From the NCBI GenBank assembly GCA_036495225.1, contig DASXNG010000054.1, forward strand, positions 1,633 through 65,632: 64,000 bases of DNA, read 5' to 3'. This document shows, piece by piece, positions 1 through 64,000 of the stretch (position 1 is the stretch's first letter; every line of letters begins with the position of its first letter). Source of the stretch: Galbitalea sp. Its GTDB lineage: Bacteria > Actinomycetota > Actinomycetes > Actinomycetales > Microbacteriaceae. Position numbers and translations under genes: made by a program. The notes beneath the pieces were generated by a model, which ran no database searches, had not been told where the DNA came from, and saw only the letters and a list, made by a program, of their open reading frames with translations.

Positions 1-619
1 CAGCGCCGGTGTGGACGGACTGACCCCGGATGCGCCCCTCGGCCTCGCGACCGAAATCTGGCCGCACGGGCGGTGGCGTGTCGATCTTCTCGGGCAACAG
101 AATCACGCAGGAACCACTCGGCTCGCCGATCGACGCGACCCGATGTTGGCGCTTGCCCGCGTCATCCTCGAGGTTCGGCGAGCAGCGGAGGCGAACGGCG
201 TACTCGCCACCGTCGGCAAGGTTCGAGTTTCGCCAGGCGCCGTCAACGCGATCGCCGGGACCGCGTCGGCCTGGATCGATGCTCGGGGCGACGCAGAGGC
301 GAGCGTGCGCGCCGCGATCGCCGAGTTGCAACATGACAGCGGTCTCCTCGCGATCGAAGAATCCTGGACGAGTGCGACGGTATTCGACGAACAATTCACC
401 GAAAGTCTCGCCAGCGCGATCGGTGGAGAACTGCCCCGCCTGCCCTCCGGTGCGGGACACGACGCCGGGGTGCTTGCCCTCGCCGGCATCCCGTCGGCCA
501 TGATCCTGGTGCGAAACCCGAGCGGGATCTCGCACGCCCCCGAAGAATTCGCAGAAGAAGATGACGCCGAGCGTGGAGTTGTCGCGCTCGCGGCCGCAAT
601 CCGGAGCCGACTGGCATGA
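1..619 (+). CDS. M20-family amidohydrolase (allantoate amidohydrolase / N-carbamoyl-amino-acid hydrolase-like). C-terminal part only; the 5' end lies outside the window.
   Basis: The open frame runs from the window edge. The C-terminal motif SGAGHDAGVLA...ILVRNPSGISHAPEE is typical of the M20 hydantoinase/carbamoylase family. The stop overlaps the hutF start (ATGA). Confidence 0.7.
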   Translation, partial: SAGVDGLTPDAPLGLATEIWPHGRWRVDLLGQQNHAGTTRLADRRDPMLALARVILEVRRAAEANGVLATVGKVRVSPGAVNAIAGTASAWIDARGDAEASVRAAIAELQHDSGLLAIEESWTSATVFDEQFTESLASAIGGELPRLPSGAGHDAGVLALAGIPSAMILVRNPSGISHAPEEFAEEDDAERGVVALAAAIRSRLA

Positions 620-1917
620 GCGCATTCTGGTGTGAGCACGCGGTCGTGCTTGGGGCTGTCGAACCGGCGGTCCGCATCGAGCATCGGGATGGCGTCATCA
701 CGTCCGTCGAGGTCGACGCACCCCAGCTGCCGGGCGACGTCGTACTGCCGGGCCTCACCCTCCCCGGCCTAGCGAACGGCCATTCGCACGCCTTCCATCG
801 GGCGCTCCGTGGCCGCACCCACGCCGATGGGGGTACCTTCTGGACCTGGCGCGAAACCATGTACCGCGTCGCATCGGCGCTCGACCCGGACAACTACTTC
901 GAACTCGCGACCGCTGTTTTTGCCGAGATGGTTCTTGCCGGCTACACCGTGGTGGGCGAGTTCCACTACGTGCACCACCAGCCGGACGGCACGCCATACC
1001 CAACTGGGCCAGCCATGGAGAATGCCATCGTCGCGGCAGCAGACCGCGCAGGCATCCGTCTCACCCTGCTCGACGCCCTGTACCTTGGCACGGGCGTCGG
1101 CGGCCTGACGCTCGAACCCGAACAGAGCCGATTCGCGGATGCCTCGGTCGCGGCATGGGCGGACCGGCGCGACTCGGTTGCGGTTGGTCCGCTGGCTCGC
1201 CTCGGGGCGGCCATCCATTCGGTTCGCGCCGTGCCACCCGCGCTGATTCGGGAGGTCGGGGCCAGGTCCGTCGGGTTACCGCTGCATGCCCACGTGTCCG
1301 AGCAACCGGCCGAGAACTCCGCGGCGCTGGACGACACCGGTAGAACGCCGACCGAGCTGTTTGCGCCGGTGCTCGGCCCGCACTTCACGGCCGTGCACGC
1401 GACGTATCTCACGGAAGCCGACATCCGGCTCCTCGGCGAAAGCAGAAGCACCGTCTGCTTCTGCCCGACCACCGAGCGCGACCTGGCGGACGGTATAGGC
1501 GGGGCCATCGCGCTGCGCGACTCCGGCGTGAAGCTGAGCCTGGGCAGCGACCAGCACGCGATGATCGACCCGTTCGAAGAACTTCGAGGCCTCGAAATGG
1601 ATGAGCGACTCATCGCAGGCGAACGCGGCCGATTCTCGCCGCCCGAGCTGCTGGTGGCGGCGACAAGCAACGGCTATGCCTCACTCGGCTGGAATGGCGG
1701 CGCGATCACGACGGCCGCGGTGTGCGACCTGGTTGTTGTTGGCACATCCACGCCTCGTACGGCGGGCGCGGCGCTCGACCAGTTGTGGCTGGCCGCTACC
1801 GCCGCCGATGTCTCCACTGTCATCGTGGGTGGTGTCGTTCGCGTTGACAATGGCAGACACCCTCTTGGCGACGTCGGCGAACTGCTGAACGCGGCGATCG
1901 CGAGGCTGCAACCATGA
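616..1917 (+). CDS. hutF: formimidoylglutamate deiminase
   Basis: 433 aa amidohydrolase-superfamily protein with the [19 protein letters not shown] motif. It is translationally coupled (ATGA overlaps) to the M20 gene and to hutI. Confidence 0.8.
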
Positions 1918-3053
1918 GATCGACTCTTATTGGCAACATCGGCCTGTTGGTCGCGTCCGATCGTGAAATAGCGGATGCTGCTGTCGTGATCGAGGCGGGG
2001 CGGATCGCCTGGGTCGGATCATCCCGCGACGCCCCGGCCACCGACGACCTGGTCGATGCGGGTGGTCGATGCGTCATTCCGGGGTTCGTCGACAGCCACA
2101 GTCACCTCATGTTTGCTGGGGATCGCGCGGATGAGTTCGAGGCGCGGATGGCCGGGCGCAGGTATGAAGCAGGCGGCATTCGTCGCACGGTCCGCCTCAC
2201 ACGGGAGGCAACGGACGCCGAATTGCTCGCAAATGCCGAGCGAATCCTGGCGGAGATGCGCGCGCAGGGGACGACGACGGTCGAGATCAAGAGCGGTTAT
2301 GGGCTGACCGTGGAGGACGAGAGCCGGGCACTCGCGCTCGCTCACATGATCACGCCAGAAACGACTTATCTCGGCGGGCACGTCGTGCCGATCGAGTTCG
2401 CTGACGACCCTGCCGCGTACGTCGACCTCGTCACTGGCGACATGCTGGATGCTTGCGCCCCGCACGCACGATGGATTGACGTCTTCTGCGAGGCGGGAGC
2501 CTTCGACGTCGACCAGGCTCGCGTCATCCTCACCGCTGGAATCGCGCGCGGTCTCGGGGCACGCATGCACGCTGGGCAGTTGGGGGAGTCCGGCGGCGTT
2601 CGGCTCGCGGTGGAGCTCGGGGCCGCCTCCGTCGATCACTGCACGTTTCTGTCCGGGGCGGATGTCGACGCTCTCGCTGCGGGAAGCACGGTCGCCACCC
2701 TGCTGCCGGGCGTCGAATTCTCGACCCGGCAGCCATACCCGGACGCTCGGCGCCTGATAGACGCTGGCATCGAAGTCGCGCTCGCGACGGACTGCAACCC
2801 GGGCTCGAGCTTCACATCATCCATGCCGTTCTGTATTGCCGTCGCGGTTCGCGACATGGGGATGACACCGGCGGAGGCTCTGTGGTCGGCGACTGCTGGC
2901 GGTGCCGCGGCCCTCCGGCGCGACGACATCGGCAGTATCGCCGTTGGCAAGCGCGCCGACCTCGTGATCCTCGACGCCCCGAGCTATATCCACCTGGCGT
3001 ATCGCCCGGGGGTGCCTCTGGTCCACCGCGTCATCACTCCTGTGGTTGGTTGA
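1914..3053 (+). CDS. hutI: imidazolonepropionase
   Basis: 379 aa with [26 protein letters not shown] and a C-terminal ATDCNPGSS motif, both characteristic of HutI. Confidence 0.9.
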
Positions 3054-3063
3054 GCGCGCTCTT

Positions 3064-3429
3064 GTAGTTGGTTGAGTAGCGCCGCGAAGCGACGCGTAGC
3101 GAAACCGCGGGTTGAGTGTTCCGAAAATCAAAAAAGCCGCCTGGACGGGATGCGTGTGCTCCGGTTTTCGAGAAACTTGGTCGTTTTCGAGGCCGCGTAC
3201 GCCGTTCAACAGGATGATTTCGGTGTTTCGCACGTCCAACAGGAGATTTTCGGCCTTTTTAAGGGTGTCATCCTGCATTCCGGTTGCTCACGAGAGCAGT
3301 CGCGTCGAAAACGACCCAATCTGCTCATAAGCCCATCCGACGGAGACATCCAAGCGGCTTTTTGGTGCTCGGAACACTCAACCCCCGGTTTCGCTACGCG
3401 TCGCTTCGCGGCGCTACTCAACCAACTAC
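3064..3429. mobile_element. MITE-like non-autonomous element, the long form of the TA-GTTGGTTGAGTAGCGC palindromic repeat family
   Basis: Terminal inverted repeats of about 60 bp are near-perfect (gtagttggttgagtagcgccgcgaagcgacgcgtagcgaaacc ... ggtttcgctacgcgtcgcttcgcggcgctactcaaccaactac). They extend imperfectly to about 95 bp (aaaaaagccgc / gcggcttttt). The interior of about 250 bp is AT-richer and has no credible ORF. The element is flanked by TA on both sides. Confidence 0.7.
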
Positions 3430-3436
3430 AAGTGCG

Positions 3437-3490
3437 CGCTCAACCTCGGTTTCGCTACGCGTCGCTGCGCGGCGCTACTCAACCACCTAC
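3437..3490. repeat. solo half-copy (right-arm type) of the same repeat family, directly downstream of the long copy
   Basis: gctcaacctcggtttcgctacgcgtcgctgcgcggcgctactcaaccacctac is near-identical to the right arm at 3375-3429. Confidence 0.65.
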
Positions 3491-3652
3491 AGCCGCGCGG
3501 CAGGCTAGCGATTTCCAGCTTCGCTCGGTAGTCTCACATTTACTTGGGCAATGGAGCCCGAGGCGGCACGACACTCACAAGTGGAGCGCCGCAGATCTCG
3601 TCCTCGCTGCTGGCTACCCGCCGGTCGGGACCGATCACAAGGAGTTGTGACC

Positions 3653-4795
3653 ATGAGCAGTTTCGCCTCGTTTGACACCAATCTCGAAGAGCCCCAGTTC
3701 GCTGAGGTGCCGGGTCCCGATGAGGACCTCGTTCAGCTTCTGACACCGTCAGGCTCTCGCGTATCGCATCCGACTTTGGATCCGTGGATCACCGACATCG
3801 GGTCGTCGGAACTCCTCTCGCTCTACGAAGACCTCGTCGTCGTTCGCCGGATCGACACCGAGGCAACCGCGCTCCAACGACAGGGCCAACTCGGTCTTTG
3901 GCCGCCGCTTCTCGGCCAGGAGGCCGCGCAGATCGGCTCCGCCCGCGCTTTGCGGCGCGACGATTTCGTCTTCACCAGCTACCGCGAAAACGCGGTCGCT
4001 TACTGCCGCGGCGTCAGCCTCGGCGATCTCGCGACGGTGTGGCGCGGCAACGCGCACACCGGCTGGAACCCGTACGAGGTGGGCATGGCCACCCCGTCCG
4101 TCATCATCGGGGCGCAGACCCTTCACGCGACCGGCTACGCGATGGGATGTGTAAAAGACGGTGTGGACTCCGTGGCGATCGCGTACTTCGGCGATGGCGC
4201 CACCAGCCAAGGCGACGTCAATGAGGCGATGATCTTTGCCGCGAGTTTCCACGCCCCGGTGATTTTCTTCTGCCAGAACAACCAGTGGGCGATTTCGGAG
4301 CCGGTCGGCTTGCAGGCGGTTCGAGCCCTCGCCGACCGTTCGCCCGGCTTCGGCATCCCGAGCATGCGGGTCGACGGCAACGACGTTCTCGCGGTGTTGG
4401 CTGCGACGCGGATCGCACTCAACCGTGCTCGCACGGGTGGCGGCCCGACCTTCATCGAGGCCGTCACCTACCGCATGGGCCCGCACACGACATCCGATGA
4501 TCCGACCCGGTACGAGAACCTGCAGGTGCGTTCGGAGTGGGCATCGAAAGATCCACTCGTTCGCGTCGAACGGTATCTCGAGCGCATGGGCGTCCTCGAC
4601 GACGAGGCGCGTGCATCCATCGCACAGAAGTCGAACGACACGGCCGCTCGGCTGCGACAGGCGGTCGTCGGCTTCGAGGATCCGGAGCCCCTTTCCCTCT
4701 TTGACAATGTCTACAGCGAGCCGCACTCCGGGCTCGACCGTCAAAAGCAGCAGTATGCCGCCTACCTCAGCTACATCGAGGGGAGCGTCCGATGA
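3653..4795 (+). CDS. bkdA: branched-chain 2-oxoacid dehydrogenase E1 alpha subunit (TPP-dependent)
   Basis: ATG at 3653 is preceded by AAGGAG. TPP motif YFGDGATSQGDVNEAM. The upstream part of the longer ORF (3551-3652) lacks protein-like composition. Confidence 0.85.
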   Translation: MSSFASFDTNLEEPQFAEVPGPDEDLVQLLTPSGSRVSHPTLDPWITDIGSSELLSLYEDLVVVRRIDTEATALQRQGQLGLWPPLLGQEAAQIGSARALRRDDFVFTSYRENAVAYCRGVSLGDLATVWRGNAHTGWNPYEVGMATPSVIIGAQTLHATGYAMGCVKDGVDSVAIAYFGDGATSQGDVNEAMIFAASFHAPVIFFCQNNQWAISEPVGLQAVRALADRSPGFGIPSMRVDGNDVLAVLAATRIALNRARTGGGPTFIEAVTYRMGPHTTSDDPTRYENLQVRSEWASKDPLVRVERYLERMGVLDDEARASIAQKSNDTAARLRQAVVGFEDPEPLSLFDNVYSEPHSGLDRQKQQYAAYLSYIEGSVR

Positions 4796-5805
4796 GCGAG
4801 CAGCTCACCCTGTCGCGTGCGATCGGCACGGGGTTGCGCAGGGCGCTCGAGGACGACGACCGAGTCATCCTGATCGGCGAGGACATTGGTGCGCTCGGTG
4901 GAGTCTTTCGCGTGACCGACGGACTGCAGCGCGACTTCGGCACGGACCGCGTGATGGATGCGCCGCTCGCCGAGTCTGGCATCGTCGGCACGGCAATCGG
5001 GATGGCGATGCGCGGGTATCGGCCAGTCTGCGAGATCCAGTTCGATGGCTTCATCTTTCCGGCGTTCGACCAGATTGTCGCGCAACTTGGCAAGATGCAC
5101 TTCCGCACGGGAGGCACGGTTACCCTGCCGATCACGATTCGGGTGCCCTTCGGAGGCGGCATCGGTTCGGTCGAGCATCACTCCGAATCGCCAGAAGCCT
5201 ATTTCGCGCACACGCCTGGGCTTCGCGTCGTGAGTTGTGCCAATCCGCAGGACGCGCACACCATGATCCGCCAGGCCATTGCCTGCGACGATCCCGTGTT
5301 GTTCTTCGAGCCGAAGCGTCGGTACTGGGCGAAGGGTGAGGTCGACGAAACCATTGACGAATCCACACTGCCGCTCGATCGTGCGCGGGTCGTTCTCACT
5401 GGAACGGATGTCACGCTCGTCGCATACGGTCCTCTCGTCGCGACGGCTCTGGATGCCGCAGCCGCGGCCGTCGATGACGGCATGTCGATCGAGGTGATTG
5501 ACCTCCGCTCCCTGTCGCCCATCGACTTCGACACTCTCGAGCAATCCGTGTGCAAGACGGGCCGGCTCGTGGTCACGCACGAGGCCCAGCATTTCGGTGG
5601 GCTGGGAGCCGAAATTGCGGCCACGATGACCGATCTCTGCTTCAAGAACCTCAAGGCCGCTCCTCAGCGGGTCACCGGCTTCGACGTGCCGTACCCACCC
5701 GCAAAGCTGGAGGAGCACTTTCTGCCAGATCTCGACCGCATCCTCGATGCCGTCGACCGCGTGATGGGGCGCGAGAACTCACTCACCGGTTGGACCGCAT
5801 CATGA
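4792..5805 (+). CDS. bkdB: branched-chain 2-oxoacid dehydrogenase E1 beta subunit
   Basis: 337 aa transketolase-like pyrimidine-binding and C-terminal domains. ATGA overlaps with both neighbours. Confidence 0.88.
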   Translation: MSEQLTLSRAIGTGLRRALEDDDRVILIGEDIGALGGVFRVTDGLQRDFGTDRVMDAPLAESGIVGTAIGMAMRGYRPVCEIQFDGFIFPAFDQIVAQLGKMHFRTGGTVTLPITIRVPFGGGIGSVEHHSESPEAYFAHTPGLRVVSCANPQDAHTMIRQAIACDDPVLFFEPKRRYWAKGEVDETIDESTLPLDRARVVLTGTDVTLVAYGPLVATALDAAAAAVDDGMSIEVIDLRSLSPIDFDTLEQSVCKTGRLVVTHEAQHFGGLGAEIAATMTDLCFKNLKAAPQRVTGFDVPYPPAKLEEHFLPDLDRILDAVDRVMGRENSLTGWTAS

Positions 5806-6971
5806 CGCGCGACTTTCTGCTCCCCGACCTTGGCGAGGGACTCACCGAATCCGAACTCGTTGCGTGGCACGTCGCGGTCGGGCAACTCGTTGAGCTGAAC
5901 CAGCCGATCGCCGAAGTGGAGACGGCGAAGGCCATCGTGCAGCTACCGTCACCGTTTGCCGGCGTGATCGCGCAACTCTACGTCGAGGAAGGATCAACCG
6001 TCGCTGTCGGAACGCCCATCGTTGCGTTCGAGCTGGATGAGTTGGAACCGACGGTGGTCGAAGATGCCCCGCAGGCGATTGCGGTGGCCGAGGCGGTCGC
6101 GGAGCCAGAGCCGGCCGCTGACGCAGAGCCGGTTCAGGATGTCGCGGACGCTCCAGTCGAACGAAACTCGGTGCTCGTCGGCTACGGCCCGCGCGTTGAG
6201 ACCGGCGTGCGGCCGGAACGCAAGCGGCATTCGGTCCCGGCGAGCGAGCCGGTTATTGCCAAAACGTCAGACGCGCGGCCTCGAGAGACGCGCATTCCCA
6301 TTCGAGGCGTCCGCAAGGCGACGGCCGATGCCATGGTGCGCAGCGCCTTCACCGCACCCCATGTCACGGAATTCCTCACCGTCGATGTGACAGCGACGCT
6401 CGAGCTCATCGAACACCTTCGGGAGAAGTCGAACTCGAAAGTTACGCTCCTTGCGGTCGTCTCGAAGGCACTGTGCATCGCGGTTCGTCGCAACCCGAGC
6501 CTCAATTCCAGCTGGGACGATTCGGCCGGAGAGATCGTTGAGTTCGGCTACGTGAACCTGGGCATCGCGGTTGCGACACCGCGCGGGCTGCTCGTTCCCA
6601 ACATCCGCGATGCCGACGCGATGGGGCTCGCCGAGCTCACAACATCCATCTCGGACCTGGCGGAGACAGCACGCAACGGAACTACGACCGCGGTATCGCT
6701 GACCGGCGGCACCATCTCGATCTCCAACGTCGGCGTTTTCGGAGTTGACGCGGGCACGCCGATCGTGAACCCGGGGGAGGCCGCGATTCTGGCGATGGGG
6801 GCGGTGAGGCGCGAGCCCCGCGAGCACAACGGTGAAATTGCGCTGCGAGACGCGATGACGTTGAGCCTGTCGTTTGATCACCGGTTGGTCGATGGCGAGC
6901 AGGGCTCCAGACTCCTCACGGACATCGGTGCGATTCTGACCAATCCCGGCGTCGTGCTCGCGATGGTTTAG
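5802..6971 (+). CDS. bkdC: dihydrolipoamide acyltransferase E2 component
   Basis: Start MTRDFLLPDLGEGLTE. Lipoyl site VETAKA, an Ala/Pro/Glu linker, and catalytic DHRLVDG. Confidence 0.88.
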   Translation: MTRDFLLPDLGEGLTESELVAWHVAVGQLVELNQPIAEVETAKAIVQLPSPFAGVIAQLYVEEGSTVAVGTPIVAFELDELEPTVVEDAPQAIAVAEAVAEPEPAADAEPVQDVADAPVERNSVLVGYGPRVETGVRPERKRHSVPASEPVIAKTSDARPRETRIPIRGVRKATADAMVRSAFTAPHVTEFLTVDVTATLELIEHLREKSNSKVTLLAVVSKALCIAVRRNPSLNSSWDDSAGEIVEFGYVNLGIAVATPRGLLVPNIRDADAMGLAELTTSISDLAETARNGTTTAVSLTGGTISISNVGVFGVDAGTPIVNPGEAAILAMGAVRREPREHNGEIALRDAMTLSLSFDHRLVDGEQGSRLLTDIGAILTNPGVVLAMV

Positions 6972-7561
6972 CGCGTGGTGAGGGCCGCGAGAGCCATCGA
7001 CTCGAGCAACCCGCGCACGGCTGTTTTGGTCGAGGTGCGCGCGCTGTGCGGGGTCGAGTTGATGAGTCCGAAGGTCGCACGTGCTCTGATGCGCAGTTCT
7101 GCAACCGGCGTGCCGGGGTGGATGTCGCCGAGCACGCCGACCCACGCCTCGATGTAACTGCGCTGCAGTTGGCGCACGGTCGAGCGATTCTCAGGCGCAA
7201 GACTGTCGAGGTCGCGATCCTGCACCACGATGACGTCTGCGTTGGAGAGAGCGAATTCCACGTGGAAGGCGACGAGCGCTTTCAACGCGCTCGCGGCATC
7301 CGAAGCACGGGAAATGACGTCCTCGCCCCCAGTCAGCAGACCCTTTGATGCATCGAGCAGCAGCGCCGCGAGCACCGCCTGCTTGCTGGCGAAATGCCGG
7401 TAGACGGCCGGCCCGCTGACCCCGGCGGCCGCGCCGAGTTCTTCGAGGGAGACGCGGGCGTAGCCGCGTTCGGCGAACAGGGCAGCAGCGGCAGCCAGCA
7501 GCGCGCTGCGACGATCGGCCTTGGCTCGGTCGCGTGAGGTTTGCGTGGCAACGCTCGACAT
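6968..7561 (-). CDS. TetR/AcrR family transcriptional regulator
   Basis: N-terminal HTH: AERGYARVSLEELGAAAGVSGPAVYRHFASKQAVL. Divergent from the carboxylase operon. Confidence 0.85.
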   Translation of the reverse strand: MSSVATQTSRDRAKADRRSALLAAAAALFAERGYARVSLEELGAAAGVSGPAVYRHFASKQAVLAALLLDASKGLLTGGEDVISRASDAASALKALVAFHVEFALSNADVIVVQDRDLDSLAPENRSTVRQLQRSYIEAWVGVLGDIHPGTPVAELRIRARATFGLINSTPHSARTSTKTAVRGLLESMALAALTTR

Positions 7562-7563
7562 TC

Positions 7564-7608
7564 CAGTTAATCTACACTAACCTGAATCCAGTTAGCCACT
7601 ACTAACTG
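7564..7608. promoter_or_regulatory. two tandem palindromic operator candidates in the TetR / mccB divergent intergenic region
   Basis: CAGTTAatctacacTAACCTG (7564-7584) and the perfect CAGTTAgccactacTAACTG (7589-7608). Arms are 6 bp with an 8-nt spacer. Confidence 0.55.
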
Positions 7609-7629
7609 AGGACGTGGAAAGCGCGGTCG

Positions 7630-9237
7630 ATGACGACACTGGGAACACGGGTCCACCCCGCGGACGCGACGTTTCGCGAGAACGACCTGGCACAGCGCGC
7701 CCTCGTCGCGGAGCTGAAAGAGCGTCTCGCGACTACGGCCCTCGGCGGCCCGGAGCGTTCGCGCGAGCGTCATGTCGCGCGGGGAAAACTCCTGCCCCGC
7801 GAACGCATCGACGAGCTCCTGGACGTCGGCAGCCCCTTCCTCGAACTGGCACCCCTCGCAGCCAACGGGCTCTACGACGACGAGGCGCCCTCCGCCGGGC
7901 TCATCGCCGGGGTCGGCATGGTGCACGACCGTCCGGTGCTGGTGATCTCCAACGACGCGACGGTCAAGGGCGGCACGTATTACCCGCTCACAGTGAAGAA
8001 GCACCTCCGTGCCCAGCAGGTCGCCCTCGAAAATCGGCTGCCGTGCATCTACCTCGTCGACTCGGGTGGTGCATATCTGCCCATGCAGGATGAAGTGTTT
8101 CCCGACCATGACGACTTCGGTCGCATCTTCTACAACCAGGCGAGAATGTCGGCCGCGGGCATCCCGCAGATCGCCTCGGTGATGGGGTCGTGTACCGCCG
8201 GTGGCGCTTATGTCCCCGCGATGAGCGACGAAAGCATCATCGTGCGCGGACAGGGAACGATCTTCCTGGGCGGCCCACCTCTGGTCAAGGCGGCAATCGG
8301 CGAGATCGTCACCGCGGAGGAGCTCGGCGGGGGAGACCTGCACGCCCGCGTGTCTGGCGTTGTCGATCATCTCGCGGACGATGACCGCCATGCGCTCGGC
8401 ATTGTTCGTGACATCGTCGCCACCCTCGGGCGACCCGCGGCTCCTGCGTGGGAGGTCATCGAAGCTCGAGAGCCCGTCGTGGACGTTGCCCAGTTGTATG
8501 GCGTCGTGCCGACGGACGTGCAGTCGCCGTACGATGTGCGGGAGGTCATCGCCCGGCTCGTCGACGCGAGCGAATTCGCCGAGTTCAAGAGTGAATACGG
8601 CGCGACCCTGGTGACGGGCTTCGCGCACATCCACGGGCATCCGGTTGGGATCCTCGCAAACAACGGGGTGTTGTTCAGTGAGTCCGCGCAGAAGGGTGCG
8701 CACTTCATCGAACTCTGCGACCAGCGGGGTATCCCGCTCGTATTCCTGCAGAACATCTCGGGTTTCATGGTCGGTCGTGATGCGGAAGCCGGGGGCATCG
8801 CGAAGCACGGTGCAAAGATGGTGACCGCTGTCGCGACCACTCGCGTGCCGAAGCTGACGGTCGTGATCGGCGGATCGTTCGGCGCTGGAAACTACTCGAT
8901 GTGCGGGCGAGCGTATGGTCCGCGATTCCTGTGGATGTGGCCGGCGAGCCGGATCTCGGTCATGGGCGGCCAGCAGGCGGCGTCCGTGCTCTCCACGGTT
9001 CGGCGGGAGCAGCTGGAGGGTCGCGGCGAACAGTGGTCCGCCGACGAGGAGGCCGCGTTCGCCGATCCGATTCGGGAACAGTACGAGACGCAGGGCAGCC
9101 CCTATTACTCGACGGCGCGGCTCTGGGACGACGGCATCATCGACCCGGCTGACACCAGAACCGTGCTCGGGCTCGCGCTCGAACTGTGTGCTGCGACACC
9201 GCTCCCAGCCCCCGCCTTCGGGCTGTTCAGGATGTGA
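7630..9237 (+). CDS. mccB: methylcrotonyl-CoA carboxylase carboxyltransferase (beta) subunit, AccD1-like
   Basis: 535 aa. N-terminus has [32 protein letters not shown], and the protein has a two-lobe carboxyltransferase layout. Confidence 0.85.
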
Positions 9238-11240
9238 CGCACGTGTCCCTGTTCGAATCGGTGCTCATCGCCAATCGCGGTGAGATCGCATGCCGAGTCA
9301 TCGACACGCTGCGGCGACTTGGCATCCGATCGATCGCTGTCTACAGCGATGCGGACGAGGGTGCTCGACACGTCGGACTGGCGGATGTCGCGCTACGCAT
9401 CGGCCCTGCCGCCGCGGCCGAGAGCTATCTCAGCATCCCCGCGATTATCGGCGCAGCCAGGGAGTCGGGGGCCGAGGCCATCCATCCCGGGTACGGGTTC
9501 CTGTCCGAAAACCCGGAACTCGCACGCGCCTGCGCAGCGGCTGGGTTCGTGTTCATCGGGCCGCAGCCCGAGGCCATCGAGGTCATGGGTGACAAGATCC
9601 GCGCCAAGGCGCACGTTGCGGCACGAGGAGTTCCGGTCATCCCCGGCGCTGGCGAGGCTGGCATGTCCGACGCCGAGCTGATGGTTGCGGCAGCTGACGT
9701 CGGCTACCCGCTGCTCATCAAGCCCTCGGCGGGGGGCGGCGGCAAGGGCATGACGGTCGTCGAACGGGAGGATGATCTCTCCGAAGCGCTTCTCGGTGCC
9801 AGGCGCGTCGCCCTCGCCGCTTTCGGCGACGACACGTTGCTTCTCGAGCGCTATGTCACGCGGCCGCGGCACATCGAGGTGCAGGTGCTAGGCGATGCTG
9901 CCGGCACGATCATCCATTTGGGCGAGCGGGAGTGTTCGCTGCAGCGCAGGCACCAGAAGGTCATCGAGGAGGCGCCGTCGCCGCTTCTCACCGCCGCTCA
10001 ACGTGAACGCATGGGCGAGGCCGCCTGTGCCGTCGCGGCGAGTGTCGATTATCTCGGAGCGGGCACCGTCGAATTTCTGGTGTCGGATGCCGCGCCAGAC
10101 GAGTTCTTCTTCATGGAGATGAACACGCGACTGCAAGTCGAGCATCCGGTGACCGAACTCGTGACCGGCATTGACCTCGTCGAACAACAGTTGCGCATCG
10201 CGGCGGGCCAACCGCTCGGGCTCGCCCAGTCGAAGGTCGTCCTCACCGGTCACGCAATCGAGGCTCGGCTGTATGCGGAAGACCCCGCGCGCGACTTTCT
10301 GCCGTCAGCCGGCACGGTGGTGGCGCTCGGATCGCCGTCCGGTGCGGGAGTGAGGGTGGACAGTGCGCTCATCGAAGGTGTCGTCGTGACCTCCGATTAC
10401 GATCCGATGCTCGCGAAGATCGTCGGCTTCGGAGCCAATCGCGACGAAGCCCTCGCCCGACTGGATGCCGCCCTCGCCGACACCCTCGTCCTCGGGGTCC
10501 GCACCAACCGACAGTTTCTGCGCGGACTCCTTGCCGACCCTGACGTTCGGGCAGGCCGGCTCGATACGGGGCTCATCGAAAGATCGCGAGCCGCCGAAAC
10601 GCGCGGCGCGCCGGATGACGCGGCTCTCGTGACCGTGGCGCTCACCTTGCACGCTTTCGGCTGGGCCGGCTCGCCGTGGCACCGGCCAAGCGGCTGGCGC
10701 GTTGGCGTCGCTCGCCAGGTTCGTTACGTGCTGAGGCACGGCTCAGAAGACTTCGACGTGCTTGTGAGCGGCCCGCCGGATGACGCGAGGACCGAGATCG
10801 GCGGAGTGACCAGGCACGCGCGGTATGCATGTCGCGACGGCAAGACTTCGGTCGAGCTTGACGGTCGGATCGTGACATCCACTGTCGTAGTTGTCGCGAA
10901 CCGAATCTGGGTCGGAAGCCACGATTTTGCGGTTGATTTCGAGGTCGTCTCCCGTGAGCAAGCGCTCGCCGAGCACCGAGCGACCCTGACCCGCGTCCCC
11001 GGTGCGGTGAGCCCGGAGGTGCGCACGCCCATGCCGGGCACGGTCGTGGCGGTCGCCGTCGCGACCGGCGACACCGTTGCGATTGGTCAGCTCATCGCCA
11101 CCATCGAAGCCATGAAGATGGAGCACACCATGCTCGCTTCCACAGCCGGCGTCGTCACCCTCGACGTCTCACCGGGCGACCAGGTCGCACTCGACCAGGT
11201 CGTCGCATCCATCAGTCCTCACGAAGGAGCAGCACCATGA
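9234..11240 (+). CDS. mccA: biotin carboxylase / biotin carboxyl carrier (alpha) subunit of acyl-CoA carboxylase, AccA1-like
   Basis: GTG at 9234 overlaps the upstream stop (GTGA). ATP-grasp biotin carboxylase domain and a C-terminal biotinyl motif IEAMKMEH. An alternative GTG lies at 9243. Confidence 0.85.
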
Positions 11241-12403
11241 ACAACGACCTCAGCCGAGAAGAACAACAACTGAGCGACGAGGTGCGCGACTTCGCCGACA
11301 GCGTCGTCGCGCCCGCGGCGTACGAGTACGACACCAAGCGTGAGCTGCCGTACGACATCATCGCGGCGATGGGCGACATGGGCCTCTTCGGGCTGCCGAT
11401 TGCGAAGGAGTACGGCGGGCAGGGTCGCACCTACTTCGAGTTGTGCCTTGCGATCGAGCAGCTGAGTCGCGCCGACCAGTCCATCGGGGTCACGCTCGAG
11501 GCGGGCGTCGGGCTCGGCATCATGCCGATCTACCGATTCGGCACGGAGGAACAGCGACAGCGTTGGCTGCCCGATCTGACTGCCGGTCGCGCGCTCGCAG
11601 GCTTCGGTCTGACGGAGGCTGAGGCGGGATCGGATGCCGCGCACACACAGACCACCGCGGTACTCGACGGTGGGGAGTGGGTCATCAACGGGTCTAAGCA
11701 GTTCATCACGAACTCCGGAAGCAAGATCACCAGGCTGGTGACGGTGACCGCGGTCACCGGCGAAAGCACCCGGGGCGACGGCAGCGTGCGCAAGGAACTG
11801 ACAGCGATCCTGGTGCCGAACGGAACCCCAGGATTCACGGTCGAGCCCAGCTACGACAAGGTCGGCTGGCACACATCCGACACCCACCCTCTTCGGTTCG
11901 AAAACGTTCGAGTGCCAGCGGCCAATCTGCTTGGGGAATGCGGTCGGGGCTTCGCCCAGTTCCTTGAGGTGCTCGACGAGGGGCGTGTCGCGTTCGCGGC
12001 GCTCTGCACCGGAGCGGCGCAAGGTTGTCTCGAAGAAGCCATGCGGTACGCGGCATCCAGAAACGTTTTCGGGCATCCGATCGGCGAAAACCAGCACATC
12101 GCGTTCAAGATTGCGCGGATGCAGGCGCGCGTGCACTCGGCGCGGCTCGCGTACTACGACGCGGCGCGACGAATCGATGCTGGGCAGCCCTTCAAGCTGC
12201 AGGCTTCGCTCGCCAAACTGATCGCGAGCGAAGCCGCCATGGACAACGCGAGAGACGCGACCCAGATCTTCGGTGGGTACGGTTTTCTCAACGAAAACCC
12301 GGTCGCGCGGCACTATCGGGACTCGAAGATTCTCGAGATCGGCGAAGGCACCACGGAGGTTCAGCTGATGGTCATCAGCAGGGAGTTGGGGTTCGCGGCA
12401 TGA
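11237..12403 (+). CDS. acyl-CoA dehydrogenase (isovaleryl-CoA dehydrogenase-like, FadE19-like)
   Basis: 388 aa ACAD fold, with C-terminal IFGGYGF...RHYRDSKILEIGEGTTEVQ. Operon context with the MCC subunits. Confidence 0.85.
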   Translation: MNNDLSREEQQLSDEVRDFADSVVAPAAYEYDTKRELPYDIIAAMGDMGLFGLPIAKEYGGQGRTYFELCLAIEQLSRADQSIGVTLEAGVGLGIMPIYRFGTEEQRQRWLPDLTAGRALAGFGLTEAEAGSDAAHTQTTAVLDGGEWVINGSKQFITNSGSKITRLVTVTAVTGESTRGDGSVRKELTAILVPNGTPGFTVEPSYDKVGWHTSDTHPLRFENVRVPAANLLGECGRGFAQFLEVLDEGRVAFAALCTGAAQGCLEEAMRYAASRNVFGHPIGENQHIAFKIARMQARVHSARLAYYDAARRIDAGQPFKLQASLAKLIASEAAMDNARDATQIFGGYGFLNENPVARHYRDSKILEIGEGTTEVQLMVISRELGFAA

Positions 12404-12873
12404 GCGACATCGAACAACGGGGGCTGTACTTCGAGGAATTCGTGGTCGGCGACCGGTACCTTCATCGGCCGGGGCGCACGGTCACGGAGGCCGACAACGT
12501 GCTCTTCTCCACGCTCACCATGAACTCGCAGGCGCTGCACCTCGATGCCGCGTGGTCCGCGACCCAGCCGTTCGGGCAGCGGCTCGTCAACTCGATGTTC
12601 ACACTCGCCACCATGGTCGGCAGCTCGGTAGGGCAACTGACACAGGGCACGCTTGTCGCGAACCTCGGGTTTAGCGCGGTCGCATTTCCGGCGCCGCTGT
12701 TCATCGGGGACACGCTGTACTCCGAGACGACGATCGAGGCGGCCCGGCTGTCGGAGTCGCGCCCCGGGCAGGGCATCGTCACGCTGGCTCACACGGGACG
12801 CAACCAGGACGGCGTCGTAGTGGCAACGGCCGGGCGTTCGGCGCTGATGTGGTGCGAGGGCGCGCGACCATGA
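12400..12873 (+). CDS. MaoC-like (R)-specific enoyl-CoA hydratase/dehydratase
   Basis: ATG at 12400 overlaps the upstream stop (ATGA). Hot-dog fold signature: YFEEFVVGDRYLHRPGRTVTEADNVLFSTLTMN. Confidence 0.8.
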   Translation: MSDIEQRGLYFEEFVVGDRYLHRPGRTVTEADNVLFSTLTMNSQALHLDAAWSATQPFGQRLVNSMFTLATMVGSSVGQLTQGTLVANLGFSAVAFPAPLFIGDTLYSETTIEAARLSESRPGQGIVTLAHTGRNQDGVVVATAGRSALMWCEGARP

Positions 12874-13673
12874 GCTTTGAGCTCGGGCCCGCGATCCTGT
12901 TCTGCCCCGCGGACCGTCCGGAGCGTTACGACAAGGCGGCGGCACGGGCGGATGCCGTCATCCTCGACCTCGAGGATGCGGTTGCCGCGGCAGACAAACC
13001 TGCTGCCAGGGAGGCCCTGCTCGAGCATCGACTCGACCCGGCGACGACAATCGTCAGGGTCAACGGCTTCGAGACCGAGCACTTCGAGCTCGACCTCGCC
13101 GTCTTACGGGCTACCGATTACCGCACTGTGATGCTGCCGAAGGCGACGTCGCGCGCCCAGTTGGGGTCGCTTCGCGGGTTCGATGTCGTCGCGCTGTGCG
13201 AGACGGCAGCGGGCATCCTGAATGCTCGGGAGATTGCGGAAGTCGAGCACGTCGTTGCCCTCATGTGGGGCGCGGAAGACCTCGTGGCCTCCCTCGGCGG
13301 CACATCGAGCAGGCGCGACGGCCGCTATCGCGACGTCCCGCGCCAGGCCAGGTCGGCCGTGCTGCTCGCGGGGGCGGCATCCGATGTTGCCGTTATCGAC
13401 GCTGTGTTCATGGATATCGCGAATCTCGACGGACTCGCGGAGGAGGCGCAGGATGCCGCCGCCAGCGGTTTCGCCGCGACAGCGTGTATCCACCCGAGCC
13501 AGGTCGAGACGATCCGCCAGGCGTATGCCCCCACCCCAGAGCAGGTCGCGGACGCGCAGGCGCTCCTGGATGCTGCGGCTCACGAACGCGGTGCGTTCAG
13601 CTTCCGCGGTCGCATGGTCGACGAGCCTGTGCTCCGCCACGCCCGCACCCTCCTCGCCCGTGCCCGGATGTAG
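12870..13673 (+). CDS. citE: CitE-like (HpcH/HpaI family) beta-hydroxyacyl-CoA lyase
   Basis: MSFELGPAILFCPADRPERYDKA...VILDLEDAV is typical of citryl-CoA lyase beta-like enzymes. ATGA overlap with the MaoC gene. The TAG stop lies inside the downstream repeat. Confidence 0.8.
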   Translation: MSFELGPAILFCPADRPERYDKAAARADAVILDLEDAVAAADKPAAREALLEHRLDPATTIVRVNGFETEHFELDLAVLRATDYRTVMLPKATSRAQLGSLRGFDVVALCETAAGILNAREIAEVEHVVALMWGAEDLVASLGGTSSRRDGRYRDVPRQARSAVLLAGAASDVAVIDAVFMDIANLDGLAEEAQDAAASGFAATACIHPSQVETIRQAYAPTPEQVADAQALLDAAAHERGAFSFRGRMVDEPVLRHARTLLARARM

Positions 13674-13779
13674 TTGGTTGAGTAGCGCGCCGCGAAGCGG
13701 CTCGCGTATCGAAACCTGTTTTCGGAACGCTCAAGTCGGGTTTCGCTACGACCGCGGCGCGGTCCACTCAACCAACTAC
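13671..13779. repeat. short hairpin form of the TA-GTTGGTTGAGTAGCGC repeat family
   Basis: tagttggttgagtagcgc-gccgcgaagcggc-tcgcgtatcgaaacc ... gggtttcgctacga-ccgcggcgcgg-tccactcaaccaactac. It fills the whole gap between the convergent stop codons of citE (13671-13673) and the Doc-like gene (13780-13782). Confidence 0.8.
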
Positions 13780-14175
13780 TCAGGCGACGGCGGGGCCCCT
13801 GCCGCGGTCTACCGTCTCCTCGCGGAGCTCGTTCGCGATGTCATCCACGGTGGGCAACCGTTCAGTAGAAATAGCCGCGATGAACGTGTACGCGTCACCG
13901 TTGGTCATCGCGAGCCGGCGACCGTTTGCGCCGAGAAACACGGTGAGAGCAGCGAGCGCCAGCTTGTGATTGCCCGACTCCAGCCCTTTGGTGCGTGCGA
14001 GTGACTGCACGAGGGCCGCAGCCTTGTCTTCCAGTGTCGGGTAGACATCCTCACCCTCGTATCGTGCGCGAGGACGCGCGAGCGCTGCCTCGATGAGTCC
14101 GAGATCTCGCACGGAAACTTCGCCGAGGGTGCGCTCGGCGATGTAGACCAGCTCGGGCAACGAGAGGTAGATCAC
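13780..14175 (-). CDS. Doc/Fic-family toxin-like protein with a degenerate Fic motif
   Basis: 131 aa. It aligns without gaps to the canonical Doc at 40306-40680, but the motif reads KGLESGNHKL instead of HAMIDGNKRF. It overlaps the upstream RHH gene by 4 nt. Confidence 0.7.
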   Translation of the reverse strand: MIYLSLPELVYIAERTLGEVSVRDLGLIEAALARPRARYEGEDVYPTLEDKAAALVQSLARTKGLESGNHKLALAALTVFLGANGRRLAMTNGDAYTFIAAISTERLPTVDDIANELREETVDRGRGPAVA

Positions 14176-14375
14176 CGGCTGAGCCGCTCGAGCGCCTCAG
14201 CATAGATCGGCAACTCCTCATCGAGGATCTCGTCGATCAGATCGGCCCGGCTGTGCGCCTCGATGTACTCGCGGATGGCCTGCCTCGCGACCTCCTGCAT
14301 GGAACGTGCCTCGTGGTCGGCGCGTTTGCGCAGAGCATCCAGTTCGTCGGCTGTCAGCCGGAGCGTCATTGCCAT
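14172..14375 (-). CDS. ribbon-helix-helix (CopG-like) antitoxin
   Basis: 67 aa beginning MAMTLRLTADELDALRKRADHEARSMQEVARQAIREYI. Paralog of 40094-40309. Confidence 0.75.
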   Translation of the reverse strand: MAMTLRLTADELDALRKRADHEARSMQEVARQAIREYIEAHSRADLIDEILDEELPIYAEALERLSR

Positions 14376-14381
14376 ACGTCC

Positions 14382-14394
14382 ACGGTATTACCGT
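14382..14394. promoter_or_regulatory. palindrome ACGGTAtTACCGT immediately upstream of the RHH antitoxin start
   Basis: 6-bp arms, 7 nt from the start codon at 14375. It shares a GGTA/TACC core with the palindrome upstream of the second RHH-Doc pair. Confidence 0.4.
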
Positions 14395-14416
14395 TGACAC
14401 CGCAATGTAAGGGCGA

Positions 14417-14851
14417 CTATTCCTCGAAGGTATTGACCATCGCGAACGCCGCCCGTTCGAGGTAGCCCCACAGCGTGGCGTCCTGCAGCGGCGGCAACTC
14501 GATGCTGTCTAGCGCGGCACGCATGTGGTGCAGCCAGCGGTCGCGGGCAGCAGGATTCACTTTGAAGGGTTGGTGGCGCATTCGGAGCCTCGGATGTCCG
14601 CGCTCCTGGCTGTACGTGCCAGGGCCACCCCAGTACTGTTCGAGAAACCCGGTGAGCCGCTGGATGGCGCCTTCGAGGTCTTCTTCCGGATACAGCGGGC
14701 GCAAGAGTTCGTCGTCCGCGACTCCCGCGTAGAACGCGCGCACCAGTTTCTCGAATGTTGGCCTGCCGCCGACCTCGCGCCAGAAGTTGCCGGTGACCGC
14801 TTCGCCACCTTCGGACGCGCGGAGGGTGAGCGGGCTCTTGTCGTCACTCAT
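14417..14851 (-). CDS. glbO: group II truncated hemoglobin (trHbO)
   Basis: FYAGVADDELLRPLYPEEDLEGAIQRLTGFLEQYWGGPGTYSQERGHPRLRMRH. The preferred start MSDDKS at 14851 gives an 8-nt overlap with the MscS stop. An alternative ATG lies at 14866. Confidence 0.85.
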   Translation of the reverse strand: MSDDKSPLTLRASEGGEAVTGNFWREVGGRPTFEKLVRAFYAGVADDELLRPLYPEEDLEGAIQRLTGFLEQYWGGPGTYSQERGHPRLRMRHQPFKVNPAARDRWLHHMRAALDSIELPPLQDATLWGYLERAAFAMVNTFEE

Positions 14852-15971
14852 CTGTGGGCTTCGCATCTTTCGGCTCCGGCGGGGCGGTTGTGGGATCGCG
14901 CTTCGGCAGGGGCAGCGTCGTCGCGCGTGGGTCTTTCACGGTGCTCTTTCGCCTACCGCGCGGTGGCTTCGGGTCTTCGGTCGTCACGACCGGGCTCGGG
15001 GTGGTGCGCGGTGGGCGAGCGCCGCCAACACTCTCTGCACCATCGAACCCACTGAGCACGACAGCATTGAGCGATGGGAGCTGGACGCCCATGTCGTCGA
15101 GTGTCGACTTGACCGTCGCGCGCAGTTCGCGAGCGACATCATCCTTGCTGCCCGGCACCGTCTTCATCACGAGACGGATCACGATTGCTTCAGCCGAGAT
15201 CGACTCGATGCCCCACAGCTCCGGCTTCTCGATGATCCGTGCCCGCCACTTGGTGTTGGTCGCAAGGTCGGTCGCCGCGGCAAGGATGCGCCGCTGCACC
15301 TCCTGCACGTCCGCGTCGTACGGAACGGCGAGGTCAAGGATGACGCGGGACCAGCCCTGCGACATGTTGCCAACCCGAAGGATCTCGCCGTTGCGGCAGA
15401 ACCAGACTGTGCCGTTGACGTCACGAATGGTTGTGATGCGGATGGCAACAGCCTCGACGACTCCAGTCGCTGCCCCGACGTCGACGACGTCGCCAACCCC
15501 GTACTGGTCTTCGGCGACCATGAACAACCCGTTGAGCACATCCTTGACCACGTTTTGTGCGCCGAATCCGAGACCCGCACCGAGCGCGCCGGTCAGAAGC
15601 GCGAACGAGGCGGTGATGGTCGGATTAATGGATGTCACGATCAACAGCACCGCCACGATCACGATCACGACCGAAACGATGTTGTTCAGCACGTTGCCGA
15701 GCGTTCTGGTGCGCTGAACCGTACGCGCGGCGGCGAGCGGCGACGACAGCAGCGCGTGCGTGTCGGCGACGTTCTGCTTTTTCTTGACGCCGTTCACAAT
15801 GCGGTCGACGGAGCGATTGATCACGAACCGCAGGATGATCCGCGCAATGAGCGCGATGATGATGATCGCGACGATGTTGACGAGCGATTTCCACGCGTTG
15901 TTGATGTGCAGATACGCGAGGAACTGGTCCCACCAGTCGGGTGTCGGGAGAGTTGCTGCGAGGTAAACCAT
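14844..15971 (-). CDS. mechanosensitive ion channel family protein (MscS-like) with a basic, Pro-rich C-terminal tail
   Basis: N-terminal TM helices, then the MscS beta-domain GDVVDVGAATGVVEAVAIRITTIRDVNGTVWFCRNGEI. Confidence 0.8.
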   Translation of the reverse strand: MVYLAATLPTPDWWDQFLAYLHINNAWKSLVNIVAIIIIALIARIILRFVINRSVDRIVNGVKKKQNVADTHALLSSPLAAARTVQRTRTLGNVLNNIVSVVIVIVAVLLIVTSINPTITASFALLTGALGAGLGFGAQNVVKDVLNGLFMVAEDQYGVGDVVDVGAATGVVEAVAIRITTIRDVNGTVWFCRNGEILRVGNMSQGWSRVILDLAVPYDADVQEVQRRILAAATDLATNTKWRARIIEKPELWGIESISAEAIVIRLVMKTVPGSKDDVARELRATVKSTLDDMGVQLPSLNAVVLSGFDGAESVGGARPPRTTPSPVVTTEDPKPPRGRRKSTVKDPRATTLPLPKRDPTTAPPEPKDAKPTDE

Positions 15972-16018
15972 ATGGCTACCCAGTCTTCCCTATTCGGCTG
16001 GTGAAGCTGAAGCCAGGG

Positions 16019-16867
16019 TCACGCGTCCCGCCGCTTGACCAGCACCAGGGAGACCACGAACAGCACGACGAACCAGCCGAGCAGTACGAGTCCACCGGTG
16101 TAGGCGTCGAGCGAAATGACCCCGTCGATGCCGGACGGTGCGCTGCTGTTGTAGTCGTACACCTTCGCGCCGGCGTTCGTCGGCAGGAAGGCGATGATGT
16201 TGTATGCCCAGGTGGCGCCAGTCGTGGCTGCGACGATTCCGAGGATCGCCGGGACGACCAGCACGAGACCGATCGCGGTCGCAATGCCGGCGGCGGTGCT
16301 ACGGATGATCGCGCCGATGCTGAACGCAATGAGGCTGATCACGGCGAGATACGCGGCAGCGCCGAAGAGGCTGAGTAGAACCTTGCTGTTTCCGAGGTCC
16401 GGGTAGACGCCCTTGACGTGCATGAGGGGAAAGCACACCGCGACCGTACCGAAGACGGCGATCAGGGCGACCACGAAGGTCGTCACTCCCAGCACGATGG
16501 CCTTGCCGAACATCGTTCCGAGACGCTTGGGATCCGCGGCAAACGTCGCCCGGATCATCCCAGTGCCGTACTCGCCGCTGATGACCAGAACCCCGAGCAC
16601 GGAGAAGACCAGCTGTCCGATACCCGTGCCGCCGGTCGCGTAGAGCACCGCCATTGCCTGCTGCTCCGCGTAGCTCAGGTTCGGCGTGGTCGCGCCGGGC
16701 CGCTGGATCGTCGACAGCAGCAGGCCGACGCCGATCGTGAGGAGAATGACGATGACACAGCACCAGAAGGTGGAGCGCAGGGTCCACAGCTTGATGATTT
16801 CCGAGCGGAGTATGCCGCCAAACGTGAGGCGCGTGTTGCGAAGGTCCGCGTGAGATGTTGTGGTCAT
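16019..16867 (-). CDS. ABC-2 type transporter permease
   Basis: 282 aa, six predicted hydrophobic segments, 4-nt overlap with the upstream ATPase gene. Confidence 0.75.
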   Translation of the reverse strand: MTTTSHADLRNTRLTFGGILRSEIIKLWTLRSTFWCCVIVILLTIGVGLLLSTIQRPGATTPNLSYAEQQAMAVLYATGGTGIGQLVFSVLGVLVISGEYGTGMIRATFAADPKRLGTMFGKAIVLGVTTFVVALIAVFGTVAVCFPLMHVKGVYPDLGNSKVLLSLFGAAAYLAVISLIAFSIGAIIRSTAAGIATAIGLVLVVPAILGIVAATTGATWAYNIIAFLPTNAGAKVYDYNSSAPSGIDGVISLDAYTGGLVLLGWFVVLFVVSLVLVKRRDA

Positions 16868-17778
16868 GCTGCGTCCCCGCCCGCTCGGTATTCGACGTCG
16901 TCTTGCGTGAGTTCGAGGTACGCCTCCTCGAGTGAGGCTTCGATGGGAGTGAGCTCGTGGAGCACGATCTGCGATCCGGCGGCCAGTTCACCGATGTGCT
17001 CGGACGTGAGACCGCTGACGGTGAGCGTGTTGTTTTCGCCCGCAGTCACGGTGACATCCGGTCGAGCCAGGAGGGTCGCGAAGCGCGCAGCATCCGGTGT
17101 TCGCACCTTGACGGCCTGACCGGTCGCCTGGCTCAGGATGTCTCCGACCGGCGCATCCGCGATGATCCGGCCGCGCCCGAGCACGATGATCTGGTCGGCG
17201 GTCAGCGCCATCTCGCTCATGAGGTGCGATGAGAGGAAGACGGTTCGACCCTCGGCGGCGAGGTGCCGCGCGAGCGTTCGCACCCAGATCACGCCCTCAG
17301 GGTCGAGGCCGTTGACCGGCTCGTCGAGGATCAGGATGCCCGGATCCCCGAGCAGCGCGGTGGCGATGCCGAGGCGCTGGCCCATGCCGAGCGAAAACCC
17401 GCCAACGCGTTTGCGCGCAACCGATTCGAGGCCGGTCAGTGCGATGACCTCATTGACGCGCTTCTTACCGATGCCGCCCGTGGCCGCGATGGCCTGTAGA
17501 TGTGCGTACGCGGACCGTCCGGTGTGGACGGCCTTGGCATCGAGCAGCACGCCGACCTCGTGGAGTGGCGCCTTGAGGTCCGCGTAGCGCTGTCCGTTGA
17601 TCAGCACGGTCCCGGCAGTCGGACGATCGAGCCCGACGATCAGTCGCATGGTCGTGGACTTTCCTGCGCCGTTCGGTCCCAGGAAGCCGGTCACGAGACC
17701 GGGGCGCACGGCGAAATCAATGTGGTCGACAGCGACTTTTTCGCCGTAACGCTTGGTCAGTCCGTGCGCCTCGATCAT
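16864..17778 (-). CDS. ABC transporter ATP-binding protein
   Basis: Walker A GPNGAGKST, signature FSLGMGQRL, Walker B ILILDEP. Confidence 0.88.
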   Translation of the reverse strand: MIEAHGLTKRYGEKVAVDHIDFAVRPGLVTGFLGPNGAGKSTTMRLIVGLDRPTAGTVLINGQRYADLKAPLHEVGVLLDAKAVHTGRSAYAHLQAIAATGGIGKKRVNEVIALTGLESVARKRVGGFSLGMGQRLGIATALLGDPGILILDEPVNGLDPEGVIWVRTLARHLAAEGRTVFLSSHLMSEMALTADQIIVLGRGRIIADAPVGDILSQATGQAVKVRTPDAARFATLLARPDVTVTAGENNTLTVSGLTSEHIGELAAGSQIVLHELTPIEASLEEAYLELTQDDVEYRAGGDAA

Positions 17779-17781
17779 GCG

Positions 17782-20331
17782 TTACGCGTCCTTTGCTTGT
17801 GCTTTGAGTGCCCGTTCGACGCCAGCGAGGTTCTCGACGACGAGCCGTCGCAGTGCCGGGGTGTCGCTGTTCGCCTTCAGCCACGCGTTGGTCGCATCGA
17901 CCAGTTCCTGCGAGACCAGCGGGGTCGGGTAGAGCCCGAGCACGATGTACTCGGCGATCTTGTAGCTGCGTGTCTTCCAGATCTCGTTGAGTGCGTCGAA
18001 GTACGGCGCGATCTGGCCCCCGAGAGACGAAGGGTCGTTGGTGTGCTGGTAGCCGACGCCCACACTGCGAACGATGAGGTTCGACTGGTCGTCCTTCGAC
18101 ACCAACGACTCGAATGCGGTCTTCTTGCCCTCCGCGGTCGGGATTGTCGCCGAAGCGCGCGCAGCCGACTGCTGACCCGTCGCTGTGTTGTCCTTGGCGA
18201 GTGCGGAGTCGATCTCGGTCTGGCCGGCCGCGCCGTTCAGCACGAGGCCCTCGAGCAGCTCCCAGTCGAGGTCGGTGTCGATCTCGAGGCCGGACAACTC
18301 GCCGGACCCATCGCGCAACCCCTTCAGCGCTTCCACATGGGCGGGCGTCGACGCGATGTTTGCGAAGAACTTCACGAACTGGAACTGCGCGTCGGATGCC
18401 GGCTCGGCCGCAAGCGCAAGGGCCCACAGTTCGTCGCCCACGGTTGTGATGATCTCGCCGCGAGTCGTCGGGGCGACGTACGCGCGCGCTGCCGTAAGCA
18501 GTTGCGTGAGCGTCGTACGGACGGTGGTCGACTCCGTCTCGCTCGCGATGTTGCCGAGCACGAGCTTGATGTAGTCGCTGGCCTTCGCTTCCGCATCGCG
18601 AACCGCGTCCCACGCGGCACCCCAGACGAGGGTGCGCGCGAGGGGGTTCTCGATTGAGGCGAGGTGGTCGATCGCCACTGCGAGCGACTCGTCGTCGAGC
18701 CGGATCTTCGCGTAGGCGAGGTCGTCGTCGTTGAGCAGCACGAGCGCGGGCTTCTTCAGTCCGACGAGCTCGTCGACCGAGGTGCTTGCGCCCGCGACAT
18801 CCAACTCCACGCGGTGAATGCGAGTGAGCTTGCTGTTGTCGTCGAAGTCGTACAGCCCGATCGCGAGGCGGTGAGGTCGGATAGTCGGATAGTCGGCATC
18901 CGCGGTCTGGGCGATCGTGAAGCTCGTGATGACCCCGTCGGAATCCGTCTCGATCTCCGGACGCAGCGTGTTGACGCCCGCGGTCTCGAGCCAGAGCTTC
19001 GACCACTCGGCGAGCTCACGCCCCGACGTCGTCTCGAGCTCTGAGAGCAGGTCGGCGAGCTCCGTGTTCGCGAACTGGTGCTTCTTGAAGTACGCGGCGA
19101 CGCCCTCAAAGAACGCGTCGATGCCGACCCAGGCGACCAGCTGCTTCAGGACCGATCCGCCCTTGGCGTAGGTAATGCCGTCGAAGTTGACCTGAACGTC
19201 TTCGAGGTCGTTGATGGTCGCGACAACCGGGTGCGTCGAAGGCAGCTGGTCCTGGCGGTACGCCCAGCTTTTCTCCATGGCGGCGAAGGTCGTCCATGCC
19301 TCGGTCCACTCGGTGGCTTCTGCCGCCGCCATCGCGGACGCCCACTCGGCGAATGACTCGTTGAGCCAGAGGTCGTTCCACCACTTCATCGTCACTAGGT
19401 CGCCGAACCACATATGGGCGAGCTCGTGAAGGATCGTGATGACGCGGCGTTCCTTGATCGCGTCTGTGACCTTGGAACGGAACACGTAGGTCTCGGTGAA
19501 GGTCACCGCACCGGCGTTCTCCATCGCGCCCGCGTTGAACTCGGGAACGAAGAGCTGGTCGTACTTCTCGAACGGGTAGGCGTAGTCGAACTTGGCCTCG
19601 TAGTAGGCAAATCCCTCGCGGGTCTTCTCGAAGATGTAGTCGGCGTCGACAAACTCCGAGAGCGACTTGCGGGAGAAGATCGCGAGCGGAATGGTGCGAC
19701 CGTCGGCCGAGGTGAGGAAGTCACGCACCACCTCGTATGGTCCTGCGATGAGCGCGGTGACGTAGCTCGAGAGCACGGGGGTGGGTGCGAAGGCCCAGGT
19801 GGATGCGCCCGCGTGGGCGGCCACGGCCTCCGGCGTCGGCGAGTTACTGACGACTTGCCAGTTGCTCGGCGCGGTGACCGTGAATTGGAACGTCGCCTTG
19901 AGGTCCGGCTGCTCGAAGACGGCAAAAACCCGTCGGCTGTCAGGGACCTCGAACTGCGAATAGAGGTACACCTCGCCGTCGACCGGGTCCACGAAGCGGT
20001 GGAGTCCCTCGCCGGTGTTGGTGTACTCGGCGTCTGCGACGACAACGAGTTCGTTCTGCTCGGAAAGGCCCTCAAGCTGGATGCGAACGCCGTCGCTGAC
20101 GGCGGCGGGGTCGAGCGCGACGCCGTTGAGCGTGACCGAGTGAACCGTGCGAGTGAAGGCATCAATAAAGGTGGATGACCCGGGCCTGGCGCTGAACTTC
20201 ACGGTGGTCTTCGACCCGAAGGTCTCCGCCCCGGTCGTGAGGTCTAGCTCGACCTCGTAGCTGGCGACATCCAGAAGCGCCTTGCGCTCCTGGGCTTCGA
20301 CGCGGGTGAGGTTCTCTCCTGGCACTGACAA
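17782..20331 (-). CDS. pepN: aminopeptidase N (M1 family)
   Basis: 849 aa with GAMENAG, HELAHMWFGD and WLNESFAE motifs. Confidence 0.92.
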   Translation of the reverse strand: MSVPGENLTRVEAQERKALLDVASYEVELDLTTGAETFGSKTTVKFSARPGSSTFIDAFTRTVHSVTLNGVALDPAAVSDGVRIQLEGLSEQNELVVVADAEYTNTGEGLHRFVDPVDGEVYLYSQFEVPDSRRVFAVFEQPDLKATFQFTVTAPSNWQVVSNSPTPEAVAAHAGASTWAFAPTPVLSSYVTALIAGPYEVVRDFLTSADGRTIPLAIFSRKSLSEFVDADYIFEKTREGFAYYEAKFDYAYPFEKYDQLFVPEFNAGAMENAGAVTFTETYVFRSKVTDAIKERRVITILHELAHMWFGDLVTMKWWNDLWLNESFAEWASAMAAAEATEWTEAWTTFAAMEKSWAYRQDQLPSTHPVVATINDLEDVQVNFDGITYAKGGSVLKQLVAWVGIDAFFEGVAAYFKKHQFANTELADLLSELETTSGRELAEWSKLWLETAGVNTLRPEIETDSDGVITSFTIAQTADADYPTIRPHRLAIGLYDFDDNSKLTRIHRVELDVAGASTSVDELVGLKKPALVLLNDDDLAYAKIRLDDESLAVAIDHLASIENPLARTLVWGAAWDAVRDAEAKASDYIKLVLGNIASETESTTVRTTLTQLLTAARAYVAPTTRGEIITTVGDELWALALAAEPASDAQFQFVKFFANIASTPAHVEALKGLRDGSGELSGLEIDTDLDWELLEGLVLNGAAGQTEIDSALAKDNTATGQQSAARASATIPTAEGKKTAFESLVSKDDQSNLIVRSVGVGYQHTNDPSSLGGQIAPYFDALNEIWKTRSYKIAEYIVLGLYPTPLVSQELVDATNAWLKANSDTPALRRLVVENLAGVERALKAQAKDA

Positions 20332-20417
20332 CTCCCTCTAGTTCATGAACCGGGTCGGTGTTCAGGCACCTGGTCCGAACAGGAGTCTAGTTGTGCCGCC
20401 TTGGCGCAGCGGAAACC

Positions 20418-21101
20418 CTAGACGCGTGCGTGAACTCGCTCGATCGGCTCCGGTACTGGCACCGGCAGTGGCGCAGGCGTTAGCAGGTTTGTGCACTCTT
20501 CAATCGCCAACTCAAGCAGCGCCGCGAGGCGCTCGTCGGTGTCCGGAACGCAGGCGTCCGCTATCCCGATGGCCGACGTGCGCAGCACAGCTTCGTCGTT
20601 GATCCGTGGCAACTCGCCACCGCGGGGCGAGATCTGCTCGATGAAGTCGCTCGCCCACTTCTCTGTGCCGGGGGCCATCAGGAAGGCCGCGCGGATGCGC
20701 AGGCGAGTGCGTTCGATGACCGGCCCGTCCCAATCGGCCATGATGCGCTCGCAGCGCACGAGGCCGGTGGCGAGAGCCCGCTGGCGCGCCATGCTCGCGA
20801 TCGGCAGGGCGCTCGCCCCCGCAAGGGATGCGACGACGACCGGCACTCGCGGGTCGTTGCCATTCAAACCGATCACCGACGAGATGTGCACGCTCAGGCG
20901 CGAGCGGGACTCATCGGAACTGAGATCATTCACCAACCGGGCAAGCGCTGCGAGGCTCGGATGCGTGCACGCCGGGCGATCGCTCCAGCGCTCGCCCGCG
21001 AGGTATGACGCATATTCCATGAAGCACGCGCCTCGCTTGGCATTCCGGTGGCGTCCCGCCGATAGGACCGGCAGAAATTCTTCTATGGGCTGTGCCGTCA
21101 T
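20418..21101 (-). CDS. hypothetical protein
   Basis: 227 aa ORF with protein-like composition and GC3-rich codons. I recognise no motif. Confidence 0.5.
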   Translation of the reverse strand: MTAQPIEEFLPVLSAGRHRNAKRGACFMEYASYLAGERWSDRPACTHPSLAALARLVNDLSSDESRSRLSVHISSVIGLNGNDPRVPVVVASLAGASALPIASMARQRALATGLVRCERIMADWDGPVIERTRLRIRAAFLMAPGTEKWASDFIEQISPRGGELPRINDEAVLRTSAIGIADACVPDTDERLAALLELAIEECTNLLTPAPLPVPVPEPIERVHARV

Positions 21102-21212
21102 GACGGACTCCTCAGTTCCCGAGAACGGTGGTTTCTAGTCTGCTCCTGCTGCGCGGCGGTGTCGAGAGTTACGATGCCCCTCAGCGTCACCGGCCGCTGC
21201 TACTTTGAATCC

Positions 21213-21830
21213 ATGAGCGATGTCGACGAAGGTCTCCCGCCAGAACTGACTCCCGAGCAGAAACTGTTTCTCGCGTCAGACGCCGCGCTGCGCGAAGTCA
21301 TCGACCAGTTGAAATCCGAGCAGCTGGACGTGCCCGTTCCCGCGAATTGGTCGTCGAGTCCTAACCCAACGATGCGCAGGGTGCTCGCGGCTCACACGAA
21401 GGACGAGGCTTGGGTGCCAGACGTTCTCGCAGGCAAGACCATGGAGGAGGTCGGTGACACCTGGACCGGTGATCTCGGCGGCGCAGACCCGATCGCCGCG
21501 TACAACCACTACAACGACCTCGCCACCGCTGCCGTGTCTGCGCCGCTCAAAGACGGGCAGATCGCGCACCTCAGTTACGGCGACTTCCCGGTGGCGACCT
21601 ACTTCGAGCACACCAGCTACTACCGCGGCTTCCAGGCCCCCGTGATCGCGAAACTCGTCGGGATCCCCTTCGCGATGAGCGATGATCTCATCGACATGCT
21701 GTGGTCGTCCGTCGAGCCACAAATCGAGCAGTTGCGCGCCATTCACGTGTTCGGTCCACCAATCGAAGTTCCGGATGGCGCGAACCGGGAGGCGCTGCTC
21801 CTCGGCATGACCGGGTTCTGGACTCCGTAG
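21213..21830 (+). CDS. hypothetical protein, possibly DinB / mycothiol-dependent-enzyme-like
   Basis: ORF from the internal ATG (MSDVDEGLPPELTPEQ). The family assignment is weak and rests on general resemblance only. Confidence 0.45.
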   Translation: MSDVDEGLPPELTPEQKLFLASDAALREVIDQLKSEQLDVPVPANWSSSPNPTMRRVLAAHTKDEAWVPDVLAGKTMEEVGDTWTGDLGGADPIAAYNHYNDLATAAVSAPLKDGQIAHLSYGDFPVATYFEHTSYYRGFQAPVIAKLVGIPFAMSDDLIDMLWSSVEPQIEQLRAIHVFGPPIEVPDGANREALLLGMTGFWTP

Positions 21831-21859
21831 CGGTCGCTCGCGATTCTAAACTTGAGACC

Positions 21860-22348
21860 ATGCGCATCCACATAGCGACCGATCACGCCGGTCTTGAGTT
21901 CAGCGAAGACCTGCAGAAGCATTTGGCGGATGCCGGACACGAGGTCATCGACCACGGACCGAAGACGTTCGACGCGGATGACGACTACCCGAGTTTCTGC
22001 ATCAACGCCGCACTTGGCGTCGTGCGCGACCAGGGCGCGGGCATCGAGACGCTCGGCGTCGTCTTCGGTGGCTCTGGGAATGGCGAGCAGATGGCGGCGA
22101 ACAAGGTGCAGGGAGCCCGGGCGGCGCTCGTCTGGAATGTCTCGACCGCGGAACTCGCGCGCCAGCACAACGATGCGAACCTGATTGCGATCGGGGCACG
22201 CCAGCACACGGTGCAGCAGGCTATCGAGCTCATCGACGCCTTCATCGCTACGCCGTTCAGCGGGGCAGAGCGTCACGCAAGGCGTATCGCGCAGCTCGCC
22301 GAGTACGAGACAACAGGCAACATCGTCGGCCACGAGATCGACGAGTGA
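21860..22348 (+). CDS. rpiB: ribose-5-phosphate isomerase B
   Basis: MRIHIATDHAGLEF...GSGNGEQMAANK... and the actinobacterial C-terminal extension. Confidence 0.88.
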   Translation: MRIHIATDHAGLEFSEDLQKHLADAGHEVIDHGPKTFDADDDYPSFCINAALGVVRDQGAGIETLGVVFGGSGNGEQMAANKVQGARAALVWNVSTAELARQHNDANLIAIGARQHTVQQAIELIDAFIATPFSGAERHARRIAQLAEYETTGNIVGHEIDE

Positions 22349-22365
22349 GCGTGAACGGCTAGCGC

Positions 22366-23331
22366 ATGCCTGAAGGCCACTCCGTTCACCGAATCGCGCG
22401 CCAGTTCGCGCTGCATTTCGTCGGCAAGCCGGTCGCGGTGTCCTCGCCGCAGATTCGATTCGCGGATGGCGCTGCCCTCATCGATGGCCACGTCATGGTC
22501 TCGGCCAAGGCCGTCGGCAAGCAGATGTTTCTCGAGTTCGACAATCACCTGTGGCTGCGCATCCATCTCGGCATGTACGGCGCGTGGGATTTCGCCGGCG
22601 AGTTCACCTCAGACGCAACCACTGCTTCGGCGAACGGTCGCATGGGTCAGACCAACCAGCGCGGAACGGATGCGAACGCTCTGGCTTCGGCGAGCATGGG
22701 CGCGCCGCGGGTGGCCAGGCTGAGGATGGCCGAGTCCGAGTCTGCGTCGACCGATGGAGAGGTCTTCCCCCCGGATCCGATCGGGGCAGTTCGCGTGCGG
22801 CTACTGACCGATACGACAGTCGCCGACCTGCGCGGGCCGACCGCGTGCGAGATTCTGCGGCCAGAGGAAGTCAAGGCGATTATCGCCAAGCTCGGCCCAG
22901 ACCCGCTCGTCGATTCGGCGAAGAAGGGCGAGGAACGGTTCGTCGCTGCAGTGCGAAAGTCGGGCACGCCGATCGGCCTCTTGCTGATGGACCAGTCCGT
23001 GGTGAGCGGCATCGGCAACGTGTACCGCGCGGAACTGCTCTTTCGGGCTCGTCTCGACCCACACAAACCGGGTAAAGCTGTGCCTGAGGAGACCGTTCGT
23101 GAACTGTGGCGCGACTGGACCAAGCTCCTTCGCATCGGCGTGAAGACCGGCCAGATGTTGACGATGGACGGGCTCACGGCCGCAGGCAAGAAGAAGGCGC
23201 TCGCCAATCGCGCCGATCGGCACTGGGTTTACCACCGCACTGGGGAGCCGTGCCGCATCTGCGGAACCCCGATCGTCATGGAGCTGGCAGCTGGCCGGAA
23301 GCTCTACTACTGCCCGAAGGACCAGGTATGA
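22366..23331 (+). CDS. nei: Fpg/Nei family DNA glycosylase (endonuclease VIII-like)
   Basis: N-terminal MPEGHSV (catalytic Pro2/Glu3), H2TH region, and C-terminal zinc finger CRICGTPIVMELAAGRKLYYCPKDQ. Confidence 0.85.
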   Translation: MPEGHSVHRIARQFALHFVGKPVAVSSPQIRFADGAALIDGHVMVSAKAVGKQMFLEFDNHLWLRIHLGMYGAWDFAGEFTSDATTASANGRMGQTNQRGTDANALASASMGAPRVARLRMAESESASTDGEVFPPDPIGAVRVRLLTDTTVADLRGPTACEILRPEEVKAIIAKLGPDPLVDSAKKGEERFVAAVRKSGTPIGLLLMDQSVVSGIGNVYRAELLFRARLDPHKPGKAVPEETVRELWRDWTKLLRIGVKTGQMLTMDGLTAAGKKKALANRADRHWVYHRTGEPCRICGTPIVMELAAGRKLYYCPKDQV

Positions 23332-23990
23332 GACACACCCCCGCCTACCTGCTGACCGACGAAGACGAGGTCAAGCGCCTCATCAGCGAGAACCCGTGGG
23401 CCACGATCGTCTCCAACACGAGCAACGGGTTGGTGGCATCCCACTACCCGGTGTTGCTCGAGGAGCACCCTTCGACAAGCTCAGGGACCGGTAGCTCAGG
23501 GGCCGGTGGCTCAGGGACCGACATTACGATCGTCAGCCACGTCGGCCGTCCCGACGAGCGGTTACACGAGCTCGGTGAACACGAAGTGCTCGTCATCATT
23601 CAGGGCGCGCACGGCTACATTTCGCCAGGCTGGTACGACAACGACGACTTCGTACCGACCTGGAATCACGCGACGGCGCACCTGTACGGAACTCCCGAGA
23701 TACTCGGTGACGAAGAAAATTTCCGCGTGCTCGGCGAGTTGGTCGATCACTTCGAGCAGCGGATGCCGGAGCCGAAGTCTCTGCAACTGGACGAGACATC
23801 CGCTCGCCACATCGCGACGGGAACGGTCGGCATCCGCATCCGCGTCACCAGGTTCGACGCTCGGCTGAAGCTCAGCCAGAACGAGACACCGGAGGTGGTC
23901 CAGCGCATCATCGACGCGCTTGAGGCCGATGGGCCATATTCGTCGCAGCCACTGGCAGATGAAATGCGGCACGCACGCGGAGCACAATAG
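23328..23990 (+). CDS. paiB: FMN-binding negative transcriptional regulator family protein (PaiB-like)
   Basis: ATG at 23328 overlaps the nei stop (ATGA). The RLKLSQNE motif is typical of PaiB. It contains an in-frame 3 x 15-bp tandem repeat. Confidence 0.7.
   Translation: MRHTPAYLLTDEDEVKRLISENPWATIVSNTSNGLVASHYPVLLEEHPSTSSGTGSSGAGGSGTDITIVSHVGRPDERLHELGEHEVLVIIQGAHGYISPGWYDNDDFVPTWNHATAHLYGTPEILGDEENFRVLGELVDHFEQRMPEPKSLQLDETSARHIATGTVGIRIRVTRFDARLKLSQNETPEVVQRIIDALEADGPYSSQPLADEMRHARGAQ
23478..23522 (+). repeat. in-frame 15-bp tandem repeat (3 units) inside paiB
   Basis: agctcagggaccggt / agctcaggggccggt / ggctcagggaccgac encodes SSGTG-SSGAG-GSGTD. Confidence 0.85.
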
Positions 23991-23994
23991 GCGC

Positions 23995-24315
23995 ATGACC
24001 CCAGACGCCCGGTTCACCCAGATCCTCGACGACCTGGTCATGCTCGGCGTCACACGGAGCACCTCTTTCGGCAAGCGCGGCATTACGGCAGATGGCAAAG
24101 TCATCGCCTGTTTTCTGGATGATTCGATGGCGTTCAAGCTAGGGGCCGGCTCCGCTGAGCACACGAAGGCTCTCGCGCTGTCCGGCGCGGAGTTGTGGAA
24201 TCCGAGGGGCAAAGGCCGCGCGTTCAAGGACTGGGTTCGCATTCCCCAGTCCCACGAAGACGAGTGGGGTCGGTACACGGAGATAGCGCTTCACCGCATA
24301 AGACAGAAGCTGTAG
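23995..24315 (+). CDS. small conserved protein, possibly TfoX N-terminal-domain-like
   Basis: 106 aa from ATG 23995. The family call is tentative. Confidence 0.45.
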   Translation: MTPDARFTQILDDLVMLGVTRSTSFGKRGITADGKVIACFLDDSMAFKLGAGSAEHTKALALSGAELWNPRGKGRAFKDWVRIPQSHEDEWGRYTEIALHRIRQKL

Positions 24316-24390
24316 GCGGGGGATACCCCCACTCCACTTCCGGGCGATGGCTGGCTGCCCGCCACAGCTCAGAGCAACCACTCTTGGAGC

Positions 24391-25761
24391 ATGACAACAG
24401 CAGAAGGAGCGACAGTGACAGCGCCGTCGCCGACATCCCGCAATTTCTATCTCGGACTGTGGGCGAGGCTCCCACGGGAACTGCTGCTTATTTTTCTCGC
24501 GTTCCCCATAGCCACGGTTGGTTTCGGCCTCTCCATCGGCCTCTTCAATGCCGGGATTGGGACACTCCCGGTCTTCCTGGTCGGTGTCTTCGTCATCATC
24601 GCCGTTCTGTACGTGTCCCGCGGGTTCGGGATGCTCAATATCCTCATGCTCGACTTCTCTGGCCTGCCCGTCATTGAGCGGGCGGACTGGAAGGATGCGC
24701 AAGCGGGGACGGGTTTTTGGCCGTGGTTTCGGGCGGTACTGCTGAACGGTCACTACTGGCTGGCGCTCATCCACACGATGCTCGTCAACTTCGTGCTCTC
24801 GCTGATCACCTGGGTCATCACGGTGGTGTGGATCTCGGTCGGGTTCGGCGGCATCACATTCTGGGCGTGGGGGAGGCTCCAGTCATCCCCGGACCCCTGG
24901 TACCTCTCACGGTGGCTATTCTCGTTGCCGAGTGTGATCGACCCCCGCGTAGCGGACACCGTGCTGTACTTCTTCATCGGGCTGATCGCGCTCGCAACCC
25001 TGCCGTTCCTGACTCGCGGCTTCGCGTGGGCGCACTGGGGCGCGGCGAAGCTGCTGCTTGGCGCCTGGCCATCCGAAGCCCTTGCCCGCCAGGTTCAGAC
25101 ACTCAGCGAAGCTCGCGGGGCGGCCAGCTCGGCGGAGGGTCACTCGCTGAGGCGCCTCGAGCGCGACATCCACGATGGACCGCAGCAGCGACTGGTGCGC
25201 ATGCAGATGGATCTCGCGGCAGCTGACCGTCAACTCGACGAGGACCCGGCGAAGGCTCGTGCGTTGATCGCAGAGGCGATGCAGCAGTCTAAGGATGCCC
25301 TCGACGAACTGCGCGCACTTTCGCGCGGGTTCGCGCCACCGATCCTGCTGGATCGCGGTCTCGTCGCCGCACTCGAGTCCGCAGCGACTCGCAGCCCGAT
25401 TCCTGCCCACGTGGTCAACGACGTTCCCGAGGGAACAAACCTGCCGCAAGAGATGGAGCGCAACGCCTACTTCGTCGCGAGCGAGGCGCTCACGAATGCG
25501 GCGAAGCACTCGAAGGCATCGACCATCGAGGTGAAGGTCGCGATAACCAGAGTGGAGGCGTCGGGGGAGAACTGGCTGACGGTCTCCGTGACAGATGACG
25601 GGGTCGGCGGAGCTGTGACATCCGAGGGTCACGGACTTGCCGGACTTGACGAACGGATGCGTGGACTCGGCGGCAGCTTGGTGCTGACGAGTCCCGCAGG
25701 CGGTCCGACAATAGTGAGTGGTTACCTGCCGCTGCCCGGTATCGAGAGCGCTCTGCCCTGA
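24391..25761 (+). CDS. sensor histidine kinase (HisKA_3 / NarL-partner type) with a polytopic N-terminal sensor domain
   Basis: Multiple N-terminal TM segments, H-box LERDIHDGPQQRLV, and an ATPase domain with the G-box GHGLAGLDERM. Confidence 0.88.
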   Translation: MTTAEGATVTAPSPTSRNFYLGLWARLPRELLLIFLAFPIATVGFGLSIGLFNAGIGTLPVFLVGVFVIIAVLYVSRGFGMLNILMLDFSGLPVIERADWKDAQAGTGFWPWFRAVLLNGHYWLALIHTMLVNFVLSLITWVITVVWISVGFGGITFWAWGRLQSSPDPWYLSRWLFSLPSVIDPRVADTVLYFFIGLIALATLPFLTRGFAWAHWGAAKLLLGAWPSEALARQVQTLSEARGAASSAEGHSLRRLERDIHDGPQQRLVRMQMDLAAADRQLDEDPAKARALIAEAMQQSKDALDELRALSRGFAPPILLDRGLVAALESAATRSPIPAHVVNDVPEGTNLPQEMERNAYFVASEALTNAAKHSKASTIEVKVAITRVEASGENWLTVSVTDDGVGGAVTSEGHGLAGLDERMRGLGGSLVLTSPAGGPTIVSGYLPLPGIESALP

Positions 25762-25781
25762 ACGCCCCATACTCTGGTGGC

Positions 25782-26429
25782 ATGGAGTCGCTCCGAGTCG
25801 TGGTTGCCGATGACTCCGTGCTGCTCCGTGAGGGCCTCGTGCGAGTGCTGCGAGAGTCTGGCGTCAGCGTGGTCGCGGCGTATGGCGACGCAGAGGCGCT
25901 CCTCGCGGAGCTCGAGACAGTCAAGCCCGACCTGATCGTGCTCGACGTTCGCATGCCTCCGACGTTTCGGGACGAGGGTGTACGCGCCGCGATCAGGGCC
26001 AGACAGTTGCTGCCGGGCGTCGGCATCCTGCTGCTGTCGCAGTACGTAGAGGTCGCATACGCCCAGGAGCTGCTCTCGGATGGCAGCGGGGGAGTCGGCT
26101 ATCTGCTCAAAGACCGAGTCGCATCCCTCGAAGAGTTGAAGGATGCGATCGACCGGATCGCCTCTGGAGGCACGGTTCTCGACCCCGAGGTGGTCGCGCA
26201 ACTTATCGGGCGTAGGCGCGACCCCCTCGAGACGCTGACGCCGCGTGAGCGCGAGGTGCTCGCCCTGATGGGCGAGGGTCGCACAAACTCGGCGATTGCT
26301 TCAGCCCTCGTAATCGGAACAGGTGCCGTCGAGAAGAACGTGACGGCCATATTCCAGAAGCTGGGGCTGGATGACTCGGGCTCAGACCACCGCCGCGTAC
26401 TCGCGGTGGTGGCCTGGCTCCAGCGCTAG
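25782..26429 (+). CDS. response regulator, NarL/LuxR family
   Basis: Receiver domain (DLIVLDVRMPP) and a LuxR HTH (LTPREREVLALMGEGRTNSAIA). Confidence 0.9.
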   Translation: MESLRVVVADDSVLLREGLVRVLRESGVSVVAAYGDAEALLAELETVKPDLIVLDVRMPPTFRDEGVRAAIRARQLLPGVGILLLSQYVEVAYAQELLSDGSGGVGYLLKDRVASLEELKDAIDRIASGGTVLDPEVVAQLIGRRRDPLETLTPREREVLALMGEGRTNSAIASALVIGTGAVEKNVTAIFQKLGLDDSGSDHRRVLAVVAWLQR

Positions 26430-26454
26430 GTGGACTCTAAAGAACTAGTCAGCT

Positions 26455-26643
26455 TCAGAAGCGGCGGCGTGAGACCAGCGGCGTCAGCGTTGACGTGCGG
26501 GTCACTGCAGGCTGAACCTCGGGACGTGGGTACTCGAGGTGGTCAGTCCACTGACGGCCGTTCCACCAGCGGAGCATCCCGCTGTTGGCGGGGTCTGGGT
26601 ACCAGCCGAATGGTGCTGCTTCGGTTTCTACTGCAAGAGACAT
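26455..26643 (-). CDS. DUF2510-like small protein
   Basis: 62 aa with GWYPDPANSGMLRWWNGRQWTDH. Confidence 0.6.
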   Translation of the reverse strand: MSLAVETEAAPFGWYPDPANSGMLRWWNGRQWTDHLEYPRPEVQPAVTRTSTLTPLVSRRRF

Positions 26644-26736
26644 TTCGGTTATCCTGCGTGCCCTGTCGCTAGGCCGTTCGGGGGCGACATTCTGTGCCGT
26701 TGGGTTTGTTCTGGGGGGAACCGGCTGTGACCATTG

Positions 26737-26777
26737 TAGGGGGCATTCCCCCTAAACGCGTGCCCCCCGTTGGGGGG
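26737..26777 (-). terminator. two GC hairpins downstream of the SDR gene
   Basis: tagggggcattcccccta (26737-26754) and ccccccgttgggggg (26763-26777). No clear U-tract. Confidence 0.4.
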
Positions 26778-26813
26778 TCATTTCAAACCACGATTCGGCG
26801 AGATTTTTGCAGG

Positions 26814-27758
26814 CTAAGAGGGGAATTTGACGTTCACGAGTTGCTCCGAAACGGCCCACAGGCGGGAGGAGTCTGCACCGACGAGGGCGCGCTTCGGAAC
26901 TCCCGACAGCGAGTGACCACCCGACAGCTCCTGGAAGCCGCTCGGTCCGTAGTATGCGCCCGGTGCAGCATCCGGGTTGGTCGCCGCGAACAGCGCCGGA
27001 AGGATTCCCTGGTCGGCGTTTTGATAAAGCCCCGGCACCTTGTACTGCAGGCGATTGACTCTCGCGCGCATTCCGTTCTCCGGGTGACCACGCATCGGCC
27101 CGCTCACCTGAAGATTGGTGATCGTGGCGCCTGGGTGCGCCGCCGTGCTCAGGATGCCCCAGTCCCCGGCCGCGCTGTGACGACTGAGCTCGCGCGCGAA
27201 CATCAGCATGGCGAGTTTCGACAGCCCGTATGCGGCGCCAGGGCTGTACGACTTTTCGCTCTCCAGGTTGTCCCATTCGAGCCGGCCGCGACGCGCATAG
27301 ATGCTGCTGAGGCTGACGACCCGTGAGGAGCCCGCCGCGCGCAGCAGTGGCAGGAGCCTCGCAGTGAGCGCGAAGTGCCCGAGATAGTTCGCGCCGAACT
27401 GCAGCTCAAACCCGTCATCCGTGGTCTCGCGCTTCGGCGGCATCATGAGGCCCGCATTGTTGATGAGAATGTCGAGCGGCTTGTCTGTCTTGAGCTCGGC
27501 GTCCGCGAATTCCTTCACGCTTGCCAGATTGGACAGGTTCAGAATCCGGATGTCGAGGTCGACATCGTTGTTCTGTTCCGTCAGCGACGCCACGGCCGCA
27601 TTCCCCTTCTCGCGGTTGCGCACAGCGAGGGTGACGGTCGCCCCCGCGTTTGCGAGTCGACGGGTCAGCTCGTACCCGAGTCCGCTGTTGGCTCCGGTGA
27701 CGATCGCGCGCTTGCCGGTGAGGTCGGGAACGTCAAGAAAATGTGTTGTGCGAGGCAT
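26814..27758 (-). CDS. short-chain dehydrogenase/reductase (SDR) family oxidoreductase
   Basis: [10 protein letters not shown] cofactor motif and catalytic YGLSK. Confidence 0.85.
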
Positions 27759-27767
27759 GCCCTAAAT

Positions 27768-28286
27768 CTAGGACCAGAACTCGAAGCCCTCATCGACCTC
27801 GCGGCCCGCGAGAAGGTCTGGCAGGAACTCGGGCAGTCGTCCGGGATAGAAGCGCTCCTTGCTCGCGATGATCTCGGCGACGGGTGTCCAGCGAAAGTCG
27901 GTGTAGTCCTCGAGCTCGTAGTCCAGCCGTTCCGACTCGTCGACGGCCTGGGCAACGGCGTCAATCCGCACCAGCGCGATGACTTCGTGTTGGAGTCTTC
28001 TGGTGTCTCGATGCACGAACGTCGCCGTGCGCTTCCAGGTCGGCGGCCCCACCCGTTCTGGCGGGATCCGGATGCCCGTCTCCTCACGCAGTTCGCGCAC
28101 GGCGGCTTCGACGTAGGTCTCACCGGGTTCGAGTCCGCCGCCTGGAAGCTCCCACCAGTGCCCGACCTCGGGCAGCGTTGGGTTGTTGGTCCAGAACAGC
28201 AGCACGTCGCCGTTGGCATCCTGGACGACGACCCGTACGACGTCGCGCTCGATGATGGGTCGGTCAGTCGGCAGGTCGTAGTCCAC
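27768..28286 (-). CDS. NUDIX hydrolase
   Basis: Nudix box GGGLEPGETYVEAAVRELREETG. Confidence 0.85.
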   Translation of the reverse strand: MDYDLPTDRPIIERDVVRVVVQDANGDVLLFWTNNPTLPEVGHWWELPGGGLEPGETYVEAAVRELREETGIRIPPERVGPPTWKRTATFVHRDTRRLQHEVIALVRIDAVAQAVDESERLDYELEDYTDFRWTPVAEIIASKERFYPGRLPEFLPDLLAGREVDEGFEFWS

Positions 28287-28302
28287 GGTACAAGTGTGCC
28301 CG

Positions 28303-28674
28303 CTAGGCCGGTCCGGCCAAGCCGACGAGGTTGCCTTCCGGATCCCGGAAGTGGGCGACGACCAGCAACCCGTTCGGGTTCTTTTCAGGGCCCATGACGC
28401 GCGTGCCGCCGAGGCTCACCGCCACTTCCAGAGCGGCCGCGACATCCGGCACGCTGACATAGAAGATCGTGTGGGTCGGATACCCGGGTCCACCTCCGAC
28501 GCCGCCAGCGATGCCTTCTGCGTTGTTGATGAATCCGTAGTTGTCTGCTTCAGACACGGAAGGCGCGACGGGGGAGTTCCTGTCGTATTCCCAGCCGAAA
28601 AGCGCGGCGTAATAAGCGCGCAGGTTCGTAGGATCTTGACCGGAAACTTCGAAATGAACTACGGGGTTGCCCAT
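28303..28674 (-). CDS. VOC (glyoxalase/bleomycin-resistance/dioxygenase) family protein
   Basis: 123 aa: MGNPVVHFEVSGQDP...FRDPEGNLVGL. Confidence 0.8.
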   Translation of the reverse strand: MGNPVVHFEVSGQDPTNLRAYYAALFGWEYDRNSPVAPSVSEADNYGFINNAEGIAGGVGGGPGYPTHTIFYVSVPDVAAALEVAVSLGGTRVMGPEKNPNGLLVVAHFRDPEGNLVGLAGPA

Positions 28675-28695
28675 GAACGCCTCCTGACTTAGACG

Positions 28696-29490
28696 CTACC
28701 GGTGTAACGCCCGTTCGATGACGTCCGCGACGGCCGACATTCCGGCGCGATTCGGGTGATACGGGGCTCCACTGCGGCCGAAAAGCTCGAATCGACGTGT
28801 CCAAGGCTCCGGCGCCCACGCGTGATGGTTGGCCGCGGCATCCGAAACTCGAACGAAGAGGCACCCCTCCACCTCGGCCAGCCCTGCCGTCAGTGTCGAG
28901 AGTCTGGCGTACGTTCCGCGCCCCCAATCGGCCAGGTCGCGTGGGAAGGATCCGAGGTCGACCGAGGTGTCGCTGGGGAGAACCGGCAGGTACTCGACCA
29001 ACGCGACTGTCGCTCCAGGTGCACGGTGGTGAACCTCGCGGACGAGCGCGGCGAAGTCGTCATGGAGAGCACCGAACTTGGAATTCGTGACGTCCTGGCT
29101 GTCGAAGGAGCGCGCGAGTCGCCGCACTCCGGGAAGTGCGGAGATCGGGAACGGCGCGGAGCCGCTCGTGATTCGCGGGATGTACCCGACATCGTTTCCG
29201 CCGCCGGTGATGGTGACAAACCGCGCATCCGACGTGACAGCGTCGATCTGTGGTGGCTCGCCGTTGGACGACCCGTGCAGCAGCTCAGCCACCGTCGCAC
29301 CGGAATAGGTCACATCGCGCAGATCAAGCTGCAGGCGCTCGGCGAGCACGTGCGCGTAGTTGACGGACGATCGCCCCGCTCGTTTGGGGCTGCCAGCGGC
29401 GCGCTTGCCCAGACCTGGTCCAGCCGCGTACGAGCTGCCCATCGCGACGTATCGATCACCGGGCAGCACCTGCACCATGTCATCCACCAT
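28696..29490 (-). CDS. SGNH/GDSL family hydrolase
   Basis: Internal start MVDDMVQVLPGDRYVAMGSSYAAGPG (block I Ser), GGNDVGY block. The longer ORF to 29601 would overlap the upstream permease gene. Confidence 0.7.
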   Translation of the reverse strand: MVDDMVQVLPGDRYVAMGSSYAAGPGLGKRAAGSPKRAGRSSVNYAHVLAERLQLDLRDVTYSGATVAELLHGSSNGEPPQIDAVTSDARFVTITGGGNDVGYIPRITSGSAPFPISALPGVRRLARSFDSQDVTNSKFGALHDDFAALVREVHHRAPGATVALVEYLPVLPSDTSVDLGSFPRDLADWGRGTYARLSTLTAGLAEVEGCLFVRVSDAAANHHAWAPEPWTRRFELFGRSGAPYHPNRAGMSAVADVIERALHR

Positions 29491-29542
29491 ATGCTCCGGG
29501 TGCTCACATACCCTGCAGGTGTGGGATTCACGCGAGCCGAAC

Positions 29543-30379
29543 TTAGCGCACGGACCTGCGCTCGTAGAGCACCATCGACCAGATGTAGCCGCCGACCGCA
29601 AGGACGACGCTCCAGCCGATGGCGAGTACGACGTTCCAGCCGAGCGGGGTTCCGAGGAGCAAGCCTCTGATCGCCTCGATGAAGGGGGTGAATGGCTGGT
29701 ATTCCGCGAACCACTGCAACCACTGCGGCATCGAGTCGGTGGGCACGAAACCGCTGCCCAGCAAGGGGAGCAGCAGCAGGATGAGCGGCAGGTTGCTCGC
29801 TGACTCGACCGACTTGGCCTGCATCCCCATCGCCACGGCCAACCAGCTGACCGCGAAGGAAATCAACGCGATGATGCCGAAGGCCGCGAGCCAGTCGATG
29901 GGAGGTGTCGTCGGACGGAACCCGATCGCAACTCCGACACCGAACACGACGACGACCGCAAGGATCGCCTGGATCGTGTTGCCGAGCACATGCCCGGCGA
30001 GCACCGCTGCGCGCGAGATTGCCATCGTGCGGAACCGAGCGGTGATGCCCTCCTTCATGTCCATGGCGACAGTTGTCGCGGCGCCACCGGCCGTGCCAGC
30101 GATTGTGATGATGAGGATGCCCGGCATGACGTACGCAAGATAGGCCGCGCGTCCGCCTTCCGCGTCCACGCCCGGCAGGCCGGCGCCGAGCGTGCCGCCG
30201 AAGACGAACACGAACAGCAGCAGGAACACGACGGGGCCGCCGATGACGAAAATCGTCAGCTCCGGGTAACGGATGATGTGAAGCAGGTTTCGCCGCAGCA
30301 TCGTGATCGCGTCGGAGAAAACGTGCGACTGCCTGGCGCCGACCCGGGTTGTCTGGCTCGTGGCGATGATGGAGGTCAT
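29543..30379 (-). CDS. ABC-2 type transporter permease (DrrB-like)
   Basis: 278 aa, six hydrophobic segments, 4-nt overlap with the ATPase gene. Confidence 0.78.
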   Translation of the reverse strand: MTSIIATSQTTRVGARQSHVFSDAITMLRRNLLHIIRYPELTIFVIGGPVVFLLLFVFVFGGTLGAGLPGVDAEGGRAAYLAYVMPGILIITIAGTAGGAATTVAMDMKEGITARFRTMAISRAAVLAGHVLGNTIQAILAVVVVFGVGVAIGFRPTTPPIDWLAAFGIIALISFAVSWLAVAMGMQAKSVESASNLPLILLLLPLLGSGFVPTDSMPQWLQWFAEYQPFTPFIEAIRGLLLGTPLGWNVVLAIGWSVVLAVGGYIWSMVLYERRSVR

Positions 30380-31320
30380 GACTCTGTTCCTTTGGTGTCG
30401 ACCCGGCCGGTGAGAGCGAAAAACACGTCATCGAGATCCGGGGTGTGGATGCTGAGGTCTTCGACCTCGAGTTTTTGTGCGTCGAGCTGGTCCAGCACTG
30501 TACGCAGCGCGCGTACTCCGCCGTCGCTCGGGACGGTGAGCGTGAGGGCCGCATCATCCCGAACCGACTCGTCGAGCAGCCGTGACGCGGTGTCGAGCGC
30601 CGCCGCAGTGGTGAAGCGGAGTTGGACATGCCCACCGGGCACGAGGCGCTTCAGCTCGTCCGGGGTGCCGTCGGCGACGATGCGGCCGTCGTCGAGCACC
30701 GCGATGCGATCCGCGAGTTCGTCCGCCTCGTCGAGGTACTGCGTCGTGAGCAGCACGGTCGTGCCGTTGGCGACGATGCCTCGCACGATGTCCCACATGG
30801 TGCGGCGACTGCGCGGGTCGAGACCCGTCGTCGGCTCGTCGAGGAAGATCACGCTCGGCGTGTCAACGAGTGTCATCGCCAGGTCGAGGCGGCGCTGCAT
30901 CCCGCCCGAGTAGGTCGAGAGTGGCTTGCGCGCGGCCTCGACCAGGTCGAACTGCTCGAGCAACTCGGTGGTGCGCGTCCGCGTTCGCTTCGCGCCGAGG
31001 TGGCGCAACCGCGCCATCAGTAGGAGGTTCTCCTCGCCGGTGAGCAGCTTGTCGACTGCGGAGAACTGGCCAGTGAGACCGATGACGGCGCGCACGCCGT
31101 CCGGATCCTCGACGACGTCGCATCCGTTCACCGATGCCGTACCGCCATCCGGCCGCACGAGCGTTGCCAGGATGTTCACGGCCGTCGTCTTACCAGCGCC
31201 GTTCGGGCCGAGCAGGGCGGTGACGGTGCCGGCGTTCACGGTGAGGTCGACATCGTCGAGCACGAGTTTTTCCCCGTACGACTTGCGCAGCCCGTGGAGC
31301 TCGATTGCTGGTGTAGTCAT
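30376..31320 (-). CDS. ABC transporter ATP-binding protein (DrrA-like)
   Basis: Start MTTPAIELHGLRKSYG is preceded by AGGAAGGA. Walker A GPNGAGKTT, signature YSGGMQRRL, Walker B IFLDEPT. Confidence 0.88.
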   Translation of the reverse strand: MTTPAIELHGLRKSYGEKLVLDDVDLTVNAGTVTALLGPNGAGKTTAVNILATLVRPDGGTASVNGCDVVEDPDGVRAVIGLTGQFSAVDKLLTGEENLLLMARLRHLGAKRTRTRTTELLEQFDLVEAARKPLSTYSGGMQRRLDLAMTLVDTPSVIFLDEPTTGLDPRSRRTMWDIVRGIVANGTTVLLTTQYLDEADELADRIAVLDDGRIVADGTPDELKRLVPGGHVQLRFTTAAALDTASRLLDESVRDDAALTLTVPSDGGVRALRTVLDQLDAQKLEVEDLSIHTPDLDDVFFALTGRVDTKGTES

Positions 31321-31366
31321 GAGTTGTTCCTTCCTATTGATTGCTTCGCTTGTTTGGCTGCTTGGT

Positions 31367-32212
31367 TCACTCAGCGCGATGGATGTTGATGTCGCCCCAC
31401 TGCGTGCGCGCACGCACGGCGACCGAGTCGTCCGCGGTCTCGGGAGCGCTGTCGCCGGCGAGGTCGTTGCGAACGCGGCCCTCCTTCGACGAGAGGTCGA
31501 GCCACGCGGGGACGCCGGCGCGAACGCCGATGTTCACTTGGCCATAGCCGGTCTCGACCTCGATGGACCCGCTCGAAACTTCGCCGAGCTCGATGCTCCC
31601 GTACGCGGTTTTCGCGACAACGGAGGCGAGCGCCTTCGCGATCTCCAGTTCGCCATAGGAGAGCTTCGCGTCGAGCTCGCCACCAACTTCGCCGACACGG
31701 ATGGCGCCGTGCGACGACTTCAGGATTGCGTCACCGGTGACTGTGCCGATGCGGATCTGGCCGTAGTCCGCCGTGATTTCGACTCCGCCGTCTGCGGTGC
31801 CGACGATCGCGTTGCCGTGCGAGACCCGCATCCACAGATCGCCGGTCAGTTCGACCTCTACCGCGCCAAGCGAGCTCTTCACGCGAGTGGCGCCCAGACG
31901 TCCGACTGTGTGGACGCCGCCGACTCCGGCTTCAGCGGTGAGACGTGAGCCCGCCGGAAGTTCGACCGTCACGTCAACCGACTCGGTGGGACCAATCCAG
32001 CTGATCCTGGGCTTTGGACCCACGACGGTGACGCGTTCGCCGTCGAACTCGACCCTGGTCTCCTCCGCTCCTCGGCGATCGACCGCCTTGGTCGGATTGG
32101 TGGGGGAGACGGTGACGATCGTGTCTGTTCGATCGCTCGCGATGACGTCGATTCCTCCGACCTGCAGGTTGATGGCGAGATCGATGGGCGTTGGTGTGCT
32201 GTACGTGGGCAT
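31367..32212 (-). CDS. DUF4097-like beta-strand repeat protein
   Basis: 281 aa of repeated short beta-strand units (G.I.V/ G.V.I pattern), as in the DUF4097 putative adhesin family. Confidence 0.6.
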   Translation of the reverse strand: MPTYSTPTPIDLAINLQVGGIDVIASDRTDTIVTVSPTNPTKAVDRRGAEETRVEFDGERVTVVGPKPRISWIGPTESVDVTVELPAGSRLTAEAGVGGVHTVGRLGATRVKSSLGAVEVELTGDLWMRVSHGNAIVGTADGGVEITADYGQIRIGTVTGDAILKSSHGAIRVGEVGGELDAKLSYGELEIAKALASVVAKTAYGSIELGEVSSGSIEVETGYGQVNIGVRAGVPAWLDLSSKEGRVRNDLAGDSAPETADDSVAVRARTQWGDINIHRAE

Positions 32213-32307
32213 GCTCGCGCTTCCCTTTCTATGGGCGTGTTTGTCCGCCCGCGCGGCTCGGCGCGGTTGGTGGATGTTGTGGGCTCTTGTGCCCGCTGGG
32301 ACTGCGT

Positions 32308-32796
32308 CTAGCGCGCCCAGCCTGCGAAGTTGTCGCCGGCGCGCAGCGAGCGCTGTGTGGATCTTCGTTGTTTCGGTTGAAGAGAGGCCGCGATCGCGCG
32401 GACCAGCCAGGTGTTCACGGACAGGCCGTCGGCCGCGGCCGCTTCATCCACGCGCGCCTTGAGGGCGTCCGGGAGTCGGAGTGTCGTGCGCGAGGTGCTC
32501 GCATCGTCGAGGTCGACGGTCGCGATCGGGTGGTCATCAGACTCGAGCTCTGGGTTCGGCTGGGTGACGACGAACTCGATCTCTCGACCGCGCAGCCGCA
32601 GGTCGACAGACCCTGGGGCAAGGTCGCGAGTGATTTCGCCGGCCGCAGCAGACAGTGCATCGAGCAGCACGAGGCGAGTTGCGGCATCCAGCCCCGTGAC
32701 GATTCGCTCGGCAACCGCGCGGGTGTCTTCCGCGCCGTTCGCGGCGGTGTCCACGAGCTGGCGCTGCAGGTCGCTGACGTACTGTCCAAGTTCCAT
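32308..32796 (-). CDS. protein with a C-terminal ribbon-helix-helix (Arc/HicB-antitoxin-like) DNA-binding domain
   Basis: Start MELGQYVSDLQRQL. C-terminal TTLRLPDALKARVDEAAAADGLSVNTWLVRAIAASL. Confidence 0.65.
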   Translation of the reverse strand: MELGQYVSDLQRQLVDTAANGAEDTRAVAERIVTGLDAATRLVLLDALSAAAGEITRDLAPGSVDLRLRGREIEFVVTQPNPELESDDHPIATVDLDDASTSRTTLRLPDALKARVDEAAAADGLSVNTWLVRAIAASLQPKQRRSTQRSLRAGDNFAGWAR

Positions 32797-32806
32797 GTCA
32801 CCATAA

Positions 32807-32846
32807 TGACACCACAGTGGTGTCACGTCAAGTCTTCGTGGTGTCA
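32807..32846. promoter_or_regulatory. operator candidate: 19-bp palindrome plus an extra half-site
   Basis: TGACACCACaGTGGTGTCA (32807-32825), 11 nt upstream of the RHH-protein start. A third GTGGTGTCA lies at 32838-32846. Confidence 0.5.
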
Positions 32847-32934
32847 CGCTCGTTTTTGGCTGCGCTTTGGCGTGTCGCCCAGCGTGGACTTACAGTTGCA
32901 CTTTCGAAGATATGTTCGAGAGGCGGCGAGCGAG

Positions 32935-33192
32935 ATGCTGGCGACGGATGCAGCGGTGTGGCTCGAATTGGACGAGCGCGGCACTCCCACGCGGTTGGTG
33001 TGGCGAGGCATCCCGTACCGCGTCAGCGATCAGCCAACGGTGCTCGAAATCGAGCTGCCGATCCTCACGCATCCGCCGGCCATCGACGGCTGGCGCTTCC
33101 AGGCCACCGACGACAGCGGCGACTCGCGAGTGTTCGACGTCATCCGAATCGACGGGCGGGCGGAGTGGCGCTTGGTGCAGACGTACGTCTAG
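32935..33192 (+). CDS. hypothetical small protein (85 aa)
   Basis: ATG-initiated ORF (MLATDAAVWLELDERGTPTRLVWRGIPYRV...) divergent from the RHH gene, with GC3-rich codon usage. No recognised motif. Confidence 0.4.
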   Translation: MLATDAAVWLELDERGTPTRLVWRGIPYRVSDQPTVLEIELPILTHPPAIDGWRFQATDDSGDSRVFDVIRIDGRAEWRLVQTYV

Positions 33193-33212
33193 TCGCGTTG
33201 CGTGAGCGGAAA

Positions 33213-33286
33213 TGGAGGGGACGACGGGAATCGAACCCGCGTAATCAGTTTGGAAGACTGAGGCTCTACCATTGAGCTACGTCCCC
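33213..33286 (-). tRNA. tRNA-Gly (anticodon UCC), CCA encoded
   Basis: The reverse complement folds as a cloverleaf: GGGGACG-TA-GCTC-AATGGTA-GAGC-C-TCAGT-CTTCCAA-ACTGA-TTAC-GCGGG-TTCGATT-CCCGT-CGTCCCC-T-CCA. Confidence 0.9.
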
Positions 33287-33340
33287 ACAGGGCGACCAAG
33301 TCGCCTGTGTGCGTCGATCACTCTACCGGAACATTTCTGC

Positions 33341-33374
33341 GCGTCGCCTCTCGACAAGCGTCGCCTCTCGACAA
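33341..33374. repeat. perfect 17-bp tandem duplication upstream of tRNA-Gly
   Basis: gcgtcgcctctcgacaa occurs twice with no spacer. Confidence 0.85.
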
Positions 33375-33470
33375 ACTGAGCCCTTGTTGGCGAAGCGAGC
33401 CGAATAACGACCACCGGGCCAACAAACCCGCAGATTGGTTACGCCGTGAGCTCGGCGAGAGCCGATGCAG

Positions 33471-33746
33471 CTACTCCTGCGGCCAGTCCCACTTGCCGCC
33501 CGGCTGATCCGCCATGCCGGGAGCCAGATCCTCGTGCGATGGACGCGGCGAGCGGTCGGGCATATAGACGTTCGTCGTCCAGTCCTCGCCGTCCCACCAG
33601 CGCAATTGGAACGGCACACGCGGGTCGGCATACCAACCAGCTGTGGGCGTCGTTGTCTCTGAGTCCGCCAAGTCGATTCCCCTTCTACGACCGGGTTGCC
33701 TTTCCGACGTTAGTTGGTGAAAACCGTTCGGGGCCAGACCCCACAA
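33471..33746 (-). CDS. DUF2510-like small protein (start uncertain)
   Basis: Contains GWYADPRVPFQLRWWDGEDWTTN, a paralogous motif to 26455-26643. Confidence 0.5.
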   Translation of the reverse strand: MWGLAPNGFHQLTSERQPGRRRGIDLADSETTTPTAGWYADPRVPFQLRWWDGEDWTTNVYMPDRSPRPSHEDLAPGMADQPGGKWDWPQE

Positions 33747-33835
33747 CGGGTGGAGCGTGATCAGCTAGACTTGCCGAGGTCAATTTTCGGGTGACGTGTA
33801 TGTCCCCTTCGAGCTGGCTGTACGGCAAGTGATCC

Positions 33836-33909
33836 CGGGGCGTAGCTCAGCTTGGTAGAGCGCTCGGTTTGGGACCGAGAGGTCGCAGGTTCGAATCCTG
33901 TCGCCCCAA
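33836..33909 (+). tRNA. tRNA-Pro (anticodon UGG), CCA not encoded
   Basis: CGGGGCG-TA-GCTC-AGCTTGGTA-GAGC-G-CTCGG-TTTGGGA-CCGAG-AGGTC-GCAGG-TTCGAAT-CCTGT-CGCCCCA-A. Position 1:72 reads as a C:A mismatch. Confidence 0.85.
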
Positions 33910-33947
33910 CACAGCACGACAATCAAGAGCAATCAGGAGAACCACAA

Positions 33948-35327
33948 GTGAAGACCACGGTTGAGAAGCTGAGCCCGACCCGCGCGAAGCTGACCATCGC
34001 AGTTACGCCGGAAGAGCTGAAACCCAGCATCGAGCACGCGTACAGTCACATCGCCGAGTCCGTCAACATCCCCGGCTTCCGCAAGGGCAAGGTCCCTCCG
34101 CAGCTCATCGACCAGCGCGTGGGCCGCGGCGAGGTTCTGAACCACGCGGTCAGCGATGGCCTGGACAAGTTCTACCGCCAGGCCGTACAGGACGAGAAGA
34201 TCCGCGCGCTCGGTCGTCCGGAAGCCGACATCCTGACGCTTCCCGACGTGAAGGACTTCAGCGGCGACCTCGTCGTCACCGTCGAGGTGGATGTTCGCCC
34301 AGACTTCGCCATCCCGGACTTCGAGGGCCTCACGCTCACCGTCGACCCGATCACCGTTTCGGCGGACGACGTGCAGGACGAGCTCGATGCTCTCCGTAGC
34401 CGCTTCGGCACCCTGGTCACCGTCGACCGTCCGGCCAAGGTCGGCGACTTCGCACAGCTCGACCTCGTTGCTAAGATCGGCGACGAAGAGGTCGACACGG
34501 CAAACAACATCAGCTACGAGATCGGCTCAGCTGAACTCATCGAGGGCATCGACGAGGCGCTCGAGTCTCTCACCGCGGGTGAGACCACGACGTTCGAGTC
34601 GACACTCGTCGGCGGCGACAACGCCGGAGAGAAGGCCCTTATCGAGGTCACCCTTCTCGCGGTCAAGGAGCGCGAGCTTCCCGAAGCCGACGACGACTTC
34701 GCTCAGATCGCCAGCCAGTTCGACACCATCAAAGAGCTGAAGGCCGACATCAAGACGCAGGTCGAGAAGTCGAAGGAGTTTGGCCAGGTTTCGCAGGCCC
34801 GCGACCAGATCGTTGACGAGCTGACCAAGCTGGTCGACATCCCGGTTCCGCAGGCGCTCATCGACGACGAGGTGCACCGTCACCTCGAGAACGAGAACCG
34901 CCTCGAAGACGACGTGCACCGCGCAGAGGTCGCCGAGTCCAGCGAGAAGACGTTCCGCAGCCAGATCCTCATCGACGCGATTGCCGAGCAGATCGAGATC
35001 AAGGTCAGCCAGGACGAGCTCACCCAGTACCTCATCCAGGCCTCGGCCCAGTACGGCATGGAGCCGGGCGAGTTCATCAAGGTGCTCGACGAGAACGGCC
35101 AGATCCCGGCCATGATCGGCGAGGTCGCCCGCGGCAAGACGCTGGCGTACATCCTCGGCAAGGCGAACGTCGTGGACACCAAGGGCAAGAAGGTGGATGT
35201 CAGCGAGTACACGCAGCTGCCTGAGGAGTCAGAGGATGACTTCGACACGAGCGCTGCGAGCGACCTGCTCGCCGAGGCGAACGCGCCGCACGATCATGAC
35301 CACGACCACGAGGGTCACGACCACTAG
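33948..35327 (+). CDS. tig: trigger factor
   Basis: GTG at 33948 is preceded by [30 protein letters not shown]... is the canonical Tig N-terminus with the GFRKGKVP motif. The longer ORF start at 33852 lies inside tRNA-Pro. Confidence 0.92.
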
Positions 35328-35334
35328 TTCTTAT

Positions 35335-35448
35335 GTAGTTGGTTGAGTAGCGCCTGCCGAAGGCAGTCGCGTAGCGAAACCTGGTTGAGCCCGCTCAAGG
35401 GTTTCGCCACGCGTCGCGCCTGCGGCGCTGCGCTACTCAACCAACTAC
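35335..35448. repeat. short hairpin form of the TA-GTTGGTTGAGTAGCGC repeat family
   Basis: gtagttggttgagtagcgc-ctgccgaaggcag-tcgcgtagcgaaacc ... gtttcgccacgcg-tcgcgcctgcggcgctg-cgctactcaaccaactac. The right end contains the TAG stop (35445-35447, minus strand) of the TPR gene. Confidence 0.8.
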
Positions 35449-35918
35449 AGCTCCGCCGCGTAGTTCGCCATCGAACGCTTGAACCGCGTCATGTGCTGCG
35501 TCAGGGCAGTGATCGCGACTGCCGCCCCCTCGACGGGCCGACCGGCGCTGACGAGGATGAGCGCGCGGGTCGCGGCCGCGGCATCCGCGAGTTCGGTGTC
35601 GGCGGGCAGTCGATCGAGCACTGTGAGGGCCTCGTCGTAGCGACCGAGATTCCGCAGCGTGCTCGCGAACTGGATGTAGAGCTCGCTCAGGTGGGGCTCT
35701 CCAAGGCCAAGCTCGAGCGCGCGCTCGTAGTAGGGAACCGCTTCCGCCTCGAGGCCGATTGAATCACGCACGGAGCCGGCCTCATACGCGGCCTCAGCGT
35801 CGTCGACCGATCGCTCCGCCACCAGCGCATCCATGCGTTCGAGCAGGATGTTGTCGCCGAGCTCATCGGACTCGTCCCAGAGGGCGGCGACGCGGGCTGG
35901 CCATGAGGTGTCGGTCAT
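35445..35918 (-). CDS. tetratricopeptide-repeat-like small protein
   Basis: 157 aa helical-repeat sequence (AVPYYERALELGLGEPHLSELYIQFASTLRNLGRYDEALTVLD). Confidence 0.6.
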   Translation of the reverse strand: MTDTSWPARVAALWDESDELGDNILLERMDALVAERSVDDAEAAYEAGSVRDSIGLEAEAVPYYERALELGLGEPHLSELYIQFASTLRNLGRYDEALTVLDRLPADTELADAAAATRALILVSAGRPVEGAAVAITALTQHMTRFKRSMANYAAEL

Positions 35919-35938
35919 GATGCAACCGTACAGATCGA

Positions 35939-36069
35939 TAGTTGGTTGAGTAGCGCGCCGAAGGCACGCGTAGCGAAACCGGGTTGAGCGTGCTCAAGGG
36001 TTTCGCTACGCGTAACGCCTTCGGCGTTGCGCTACTCAACCAACTACATTGCGCTACTCAACCAACTAC
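35939..36069. repeat. short hairpin form of the repeat family with a duplicated 20-bp right terminus
   Basis: tagttggttgagtagcgc-gccgaaggcac-gcgtagcgaaacc ... tttcgctacgcg-taacgccttcggcgttg-cgctactcaaccaactaca, followed by tt and a second gcgctactcaaccaactaca. Confidence 0.8.
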
Positions 36070-36166
36070 ATTGACGCGCGCACTCTGCCGAGGGCGAACA
36101 GAGCAGAATCGCGACGAGTGCTCCGATAGATTCGACAGCAAGAGATAACTGAAACGGAGCGCGACA

Positions 36167-36787
36167 ATGGCCCAACCGGCTTTGGTCAGCAGCATTTTTG
36201 ACCAACTTCTGAGCGACCGCATCATCTGGCTCGGCTCAGAGGTGCGAGACGACAATGCCAACGAGATTTGCGCCAAGATCCTGCTGCTTGCCGCAGAGGA
36301 CCCCAAGCGAGACATCTTCCTTTACATCAACTCACCCGGCGGCTCGATCACCGCAGGGATGGCGATCTACGACACGATGAAGTTCGTGCCGAACGACATC
36401 GTCACTGTCGGCATCGGCCTTGCGGCATCCATGGGACAGTTCCTGCTGTCCTCTGGCACCAAGGGCAAGCGCTACATCACCCCGAACGCGCGCGTGCTTC
36501 TGCACCAGCCGTCCGGTGGGTTCGGCGGCACCGCGGCCGACATCCAGACACAGGCTGGCGTCATCCTCGCCATGAAGCAGCGGATGGCTGAGCTCACGGC
36601 TGAGCAGACGGGCAAGTCCGTCGAGCAGATCCTGATCGACAACGACCGCGACAACTGGTTCACGGCACAGGAAGCACTCGACTACGGCTTCGTCGACCAC
36701 CTGCGCGAGTTCGCGAGTGACGTGGTCGGTGGCGGCGGAACGGACGACCGAGTCAGCAACGCTGACGCGACCGGGAAGAAGGACTAA
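36167..36787 (+). CDS. clpP1: ATP-dependent Clp protease proteolytic subunit
   Basis: 206 aa with active-site context [11 protein letters not shown] and YINSPGGS. Confidence 0.92.
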
Positions 36788-36789
36788 TC

Positions 36790-37449
36790 ATGAACAACTT
36801 TGATTTCGGCGGCAGGGCTCCGCAGAGCCCCAGCAGCCGCTACATCCTTCCGACCTTCGAGGAGCGCACTGCTTACGGCTACAAGCGCCAGGACCCGTAC
36901 GCGAAGCTGTTCGAGGATCGCATCATCTTCCTCGGCGTCCAGATCGACGACGCATCAGCGGATGACGTCATGGCCCAGCTTCTCGTACTCGAGAGCCAGG
37001 ACCCGGACCGCGACATCCTGATGTACATCAACTCGCCCGGTGGCTCGTTCACCGCGATGACGGCGATCTACGACACGATGCAGTACATCCGTCCGCCTGT
37101 GCAGACGTTCGCGCTCGGCCAGGCCGCTTCGGCTGCTGCAGTGCTGCTGGCTGCCGGTGCCCCCGGAAAGCGTCTCGCCCTGCCGAACGCGCGCATCCTC
37201 ATCCACCAGCCAGCGGCTGGCTCTGAGGGCGCAAGTCAGGCGTCGGACATCGAGATTCAGGCGCGTGAGATCCAGCGCATGCGCACCTGGCTCGAGGACA
37301 CCCTGTCGCTGCACTCCAACCGCACGTCGGCCGAAGTACACAAGGACATCGACCGCGACAAGATTCTTGGCGCGCAGGAGGCCCTCGAGTACGGCATCAT
37401 CGACCAGGTGCTCGCGCCGCGAAAGACGATCGCGGCGATCGCGAAGTAG
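36790..37449 (+). CDS. clpP2: ATP-dependent Clp protease proteolytic subunit (second paralog)
   Basis: 219 aa with [11 protein letters not shown] and GQAASAAAVLL. Confidence 0.92.
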   Translation: MNNFDFGGRAPQSPSSRYILPTFEERTAYGYKRQDPYAKLFEDRIIFLGVQIDDASADDVMAQLLVLESQDPDRDILMYINSPGGSFTAMTAIYDTMQYIRPPVQTFALGQAASAAAVLLAAGAPGKRLALPNARILIHQPAAGSEGASQASDIEIQAREIQRMRTWLEDTLSLHSNRTSAEVHKDIDRDKILGAQEALEYGIIDQVLAPRKTIAAIAK

Positions 37450-37461
37450 CCACTGCTTTTC

Positions 37462-37524
37462 CATCGAATGCCCTGTAAGTGCGGGTTGGAACACTCCAAC
37501 ACCAGCACTTACAGGGCATTCGAT
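37462..37524. terminator. long perfect hairpin (20-bp arms with a nested inner hairpin) between convergent clpP2 and the kinase gene
   Basis: catcgaatgccctgtaagtgc - gggttggaacactccaacacca - gcacttacagggcattcgat. The inner stem is gttgga/tccaac. Same family as 57163-57231. Confidence 0.65.
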
Positions 37525-37533
37525 ATGTGCGGG

Positions 37534-38040
37534 TCAGGCGAGCAGCGTGTGAGCCCAGACGGGGATGTCTGCCACCGCTGGCGCGATGGTGTGGGATTCA
37601 TCGGCGCCGGGCTCATCGAAGTCGGCGAGGTGGGCTTCAAACACGGGATCCGCGACCTCGTGACGTGAGCGATGAATCCGGTTGACGTCCCGGCGTCGGC
37701 GCACCTCGTCGGCCGGGGTGTCGACGTACAGCAGGATGTAGCTGGCGGTTTCGCGCTCGGCGAGGTCCCGCCATCCGTCGCGCAGGAATCTCCACGAATT
37801 CGTGTCATCGACGATCACGACACGGTTGTCGTGCAGCGCCGCGAGCACCCGCTCTGTCGCGATGGCGTGGGTGCGCTGCCACTCCTCCACAGGGATGCCG
37901 GCCCCGCCATCGAGACCCCGCTGTTCGTTGATCTGGTCGAAATTCACCACATCGGCGTCGAGCGTGGCCGCGATCGCGCGGGCGATGGTGCTCTTGCCGG
38001 AGAACGACCGGCCACACATCACGATGAGGGCGCTACTCAC
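37534..38040 (-). CDS. P-loop kinase-like ATPase (AAA_33 / zeta-toxin-like fold)
   Basis: Walker A CGRSFSGKSTIA and Walker B-like VVIVDDT. 168 aa. Confidence 0.65.
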   Translation of the reverse strand: MSSALIVMCGRSFSGKSTIARAIAATLDADVVNFDQINEQRGLDGGAGIPVEEWQRTHAIATERVLAALHDNRVVIVDDTNSWRFLRDGWRDLAERETASYILLYVDTPADEVRRRRDVNRIHRSRHEVADPVFEAHLADFDEPGADESHTIAPAVADIPVWAHTLLA

Positions 38041-38665
38041 CGTCGGTGGGCTTCCTGCGGCGACCAGTAAGCAGCAGTACCAGAGCCAGCGCGATGCCCA
38101 GGGCGAGCACCCCTCCGCCGATGCCGAGCACGAGGCCGAGGTTGGCGTGGGGTTGGTTGTAGACGTCCTGACCCAGGTTGGGGTCCGGGGGAGCGGTGCC
38201 GCCGGAGAGACCGTGGCAGTCGAGCGGATGACTCGAGCCGACCGAATCGGCTGGGGAGCTGCCAGCGGCCGGGGCCCACGTGAACGAGTACTCGTTCGAA
38301 ACGACGTGCCCGTCGGCAGACACGATCTGCCAGATCACCTTGTATGTGCCGGGAGACCCGAGCGCCGCGGCGGTTGACATGCTTGGGCCGTGAACATCCA
38401 CGCACCCATCGCCGTAAAACTTGCCGTGCGAGTCTTCGACATCGAAGGCGAACCCGGCGCCGTGGTGCGAGAGGTCCAGCAGTCCCTCGTTGGTCGTGAT
38501 GACGAAGCGTGCCGGGAGCCTGGTCAGAGTCTCTCCCGAGGCGGGTGTGGATGAAACCAGATAGTTGTGGGCGGCCGCGGACTCGGCCAGGCCCAGAACT
38601 GAGCCGACGACAAGAATTCCGCCTGCGACAACAGCGAGAACGCGGCGGCGTCGGGCTGTGCGCAT
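38033..38665 (-). CDS. copC: copper resistance protein CopC-domain protein with a C-terminal membrane anchor
   Basis: Start [16 protein letters not shown] (signal peptide). The mature N-terminus [15 protein letters not shown] is typical of CopC. C-terminal TM helix [22 protein letters not shown]. Confidence 0.75.
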
Positions 38666-38783
38666 GCGAATTACGTTACGGCACGCCGAAGTCACAATTC
38701 TGCGCGATGGCTGGCAGTGTCCGTCTCTCGGGTTAGGCTCATTCCCACATAGTGTCTTGTGTCTCGAACAGGGGAGAGCGACA

Positions 38784-40061
<1,278 letters not shown>

Positions 40062-40075
40062 GCTCGTCGTTCGCG

Positions 40076-40094
40076 TGATACCAGACTGGTATCA
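40076..40094. promoter_or_regulatory. perfect 19-bp palindrome abutting the antitoxin start codon
   Basis: TGATACCAGaCTGGTATCA. Likely autoregulatory operator of the RHH-Doc module. Confidence 0.5.
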
Positions 40095-40309
40095 TGGCGA
40101 CTATGGCAATGACACTTCGACTGTCTCCAGAATTGGATGCGGCTGCGGACAAGTTGGCCGCTGAACAGCACACGTCCAAGCACTCATTGATCGTGCGAGC
40201 GTTCGAGGAGTTCATCTCGCGTGAAGAGAAGACTCGTCGAGTGCTTGGCAGCATCGACGAGACAAAGCGTGACTATGCGGAGACAATCAGGCGACTCGAA
40301 GACGCGTGA
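40094..40309 (+). CDS. ribbon-helix-helix antitoxin
   Basis: MATMAMTLRLSPELDAAADKLAAEQHTSKHSLIVRAFEEFI. The real start may be the third ATG at 40103 (MAMTLRL, as in the paralog). Confidence 0.75.
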   Translation: MATMAMTLRLSPELDAAADKLAAEQHTSKHSLIVRAFEEFISREEKTRRVLGSIDETKRDYAETIRRLEDA

Positions 40310-40680
40310 CGGAGTACATCGATCCGGAGCAGGCCTTAGTTGCCGCCGACTACCTTGGCTTGCACATTCGAGATCGCGGTCTTCTGTTTTCAGCGCTCGC
40401 AAGGCCCGCAACGAGCGCCTTCGGTGATGATGCGTACGAGACGCTCGAATTGAAGGCCGCCGCGTTGCTGAGCTCACTGGGAACGAATCACGCGATGATC
40501 GACGGGAACAAGCGATTCTCCTGGTTTCTCACGCTCGCGTTTCTCAGGCTCAACGGCTACCGCGTCGTGATGTCGAACGACGACGCGTTCAATCTGGTGC
40601 TGGCGGTCGCGCAGGGCGCGCAAGACCTTGATGAGATTGCACTGCGTCTCCGAACGCATATGGTGAGCTACCCGAGGTAG
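40306..40680 (+). CDS. doc: Doc (death-on-curing) family toxin, canonical Fic motif
   Basis: 124 aa with HAMIDGNKRFS. 4-nt overlap with the antitoxin gene. Confidence 0.82.
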   Translation: MTEYIDPEQALVAADYLGLHIRDRGLLFSALARPATSAFGDDAYETLELKAAALLSSLGTNHAMIDGNKRFSWFLTLAFLRLNGYRVVMSNDDAFNLVLAVAQGAQDLDEIALRLRTHMVSYPR

Positions 40681-40717
40681 TTGCAGTACTGCCAGTTCTT
40701 GCCGGGAGCCGCGCGCC

Positions 40718-40775
40718 TCGACTTTCCCCACATCGATCTAAAACTCGAGGGCGAGAGCGATTTGGGGAAAGTCGA
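40718..40775. terminator. 13-bp-arm inverted repeat downstream of the doc gene
   Basis: tcgactttcccca (40718-40730) pairs with tggggaaagtcga (40763-40775). The loop is 32 nt with partial internal pairing. No U-tract. Confidence 0.35.
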
Positions 40776-40819
40776 CGCGCCCCCAGATGCAGCAGTTATG
40801 GTCATTTTCTCGTTGCGTC

Positions 40820-40868
40820 TTGACGGCTCTGTCCACTTCATTCTAAAGTTTATTTAGTCCTGAATAAA
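40820..40868 (+). promoter_or_regulatory. sigma-70-like promoter plus AT-rich inverted repeat upstream of the ROK regulator
   Basis: TTGACG (40820-40825), an 18-nt spacer, then TAAAGT (40844-40849). This is followed by TTTATT-n8-AATAAA (40849-40868). The patch is conspicuously AT-rich in GC-rich DNA. Confidence 0.45.
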
Positions 40869-40877
40869 GCGTGCTCA

Positions 40878-42131
40878 GTGACGACCGCCCTGAACGACGG
40901 AGAACCAATGACGATTCGCCCGAATGCGAGAACCGATGTCAATCGGTCCGCGATCCTTGCGCATCTTGGCGCCCAGGGACCAGCGTCGCGCGCCGACCTC
41001 GCGCGGGCGCTGAACGTCTCGCCGGCTCTCATGACCCAGCTCACCAAGGACCTCCTGTCGGATGGACTGCTTGCGGAGCTCGATCACTCTCCATCGCAGG
41101 GGGGGCGTCCCGCTCGAATGCTCGGCCTCGTTGCAACAGCTGGTCGCGCCATTGGAGTGAAGATTGCTCCCGATCATGTCGCGTTCGTCGAGGTCGGAAT
41201 AGCGGGAGGCGTGCTGCGGTCCGCCAGCGAACCGTTCGATGCCGCGGCATCCACCATGCTCAATGACATCACCGAACTTCTGCGTCGGTTCATCGCGGGC
41301 GGCAGCAATGCGCCGCTGCTCGGCATCGGGGTAGGGGTGCCCGGCTCCGTCGACGAGCAGGGCAGCGGACTCGTCGACTCTGCGCAACTGGGCTGGCAAC
41401 AGGTACCGGTTGGCGCGACTCTGCGCCGTGAGCTCGAACTGCCAGTACTGGTCGAGAACAACGTGAATGCGCTCGCGATGGCCGAGCGGTTGTACGGGCT
41501 CGGCCGACAGTATGAGAACTTCCTCGTCATCACGATCGGAACCGGCATCGGCGCCGGAATTGTCGTTGATGGCGTTGTGCTGCGGGGCGCCTCGGGAGGT
41601 GCCGGTGAAATCGGCCACATCCCGGTTCAGCCAGATGGACCGCTGTGCACCTGCGGCAACATCGGGTGTCTCGAAGCGATCATCGGTCAGGCAGGGCTAC
41701 TGCGCACCGCTCGCGAGCGAGGAATCATCGGCGCGCACAGCAGCATCGACGCACTGCGGTCGGCCGCAGACTCAGGGGATGAGGCCGCCGCGGCAGTATT
41801 CAGCGAGGCTGGGCACCTGCTCGGCCGAGTACTGGCGGGCATCGTGCACACAATCGACCCGGAAATAGTCATCGTGCTGGGAGAGGGAACAATTTCGTGG
41901 GCCCACTGGTCCTTCGGATTCGAACCTGCTCTCCGTTCATCCCTTATCTCCAGCCGCCGCGGGGTTGGAGTTGCCGTCGAGTCCTGGCAGGACGAAAGCT
42001 GGGCGCAGGGCGCCGCATCGATCGTGCTCGCGACCCCGTTTGACTCGGACGACATTGCGGGCGACCAGGGGAGACTTGTTCGCGAGCGGTTAGTCGAGCA
42101 GGCGGCCCCGGCTCAAGGTGACAGCGAGTGA
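40878..42131 (+). CDS. ROK family transcriptional regulator
   Basis: N-terminal wHTH (SRADLARALNVSPALMTQLTKDL), ROK sugar-kinase-like domain, and zinc motif CTCGNIGCLE. Confidence 0.85.
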   Translation: MTTALNDGEPMTIRPNARTDVNRSAILAHLGAQGPASRADLARALNVSPALMTQLTKDLLSDGLLAELDHSPSQGGRPARMLGLVATAGRAIGVKIAPDHVAFVEVGIAGGVLRSASEPFDAAASTMLNDITELLRRFIAGGSNAPLLGIGVGVPGSVDEQGSGLVDSAQLGWQQVPVGATLRRELELPVLVENNVNALAMAERLYGLGRQYENFLVITIGTGIGAGIVVDGVVLRGASGGAGEIGHIPVQPDGPLCTCGNIGCLEAIIGQAGLLRTARERGIIGAHSSIDALRSAADSGDEAAAAVFSEAGHLLGRVLAGIVHTIDPEIVIVLGEGTISWAHWSFGFEPALRSSLISSRRGVGVAVESWQDESWAQGAASIVLATPFDSDDIAGDQGRLVRERLVEQAAPAQGDSE

Positions 42132-43078
42132 CCGCTCAAACCGCGCTCGTCGACAAGGCGCCGCAATTCAAACACTCGCAGCCAGTTCGGGATACGGCTC
42201 GCACTTCGCGACGCGCCAAGTACCTGCTCACCGTGCTGGCGTTCCTTCTTCCGAGCGCCATTCCACTAGCGATCTTCGTGCTCGGCCCGATGATTGCCGC
42301 CGCCTGGGTGAGCCTCAACCAGTGGAATCTCCTGGCCCCGATGAAGTTCGTGGGCTTAGGGAACTACGTGGGACTGCTACAGGATCCCCAGACTGGTTCG
42401 GTCTTCCTGAACACCGCGTACTATGTTGCCGGCTACCTGCCGCTCGTCTACTTCGGCGGACTCGCGCTCGCCCTCGCCCTCAACACCGCACTCAAGGGTC
42501 GATCCCTTTTGCGCGGCGTCTACTTTCTGCCAGTGATCACCAGCTGGATCGTCGTCGCGCTCGTCTGGCGCTGGCTGCTCAGCCCAAGCAACGGCATCGT
42601 GAACACAGTCCTTGCCTGGGTCGGCATACAGGGCCCCGGTTGGTGGACGGATCCGGCGTGGTCCATGCCATCGATCATTCTGGCGTCAGCATGGAAGGAT
42701 CTCGGCTTCGTCATGGTGATCCTTTTGGCCGGCCTCCAGGCAATACCGACCGACATGTATGACGCAGCCAAGGTGGACGGAGCCGGTCCGTGGCGCCGGT
42801 TAATCTCGGTGACGCTGCCCCTGCTCTCACCATCCACTTTCTTCGTCATCATCATCTCGCTCGTCAACGGGTTCCAGGTCTTCGACCAGATCTATGCCAT
42901 GACGGGCGGCGGACCGGACGGCTCGAGTGAGTCCGTTGTCGAGCAGATCTACGACTTCACCTTCCGCTACGGCAGGGCGGGCGACGCTTCAGCACTGTCG
43001 TGGATGTTGTTCATCGTGATCCTCGCGGTCACCCTCATTCAGATTCGCGGCCAGAGGAGGTGGGTGACCTATGGCTGA
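42128..43078 (+). CDS. carbohydrate ABC transporter permease
   Basis: 316 aa, MalF/UgpA-like. EAA loop DAAKVDGAGPWRRLISVTLP. Confidence 0.85.
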   Translation: MTAQTALVDKAPQFKHSQPVRDTARTSRRAKYLLTVLAFLLPSAIPLAIFVLGPMIAAAWVSLNQWNLLAPMKFVGLGNYVGLLQDPQTGSVFLNTAYYVAGYLPLVYFGGLALALALNTALKGRSLLRGVYFLPVITSWIVVALVWRWLLSPSNGIVNTVLAWVGIQGPGWWTDPAWSMPSIILASAWKDLGFVMVILLAGLQAIPTDMYDAAKVDGAGPWRRLISVTLPLLSPSTFFVIIISLVNGFQVFDQIYAMTGGGPDGSSESVVEQIYDFTFRYGRAGDASALSWMLFIVILAVTLIQIRGQRRWVTYG

Positions 43079-43949
43079 CGCAACCATCGCCATTCGCACT
43101 CGGGCGCGCTGGGCGGCCCGCACGCCAGCCTCGCGCAGGGGCCTCGTGATTGCAATCATCCTGCACGTCGCCATCATCGGCGGCGCGCTCGCAATGTTCT
43201 TCCCATTCCTGTGGACGCTGATCACCTCAATCACGCCAGGCGCGAACCTCACGAGCACGCCGGCACTGATTCCGGCCAATCCGTCGTTCGGCGCATACGC
43301 AAAGTTATTCTCCGACCTGCCATTTGCCCAGGTCATCCTCAACAGCCTCCTGCTCGCTAGTGTCACAACCGCCGTGCAACTATTCACGTCATCGACTGCG
43401 GCGTATGCCTTCAGCAGACTGCCATTCCGAGGCCAAAATGTGGTCTTTGCGATCTATCTCGCGACGATGATGATCCCGTTGCAGGTGCTCATCGTTCCGC
43501 TTTTCGTCGAGCTCAAGACGTTTGGGCTCCTCGACACGTATTTGGGCGCATTGCTGCCGACGTTCGCCTCGGCGTTTGGGATATTTCTTCTCAGGCAGGC
43601 GATCAACCAGGTTCCTCGCGAACTGGATGAAGCAGCGACGATCGACGGCGCCGGACATTTTCGAATCTTTGGACAGGTGATCCTGCCGAATATCCGCCCA
43701 GCGCTCGCGACTCTCGTCGTTTTCTCATTCATGAGCAGCTGGAACAGTTTTCTCTGGCCACTCATCGTCTTACGTTCGCCGCAATTGCAGACGCTTCCCA
43801 TTGCGCTCGCCGGTCTTCAAGGCCAGTACATCTCGCAGTGGGATGTCATCATGGCCGGCTCCGTCGTCAGCATCCTGCCCATGTTGGCTCTCTATGTCTT
43901 CGCCCAAAAATACGTCATCCAGGGCGTCGCAAGCTCAGGGATCAAGTGA
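43071..43949 (+). CDS. carbohydrate ABC transporter permease
   Basis: 292 aa, MalG/UgpE-like. EAA loop EAATIDGAGHFRIFGQVILP. Confidence 0.85.
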   Translation: MADATIAIRTRARWAARTPASRRGLVIAIILHVAIIGGALAMFFPFLWTLITSITPGANLTSTPALIPANPSFGAYAKLFSDLPFAQVILNSLLLASVTTAVQLFTSSTAAYAFSRLPFRGQNVVFAIYLATMMIPLQVLIVPLFVELKTFGLLDTYLGALLPTFASAFGIFLLRQAINQVPRELDEAATIDGAGHFRIFGQVILPNIRPALATLVVFSFMSSWNSFLWPLIVLRSPQLQTLPIALAGLQGQYISQWDVIMAGSVVSILPMLALYVFAQKYVIQGVASSGIK

Positions 43950-44001
43950 TCGCTGGACCACAGGTACCACCGCACCATCACATCAAAGGAGATTGCAGCA
44001 C

Positions 44002-45252
44002 ATGAAAAGAAAGCTAGTCGGAGCCCTCGCAGTGGCAGGCGTCGCAGCGCTCGTCATGACGGGATGCGCTTCGAACCCGCCGAAGGCGGACAGCGGCCCG
44101 GTCACCATCACCTACACGAACTTCATCTCGGCGGGTGCCAACGAGGGCAATCTGAAGAAGATCGTGGATGCCTTCGAGAAGGCCAATCCGGACATCACGG
44201 TGCAGGTCAAAACCATCCCATACAGCGGCTACGCGACTGCGCAGCAGACGGATCTCGCCGCTGGTACGGCGTCGGATGTGTTCGACATTGACGGCCTCTC
44301 GAACTACCAGTCGCTGGAGGCGAACGGCCAGCTCGCGGAGTTGAAGGGAGTCGACGGCAAGGTCTACAACTCCGGACTGCTGGACACGTACCAGACGGAC
44401 GGGAAGCAGTACGCTCTGCCGACCTCGTTCTCCGACGTGGTGCTGTACTACAACAAGGACCTTTTCGATGCTGCCGGCGTCTCATACCCAACGAGCAGCT
44501 GGACGTGGGCGGATGAAACCGCAGCGGCGACGAAGATCACCGACAAGGCCAAGGGCATCTGGGGCGACCACCAGCCCGTCACTTACAACGAGTACTACAA
44601 GGCGCTTGTGCAGAACGGGGCAAGCTTCTTGAGCAAGGACGGCAAGAAGGCGGCCTTCGACACTCCAGCTGGGCTGGAAGCCGCAAAGTGGCTGGTCGAC
44701 AAGAGCGGCACGACTATGCCGACCATCAAGCAAGGCCAGGGCACGGCCGACTTCGACACGAATCTATTTGCCGCCGGAAAGCTCGCGATGTTGCACACGG
44801 GGACGTGGGTATTCGGCAACTTTGCGAAGGTTCCGTTCAAGTGGGACATCGCCGTGGAGCCGGGAAACACGAAGTCGGCTAGCGCGGTCTTCTCGAACGG
44901 CATCGGTGTGTATGCACAAAGCAAGCATCTCGCTGCGGCACAGAAGTGGGCCGTCTACATGTCCTCGTCGAACGAAGAGGTGAACGTGCGTCTCGACACC
45001 GGCTGGGAGCTTCCCACGATCTCGGACTCGGCGAAGCTCGCCACCTATCTGAACAAGGGTGCGCCCGCCAACCGGCAGGCCGTGTTCGATGCTGCAAAGC
45101 AGATCGCGCAGAGCCCGTCCCTCGGAGCGAACTCGCAGGCGATCCAGGATGCGATGACCGCAGCGTTGATCGAAGCCCAGTCCGGTCGTGAGACCGTGCA
45201 GCAGGCACTGGACAGCGCGAAGACCAAGATCGACGCGCTGCTCGCGGGCTAG
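44002..45252 (+). CDS. sugar ABC transporter substrate-binding lipoprotein
   Basis: Start MKRKLVGALAVAGVAALVMTGCAS (lipobox), preceded by AAGGAG. The upstream part of the longer ORF overlaps the permease gene. Confidence 0.85.
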   Translation: MKRKLVGALAVAGVAALVMTGCASNPPKADSGPVTITYTNFISAGANEGNLKKIVDAFEKANPDITVQVKTIPYSGYATAQQTDLAAGTASDVFDIDGLSNYQSLEANGQLAELKGVDGKVYNSGLLDTYQTDGKQYALPTSFSDVVLYYNKDLFDAAGVSYPTSSWTWADETAAATKITDKAKGIWGDHQPVTYNEYYKALVQNGASFLSKDGKKAAFDTPAGLEAAKWLVDKSGTTMPTIKQGQGTADFDTNLFAAGKLAMLHTGTWVFGNFAKVPFKWDIAVEPGNTKSASAVFSNGIGVYAQSKHLAAAQKWAVYMSSSNEEVNVRLDTGWELPTISDSAKLATYLNKGAPANRQAVFDAAKQIAQSPSLGANSQAIQDAMTAALIEAQSGRETVQQALDSAKTKIDALLAG

Positions 45253-45290
45253 ATCAGACCAGCATCATCGGTCGGCGCAGGTCGGCCACA

Positions 45291-45321
45291 GGGTCCCGAG
45301 GTCCACTCGGCCTCGGGACCC
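45291..45321 (+). other. intercistronic GC hairpin after the binding-protein gene
   Basis: gggtcccgagg-tccactcgg-cctcgggaccc (11-bp stem). Confidence 0.45.
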
Positions 45322-45360
45322 TTCCATATCTTTGAGCACAACCAAGGGGAAATCACCGGC

Positions 45361-46503
45361 ATGAGCGAAGCCATCCGCGACCGTCCAGTCGACATCGACG
45401 AATTGAAATCGTTAGCCACGAGCAGCATCGCGCTGATCGAAGAATTGCAGGACGTTTCGGGCGCGTATCCGGCGAGCCCCACGTTCTCTGCGTATCGCGG
45501 TTACTCGTGGTTCCGCGACGGTGCTTTTATTGCGGATGCGGTGTCATCGGCGGGACGCCGTGACTCTGCCACGGCATTTTTCGACTGGTGCAGCTCGATT
45601 GTGCTTGCTCGTCGTGATCGGATTGAGGACATCGTCGGCCGAGCCGCCGACGGAACTCCGGCGCCCGACCGCGACATGCTGCCGACTCGATTTACGCTCG
45701 ACGGACAGGACGGCGACGACGAGTGGTGGGATTTCCAGCTCGACGGATATGGCACCTGGTTGTGGGCCGTCGTCGAGCACTCGCGGCGCCACTCGATCGA
45801 CCTGGCGCGGTGGAGTCCCGCCATCCTGCTGACCGTCGACTACCTGCTCAGTTCATGGAGCAGGCCGTGTTTCGACTGGTGGGAGGAGAGCGCGGAGCAC
45901 GTGCACGTCTCTACTCTGGGCTGTATTGCTGCGGGCCTCAGCGCTGTGACGCAGACCGGCATCATTGATCCGACCCGGCTTGCCCAGTGCTGGGCAGTGG
46001 CAGCCGAGATTCTCGACCTGATTCGCGCACACGGAACGACCAATCATCACCTCGCCAAGTGGCTCGGCTCATCTGATGTCGATGCGAGCCTGCTGGCCGT
46101 CGTCAGCCCGCTTGCCGTCATCCCCAGTTCCGACCCGCTTGCCCGCAACACCATAGCGGCCGTTGAACGCGAACTCACCCACGATGGCGGCGTGCACCGC
46201 TACGCGCGTGACACGTTCTTCGGCGGGGGACAGTGGCCGCTGCTCACCTGTTTTCTTGGACTTGCGGATGCCGCGGCCGGTTCGCGCGAACTCGCGATGG
46301 AACGGCTGCGTTGGGCGGCCTCGACCGCAGACAGCGACCAGCAGTTTCCCGAGCAGGTCGGCTGGCATTTGCTCGATCCGACAATGGTCGACGAGTGGGT
46401 CGGACGGTGGGGTTCGGTCGCCCGCCCCTTGTTGTGGAGCCACGCAATGTATGTTCGTCTGGCCGTCGAGCTCGGAGTGCTCGACGACCGAGGTGAGGCG
46501 TGA
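45361..46503 (+). CDS. glycoside hydrolase family 15, catalytic (alpha/alpha)6 domain only
   Basis: 380 aa with YSWFRDGAF, FDWWEE and LLWSHAMY motifs typical of GH15. No N-terminal beta-sandwich domain. Confidence 0.8.
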   Translation: MSEAIRDRPVDIDELKSLATSSIALIEELQDVSGAYPASPTFSAYRGYSWFRDGAFIADAVSSAGRRDSATAFFDWCSSIVLARRDRIEDIVGRAADGTPAPDRDMLPTRFTLDGQDGDDEWWDFQLDGYGTWLWAVVEHSRRHSIDLARWSPAILLTVDYLLSSWSRPCFDWWEESAEHVHVSTLGCIAAGLSAVTQTGIIDPTRLAQCWAVAAEILDLIRAHGTTNHHLAKWLGSSDVDASLLAVVSPLAVIPSSDPLARNTIAAVERELTHDGGVHRYARDTFFGGGQWPLLTCFLGLADAAAGSRELAMERLRWAASTADSDQQFPEQVGWHLLDPTMVDEWVGRWGSVARPLLWSHAMYVRLAVELGVLDDRGEA

Positions 46504-48719
46504 TTCGGCATCGACCGTTCGGCTCCGGTCACCCGTACTCCGTCGATACGGAGCAGCGCTCTCCGGTTGATCCGATCGCGGGTGAACCGGTGACACTCGG
46601 TGTGCGAACCTCATCCGAAGTCACGGCTGTCGCGGTCGAAGTCGAACGGGGCGGCGCGAGCGAAGTGATCGCGTTGCAACCTGCCGCACGGCGGTCGAGG
46701 GGACAGCTCGTCGACGGCGGGCACCTGGCGTCGGCACAGGCGCGACTCGCGCGCTCATCGACTGGTTGGCAGGTCAGCCTGGGGAAGCTCCTCGAGGGCG
46801 AGCAAGTGAGATACCGCTTCACTGCAACGGGCAGGTCCCTCGAACACACGCGCTGGTTTGAATTTCGCGCTTCGGGATGGCACAGCTCACCGACTGCGGT
46901 AGTAGCGCACGGCGCGAGCCGCATCATTCCCGATTCGGTCAGCGTGTGCTCGGACGGCGACCACGTTCATCGACTTCGATTCGCCCTGCCACTAGCCCCG
47001 GCCGAACACGTCACTGGTCTCGGTGAGCGATTCGACGCTCTCGATCACCGAGGCTCCAGCCTGGACTCGACCGTTTTCGAGCAGTACAAGAGCCAGGGCG
47101 CCGAGCGCAAGACCTACCTTCCTATGCCGTTCGCTCACCTCGTCGGCGGGGATGGATGGGGATTCCACGTTCGCACCGCTCGTCGCGTCTGGTTCGACTT
47201 CGGAGAGAAGACGAGCGACCGCCTGTGGGTGGAGCTTGAGGTTGACGCGCCCTCGGGCGAAGCCGCTGCCGAGATTGCGTTCTACGACGGAGCGCCTCGT
47301 GAAGTGCTTGACGCTTTTCTCGCGGATGTCGGGCGCCCGCAGGAGTTGCCCTCCTGGGTGTTCCGACTTTGGGCGAGCAGCAACGAGTGGAACACGCAGA
47401 CCGAAGTGATGAAGCAGGTCGACCTGCATCGCGAGCACGACATCCCCGTCGGGTCTGTGGTGATCGAGGCGTGGAGCGACGAAAGCACGTTCACGGCGTG
47501 GCGCGATGCTCAGTATGTTCCCTCCCAGGATGGCTCCCCGTTGCGGCTGAAGGATTTCAGTTTCCCGCCGGATGGCGCGTGGTCAGACCCGAAGGGCATG
47601 ACCGACGAACTCCATGCACGTGACGTCAAGCTGCACCTCTGGCAGATCCCGCTACTCAAGATGCGACCTCATCCGACAGGGCAAGCCGCTGCGGATGCTG
47701 CCGCAGCCATTCGCGAGAATGTTCTCATCGAGGAGCTTGCTCCCACCGGGTCGCTGCGCCCCTATCGAAATCGAGGCTGGTGGTTCCCGCTCGGGCTCAT
47801 GCCAGATCTCACTGACGAGCGCGCCGCCGCGTGGTGGACGGAGAAGCGTCGCTACCTCGTTGAGGAAGTCGGTATCGACGGATTCAAAACCGACGGCGGT
47901 GAGCACGCGTGGGGCCGCGATCTGCGCTATCTCGACGGAAAACACGGCGACGAGGGCAACAACCTGTTCCCGGTCTTCTACGCCAAGGCATTCGGTGACC
48001 TATTACAGTCCGCGGGAAAGGCGCCTGTCACATTCAGTCGCGCCGGTTACAGCGGCAGTCAGGCGCACGGCGCTTTCTGGGCGGGGGACGAGAATTCGAC
48101 TTGGGAGGCGTTCCGCTGGTCGATGCTTGCGGGGCTGTCCGCGGCATCCAGTGGAATCGTCTATTGGGGTTGGGACATTGCCGGCTTCTCCGGGGAGATT
48201 CCGAGCGCAGAACTCTATTTGCGAGCGGCTGCCGCCTCAGCGTTCGTCCCGATCATGCAATACCACTCCGAGTTCAACCACCATCGACTGCCTTCGCGTG
48301 ACCGCACCCCGTGGAACATTGCCGAGCGCAGCGGTGACGCCCGTGTGTTGCCGGTATTCCGGCGATTCGCACAGATGCGTGAACGACTCGTGCCGTATCT
48401 GGCCGAGCAGGCACGACTGACGATCGAGACCAGCGCACCGCTCATGCGACCGCTCTACTTCGATCACCCAGGCGACGAGCGCGTGTGGGACTTTCCCGTG
48501 CAGTGGATGCTCGGCGACTCCATCCTCGTGGCGCCGGTGCTCGAGCCGGGAGCGGAGAGCTGGCGGGTCTATCTGCCCATGGGCGAGTGGGTGGACGCCT
48601 TCACCGGCGAAGCGGTACTTCCCGGAGTCGTCGAACGGTCCACACCGATCGACGAGCTGCCCGTGTACGTGAAGGCGAGCGAATGGCCGGCACTGTCGCG
48701 CATGTTCGCCGCAGAGTGA
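46500..48719 (+). CDS. glycoside hydrolase family 31 alpha-glucosidase-like enzyme
   Basis: 739 aa. GTGA overlap with the GH15 gene. VVIEAWSDE, GIDGFKTDGGE and FWAGDENSTWE blocks resemble GH31 catalytic regions. Confidence 0.78.
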   Translation: MIRHRPFGSGHPYSVDTEQRSPVDPIAGEPVTLGVRTSSEVTAVAVEVERGGASEVIALQPAARRSRGQLVDGGHLASAQARLARSSTGWQVSLGKLLEGEQVRYRFTATGRSLEHTRWFEFRASGWHSSPTAVVAHGASRIIPDSVSVCSDGDHVHRLRFALPLAPAEHVTGLGERFDALDHRGSSLDSTVFEQYKSQGAERKTYLPMPFAHLVGGDGWGFHVRTARRVWFDFGEKTSDRLWVELEVDAPSGEAAAEIAFYDGAPREVLDAFLADVGRPQELPSWVFRLWASSNEWNTQTEVMKQVDLHREHDIPVGSVVIEAWSDESTFTAWRDAQYVPSQDGSPLRLKDFSFPPDGAWSDPKGMTDELHARDVKLHLWQIPLLKMRPHPTGQAAADAAAAIRENVLIEELAPTGSLRPYRNRGWWFPLGLMPDLTDERAAAWWTEKRRYLVEEVGIDGFKTDGGEHAWGRDLRYLDGKHGDEGNNLFPVFYAKAFGDLLQSAGKAPVTFSRAGYSGSQAHGAFWAGDENSTWEAFRWSMLAGLSAASSGIVYWGWDIAGFSGEIPSAELYLRAAAASAFVPIMQYHSEFNHHRLPSRDRTPWNIAERSGDARVLPVFRRFAQMRERLVPYLAEQARLTIETSAPLMRPLYFDHPGDERVWDFPVQWMLGDSILVAPVLEPGAESWRVYLPMGEWVDAFTGEAVLPGVVERSTPIDELPVYVKASEWPALSRMFAAE

Positions 48720-48728
48720 AATTCGCAC

Positions 48729-49652
48729 CTACTGTCCGAGAACGCACTTCTCGAGGTTGTACTTCTCGATTTGGTCGTAGAGCGCTTGTTCGGTGGTGGC
48801 GGGCGTAACTCCGATGCCGCGAATGCACGTGCGCTCGGTGACGGCGGTGTACGACGTGCTCCAGTTCTCTAGCTGCCAGACGGTGTCGACCCGGTCAAAC
48901 TCGGTTGTGTAGCAACGCTGAAATGCGGCGTCGCCGTAGATGTCCCCTGGAGTCGCGTAGTCGAGTAGCGTCGTGTTACGCGGGACATCGCCTAACGGGT
49001 AGCCCGCGTCAGTCATGCACGCTGCGAAACGGTCATAGGCCGCTAGATACTCGATGCGCGTGACCTTGCCGTCGGCCAGTTCGGCGAGTTGGGCGGTTGA
49101 TGGCCCGAAGCTCGAAGCTGCAATCCAGGAGATCCAAACCGTGAATCGGAGGCCCGGGGCGGCGACAATCTTGAAGGTGTGGCTTCCCGTGCCGAAGACG
49201 GGCTCCTGACTAGCCGTCGGGTTGAACTGGTCTGACTCCCCACACGTCTGGCCGTCATCGTGTCCGTCGATCAGCGTCGTGAGCGTCCCGACATCCGTGC
49301 ATTCGAATGCAACGACGAGATTTGTCGCGCCGGCGGGTTTCTTCCCGAGCCGGATGATCGTGGTCCCGGCGCCGGATCGAACGATTGGAGCGTCGACAAG
49401 AATGGCGTTCTGATCGATGACTTGTTCGTGCGCCGCTTCCAAGAGCGCGTCGTTCACGGCGTGCTGCGGAGGCGCGTTGATCGTCGCAGCGGCAACCGCT
49501 CCGCCAGTCATCGCGCCTGCAATCGCGAAGATGATGATTGAGGTAACGACCAGCTTTCGGGAGGGTCGCCGCGAGTGCGCACTGCGCGAGACGAGTTTCA
49601 CGAGCGCGGTGCGCAACTCCGTGTCTCGGGAATCCAGAATTTCAGGCTTCAT
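48729..49652 (-). CDS. single-pass membrane protein co-transcribed with the ECF sigma factor (candidate non-canonical anti-sigma or sensor)
   Basis: Start MKPEILDSRDTELR overlaps the sigma gene stop by 11 nt. Layout: about 33-aa cytoplasmic tail, TM helix LVVTSIIIFAIAGAMTGGAVAAA, then an extracytoplasmic domain of about 250 aa containing 6 Cys. Confidence 0.6.
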   Translation of the reverse strand: MKPEILDSRDTELRTALVKLVSRSAHSRRPSRKLVVTSIIIFAIAGAMTGGAVAAATINAPPQHAVNDALLEAAHEQVIDQNAILVDAPIVRSGAGTTIIRLGKKPAGATNLVVAFECTDVGTLTTLIDGHDDGQTCGESDQFNPTASQEPVFGTGSHTFKIVAAPGLRFTVWISWIAASSFGPSTAQLAELADGKVTRIEYLAAYDRFAACMTDAGYPLGDVPRNTTLLDYATPGDIYGDAAFQRCYTTEFDRVDTVWQLENWSTSYTAVTERTCIRGIGVTPATTEQALYDQIEKYNLEKCVLGQ

Positions 49653-50211
49653 TGTTGGCTTCTTTCGCGAGCGAGCGTAGGGGAGTGGCGTGAGCTTCGA
49701 GTTGCCCCGCCAGGCGCGCTTTCGCGCGGGACAGTCGGGACTTGATCGTGCCCGGGGCAACGCCGAGTGCCGCAGCGGCTTCCTTTTCGGAATACCCGTC
49801 AAGCACGCACAGCGCGATCACCTGCCGGTCGGGAAGGGAGAGTTTCGCGAGTGCGGCACGAGCAACGTCATCGATGTCTTCTGCGTGATCGCGGCTGTGC
49901 TCGCCCGCGGGGAGCTTCGCCAGCAGCGCCTTGTAGCGGCGCTCGCCGCGCGCGAGATTCCGCGCCGAGTTGGTCGCGATTACGAGCAACCACGGCAGCA
50001 TCGAGCCGTCCACGAAGCGCGCGACATCGCGGCGTCGCCACGACTCGAAAAACGCGATCGCGACCACGTCGTCCGCGTCTGCCGCGACCGGCACGAGCCG
50101 ATAACTGTGCCGGTAGAGCCGAGAGCGATGGCGATCGAAGATGCGACCGAACGCTTCGCCGTCGCCTTCGAGCGCTGCCGCCCAAACGACTTCGTCGGAA
50201 TCCGTGGTCAC
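49642..50211 (-). CDS. ECF-type sigma-70 family RNA polymerase sigma factor
   Basis: 189 aa. Region 2 (RIFDRHRSRLYRHSYRLV) and region 4 HTH (LPDRQVIALCVLDGYSEKEAAAALGVAPGTIKSRLSRAKARL). Confidence 0.88.
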   Translation of the reverse strand: MTTDSDEVVWAAALEGDGEAFGRIFDRHRSRLYRHSYRLVPVAADADDVVAIAFFESWRRRDVARFVDGSMLPWLLVIATNSARNLARGERRYKALLAKLPAGEHSRDHAEDIDDVARAALAKLSLPDRQVIALCVLDGYSEKEAAAALGVAPGTIKSRLSRAKARLAGQLEAHATPLRSLAKEANNEA

Positions 50212-50260
50212 ACTACGTAGTGTCCGGCATCGTCCGATCGGTTCCCGCGATTGCCGTCGT

Positions 50261-52255
50261 CTACTGCATCGTCAACGCCGCGGACAGGATCGGTGCGGAA
50301 TCGAGGTAGCCGACCCGCGTCGCCGAAACGACCACGTGGTAGCTGTAACCCACCGAGAAGTCCGCAGAGTCCGCCGGGTCTGAGCTCAGATACAGCTGGT
50401 GTCCCGTTTGGCCGACGAGATTCACGAATCCGGATCCGTCGTGGCGGTCGACTTGCCACTGGTAGGTGAGGTCGAGGGCTACCGCTGGCCACGTGCCTGC
50501 CGTGGCGTTGATCACGTTGCCGATCACCACGAATGTGACGGTTTTGCCACCGACGGTGAGCGCGGGAGCCTTCGTCGCGACCACGGCGGCGCCTGGCTGT
50601 ACCGTCACAGCGTTCGATTCGAGCGGTGTGGTCGGTAGGAGGCCCGACTTGACAGGCTGAACCGTCACGCTGATGTCGTCAGAGAGATCGCTCGGCAAGA
50701 CGACGTACGTCGAGCTCGTCGCGTATGGGATCGGGTTGCCGTTCCGTAGCCACTGGTAGCGGTAGCTCGTCGGTGCTACGTCCCACTTGCCCACCGCGGC
50801 AGTCAGCGTGGCACCAACCTTGGTGACAGTGGCGACGCTCGGCGGGGTCAGGTTGGAGATGGGTGCAGCCGCGATCGCCGGGGTCAGATCGGAGACGCCA
50901 ACGATGGTCGCGTAACCGCTGCGCCTGCCGCTGACGTGAACGCTCAACTGTTGCCCAACATCCGCACTCGTTGGCACGTAGGTCTTGCCGGTCGCGTACG
51001 AGATCGGCGCGGCGCCCCGATACCACTGGTAGGTGACGGATGTCGGCGCAGGTGCCCAATTCGGAATGGTGGCCGTCAGCTTTCGCCCGACCGCCGGGTT
51101 GCCCGTGATCACCGGCACCGTCCCGACGAACGCAATGGCGGCTGTGACTGTGCCGACGTCGAGCGTCTGCGGCAAGCTCGCGATGTGGCCCCTCGCGTTG
51201 GCGACGATGCGCACAGTGATGTGGCGTCCGACGTCAGCCGTCGTGAAGACGTAGCTCCCCCCGATTGCGCCCTTGATCGCGACGCCGTCGCGCAGCCATT
51301 GGCGGGAGAAGCTTGCGTTCACGGGTGCGGTGACCGCATCAGAGTTGATTGTCGCAACGAAGTTGGGCTGAAGCGTTGGTGCGTTCACGGTTGGGCTCGT
51401 CAGGATCACGACCGCCTCACCCGTGCGCACCGGCACCTCGACGGACCTGGTCGCGTAGCCAGGCTTCGTGTCGGTAACGACCACCGTCAGTCGCGTGGTC
51501 GTGGATGTCGGGAGCGAATCCGAGAGCGTCGACCCACTGCCGAGCGTCGTTGGAATCGTCGATCCCGCCGGGTATTCTCGCCACTCATACGAGATCACGC
51601 CACCCGTCGGACTCCAAGAGCCGGGCGCGACCGAATACAGTCCGGTCGTGCTGTTGTGTGAAACCGATGATGCGTGAGTCTGTATCAGCGCCACGGCCGG
51701 CGCGATTGTCGGCACCGAGACGTCGAACGGAGTCGAGTCTGCGAAACCGACGCGATGCGCGGTCACAAGCAGGTCAAGCGTGGTCGGAAGGCCCCCCACG
51801 GGAACGTCTGCGGTCGTCGGCTTGTAGGTCGACGACGTACCGACGCTCACGGGGATCCCGGCTCCGACCGTGCGCGTCCACTTGTAGGTAAACGTGACGC
51901 CAGGCAGGTCCCAGTGGCCGGGGTTCGCGGTGAGCGTCGAGCCGACGCGCGCCGTGCCCGTCACCGCGGGATTGGCGACCGTGTTCGCGGCCGCGCCGAG
52001 GGCAACGGGGTCGAGGGCGTCGGTCGTGTAGCTGAGGTTTCTGAAGTCTTCGTATGACGAAGCGCCGATGCTCAGTGAGATTCGGGCGGTCGCGTCGCCG
52101 GGCTGCAGCGTATAGGTCGCACCCGTCGCGCCGGAGATCTGGTGTCCGTTTCGCAGCCAGTGGTAGAAGTAGGTGGTCGGCGACCCGATCCACGAGCCGG
52201 GATTAGCGATCAGGGTGTCACCAACCTGGACCCCGTCGCTGGCGTCGATGGTTGG
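50261..52255 (-). repeat. 7 tandem protein-level repeats of about 85-95 aa (C-terminal module of protein A)
   Basis: Each unit carries GxxL(T)AxxGxW...(F/Y)xYxWxRxGxxIxGATxxTYxxxxxDxGxxIxVxV. The DNA copies are divergent. Confidence 0.75.
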
Positions 52256-55200
52256 CGGATTGCCCGGGTCTGCCTGTGGCTCGAGGAGTTCCTGGCCCGA
52301 CACGGGATCCGTGAGGTCAACCTCGCCCAGATCGTTCGGGGCGCCAGCAACGTACGTCTGAAGAACGACCTCGTTGTAGGAGTTCTCGTCCGTGAACGCG
52401 TCGATGGTCACGTTGTACCAGCCGGGGGCAAGGTTTGCGATAGTCGTCGCCCCATCGATCTGGGCGGGGCCAAAGAGCTCGTCGCCGATGGTCTCGCTCG
52501 AGAGAACGGTCGTTTTTGAGTCATCCAGTCGATCGACGGTGATGAAACCCTCGAGGGGTTCCGCGCTTGCGCCGACGAGGTTGAAGGAGATAGCACCCGA
52601 GTAGGTCGGCAGCTGAATGTTCTGATTCGCGATGGGAGCACTGACCGCGACGATCTTGGTGGAGTCAGCAGGCACGTCCGTCCCGCCGAGGAACGTGGTC
52701 GCGCCGCTGTCACCCGCGGTGATGAATTCCAGCACGTATGTTCCGGGGAGAAGCGAGAGGGAGTAGTTGCCCTGGTCGTCTGTAAGGTCCAGTCCAGCGC
52801 GCGGTTGCTCGCTCTGGCCCAGGCCGAAGATGCCATCGCCGAACTGCGCGACTCCGTCGACGTAGGGGAACGCCTGCACGCGAAGCTGCACCGCGGGCGC
52901 ACCCGTGGAGTCGAGTACGCGTCCACTGACGTGTACTCGGCCGAGGAGTGCCGCGCTGCGCGTCGTGGTGGTCTTGTCCCGCACAAACGCCGTGGCGCTC
53001 GCGGAGGCGTACGCGAGGTTCGGCTCGCCCGAGTTCGGGTCGTTGAAGCTGACGTCGTAACTTCCTGGCGTGAGCCCTGGGACCACGTACGCGCCTTTGG
53101 AGTTGGTGGTGGCGGTGCCTGTCCCGTCGAAGCCGCCAAAGTCATTTTCTCCAGCGATGGATGTCTCGGTCGCGGTCACCTCCACGCCGGCGATTGCCTT
53201 CCCGGCCTTCTTGTTGGTGACAACGCCGGTGATGGACCCTCCGCCAACGATGTGAACCTCACGGTAGGCCGTCGTGCCCTCCGCGGTGACGTCCACGGCC
53301 TCGGAGAGGGTCGGATCCGTGCTTCCGCCCATGAACTGGGTCGCGTATGCGGATCCGGCTGGCGGCGTCAGTTCGAGGTAGTAGCTGCCGGGATCCAGGC
53401 CATAGATGCTGAAGGTTCCGTCGTTTACGGTGACGTCATCCGTGCCGTAATAGGAATCTTCGAATGTGATGCCTCCGAGGGATGACTTTGGAACAGCGAT
53501 GACATCCACACCCGACACGGGTTTGCCATTTGTGCCAAGGACGATGCCCCGAATTCCTGTGGTGTGCAGCAGTTCGATCTGGCCAAGGGGCACGGAAGCC
53601 GAGTTGAGAGCGACCGCGGGCTCCTCGATCGTCCGCGTGCTGTAGCTGTCGTCGTAGGACATGAAACTGAGCGAATGGGCACCGGGAAGCAGCCCGGTAA
53701 GAGTGAAGACGCCGCTGCTGTTCGTGGTCGCGTCGCTCGTTGCGTACCCGTTGTTGAAGAAGTCATTGTCAAAGACGTCGACATTCCGAATGCCGTGTCC
53801 GTTGCTGTCGACAACGGTGCCCGTGTATGAGCCGCCTCGCTGCAGGTGCACGTCTTCCTGTGCATCCTGGCCGGCACCCAGTGCGAGCAGGGGGACGTGG
53901 GAGTCTGCTTCGCCGGGCACTCCGCCGATGTCTTGCGCCAGATGTACCGCATCCCCTGCGTCGACGGCGATGCGGTAGTTCCCAGGCGGTAGACCCGTCA
54001 CCGTATATGAGCCGTTGTTGTCCGTCGTTGTCGACACATCCAGGTTGTCCGGACTCGACTGCGCTCCGGTGCCGTTGACCAGTCGTACGTCGACTTCGGC
54101 ACCGTCGAGTGCAGCTTCGTTCATCGCGTCGAGAACATGCCCATGAATGGTTGCGGTTCCGACCTCATTGAAGTCGATGCCCTCGTGGACGCTCAACGCG
54201 GTCACGGTGAACGTCGATGCGAGATCCTCTGCTGAGACGCCCGGGAACCACTGCGTTGCTACTGCTTCGTTGTTCGGCACAAGCTCCACGCCGTAATTGC
54301 CAGCGGAAAGACCTTTGATCGTGTAATTGCCGTTGGAGTCCGTGGTCGCGTAATGGTCTCCAGCATCGCTGTGGCCTTCAACCGCGGTCGCGCCGAAGTT
54401 CTGAGGCGCGGACACCGTTTCGCCAGAAATTGGCACGCCGCTTGATGAGACGGTTCCAGACAGGATGCCCCCCGGATCTAGCGCAACGTTGACGTTCGCG
54501 GTCGTGCCACCTGCCGCGACCTTGAACTTCGAGGTGTTTTCACCCGTGTAGTTGTTGGCGAAGAACTCGTCCTGGTAGTTGCCGTTGCCGTGGTAGTTGA
54601 CGAACACCGTGTACGTTCCGGGAGCGACGCCACCGATCTTGTACGTGCCGTTTGCTGCGATCACACCCGGGTCGGTTCCTTGGCAATCCGCATATGTTTC
54701 GGAGTCGTAAGACTCAATGGGGCAGGCCTCGATCGATACGTCGCTCGAGGTGAGCGCGCTGTGATCCGCCGTAGAGATGACGCCTGTGATTGAGCCGGCT
54801 CGCGATAGCCGAACACTGTAACCGGTGAGGTGCGCGCCGGCGGCCAGCGAGATCGGGTCTGCCCAGTCCGCGATTGGCTCGTCCTGCCACCACGAGTCGT
54901 GGTACTGGACGGACGCGGACAGCTGCGAAGCGAAGTGCAGAACAATCTCATCGCTCGCGGGGAGGTTTGCGAGCGTGTACGCCCCCGTGCTCGAGGTCTT
55001 CGCCGTCTCGATGGGGATGCCGTTGATGGCGTCACCCAGATCGTAGAAGGCGCTCACGAGGATGCCGCCAATCGCGGCGTTCGAGGTGTTCTTCACGGTG
55101 CCGCCAATGCTCGCGCCGGAGAACAGCGCGAAGTCGGCGACCGCCGACTGATTGGGCGCTGACAGCTCGACGTCTTTGGCGTCAGGGTACGGCGACGCGT

Positions 55201-56035
55201 AGTAGTCGCCGTTGCTGTCCTGCATCGCGTAGCCATTCGACCCGCCCGCCTCGGGCACGAAGACGCCCGTTGGCAGGTTCGCAAAGGAGTACGCACCGTT
55301 CGCGCCAGTGGTTGTGGTGGCGTATGGGTACGCGCCCTTCGCACCGTGGGCGTCGAAACCCTGGATGAAAAGCTTCACGGTTTGCCCGGCGAGTGGATGT
55401 GCCACGCGGTCGTCGACCACGCCGCTGAGGTTGTCTCCGAGCGGTAGTGTCACCCCAGAAATGCTGGAAGGTGTGTCGGCGGGGAGGCTGACGAACTGTG
55501 TGCCACCGCTGGAATGCCCCGCGATCTCGTCATCGAGTCGAACGCCGCCGCCCTGAAAGGCTGGCGCATCCTTGTAGGCGCCAACGACTGAATTCTTGAA
55601 GTCGTATTCGAAGTCGTACTGTCCGATGGGCAGGCTCGCGAACTGCCAGTTACCGGAGCTCGCCGTTACGGTCGACGCGACGTTCGTGGCGGACACGCCG
55701 TCGGGGTTCAGCTTCCAGGCCTTGACGCTCACCTGCCCGGCCGCCGCGAAGTCGACTTGGGCGGGTGCACTGGTGACCGACGCTATGCCGCTGACGATTC
55801 CGGTTGCCGTACCAGAGGCTGACGCCGAAACGCCAACCAGCACGGGGATGCTGCCGCCGAGGAGTGCGGCGAGCGCGATGCCGGCTAGTGCGATTTTTGG
55901 TCGGCGAGTCCTCGTTCTCGTGTCTCTGTCGGTGGCAGCAAGAGCTCGAGATGCGGTCACGTTCTGGCCAATCGGTCGGGCGCTGCACGAACGCGAGGTT
56001 GCCCGCGACCGCGACACTGTGCCGGGAATCCACAA
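50261..56035 (-). CDS. giant secreted repeat protein A (up to 1924 aa): about 11 CarboxypepD_reg/Cna-B-like beta-sandwich repeats followed by 7 Ig-like W-YxW-GAT repeats
   Basis: Uninterrupted ORF. The N-terminal signal has [22 protein letters not shown]...ASASG. An alternative GTG start lies near 55960. Recurrent T(T/D)xxGxYx(I/L)xGLxPGxY units. No LPXTG and no C-terminal TM. Confidence 0.85.
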
Positions 56036-56156
56036 ACTCTATTGGACGCGAAGGGGGCTCACAATCGACTCGAGGTGTAGATCGACCTGTGCGACTGCCC
56101 CAATCAGAGGGCCAACCCATCGGAATGCGCGGTCGAATCTCCCAGTTGCACAGTGC

Positions 56157-57179
56157 ATGACTTCGATCGTTGGTCGCCCCCTCTCCGTGCTGGATCTCGC
56201 GTCGGTGTACGAGGGGATGTCGCACGCGCAAGCGATCGCCCAAACCATCGAAACCGCGAAGCTCGCCGACGACCTCGGATATCGGCGATTCTGGGTGGCT
56301 GAGCACCACGGCATGCCCGCAGTGGCGAGTTCTGCTCCGGCGGTTCTGATCGGAGCTATCGCCGCAGCCACGTCGAGGATTCGCGTCGGCTCCGGCGGAG
56401 TCATGCTGCCGAATCATTCGTCGATGGTCATCGCGGAACAGTTCGGCACACTCGTCGCCCTGCATGGCGATCGCATCGACCTGGGACTTGGTCGTGCGCC
56501 GGGAACCGATCAGCTCACGGCATCCATACTCCGACGCAACATTGGCGCCGAGACAGTGGATGATTTCCCCAACCAGGTCGTCGAGTTGCTGGCATTCTTC
56601 GGGCTGATTCCGCCTCTCGAGAACGGTCTGGGTGAACGACCGGCCGCGCATCCGGGGCTCGGCGACGCACCGGAAATGTGGTTGCTCGGCTCAAGCGGTT
56701 TCAGCGCCCAGCTCGCGGGCATGCTCGGACTGCCGTTCGCCTTCGCGCACCATTTCGCGGGCGGAGACAACACGCCGCTCGCATTCCAGCTCTACCGCGA
56801 CAGTTTCGAGCCGAACGAACGCCGGGCGGAACCCCACTCAATGGTGGCCGTTGCGGCGCTCGTCGCCGACAGCGAAACGGATGCCGACCGGCTGGCTCTG
56901 CCGAATGGCCTGTATTTCAGCCGCCTTCGTTCCGGAGCGCGCCCCGGCAGAATCCCGACGCTGGCCGAGGCCGAGGCGCACGAGTGGACGCCCGCGGAGC
57001 TCGAGTTCGTGCGTGAGCGCAACGCACAGCAGGCCGTCGGAACGCTCGCGCACGTGACATCCCGCCTTCAGTCGTTGGCGGAGTCGACGGGGGCCGACGA
57101 ACTGATTGTCGTGCCCCAAGGTCCAGACCTCCCCACGAAGCTCCGCACCCTCACCGATTTGGCATCGAATGCCCTCTAA
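56157..57179 (+). CDS. LLM-class (luciferase-like) flavin-dependent oxidoreductase
   Basis: Start [39 protein letters not shown] is typical of the family. The TAA stop lies inside the downstream palindrome. Confidence 0.85.
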
Positions 57180-57231
57180 GTGCTAGTTGGGGTGCACTCG
57201 CACTCGCACCCGCACATACAGGGCATTCGAT
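57163..57231. terminator. hairpin of the ATCGAATGCCCT family between the convergent LLM gene and giant gene B
   Basis: catcgaatgccctctaagtgc ... gcacatacagggcattcgatg with nested gggtgc/gcaccc. The arms differ from the 37462-37524 copy at 1 position each. Confidence 0.6.
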
Positions 57232-57235
57232 GAAG

Positions 57236-60200
57236 TTAGGGGACGGTCACCGCCGCACTCACGAGGTCCACCGACGCGTGACCGGGGCGGGACGCGTGCA
57301 CAATGAGCTGAATGTGGTCGGCGTGACCGACCTCCGGCAGGTTCGGCGTGTACGTTGAGCCGGCTGCGCCCGAAATGGGTTGCCACATCGGGTTGACCGG
57401 CGTGTTGTACTGCCACTCGAACGTCAGCGTCACCGGATAGTTCCAGGCGCCGTAGCTCGCGGTGAGCAGTTTGCCGAGCCCGACCGTTCCGGTGATCTTG
57501 ACCGGCGTCGCTGGCGCGAGAGGGGCGCCCAGACCTATCGTGACGGGTGCGCTCGCTGCCACTCGCGGGTCGTAGTACGGCTTCTTCGCGGTGACAATAA
57601 CCAGAATGTCGTCACTCAGATCGTTCGCCGTCACCGTGTACTTGGTACCGGTTGCGCCGGGGATGTCGTTGCCTCCGCGGGTCCACTGGTAGGTGAAGGC
57701 GAGCCCGGAGGTCGACCAGATCCCAGGAGTCACCGTCAGGACACTGTCGACTGTCGGGCTCCCGGACACGGTCGGATTGACCGAGTAGCCGAGGCTGGTG
57801 CCCGACTGCTCGACCGCCCCAACCGCCGTGAACTTCGTGGTCGTCCACCCCGACTTGGTGACCGTCACGACCACTGAGATCTTTTTGCCGACATCGGCCG
57901 CGACTGGCGTGTAGTTCTGGGACGTCGCGCCGGAGATGACCACTCCGCTCCGGTACCACTGGTACGTCACGGTCGGAGAGACCACCGAGAAGAACGTCCA
58001 GCCTGCCGTGAGCTGCTGGCCGGTTGTCGGGGTGCCGCTCACGTTCACGGGAGTGAGGGCCGTGATGGCGCCCCCTCCGCGCGCCGTGACCGTCGCGCTC
58101 GAGTCGGCGTACCCGGTCTTCTTGACCGTCACCGTGACGGCGATCTCGTAGCCCGCGTCCGCAATTGTCGGCGTGTACGTGGGAGAGTCACCGCCGATGG
58201 GGTCGGCCACCCCACCCGGCGAGACATGATGCCACGCGTAGTGAACCTCGGTTGGCATCGGACTCCAGGTGCCAGGCGACACAGAAAGCACGGTGCCGAC
58301 CGCCGTCACGGCCGGAGCTTTGGTCATCGCGAACTGACCCGAACCAGACTGGCCGGGATCCGCGATGAAAACCGTCCCCGGCAGATAGCCGGTCCTGGAC
58401 GCCGTGATCTGCACGCCGACGTACCAGGTGGCCATGGCAGCAACCGGAACAACGAAGGTGGAGGATGTCGCGCCACCAACGGTCGTCCAGTTCGAGCCAT
58501 CCGGTGACGTCTTCCACTGGTAGCCGAAGGTGACGCCAGGGATGCTCCACGTTCCCGGGTGCGCGGTCAGCTTGCTTCCGACCACGTTCGCCCCGCCGAT
58601 GCTGGGAGCCTGCGCGCCCGAACCCGCGACCGGTGCCGACCCGTTCGTGATGGTGAGGCTATTCGAGATCACGGACGCCGAGTTGTAGTTCACGTGGCTT
58701 GCTGTCTCGACCAGGCGGATGTGCTTTGCGAAGTAAGCCGCGGTGGGCGCCCAGGTCGGAGAACTCGCACCGGGGATGCCGAGCCAGCTCGTGCCCGATT
58801 GGTACTGCCACGCGTACGTGAGCGTCGAGTTGGCGATGCTCCAGCTGATCGGGCTCGCGGTTGTCGCGACTCCCACAGTTCCACCGGTGACGGTCAGGGT
58901 GCTGGCGGTCGTTTCACCACCCTTGCGAGCGAGGATGATCGGCCCAAACGTCTGCTGATAACCACCCACGGCGTTGGCCACCGCCTGCACTCCAATGTGC
59001 GCGTGCAGGTGCGAGCCGAATGGGAAGGTTGGGCTTACGGTAGCTGGCCCCGGCGAGTCATTCAGATCGTAGACGAACCAGTTGTAGGTGACCGGAGCGG
59101 CAGGTGAAAACGTTGCGCCTGATGCACTCAGTGTTGTCCCGCTGACCGTGACCTTCGGTGCACTCACCGGGTCCCGATATCCGGGAGTCACCGGTCCACT
59201 CGCGGCGACGGTCGCGGTCACCGTCGCGTGTCCGGCGAGATGAGCCGTGACATCCACTGCGATCTTCTTGCCCAGCAGGCTTTGTGGAATCCTGTACGTC
59301 GACCCCGTGCTGGTGCCCGGCGCCTTGGTGAACGGAGCCAGACCCGTCGCGCTGTACTTCCACTGGTAGGTGAAGCTTGTCGGCGATGGCGTCCATGTGC
59401 CGGTGTTCGCGCTAAGGACAAGCGCGGTGCCGGGGGTACCGGAGATGCTCGGCGCAACGCTGACCGCCATGGGCGCGGCGACGACCGGGGTCGGCTCCGC
59501 GAACATCAGCGTCTTCGTCGCGTAGCCGGTCTTGCTGGCCCTAACTGTGAGCCGAAGCATGTGTCCGATATCCGCGACCGTCGGCGTGTAGTTGCACGTT
59601 GTGCCACCAACGACGGACTTCCAACTGGTGCCTGACTTGTACTGCCACGCGCACGTGGTCGAGGTGGGCGCCGGTGTGAAGCTTGGGACGATCGCGGTGA
59701 GTGGTGACCCGAATACCGGCGTCCCGGTCACGGTCAGCGGAGCGCTCGCGACCGGCGCGGCGCCCAGCTGCACGGTGATGCGTGGGGCGAAGTATGGCGT
59801 GTATCCGTCGTTCTCACGGAAGACCTCGACCGTGACGTACTTACCCGATGTCCCAGCACGGGGGAGGGATGCGTTGTCGCTGTGCGGGGTCGCTGGGACG
59901 CCATCCACTTCCCACAGGTACTTTGTCGAACCAACATTGGGAGACCAGCTGGCAGCCGACGCGGTCCAGGTCGTCGAGCTGGTGGATACGGTTGGCGCCG
60001 TCACCAGCTTGAAGACACCCGGCTGCACGCCATCCGGCGGGGAGTCGTACACGAAGGTCGTGTAGCCGAAGTGCGACGCCGTCACCTCGATACGGATGTA
60101 CGGTCCGTTGGCAAGATCGTCGGCCGTTTCCGTGTGTGTCGGTCCAGTGGCACCGGGGATGTTCGTCCAGGTGTTTCCGTCTGGACTCGTCTGCCACTGC

Positions 60201-60590
60201 AGCGATTCCGTGACTCCTGAGACGTTCCAGCCTGTCGAGGCGTACTTCAGGGTGCGACCCACCTGGCTCGTGCCCGCCAGGTAGCCTCCGCCAGAGTTGG
60301 CGTAGAGGGTGCCAGCGGTGATCGGACCGATCGCCGCCGAGTCCGAGCTTCCAGAGCCGTAGGTGAAGTCATATGCCGTCGTCCTCGCGGAGATCATCGT
60401 TCCGTAGTCATTGGCCTGCAGAATGTATGTCTGGTGCGTAGCGCCGGGGATCGGCACCCCGTTGCGCAACCACTGGAACGTCTCCTTTGCCGGATCGACG
60501 TCATCGGCATTCCAATCGCCGTGGGGGATTATCACCTGGTAACCGACCTCGACTCCGTAGTTCGAGATGAGGGTCGGCGTGACGGTCTGC
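57236..60590 (-). repeat. 12 tandem protein-level repeats of about 85-95 aa (C-terminal module of protein B)
   Basis: Example units: GQQLTAGWTFFSVVSPTVTYQWYRSGVVISGATSQNYTPVAADVGKKISVVVTVTKSGW and DSVLTVTPGIWSTSGLAFTYQWTRGGNDIPGATGTKYTVTANDLSDDILVIVTAKK. Confidence 0.75.
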
Positions 60591-61999
60591 AGCCCGCCGA
60601 CAGGTTTCTTGTCGAGGGCGATTTGGGTGGTAAGCGGCGGATCCGTCTTGTAGGACACGTTGTACGACCCGCCCACGAGTTTGCGCTGCCACACGTTCAC
60701 TGCGGGGTCGGTGCTGGTGTTCGAGCCCGCGGCCACCTGATAGAAGCCGCTGGCGAGGCCGGGGAACGAGAAGTTGCCCTGCGCATCGGTCGTCGTCGTA
60801 ACCGCGCCATTGCTGGGCTGATCCGTGAGCGCCCCATCGTGATCGAGCGTGACGGGGATGTTGGGAATGCCGACGATCGTCGGAAGCTGACTGTTGTCCA
60901 CGACCTGGCCGGTAAGCGCGTCGCCCGGGTACAACTCGACATCCGCGTGCTGCAGCGTCGTGCCAGCAGTCACCAGGAACGGAGTGTCGAGCGTGCCGTC
61001 GTTGTGGTTCCCGAGGAACTCGCGACCGTAGATGGTGTTCGACGCAGGCAAGGGGGCAGTCGTGCGCGGCGCAAACTCGAGCGTGTAGTAGCCCGGCGCG
61101 AGCCCCGTGAGCGAATACGTGCCATCCGTCTTCGTGAGAGTGGACCGGAGTCCGAGTGACGAGTGCCCGGTGAAGCTGGGGTAAGGGCCTTCGAGGCGAT
61201 AGGGCGTCACGACCACACCGGCCAGGTTCTCGACCGTCGATCCGGAGTTACCGGTCACGGTGCCGGAAATCGCACCTGCCTTGCCGAGCGTGAACGAGTA
61301 TGCCGTGGTCTTTCCTGCGATCACCTCGAGAGCGGATGCCGCATCCAGGCTCGTCGCCCCGCCGGAGTACCCGGGACCGTAGGCCGCCGCGCCGGAGGCG
61401 AGCAGCACCTGAAGCTGGTATGACCCCGGCTCGAGTCCGGTGATCGAGTACGAGCCCGTCAAACTCGTCACGGCACTGCGCACCGGGGTTTGGTCGCTGC
61501 CGTTCGCGTAGGCGCGCACGGTGTAGCCCTGGAGGGCGACGTGCGTGGTTGTCTTGACCGAACCGGAGATCGTGCCTGACGCGAGCAGTGCCGCATTGAT
61601 GGTGTGATGGTCGGTCGCACTGACATCAAAACTCTTGGCGCTCGCGCCGTCCGAAGTGTCGCCAAGGTATTGCGTGTACGTCGTCGCTGACGCACCGAAC
61701 CGCAGCGTGTACGTGCCGTTCGCGAGTGTGCTGAAGGCGTAGCTGCCAGTTGTGCTCGTCGTCGTCGCGGCGATCGCGGGCGAAGAGTCGACGGGAAAGG
61801 TGACGACGGCAACGCTGAGTCCGGCGATGGCGTTGCCAGTCGGGCCCGTCACGGTGCCGACGAGTTGTGGCGATGCCGCCTCTGCGGACAGCGGCACCAA
61901 CGCGGTTGCGACGATGGCGAGTACGGCGGCAAGGCATCCCAGGATCCAAAGGCGTGCAGCCCTTTGGTGCGCAGTGGAGGGACGTCGGGTCGCGGGCAT
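57236..61999 (-). CDS. giant secreted repeat protein B (1587 aa): 4 CarboxypepD_reg/Cna-B-like repeats followed by 12 Ig-like W-YxW-GAT repeats
   Basis: Sec-type signal MPATRRPSTAHQRAARLWILGCLAAVLAIVATALVPLSAEA|AS. Same two-module architecture as protein A. No LPXTG and no C-terminal TM. Confidence 0.88.
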   Translation of the reverse strand: MPATRRPSTAHQRAARLWILGCLAAVLAIVATALVPLSAEAASPQLVGTVTGPTGNAIAGLSVAVVTFPVDSSPAIAATTTSTTGSYAFSTLANGTYTLRFGASATTYTQYLGDTSDGASAKSFDVSATDHHTINAALLASGTISGSVKTTTHVALQGYTVRAYANGSDQTPVRSAVTSLTGSYSITGLEPGSYQLQVLLASGAAAYGPGYSGGATSLDAASALEVIAGKTTAYSFTLGKAGAISGTVTGNSGSTVENLAGVVVTPYRLEGPYPSFTGHSSLGLRSTLTKTDGTYSLTGLAPGYYTLEFAPRTTAPLPASNTIYGREFLGNHNDGTLDTPFLVTAGTTLQHADVELYPGDALTGQVVDNSQLPTIVGIPNIPVTLDHDGALTDQPSNGAVTTTTDAQGNFSFPGLASGFYQVAAGSNTSTDPAVNVWQRKLVGGSYNVSYKTDPPLTTQIALDKKPVGGLQTVTPTLISNYGVEVGYQVIIPHGDWNADDVDPAKETFQWLRNGVPIPGATHQTYILQANDYGTMISARTTAYDFTYGSGSSDSAAIGPITAGTLYANSGGGYLAGTSQVGRTLKYASTGWNVSGVTESLQWQTSPDGNTWTNIPGATGPTHTETADDLANGPYIRIEVTASHFGYTTFVYDSPPDGVQPGVFKLVTAPTVSTSSTTWTASAASWSPNVGSTKYLWEVDGVPATPHSDNASLPRAGTSGKYVTVEVFRENDGYTPYFAPRITVQLGAAPVASAPLTVTGTPVFGSPLTAIVPSFTPAPTSTTCAWQYKSGTSWKSVVGGTTCNYTPTVADIGHMLRLTVRASKTGYATKTLMFAEPTPVVAAPMAVSVAPSISGTPGTALVLSANTGTWTPSPTSFTYQWKYSATGLAPFTKAPGTSTGSTYRIPQSLLGKKIAVDVTAHLAGHATVTATVAASGPVTPGYRDPVSAPKVTVSGTTLSASGATFSPAAPVTYNWFVYDLNDSPGPATVSPTFPFGSHLHAHIGVQAVANAVGGYQQTFGPIILARKGGETTASTLTVTGGTVGVATTASPISWSIANSTLTYAWQYQSGTSWLGIPGASSPTWAPTAAYFAKHIRLVETASHVNYNSASVISNSLTITNGSAPVAGSGAQAPSIGGANVVGSKLTAHPGTWSIPGVTFGYQWKTSPDGSNWTTVGGATSSTFVVPVAAMATWYVGVQITASRTGYLPGTVFIADPGQSGSGQFAMTKAPAVTAVGTVLSVSPGTWSPMPTEVHYAWHHVSPGGVADPIGGDSPTYTPTIADAGYEIAVTVTVKKTGYADSSATVTARGGGAITALTPVNVSGTPTTGQQLTAGWTFFSVVSPTVTYQWYRSGVVISGATSQNYTPVAADVGKKISVVVTVTKSGWTTTKFTAVGAVEQSGTSLGYSVNPTVSGSPTVDSVLTVTPGIWSTSGLAFTYQWTRGGNDIPGATGTKYTVTANDLSDDILVIVTAKKPYYDPRVAASAPVTIGLGAPLAPATPVKITGTVGLGKLLTASYGAWNYPVTLTFEWQYNTPVNPMWQPISGAAGSTYTPNLPEVGHADHIQLIVHASRPGHASVDLVSAAVTVP

Positions 62000-62097
62000 A
62001 GTTCTCCTCGTTCGGGTCGTGAGGATACCTAGTTTGGCGCGCGCGCCGTGTGCGCCGCTATGGGTAGTGACTACCTAGATCGGTGGGTGACCGCGGG

Positions 62098-63999
62098 TTA
62101 CTCAAGGCCGCGACGCTTCAAGAGCGGGTCAATTTCCGCGTCCCGGCCGCGGAAGTCGCGGAACGCCACCAACGGGTCCTTCGAACCGCCAACCCCGAGC
62201 AGGCGCTCGCGAAAGCGATCGCCGTTCGCGCGCGTCATCCCGCCGTTCTCTTTGAACCATTCGACCGTGTCCGCGTCGAGAACCTCGCTCCAGATGTACG
62301 AATAGTAACCGGCGTCATAGCCGCCGGAGAAGGTGTGCGCGAAGTACGAGCTGTAGTAGCGAGAAGGCACGACCGGGTTGTCGAGACCGAAGCTTGCGAT
62401 CGCGTCCGTCTCGAATTTCTCGACATCGGTGATCGTGTCATCCGGTCCCATGCGATGCCAGGCCTGGTCGAGCAGGGCAGCCGTCAGGTACTCGCTCGTG
62501 GCGAAGCCCTCATTGAACGAGGATGAGGCTTGCAGCTTGTCGACGAACTCCTGCGGCATTGGCTCGCCGGTCTCGTGGTGGACGGCGTAGTTCGCGAGAA
62601 CCTCCGGCCACAGCATCCACATCTCGTTGACCTGGCTCGGGAACTCCACGAAGTCCCGGAAGACGTTCGTGCCAGCGAACTTCGGGTAGGTGACGTGTGC
62701 GAACAACCCGTGCAGGGCGTGCCCGAACTCGTGGAAAAGTGTCTCGACCTGGTCGTAGGTGAGCAGCGTGGGCGACCCGGCTGCAGGCTTCGGCACGTTG
62801 TGGTTGTTGACGACGACCGTCGGGCTGCCGAGCAGGGTGTTCTGCGAGATCAGTGGATTCATCCATGCGCCGCCGCGCTTCGAGTCGCGCGTATAGAGGT
62901 CATAGAGGAAGAGGCCGACGGGTGAGCCATCCTCGTTCGAGACTTCGAAGATCCGAACATCCGGGTGGTAGCCGACGAGGTCTTTGCGCTCCTTGAAGGT
63001 GACGCCATAAACCTTGGTCGCAGCGAAGAAGACGCCGTCGTGGAGCACGCGCTCCGCCTCAAAGTACGGGCGCATCTCCGACGTGTCGACGTCGTACTTC
63101 GCCTTGCGCACCTTCTCGGTATAGAAGGCCCAGTCCCAGCTCTTCAACTCGAAGGCGTCGCCGATGATGTCCTGCAGGTCCTTCTGTTCAGCCTTCGCGT
63201 TGCGCGCTGCCGGGGGAGCGAGGCGCTTCAGCATCGCGTCGACTGCCTCGGGAGTGCGGGCCGTCTCATCTGATGTGACGACCGCTGCGTGGTCGGGGAA
63301 CCCGAGCAACGCCGCCCGTTGCGCGCGAATCTTCGTGATCTCGAGCACGAGCTCCCGGTTGTCGTATTCGCCGCCGCGGGCTCCGCGCGCTCGCGACGCG
63401 GTCATGATGCGCTCGCGGACATCCCGATTCGTCAGGGCATCGAGGTACGGATGCCCCGTGTACAGCACGAGCGTGACGAGGTATTTGCCGTCAAGCCCGC
63501 GCTCCTTCGCTGCCTCGGCAGCGGCGGAAAGCTCGCCCTCGCTGAGCCCGTCAAGCTCTTTCACATCGTCGATGACGATTGCGAGGTCGTTGGTATCTGA
63601 GAGCAGGTTCTTCTCAAACCTCGTGCCCAGCGTGGCGAGGGTCTGGTTGTACCCCATGAGCGTCGCCTTGTCCTCGTCGCTGAGGCCCGCGCCGGCGACG
63701 GTGAACTCGGTGTAGTACCGCTCGATCAGGTAGACGGACTCCGCATCGAGCCCGAGGATGTCGCGCCGCTTGTACAGCGACGCGATGCGCGCGTACAGCC
63801 GCGGGTTCAGCCGGATGGCGTCGGAGTGCGCAGCGAGCAGCGGAGCCATGTCTTGTTCGAGCTCGTTCGTATAGTCGTTACTGTCCGCGGACGACTGGTT
63901 GAAGAACGCGTTGGCTACGCGCTCCAGAATCTGGCCGCCACGTTCCAGCGGGATGAGGGTGTTCTCAAACGTCGCCGGGTCGGGGTTCTCCGCGACGGC
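62098..63999 (-). CDS. dcp: M3 family peptidyl-dipeptidase / oligopeptidase (Dcp-like); the N-terminus lies outside the window
   Basis: HEFGHALHG zinc motif. My hand translation upstream of the first ATG (63850-63999) stays open to the window edge (…AVAENPDPATFENTLIPLERGGQILERVANAFFNQ…). Confidence 0.88.
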   Translation of the reverse strand, partial: AVAENPDPATFENTLIPLERGGQILERVANAFFNQSSADSNDYTNELEQDMAPLLAAHSDAIRLNPRLYARIASLYKRRDILGLDAESVYLIERYYTEFTVAGAGLSDEDKATLMGYNQTLATLGTRFEKNLLSDTNDLAIVIDDVKELDGLSEGELSAAAEAAKERGLDGKYLVTLVLYTGHPYLDALTNRDVRERIMTASRARGARGGEYDNRELVLEITKIRAQRAALLGFPDHAAVVTSDETARTPEAVDAMLKRLAPPAARNAKAEQKDLQDIIGDAFELKSWDWAFYTEKVRKAKYDVDTSEMRPYFEAERVLHDGVFFAATKVYGVTFKERKDLVGYHPDVRIFEVSNEDGSPVGLFLYDLYTRDSKRGGAWMNPLISQNTLLGSPTVVVNNHNVPKPAAGSPTLLTYDQVETLFHEFGHALHGLFAHVTYPKFAGTNVFRDFVEFPSQVNEMWMLWPEVLANYAVHHETGEPMPQEFVDKLQASSSFNEGFATSEYLTAALLDQAWHRMGPDDTITDVEKFETDAIASFGLDNPVVPSRYYSSYFAHTFSGGYDAGYYSYIWSEVLDADTVEWFKENGGMTRANGDRFRERLLGVGGSKDPLVAFRDFRGRDAEIDPLLKRRGLE

Positions 64000-64000
64000 A

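Follow-up and report, generated by a model that had tools for sequence, protein, structure and literature searches.

The window, a 64,000-nt stretch of DNA from the soil actinobacterium Galbitalea sp., carries on its minus strand two giant genes, A and B, whose products are most likely Sec-secreted fibrillar-adhesin-like (FA-like) proteins. The reading that we favor, with a probability of roughly 0.6, is that A and B come from a lineage-specific multigene family whose products are all-beta, Sec-secreted, built like beads on a string, and of the FA-like or stalk-only type, with the sigma factor, membrane protein, and LLM genes beside them being independent neighbors. Since no adhesive (ligand-binding) domain was recognized in A or B, the term adhesin is used by analogy with phage Ig-like domains. 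The five open reading frames (ORFs) of the block (A, B, an ECF sigma factor, a membrane protein, and an LLM oxidoreductase) are all present in the ORF list as described in the initial annotation, and its view of A and B as paralogous secreted giants, each built of two beta-sandwich modules, is borne out by HMM and Pfam searches and by the signal peptides. Both giant genes are real, as their GC3 (0.78 to 0.80) is like that of the neighboring genes and full-length orthologues exist. The encoded proteins are acidic and rich in S, T, G, A, and V.

The maximal ORF of gene A (positions 50261 to 56035, minus strand) encodes 1,924 aa from a TTG at 56035 to the stop codon at 50261 to 50263. The start is uncertain, and a GTG at 55960 (50261 to 55960; 1,899 aa) is the most plausible one because the n-region of the signal peptide is then 22 aa long. 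The predicted Sec-type signal peptide (55814 to 55960), read from the sequence by eye, would consist of this n-region, a hydrophobic region that is the sole hydrophobic segment of A, and a cleavage site between SASA and SG. The A-type orthologues do not conserve the RR of this peptide, so the Tat-type signal once thought possible is unlikely. Module 1 of A (52259 to 55813) comprises 11 transthyretin-like (CarboxypepD_reg/SdrD-B-like) beta-sandwich units with a period of ~105 to 120 aa, 3 of which match our own iterated HMM weakly. It is strongly acidic (pI 4.1), and Pfam matches in A include CarboxypepD_reg (E = 5.7e-52), SdrD_B (3.5e-32), and SpaA (2e-17). Module 2 (50264 to 52258) comprises seven Ig-like units of the Hoc/SCAB/A9 type, identified by our own HMM, unit alignment, and PDB profile matches, with a period of 91 to 99 aa and the last unit forming the C terminus. 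Orthologues of A share 94%, 40%, and 32% identity with it at loci L004, L008, and L017, respectively.

Gene B (57236 to 61999, minus strand; 1,587 aa) has a ribosome-binding site, GAGGAG, 6 nt ahead of its ATG. Its predicted Sec signal peptide (61877 to 61999), likewise judged by eye, ends in VPLSAEA/AS, with cleavage between the two alanines, and the proline at position -6 and the A-x-A site (P36, A39, and A41) are invariant in 12 of 12 family members. The sequence ILGC was considered as a lipobox and rejected because it lies where the hydrophobic region begins, with R16 just before it. Module 1 of B (60581 to 61876) contains four transthyretin-like units, supported by Pfam (CarboxypepD_reg, E = 6.2e-21, plus SdrD_B and SpaA), our own HMM, and family conservation. 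No other part of the family is as well conserved, with column identities of 0.44 to 0.48 in units T1 to T3 versus 0.34 to 0.42 in the Ig units. Module 2 (57239 to 60580) contains 12 Ig-like units, which diagonal-dominated matrices reveal to be orthologous, position by position, to those of the relatives.

B is a member of a fast-diverging multigene family of Galbitalea/Glaciihabitans with a fixed length of ~1,600 aa and 16 domains. An NCBI protein that is 100% identical to B belongs to a metagenome-assembled genome (MAG) of Galbitalea sp., in line with the Microbacteriaceae origin presumed in the initial annotation, and 11 further full-length relatives (1,583 to 1,611 aa) share 35 to 50% identity with B at 96 to 100% coverage; all of the relatives compared are metagenome or MAG sequences. 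Length stays within 1,583 to 1,626 aa at 34 to 53% identity, deep paralogues within one genome included. B diverges far faster than its flanks, with 36 to 49% identity compared with 74 to 86% for the M3 peptidase and 74 to 87% for the LLM protein, and some relatives carry several giant paralogues per genome.

Independent iterated HMMs reproduced exactly the repeat counts first reported (11 plus 7 in A and 4 plus 12 in B), and the Pfam matches to CarboxypepD_reg, SdrD_B, and SpaA agree with the earlier description of the first array as CarboxypepD_reg/Cna-B-like. The I-set-Ig-like character proposed for the second array also holds, as its profile matches T4 Hoc, T5 pb10, and the SCAB1 Ig domain. 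The AF2 model of B unit 11 (pLDDT of 95) has an Ig fold, and Foldseek matched this unit to SCAB1 Ig in the PDB and to phage Ig-like domains. The Ig-like unit of A and B is a Hoc/SCAB/A9-type domain. The repeats have diverged from one another (21 to 37% identity in the unit alignment), and Tandem Repeats Finder detected no DNA-level tandem repeat in either gene.

A search of A and B for a sortase motif, a transmembrane helix, an SLH domain, and a lipobox found none, in agreement with the initial annotation, and hydrophobicity is confined to the N terminus. A secretion signal and the lack of an anchor are conserved in 12 of 12 B orthologues and in the A-type orthologues. Both proteins terminate exactly at the last Ig unit. 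The distance from the stop codon to the following gene is just 49 nt for A and 56 nt for B, which leaves no room for a lost C-terminal anchor behind a frameshift, as had been entertained. Nor is the anchorless state unusual, as it had seemed: large arrays in this Ig-domain family mostly have no anchor. The Ig-unit profile matches 56,969 protein-cluster representatives at an E value of ≤1e-3, the largest array having 57 units, and 144 of the best 150 of these 56,969 matches are without LPXTG or a C-terminal transmembrane segment, many of them ending in an Ig unit. About half of FA-like proteins are likewise without a known anchor (PMC8286594). Other actinobacterial MAGs, including Propionibacteriaceae, share the two-module architecture. 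A and B represent a type of bacterial protein that is very common and poorly studied.

In Galbitalea/Glaciihabitans-type Microbacteriaceae, a variable chromosomal hotspot that extends from the M3 peptidase gene to the clpX region houses the giant genes. The gene between A and B (56157 to 57179, plus strand) encodes a 340-aa MsnO8-family LLM-class flavin oxidoreductase (TIGR03558, 384.7 bits versus a cutoff of 166.95). It is found beside the M3 peptidase gene both in relatives that carry giants and in those that do not, and is a conserved, housekeeping-type backbone gene outside the giant-protein system. Downstream of A lies the gene of a 189-aa ECF sigma factor (49642 to 50211, minus strand) with Pfam Sigma70_r2, r4_2, and ECF matches and a TIGR02937 score of 57.6 bits versus a cutoff of 42.9. 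It is followed by the gene of a 307-aa single-pass membrane protein (48729 to 49652, minus strand), with coordinates that independent gene calls confirm. The two reading frames share 11 nt, from the ATG of the membrane protein gene to the end of the sigma gene, and are translationally coupled. The alignment of the membrane protein with its homologues, only 11 of which were retrieved in the search, reveals a conserved N-terminal helix, a transmembrane segment, and at least four invariant cysteines, and the AF2 model (pLDDT of 72) contains a beta-sandwich (residues 83 to 179) and a helical domain. Foldseek gave no informative match and Pfam and NCBIfam gave no match for this protein, which is a putative anti-sigma factor or sensor.

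An ECF-type promoter-like motif, GGAACCGATC-N6-TGCCGGACAC (50220 to 50245, minus strand), lies inside the 49-nt gap between A and the sigma gene and ends 8 nt before the sigma GTG. The sigma transcript probably has little or no leader. The motif is identical and in the same position at L004, L005, and L007, and it occurs once in each locus with a sigma gene and never in loci without one. No second copy was found across the 64-kb window, and none precedes A or B; targets of the sigma factor may have a less strict motif than the one searched for. The sigma gene is a neighbor with its own transcription unit, and its operon is probably driven by this autoregulation-type promoter. Upstream of B, alignment of upstream regions and motif scans revealed a separate, conserved imperfect palindrome, TAGGTAGTCACTACCC (62062 to 62077, minus strand; consensus TRGGTA-N4-YTACYC), 63 nt from the start codon. 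It precedes B-type genes in the window and at L008 to L012, L019, and L020, was not found in scans of L005, L007, and L017, and has a chance expectation of 0.22 in the window with one mismatch allowed. This family-specific element is a putative operator or promoter element of B-type genes.

These data bear on the original proposal that the sigma factor, the membrane sensor, both giants, and the LLM protein make up a single regulated extracellular apparatus in which the giants belong to the sigma regulon. The arrangement in the window is as described, with A immediately preceding the sigma gene on one strand, and this recurs in the 93 to 94%-identical relative L004; a B-LLM-giant order recurs at L004, L008, and L019. 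Because no terminator or hairpin was found between A and the sigma promoter in the window, read-through cotranscription could occur, but L004 has a strong stem-loop (-21.7 kcal/mol) there. Among relatives, however, the sigma/membrane pair and the giants are not syntenic, an outcome that the initial annotation had itself named as counting against its proposal. The M3 peptidase-LLM-sigma-membrane backbone occurs without giants at L005 and L007 (locus with 10-kb flanks), and giants occur without the sigma pair at seven other loci from six lineages (L008, L009, L010, L012, L017, L019, and L020; up to 10 kb of DNA on each side). At L008 and L017, the A-type gene is followed by a Wzy_C/TPR gene instead of a sigma gene. 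Together with the single promoter copy ahead of the sigma gene and the different element of B-type genes, this makes a common apparatus very improbable; the sigma pair and the LLM protein are independent, ordinary neighbors of the giants.

Two other readings concern what the giants do. They might be structural envelope rods of fixed length (16 or 18 domains) in a noncovalently bound surface layer, spacer, or sheath around the cell wall, with a sequence that changes rapidly under phage or predator pressure, as surface variation or a decoy. The domain number strictly kept at 34 to 50% identity in orthologues and deep paralogues, the fast divergence, the variable presence at the hotspot, the several paralogues per genome, the composition, and the link in relatives with the O-antigen-ligase-like Wzy_C/TPR gene are consistent with such rods. 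Yet Pfam and NCBIfam searches found no SLH or other wall-binding module, and a fixed domain number may simply stem from the absence of DNA-level repeats, which leaves no substrate for slippage or recombination; this reading is unlikely. Fully released exoproteins acting as soluble or matrix-forming scaffolds for polysaccharides or particles in soil, possibly serving the adjoining GH31/GH15/ABC/ROK sugar cluster, would accord with the conserved signal-peptidase site, the lack of any type of anchor, and the occurrence of Hoc/SCAB/A9-type domains in glycan-interacting phage proteins. That idea appears rather improbable, as Pfam/NCBIfam searches of A and B revealed neither a CBM nor an enzyme domain and the cluster is present at L005 without giants and missing from L004 with giants, which indicates that it is not linked to them.

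Under the preferred reading of a secreted, stalk-only family, zero to three or more giant genes would have been gained, lost, and shuffled around a conserved backbone formed by the LLM gene and the sigma/membrane pair. The signal peptide would be cut at the conserved A-x-A site, and the mature proteins (~160 to 190 kDa) would form rods tens of nanometers long. The many diverged Ig-like domains may then bind glycans or surfaces weakly and in a multivalent manner, a role also proposed for phage Hoc, and retention on the cell, if any, would be noncovalent or by a sortase-independent route.

Among known systems, Salmonella ZirU (ZirTSU; NF040485) is matched by the Ig units of A and B below threshold (36 and 59 bits; cutoff, 100), and A and B differ in having no ZirT-like transporter and a Gram-positive host. 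Like the Sdr/Cna-type MSCRAMMs of Gram-positive cocci, A and B have tandem SdrD_B-/SpaA-like sandwiches after a signal peptide, but they possess neither LPXTG nor an A-region ligand-binding domain (NF012181 MSCRAMM_SdrD, 15.6 versus a cutoff of 2,500). The best Pfam models for the Ig-like unit are SCAB-Ig (PF16709) and IG_AIR9 (PF23197), whose gathering scores B passes as a whole protein (38.9 versus 27.6 and 34.1 versus 27.5), although single units score weakly and A is below the cutoff (20.8 bits). SCAB1 (4dix) is also the best PDB fold match, but SCAB1 and AIR9 are cytoskeleton-associated eukaryotic proteins. The 91- to 99-aa unit is homologous to Ig-like domains on the surface of phage virions, including those of tail and decoration proteins, with profile matches to T4 Hoc (5vf3; E = 1.7e-8), the C-terminal domain of T5 pb10 (5lxk; 5.3e-6), and a tail protein (9c2d; 7.7e-9), and shares with phage Ig-like domains the signature YxW...G..I.GAT..TY. 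Foldseek against BFVD gave TM scores of 0.85 to 0.90 at 27 to 41% identity and an rmsd of 1.1 to 2.2 Å for B unit 11. A and B differ from the phage proteins, which have 1 to 4 units, in having 7 to 12 units, in being cellular and chromosomal, and in having neither a capsid- or tail-binding domain nor phage genes near the giant genes, where none were found. The FA-like class established by Monzon, Lafita, and Bateman in 2021 (PMC8286594) likewise consists of long secreted proteins with tandem stalk-type beta-sandwiches (SdrD_B, SpaA-like, CarboxypepD_reg, and Ig-like). Without a recognized adhesive domain or anchor, A and B resemble that class in the stalk only, and their repeats are old, diverged, and fixed in number, in contrast to the quickly varying, near-identical repeats of many adhesins.

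The five genes of the 13-kb block are present in the open reading frame (ORF) list at the positions given by the initial annotation. On the minus strand, the gene for a single-pass membrane protein of 307 aa (48729-49652) overlaps by 11 nt that for an extracytoplasmic function (ECF) sigma factor of 189 aa (49642-50211), and independent gene calls on metagenome contigs with identical DNA give the same coordinates for both. They are followed by giant gene A (minus strand, stop at 50261, maximal ORF to 56035), a luciferase-like flavin oxidoreductase (LLM) gene encoding 340 aa (56157-57179, plus strand), and giant gene B (57236-61999, minus strand). Next to B lies an M3 peptidase gene (62098-63849, minus strand), the ORF of which is 583 aa as listed versus 673 to 676 aa in its orthologues; the true start is probably upstream of the listed one, near or beyond the window end. 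Both giants resemble the neighbouring genes in G+C content and GC3 (0.78 to 0.80), and an NCBI protein from a Galbitalea sp. metagenome-assembled genome (MAG) is 100% identical to B. Three contigs from independent metagenome assemblies are identical to 46.5-51 kb of the window, and each of them ends within the A Ig array. The giant genes are likely to fragment assemblies and to be underrepresented in MAGs.

The surroundings consist of ordinary chromosomal genes. A branched-chain/leucine catabolism cluster unrelated to the giants occupies 3551-13673, with E1 and E2 dehydrogenase components, methylcrotonyl-CoA carboxylase subunits, an acyl-CoA dehydrogenase, and an HpcH-type lyase. Two tRNA genes (33216-33286, minus strand; 33836-33909, plus strand) lie just upstream of a trigger factor-clpP1-clpP2-clpX block. 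As the maximal trigger-factor ORF shares sequence with the second of them, the true start of this ORF must be further downstream. An Rfam scan returned these two tRNAs, far from the locus, and nothing else. Beside the membrane-protein gene, a ROK regulator, an ABC sugar transporter, GH15, and GH31 are encoded at 40878-48719. The Hoc-like domains raised the question of whether the giants derive from a prophage or phage, which was rejected given these surroundings (tig-clpP-clpX, sugar utilisation, and leucine catabolism).

The unit counts read by eye from the sequence were reproduced exactly by iterated HMMs seeded with one unit per repeat class, with 11 transthyretin-like and 7 Ig-like units in A and 4 and 12 in B. 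In total, the two proteins contain 15 CarboxypepD_reg/SdrD_B/SpaA-like units and 19 Ig-like units in tandem. The first array was matched by the Pfam model CarboxypepD_reg (E values of 5.7e-52 in A and 6.2e-21 in B), with overlapping SdrD_B and SpaA matches. The Ig-like units are 89 to 99 aa long and share 21% to 37% identity, the Trp of the YxW motif being the sole invariant residue, and Tandem Repeats Finder detected no tandem repeats at the DNA level. A profile of the 19 units matched a phage tail protein (9c2d; E 7.7e-9), T4 Hoc (5vf3; E 1.7e-8), the T5 pb10 decoration domain (5lxk; E 5.3e-6), and the Ig domain of plant SCAB1 (4dix) in the PDB. The best Pfam models for the unit are SCAB-Ig and IG_AIR9, the gathering scores of which are exceeded by B as a whole protein (38.9 versus 27.6 and 34.1 versus 27.5, respectively); the whole-protein score of A (20.8) and those of single Ig units are under the Pfam cut-off. 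An AlphaFold2 model of Ig unit B11 (pLDDT 95) is a seven-strand sandwich with the Ig fold. Foldseek retrieved SCAB1 Ig (4dix) as its top match in the PDB and phage Ig-like domains among predicted viral structures (TM 0.85 to 0.90, 27% to 41% identity, rmsd 1.1 to 2.2 A). The profile matches, model, and Foldseek results bear out the "I-set-Ig-like" description of this repeat class; considering that they were made by eye, the domain assignments were good. The Ig-like unit of A and B is the same domain that decorates phage virions. Our literature search on A9/AIR9 found no work bearing on bacterial homologues.

A and B each have one hydrophobic segment, at the N terminus. All 12 members of the B family share an invariant A-x-A site (A39 and A41) and an invariant Pro at -6 (P36), which favours signal peptidase I as the cleaving enzyme. 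For A, the start codon is uncertain, with GTG at 55960 yielding a normal n-region. This n-region carries TRRPKIA, which had been thought a possible Tat-type signal and is a poor fit to the Tat motif S/T-R-R-x-F-L-K. Since the RR pair is not kept in the A-type orthologues P0201 and L017_A2, a Tat signal was rejected, and A is more likely to be exported via Sec. No Tat motif was found in B, and a lipobox candidate in B (ILGC) was rejected on position. Pfam, motif, and hydrophobicity searches of A, B, and all of their orthologues revealed no LPXTG, SLH, LysM, GW, or choline-binding signature and no C-terminal hydrophobic segment, which confirms the lack of a known anchor and extends it to the orthologues. 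All orthologues terminate at the last Ig unit, like A and B. The initial annotation had allowed for an anchor signal hidden by a frameshift; none was recovered, and the 3' gaps after the stops, only 49 nt (A) and 56 nt (B), leave no space for one.

The view that the anchor-less state is unusual was not upheld. The Ig-unit profile, scored against 1.84 billion cluster representatives, matched 56,969 proteins at an E value of ≤1e-3 and 27,059 at ≤1e-10, with the largest array containing 57 units. LPXTG and a C-terminal transmembrane segment are each absent from 144 of the 150 best matches, and many of these proteins stop right at the end of an Ig unit, like A and B. The same order of signal peptide, CarboxypepD_reg array, Ig array, and end occurs in Propionibacteriaceae and other actinobacterial MAGs. 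A published survey likewise found no known anchor in about half of fibrillar-adhesin-like proteins (PMC8286594). Together, these results indicate that the lack of an anchor is the rule for such proteins and no peculiarity of this locus. They also expose a blind spot, as tens of thousands of bacterial protein clusters with long Hoc/A9-type Ig arrays are weakly modelled by Pfam, and most of them have no known anchor, ligand, or function.

In addition to B, 11 full-length relatives were retrieved from Galbitalea, Glaciihabitans, and metagenomes, with lengths of 1583 to 1611 aa, identities of 35% to 50%, and coverages of 96% to 100%; the compared B-type proteins are all about 1600 aa. Unit-versus-unit matrices are dominated by the diagonal, which indicates position-by-position orthology between the Ig units of B and those of its relatives. 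B-type paralogues inside one genome share 34% to 53% identity and are as diverged as orthologues between genomes, and clear orthologue pairs were also found (L009_1/L010_1, 75%; L009_2/L010_3, 74%). In L010, the middle B-type paralogue (14907-19790) is broken into ORFs of 525 and 1101 aa, by a frameshift, pseudogene formation, or an assembly error. A-type proteins (1853 to 1920 aa; 94%, 40%, and 32% identity) form a separate family, with about 30% identity between the Ig arrays of A and B. The identity of B to its relatives is 36% to 49%, versus 74% to 86% for the M3 peptidase and 74% to 87% for LLM, and by these sequence comparisons the giants evolve far faster than the flanking genes. A profile search of genome contigs with the B-family alignment, limited to two peptide patterns, returned two Microbacteriaceae MAGs and distant Ig-repeat matches, and the corresponding search with the membrane protein returned no relative, which indicates that taxonomic breadth is undersampled. 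These proteins add a new and well-delimited family to the anchor-less Ig-repeat giants, a very large class that has been neglected experimentally.

The initial annotation had regarded the block as an ECF-sigma-linked apparatus in which two giants flank LLM, a proposal that fails when related loci are compared. Just 11 homologues of the membrane protein were detectable. The arrangement of the window, B-LLM-A-sigma-membrane, recurs in L004 (a 93% relative). Giant genes are absent from L005 (42% relative; M3 peptidase-LLM-sigma-membrane) and L007 (36% relative; M3 peptidase-LLM-BenE-sigma/membrane). Conversely, giants occur in M3-B-LLM-A-Wzy_C/TPR-Fic-giant (L008), M3 followed by three tandem B-type genes (L009 and L010), M3-B-LLM (L012, Glaciihabitans), BenE-A-A-Wzy_C/TPR (L017), M3-x-B-LLM-x-giant-giant (L019), and M3-B-B'-third gene (L020), with no sigma pair within the DNA seen around the giants of L008 to L020 (up to 10 kb per side). 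Co-occurrence of sigma factor, membrane protein, giants, and LLM is thus not conserved across the loci, and synteny of the sigma pair with the giants is not seen in L005, L007, and L008 to L020. The sigma pair and LLM without giants, and the giants without the sigma pair, indicate that the former are backbone genes. As judged from gene order, a hotspot between the M3 peptidase gene and the clpX region carries the giants as variable cargo. The analysis gave no evidence of an ECF-sigma-linked apparatus around LLM, and the locus is no new apparatus; adjacency to a sigma factor and LLM in one genome can mislead without comparative context. The ROK/ABC/GH15/GH31 cluster is also variable, being present in the window and L005 and missing in L004, where Fic and clpX come directly instead. 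A link of the giants to this GH31/GH15 sugar cluster was rejected on synteny, as the cluster is in giant-free L005 and not in L004.

The membrane protein has a cytoplasmic part of about 35 aa with a short conserved helix (modelled at low pLDDT), one transmembrane segment, and an extracytoplasmic part that carries invariant cysteines and for which the model (pLDDT 72) shows a beta-sandwich and a helical domain. Pfam and NCBIfam gave no family match, and Foldseek gave only generic jelly-roll/CBM/GOLD matches of low TM-score, which assign no function. In L007, a 404-aa protein (P0008; 10001-11215) joins the membrane protein, in frame, to a truncated sigma factor of which just region 2 (about 109 aa) is present; this is a Rosetta-stone fusion or, alternatively, two genes in decay. 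Based on this fusion and the gene overlap, the membrane protein is plausibly a cognate anti-sigma factor or sensor. An ECF-type promoter-like motif, GGAACCGATC-N6-TGCCGGACAC (50220-50245, minus strand), lies directly upstream of the sigma GTG, and its position is unchanged in L004, L005, and L007. It occurs once per sigma-carrying locus, never in loci without the sigma gene, and once in the 64-kb window even with 3 mismatches allowed. The sigma gene is probably autoregulated from this motif. With 8 nt between the motif and the start codon, the transcript probably has little or no leader. An ECF-like motif 5' of A (GGGCAAC...CCGAC) was rejected, having a spacer of about 20 nt and no match to the conserved sigma promoter. 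The gap between A and the sigma gene is 175 nt in L004 and 49 nt in the window (50212-50260). In L004, a hairpin between A and the sigma promoter (9320-9361, CCCCAAATCG...CGATTTGGGG, 10-bp stem, -21.7 kcal/mol) belongs to a segment that has been lost from the window, and read-through from A into the sigma gene is therefore possible. In 48.5-62.3 kb, a sigma-70 consensus scan found no promoter-like site, and a terminator consensus scan found two terminator-like sites, both inside B and fewer than in shuffled sequence.

Two small new leads emerged around the giants themselves. An imperfect palindrome, TAGGTAGTCACTACCC (62062-62077, minus strand; consensus TRGGTA-N4-YTACYC), lies 63 nt before the B ATG, with a half-site copy, CTAGGTA, at 62026-62032. 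The consensus is found 60 to 80 nt before B-type starts in all lineages examined (126 nt in L012) and is absent from giant-free L005 and L007 and from upstream of A-type genes; with one mismatch tolerated, 0.22 occurrences would be expected in the window by chance. We regard the palindrome as a candidate B-family element, acting as an operator or in a promoter. The second lead is a membrane protein with Wzy_C (O-antigen ligase/polymerase-like) and TPR domains encoded directly 3' of A-type giants in two independent lineages (L008, 21905-23695; L017, 13683-15509). The two proteins are 596 or 608 aa and share 46% identity, and no homologue was found in the window. This protein may be a glycosylation or attachment partner of A-type giants.

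The function of the giants was considered from their domains. A has a computed mass of about 190 kDa and a pI of 4.4, and B about 158 kDa and 6.2. After Sec export and cleavage, A would form an extended chain of 18 sandwiches and B one of 16, with retention on the cell non-covalent or through an as yet undescribed route. The Hoc-type Ig domains that phage particles display reportedly bind glycans or mucin weakly (Barr et al. 2013). By analogy, multivalent low-affinity adhesion of A and B to polysaccharide or cell surfaces is favoured. A structural or decoy surface role fits equally well, in keeping with the fixed domain number and rapid divergence, and full release of the giants into the medium is possible. 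A further reading, to which we give roughly one chance in eight, is that B-type and perhaps A-type proteins form a sortase-independent class of fixed-length envelope fibrils (16 non-interchangeable domains) in Microbacteriaceae, with a palindrome-binding regulator, an undescribed route of retention or modification, and a hypervariable island. If so, a dedicated regulator would act on TRGGTA-N4-YTACYC, the Wzy_C/TPR protein might retain or modify the fibrils, e.g., by O-glycosylation or ligation, and pressure from phages or predators would drive the diversification of the genes as a hypervariable surface island. Whichever reading holds, the Galbitalea/Glaciihabitans family, with its fixed 16 domains, deep paralogues, defined chromosomal hotspot, and candidate cis-regulatory palindrome, is a tidy case for asking how such proteins stay on Gram-positive envelopes and what they bind.

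Compared with known systems, A and B share with fibrillar adhesins (Monzon et al. 2021) the tandem stalk domains, which would form an elongated rod. They differ in containing only stalk-type domains in Pfam and NCBIfam, with no known adhesive domain, and in lacking a cell-surface anchor. Sortase-anchored MSCRAMMs of the SdrD type have a C-terminal LPXTG, a hydrophobic segment, and a charged tail, which A and B lack, and the model MSCRAMM_SdrD (NF012181) scored 15.6 bits versus a cut-off of 2500. ZirU (NF040485, cut-off of 100 bits) was also below threshold (36 bits in A and 59 bits in B). Neither SLH nor another wall-binding module, as expected of an S-layer protein, was found in the domain scans, and the conserved n-region motif of Tat substrates is likewise missing. 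The Ig units are homologous to those of the T4 Hoc decoration protein; Hoc has a capsid-binding domain and is encoded in a phage genome, whereas A and B have no such domain and lie among chromosomal housekeeping genes. B belongs to Pfam SCAB-Ig/IG_AIR9 of the Ig clan by both score and fold. Of the backbone genes, the sigma factor is a member of the ECF family TIGR02937 (57.6 bits versus 42.9; Pfam r2, r4_2, and ECF), and LLM is a clear member of the MsnO8 family (TIGR03558; 384.7 bits versus a cut-off of 166.95).
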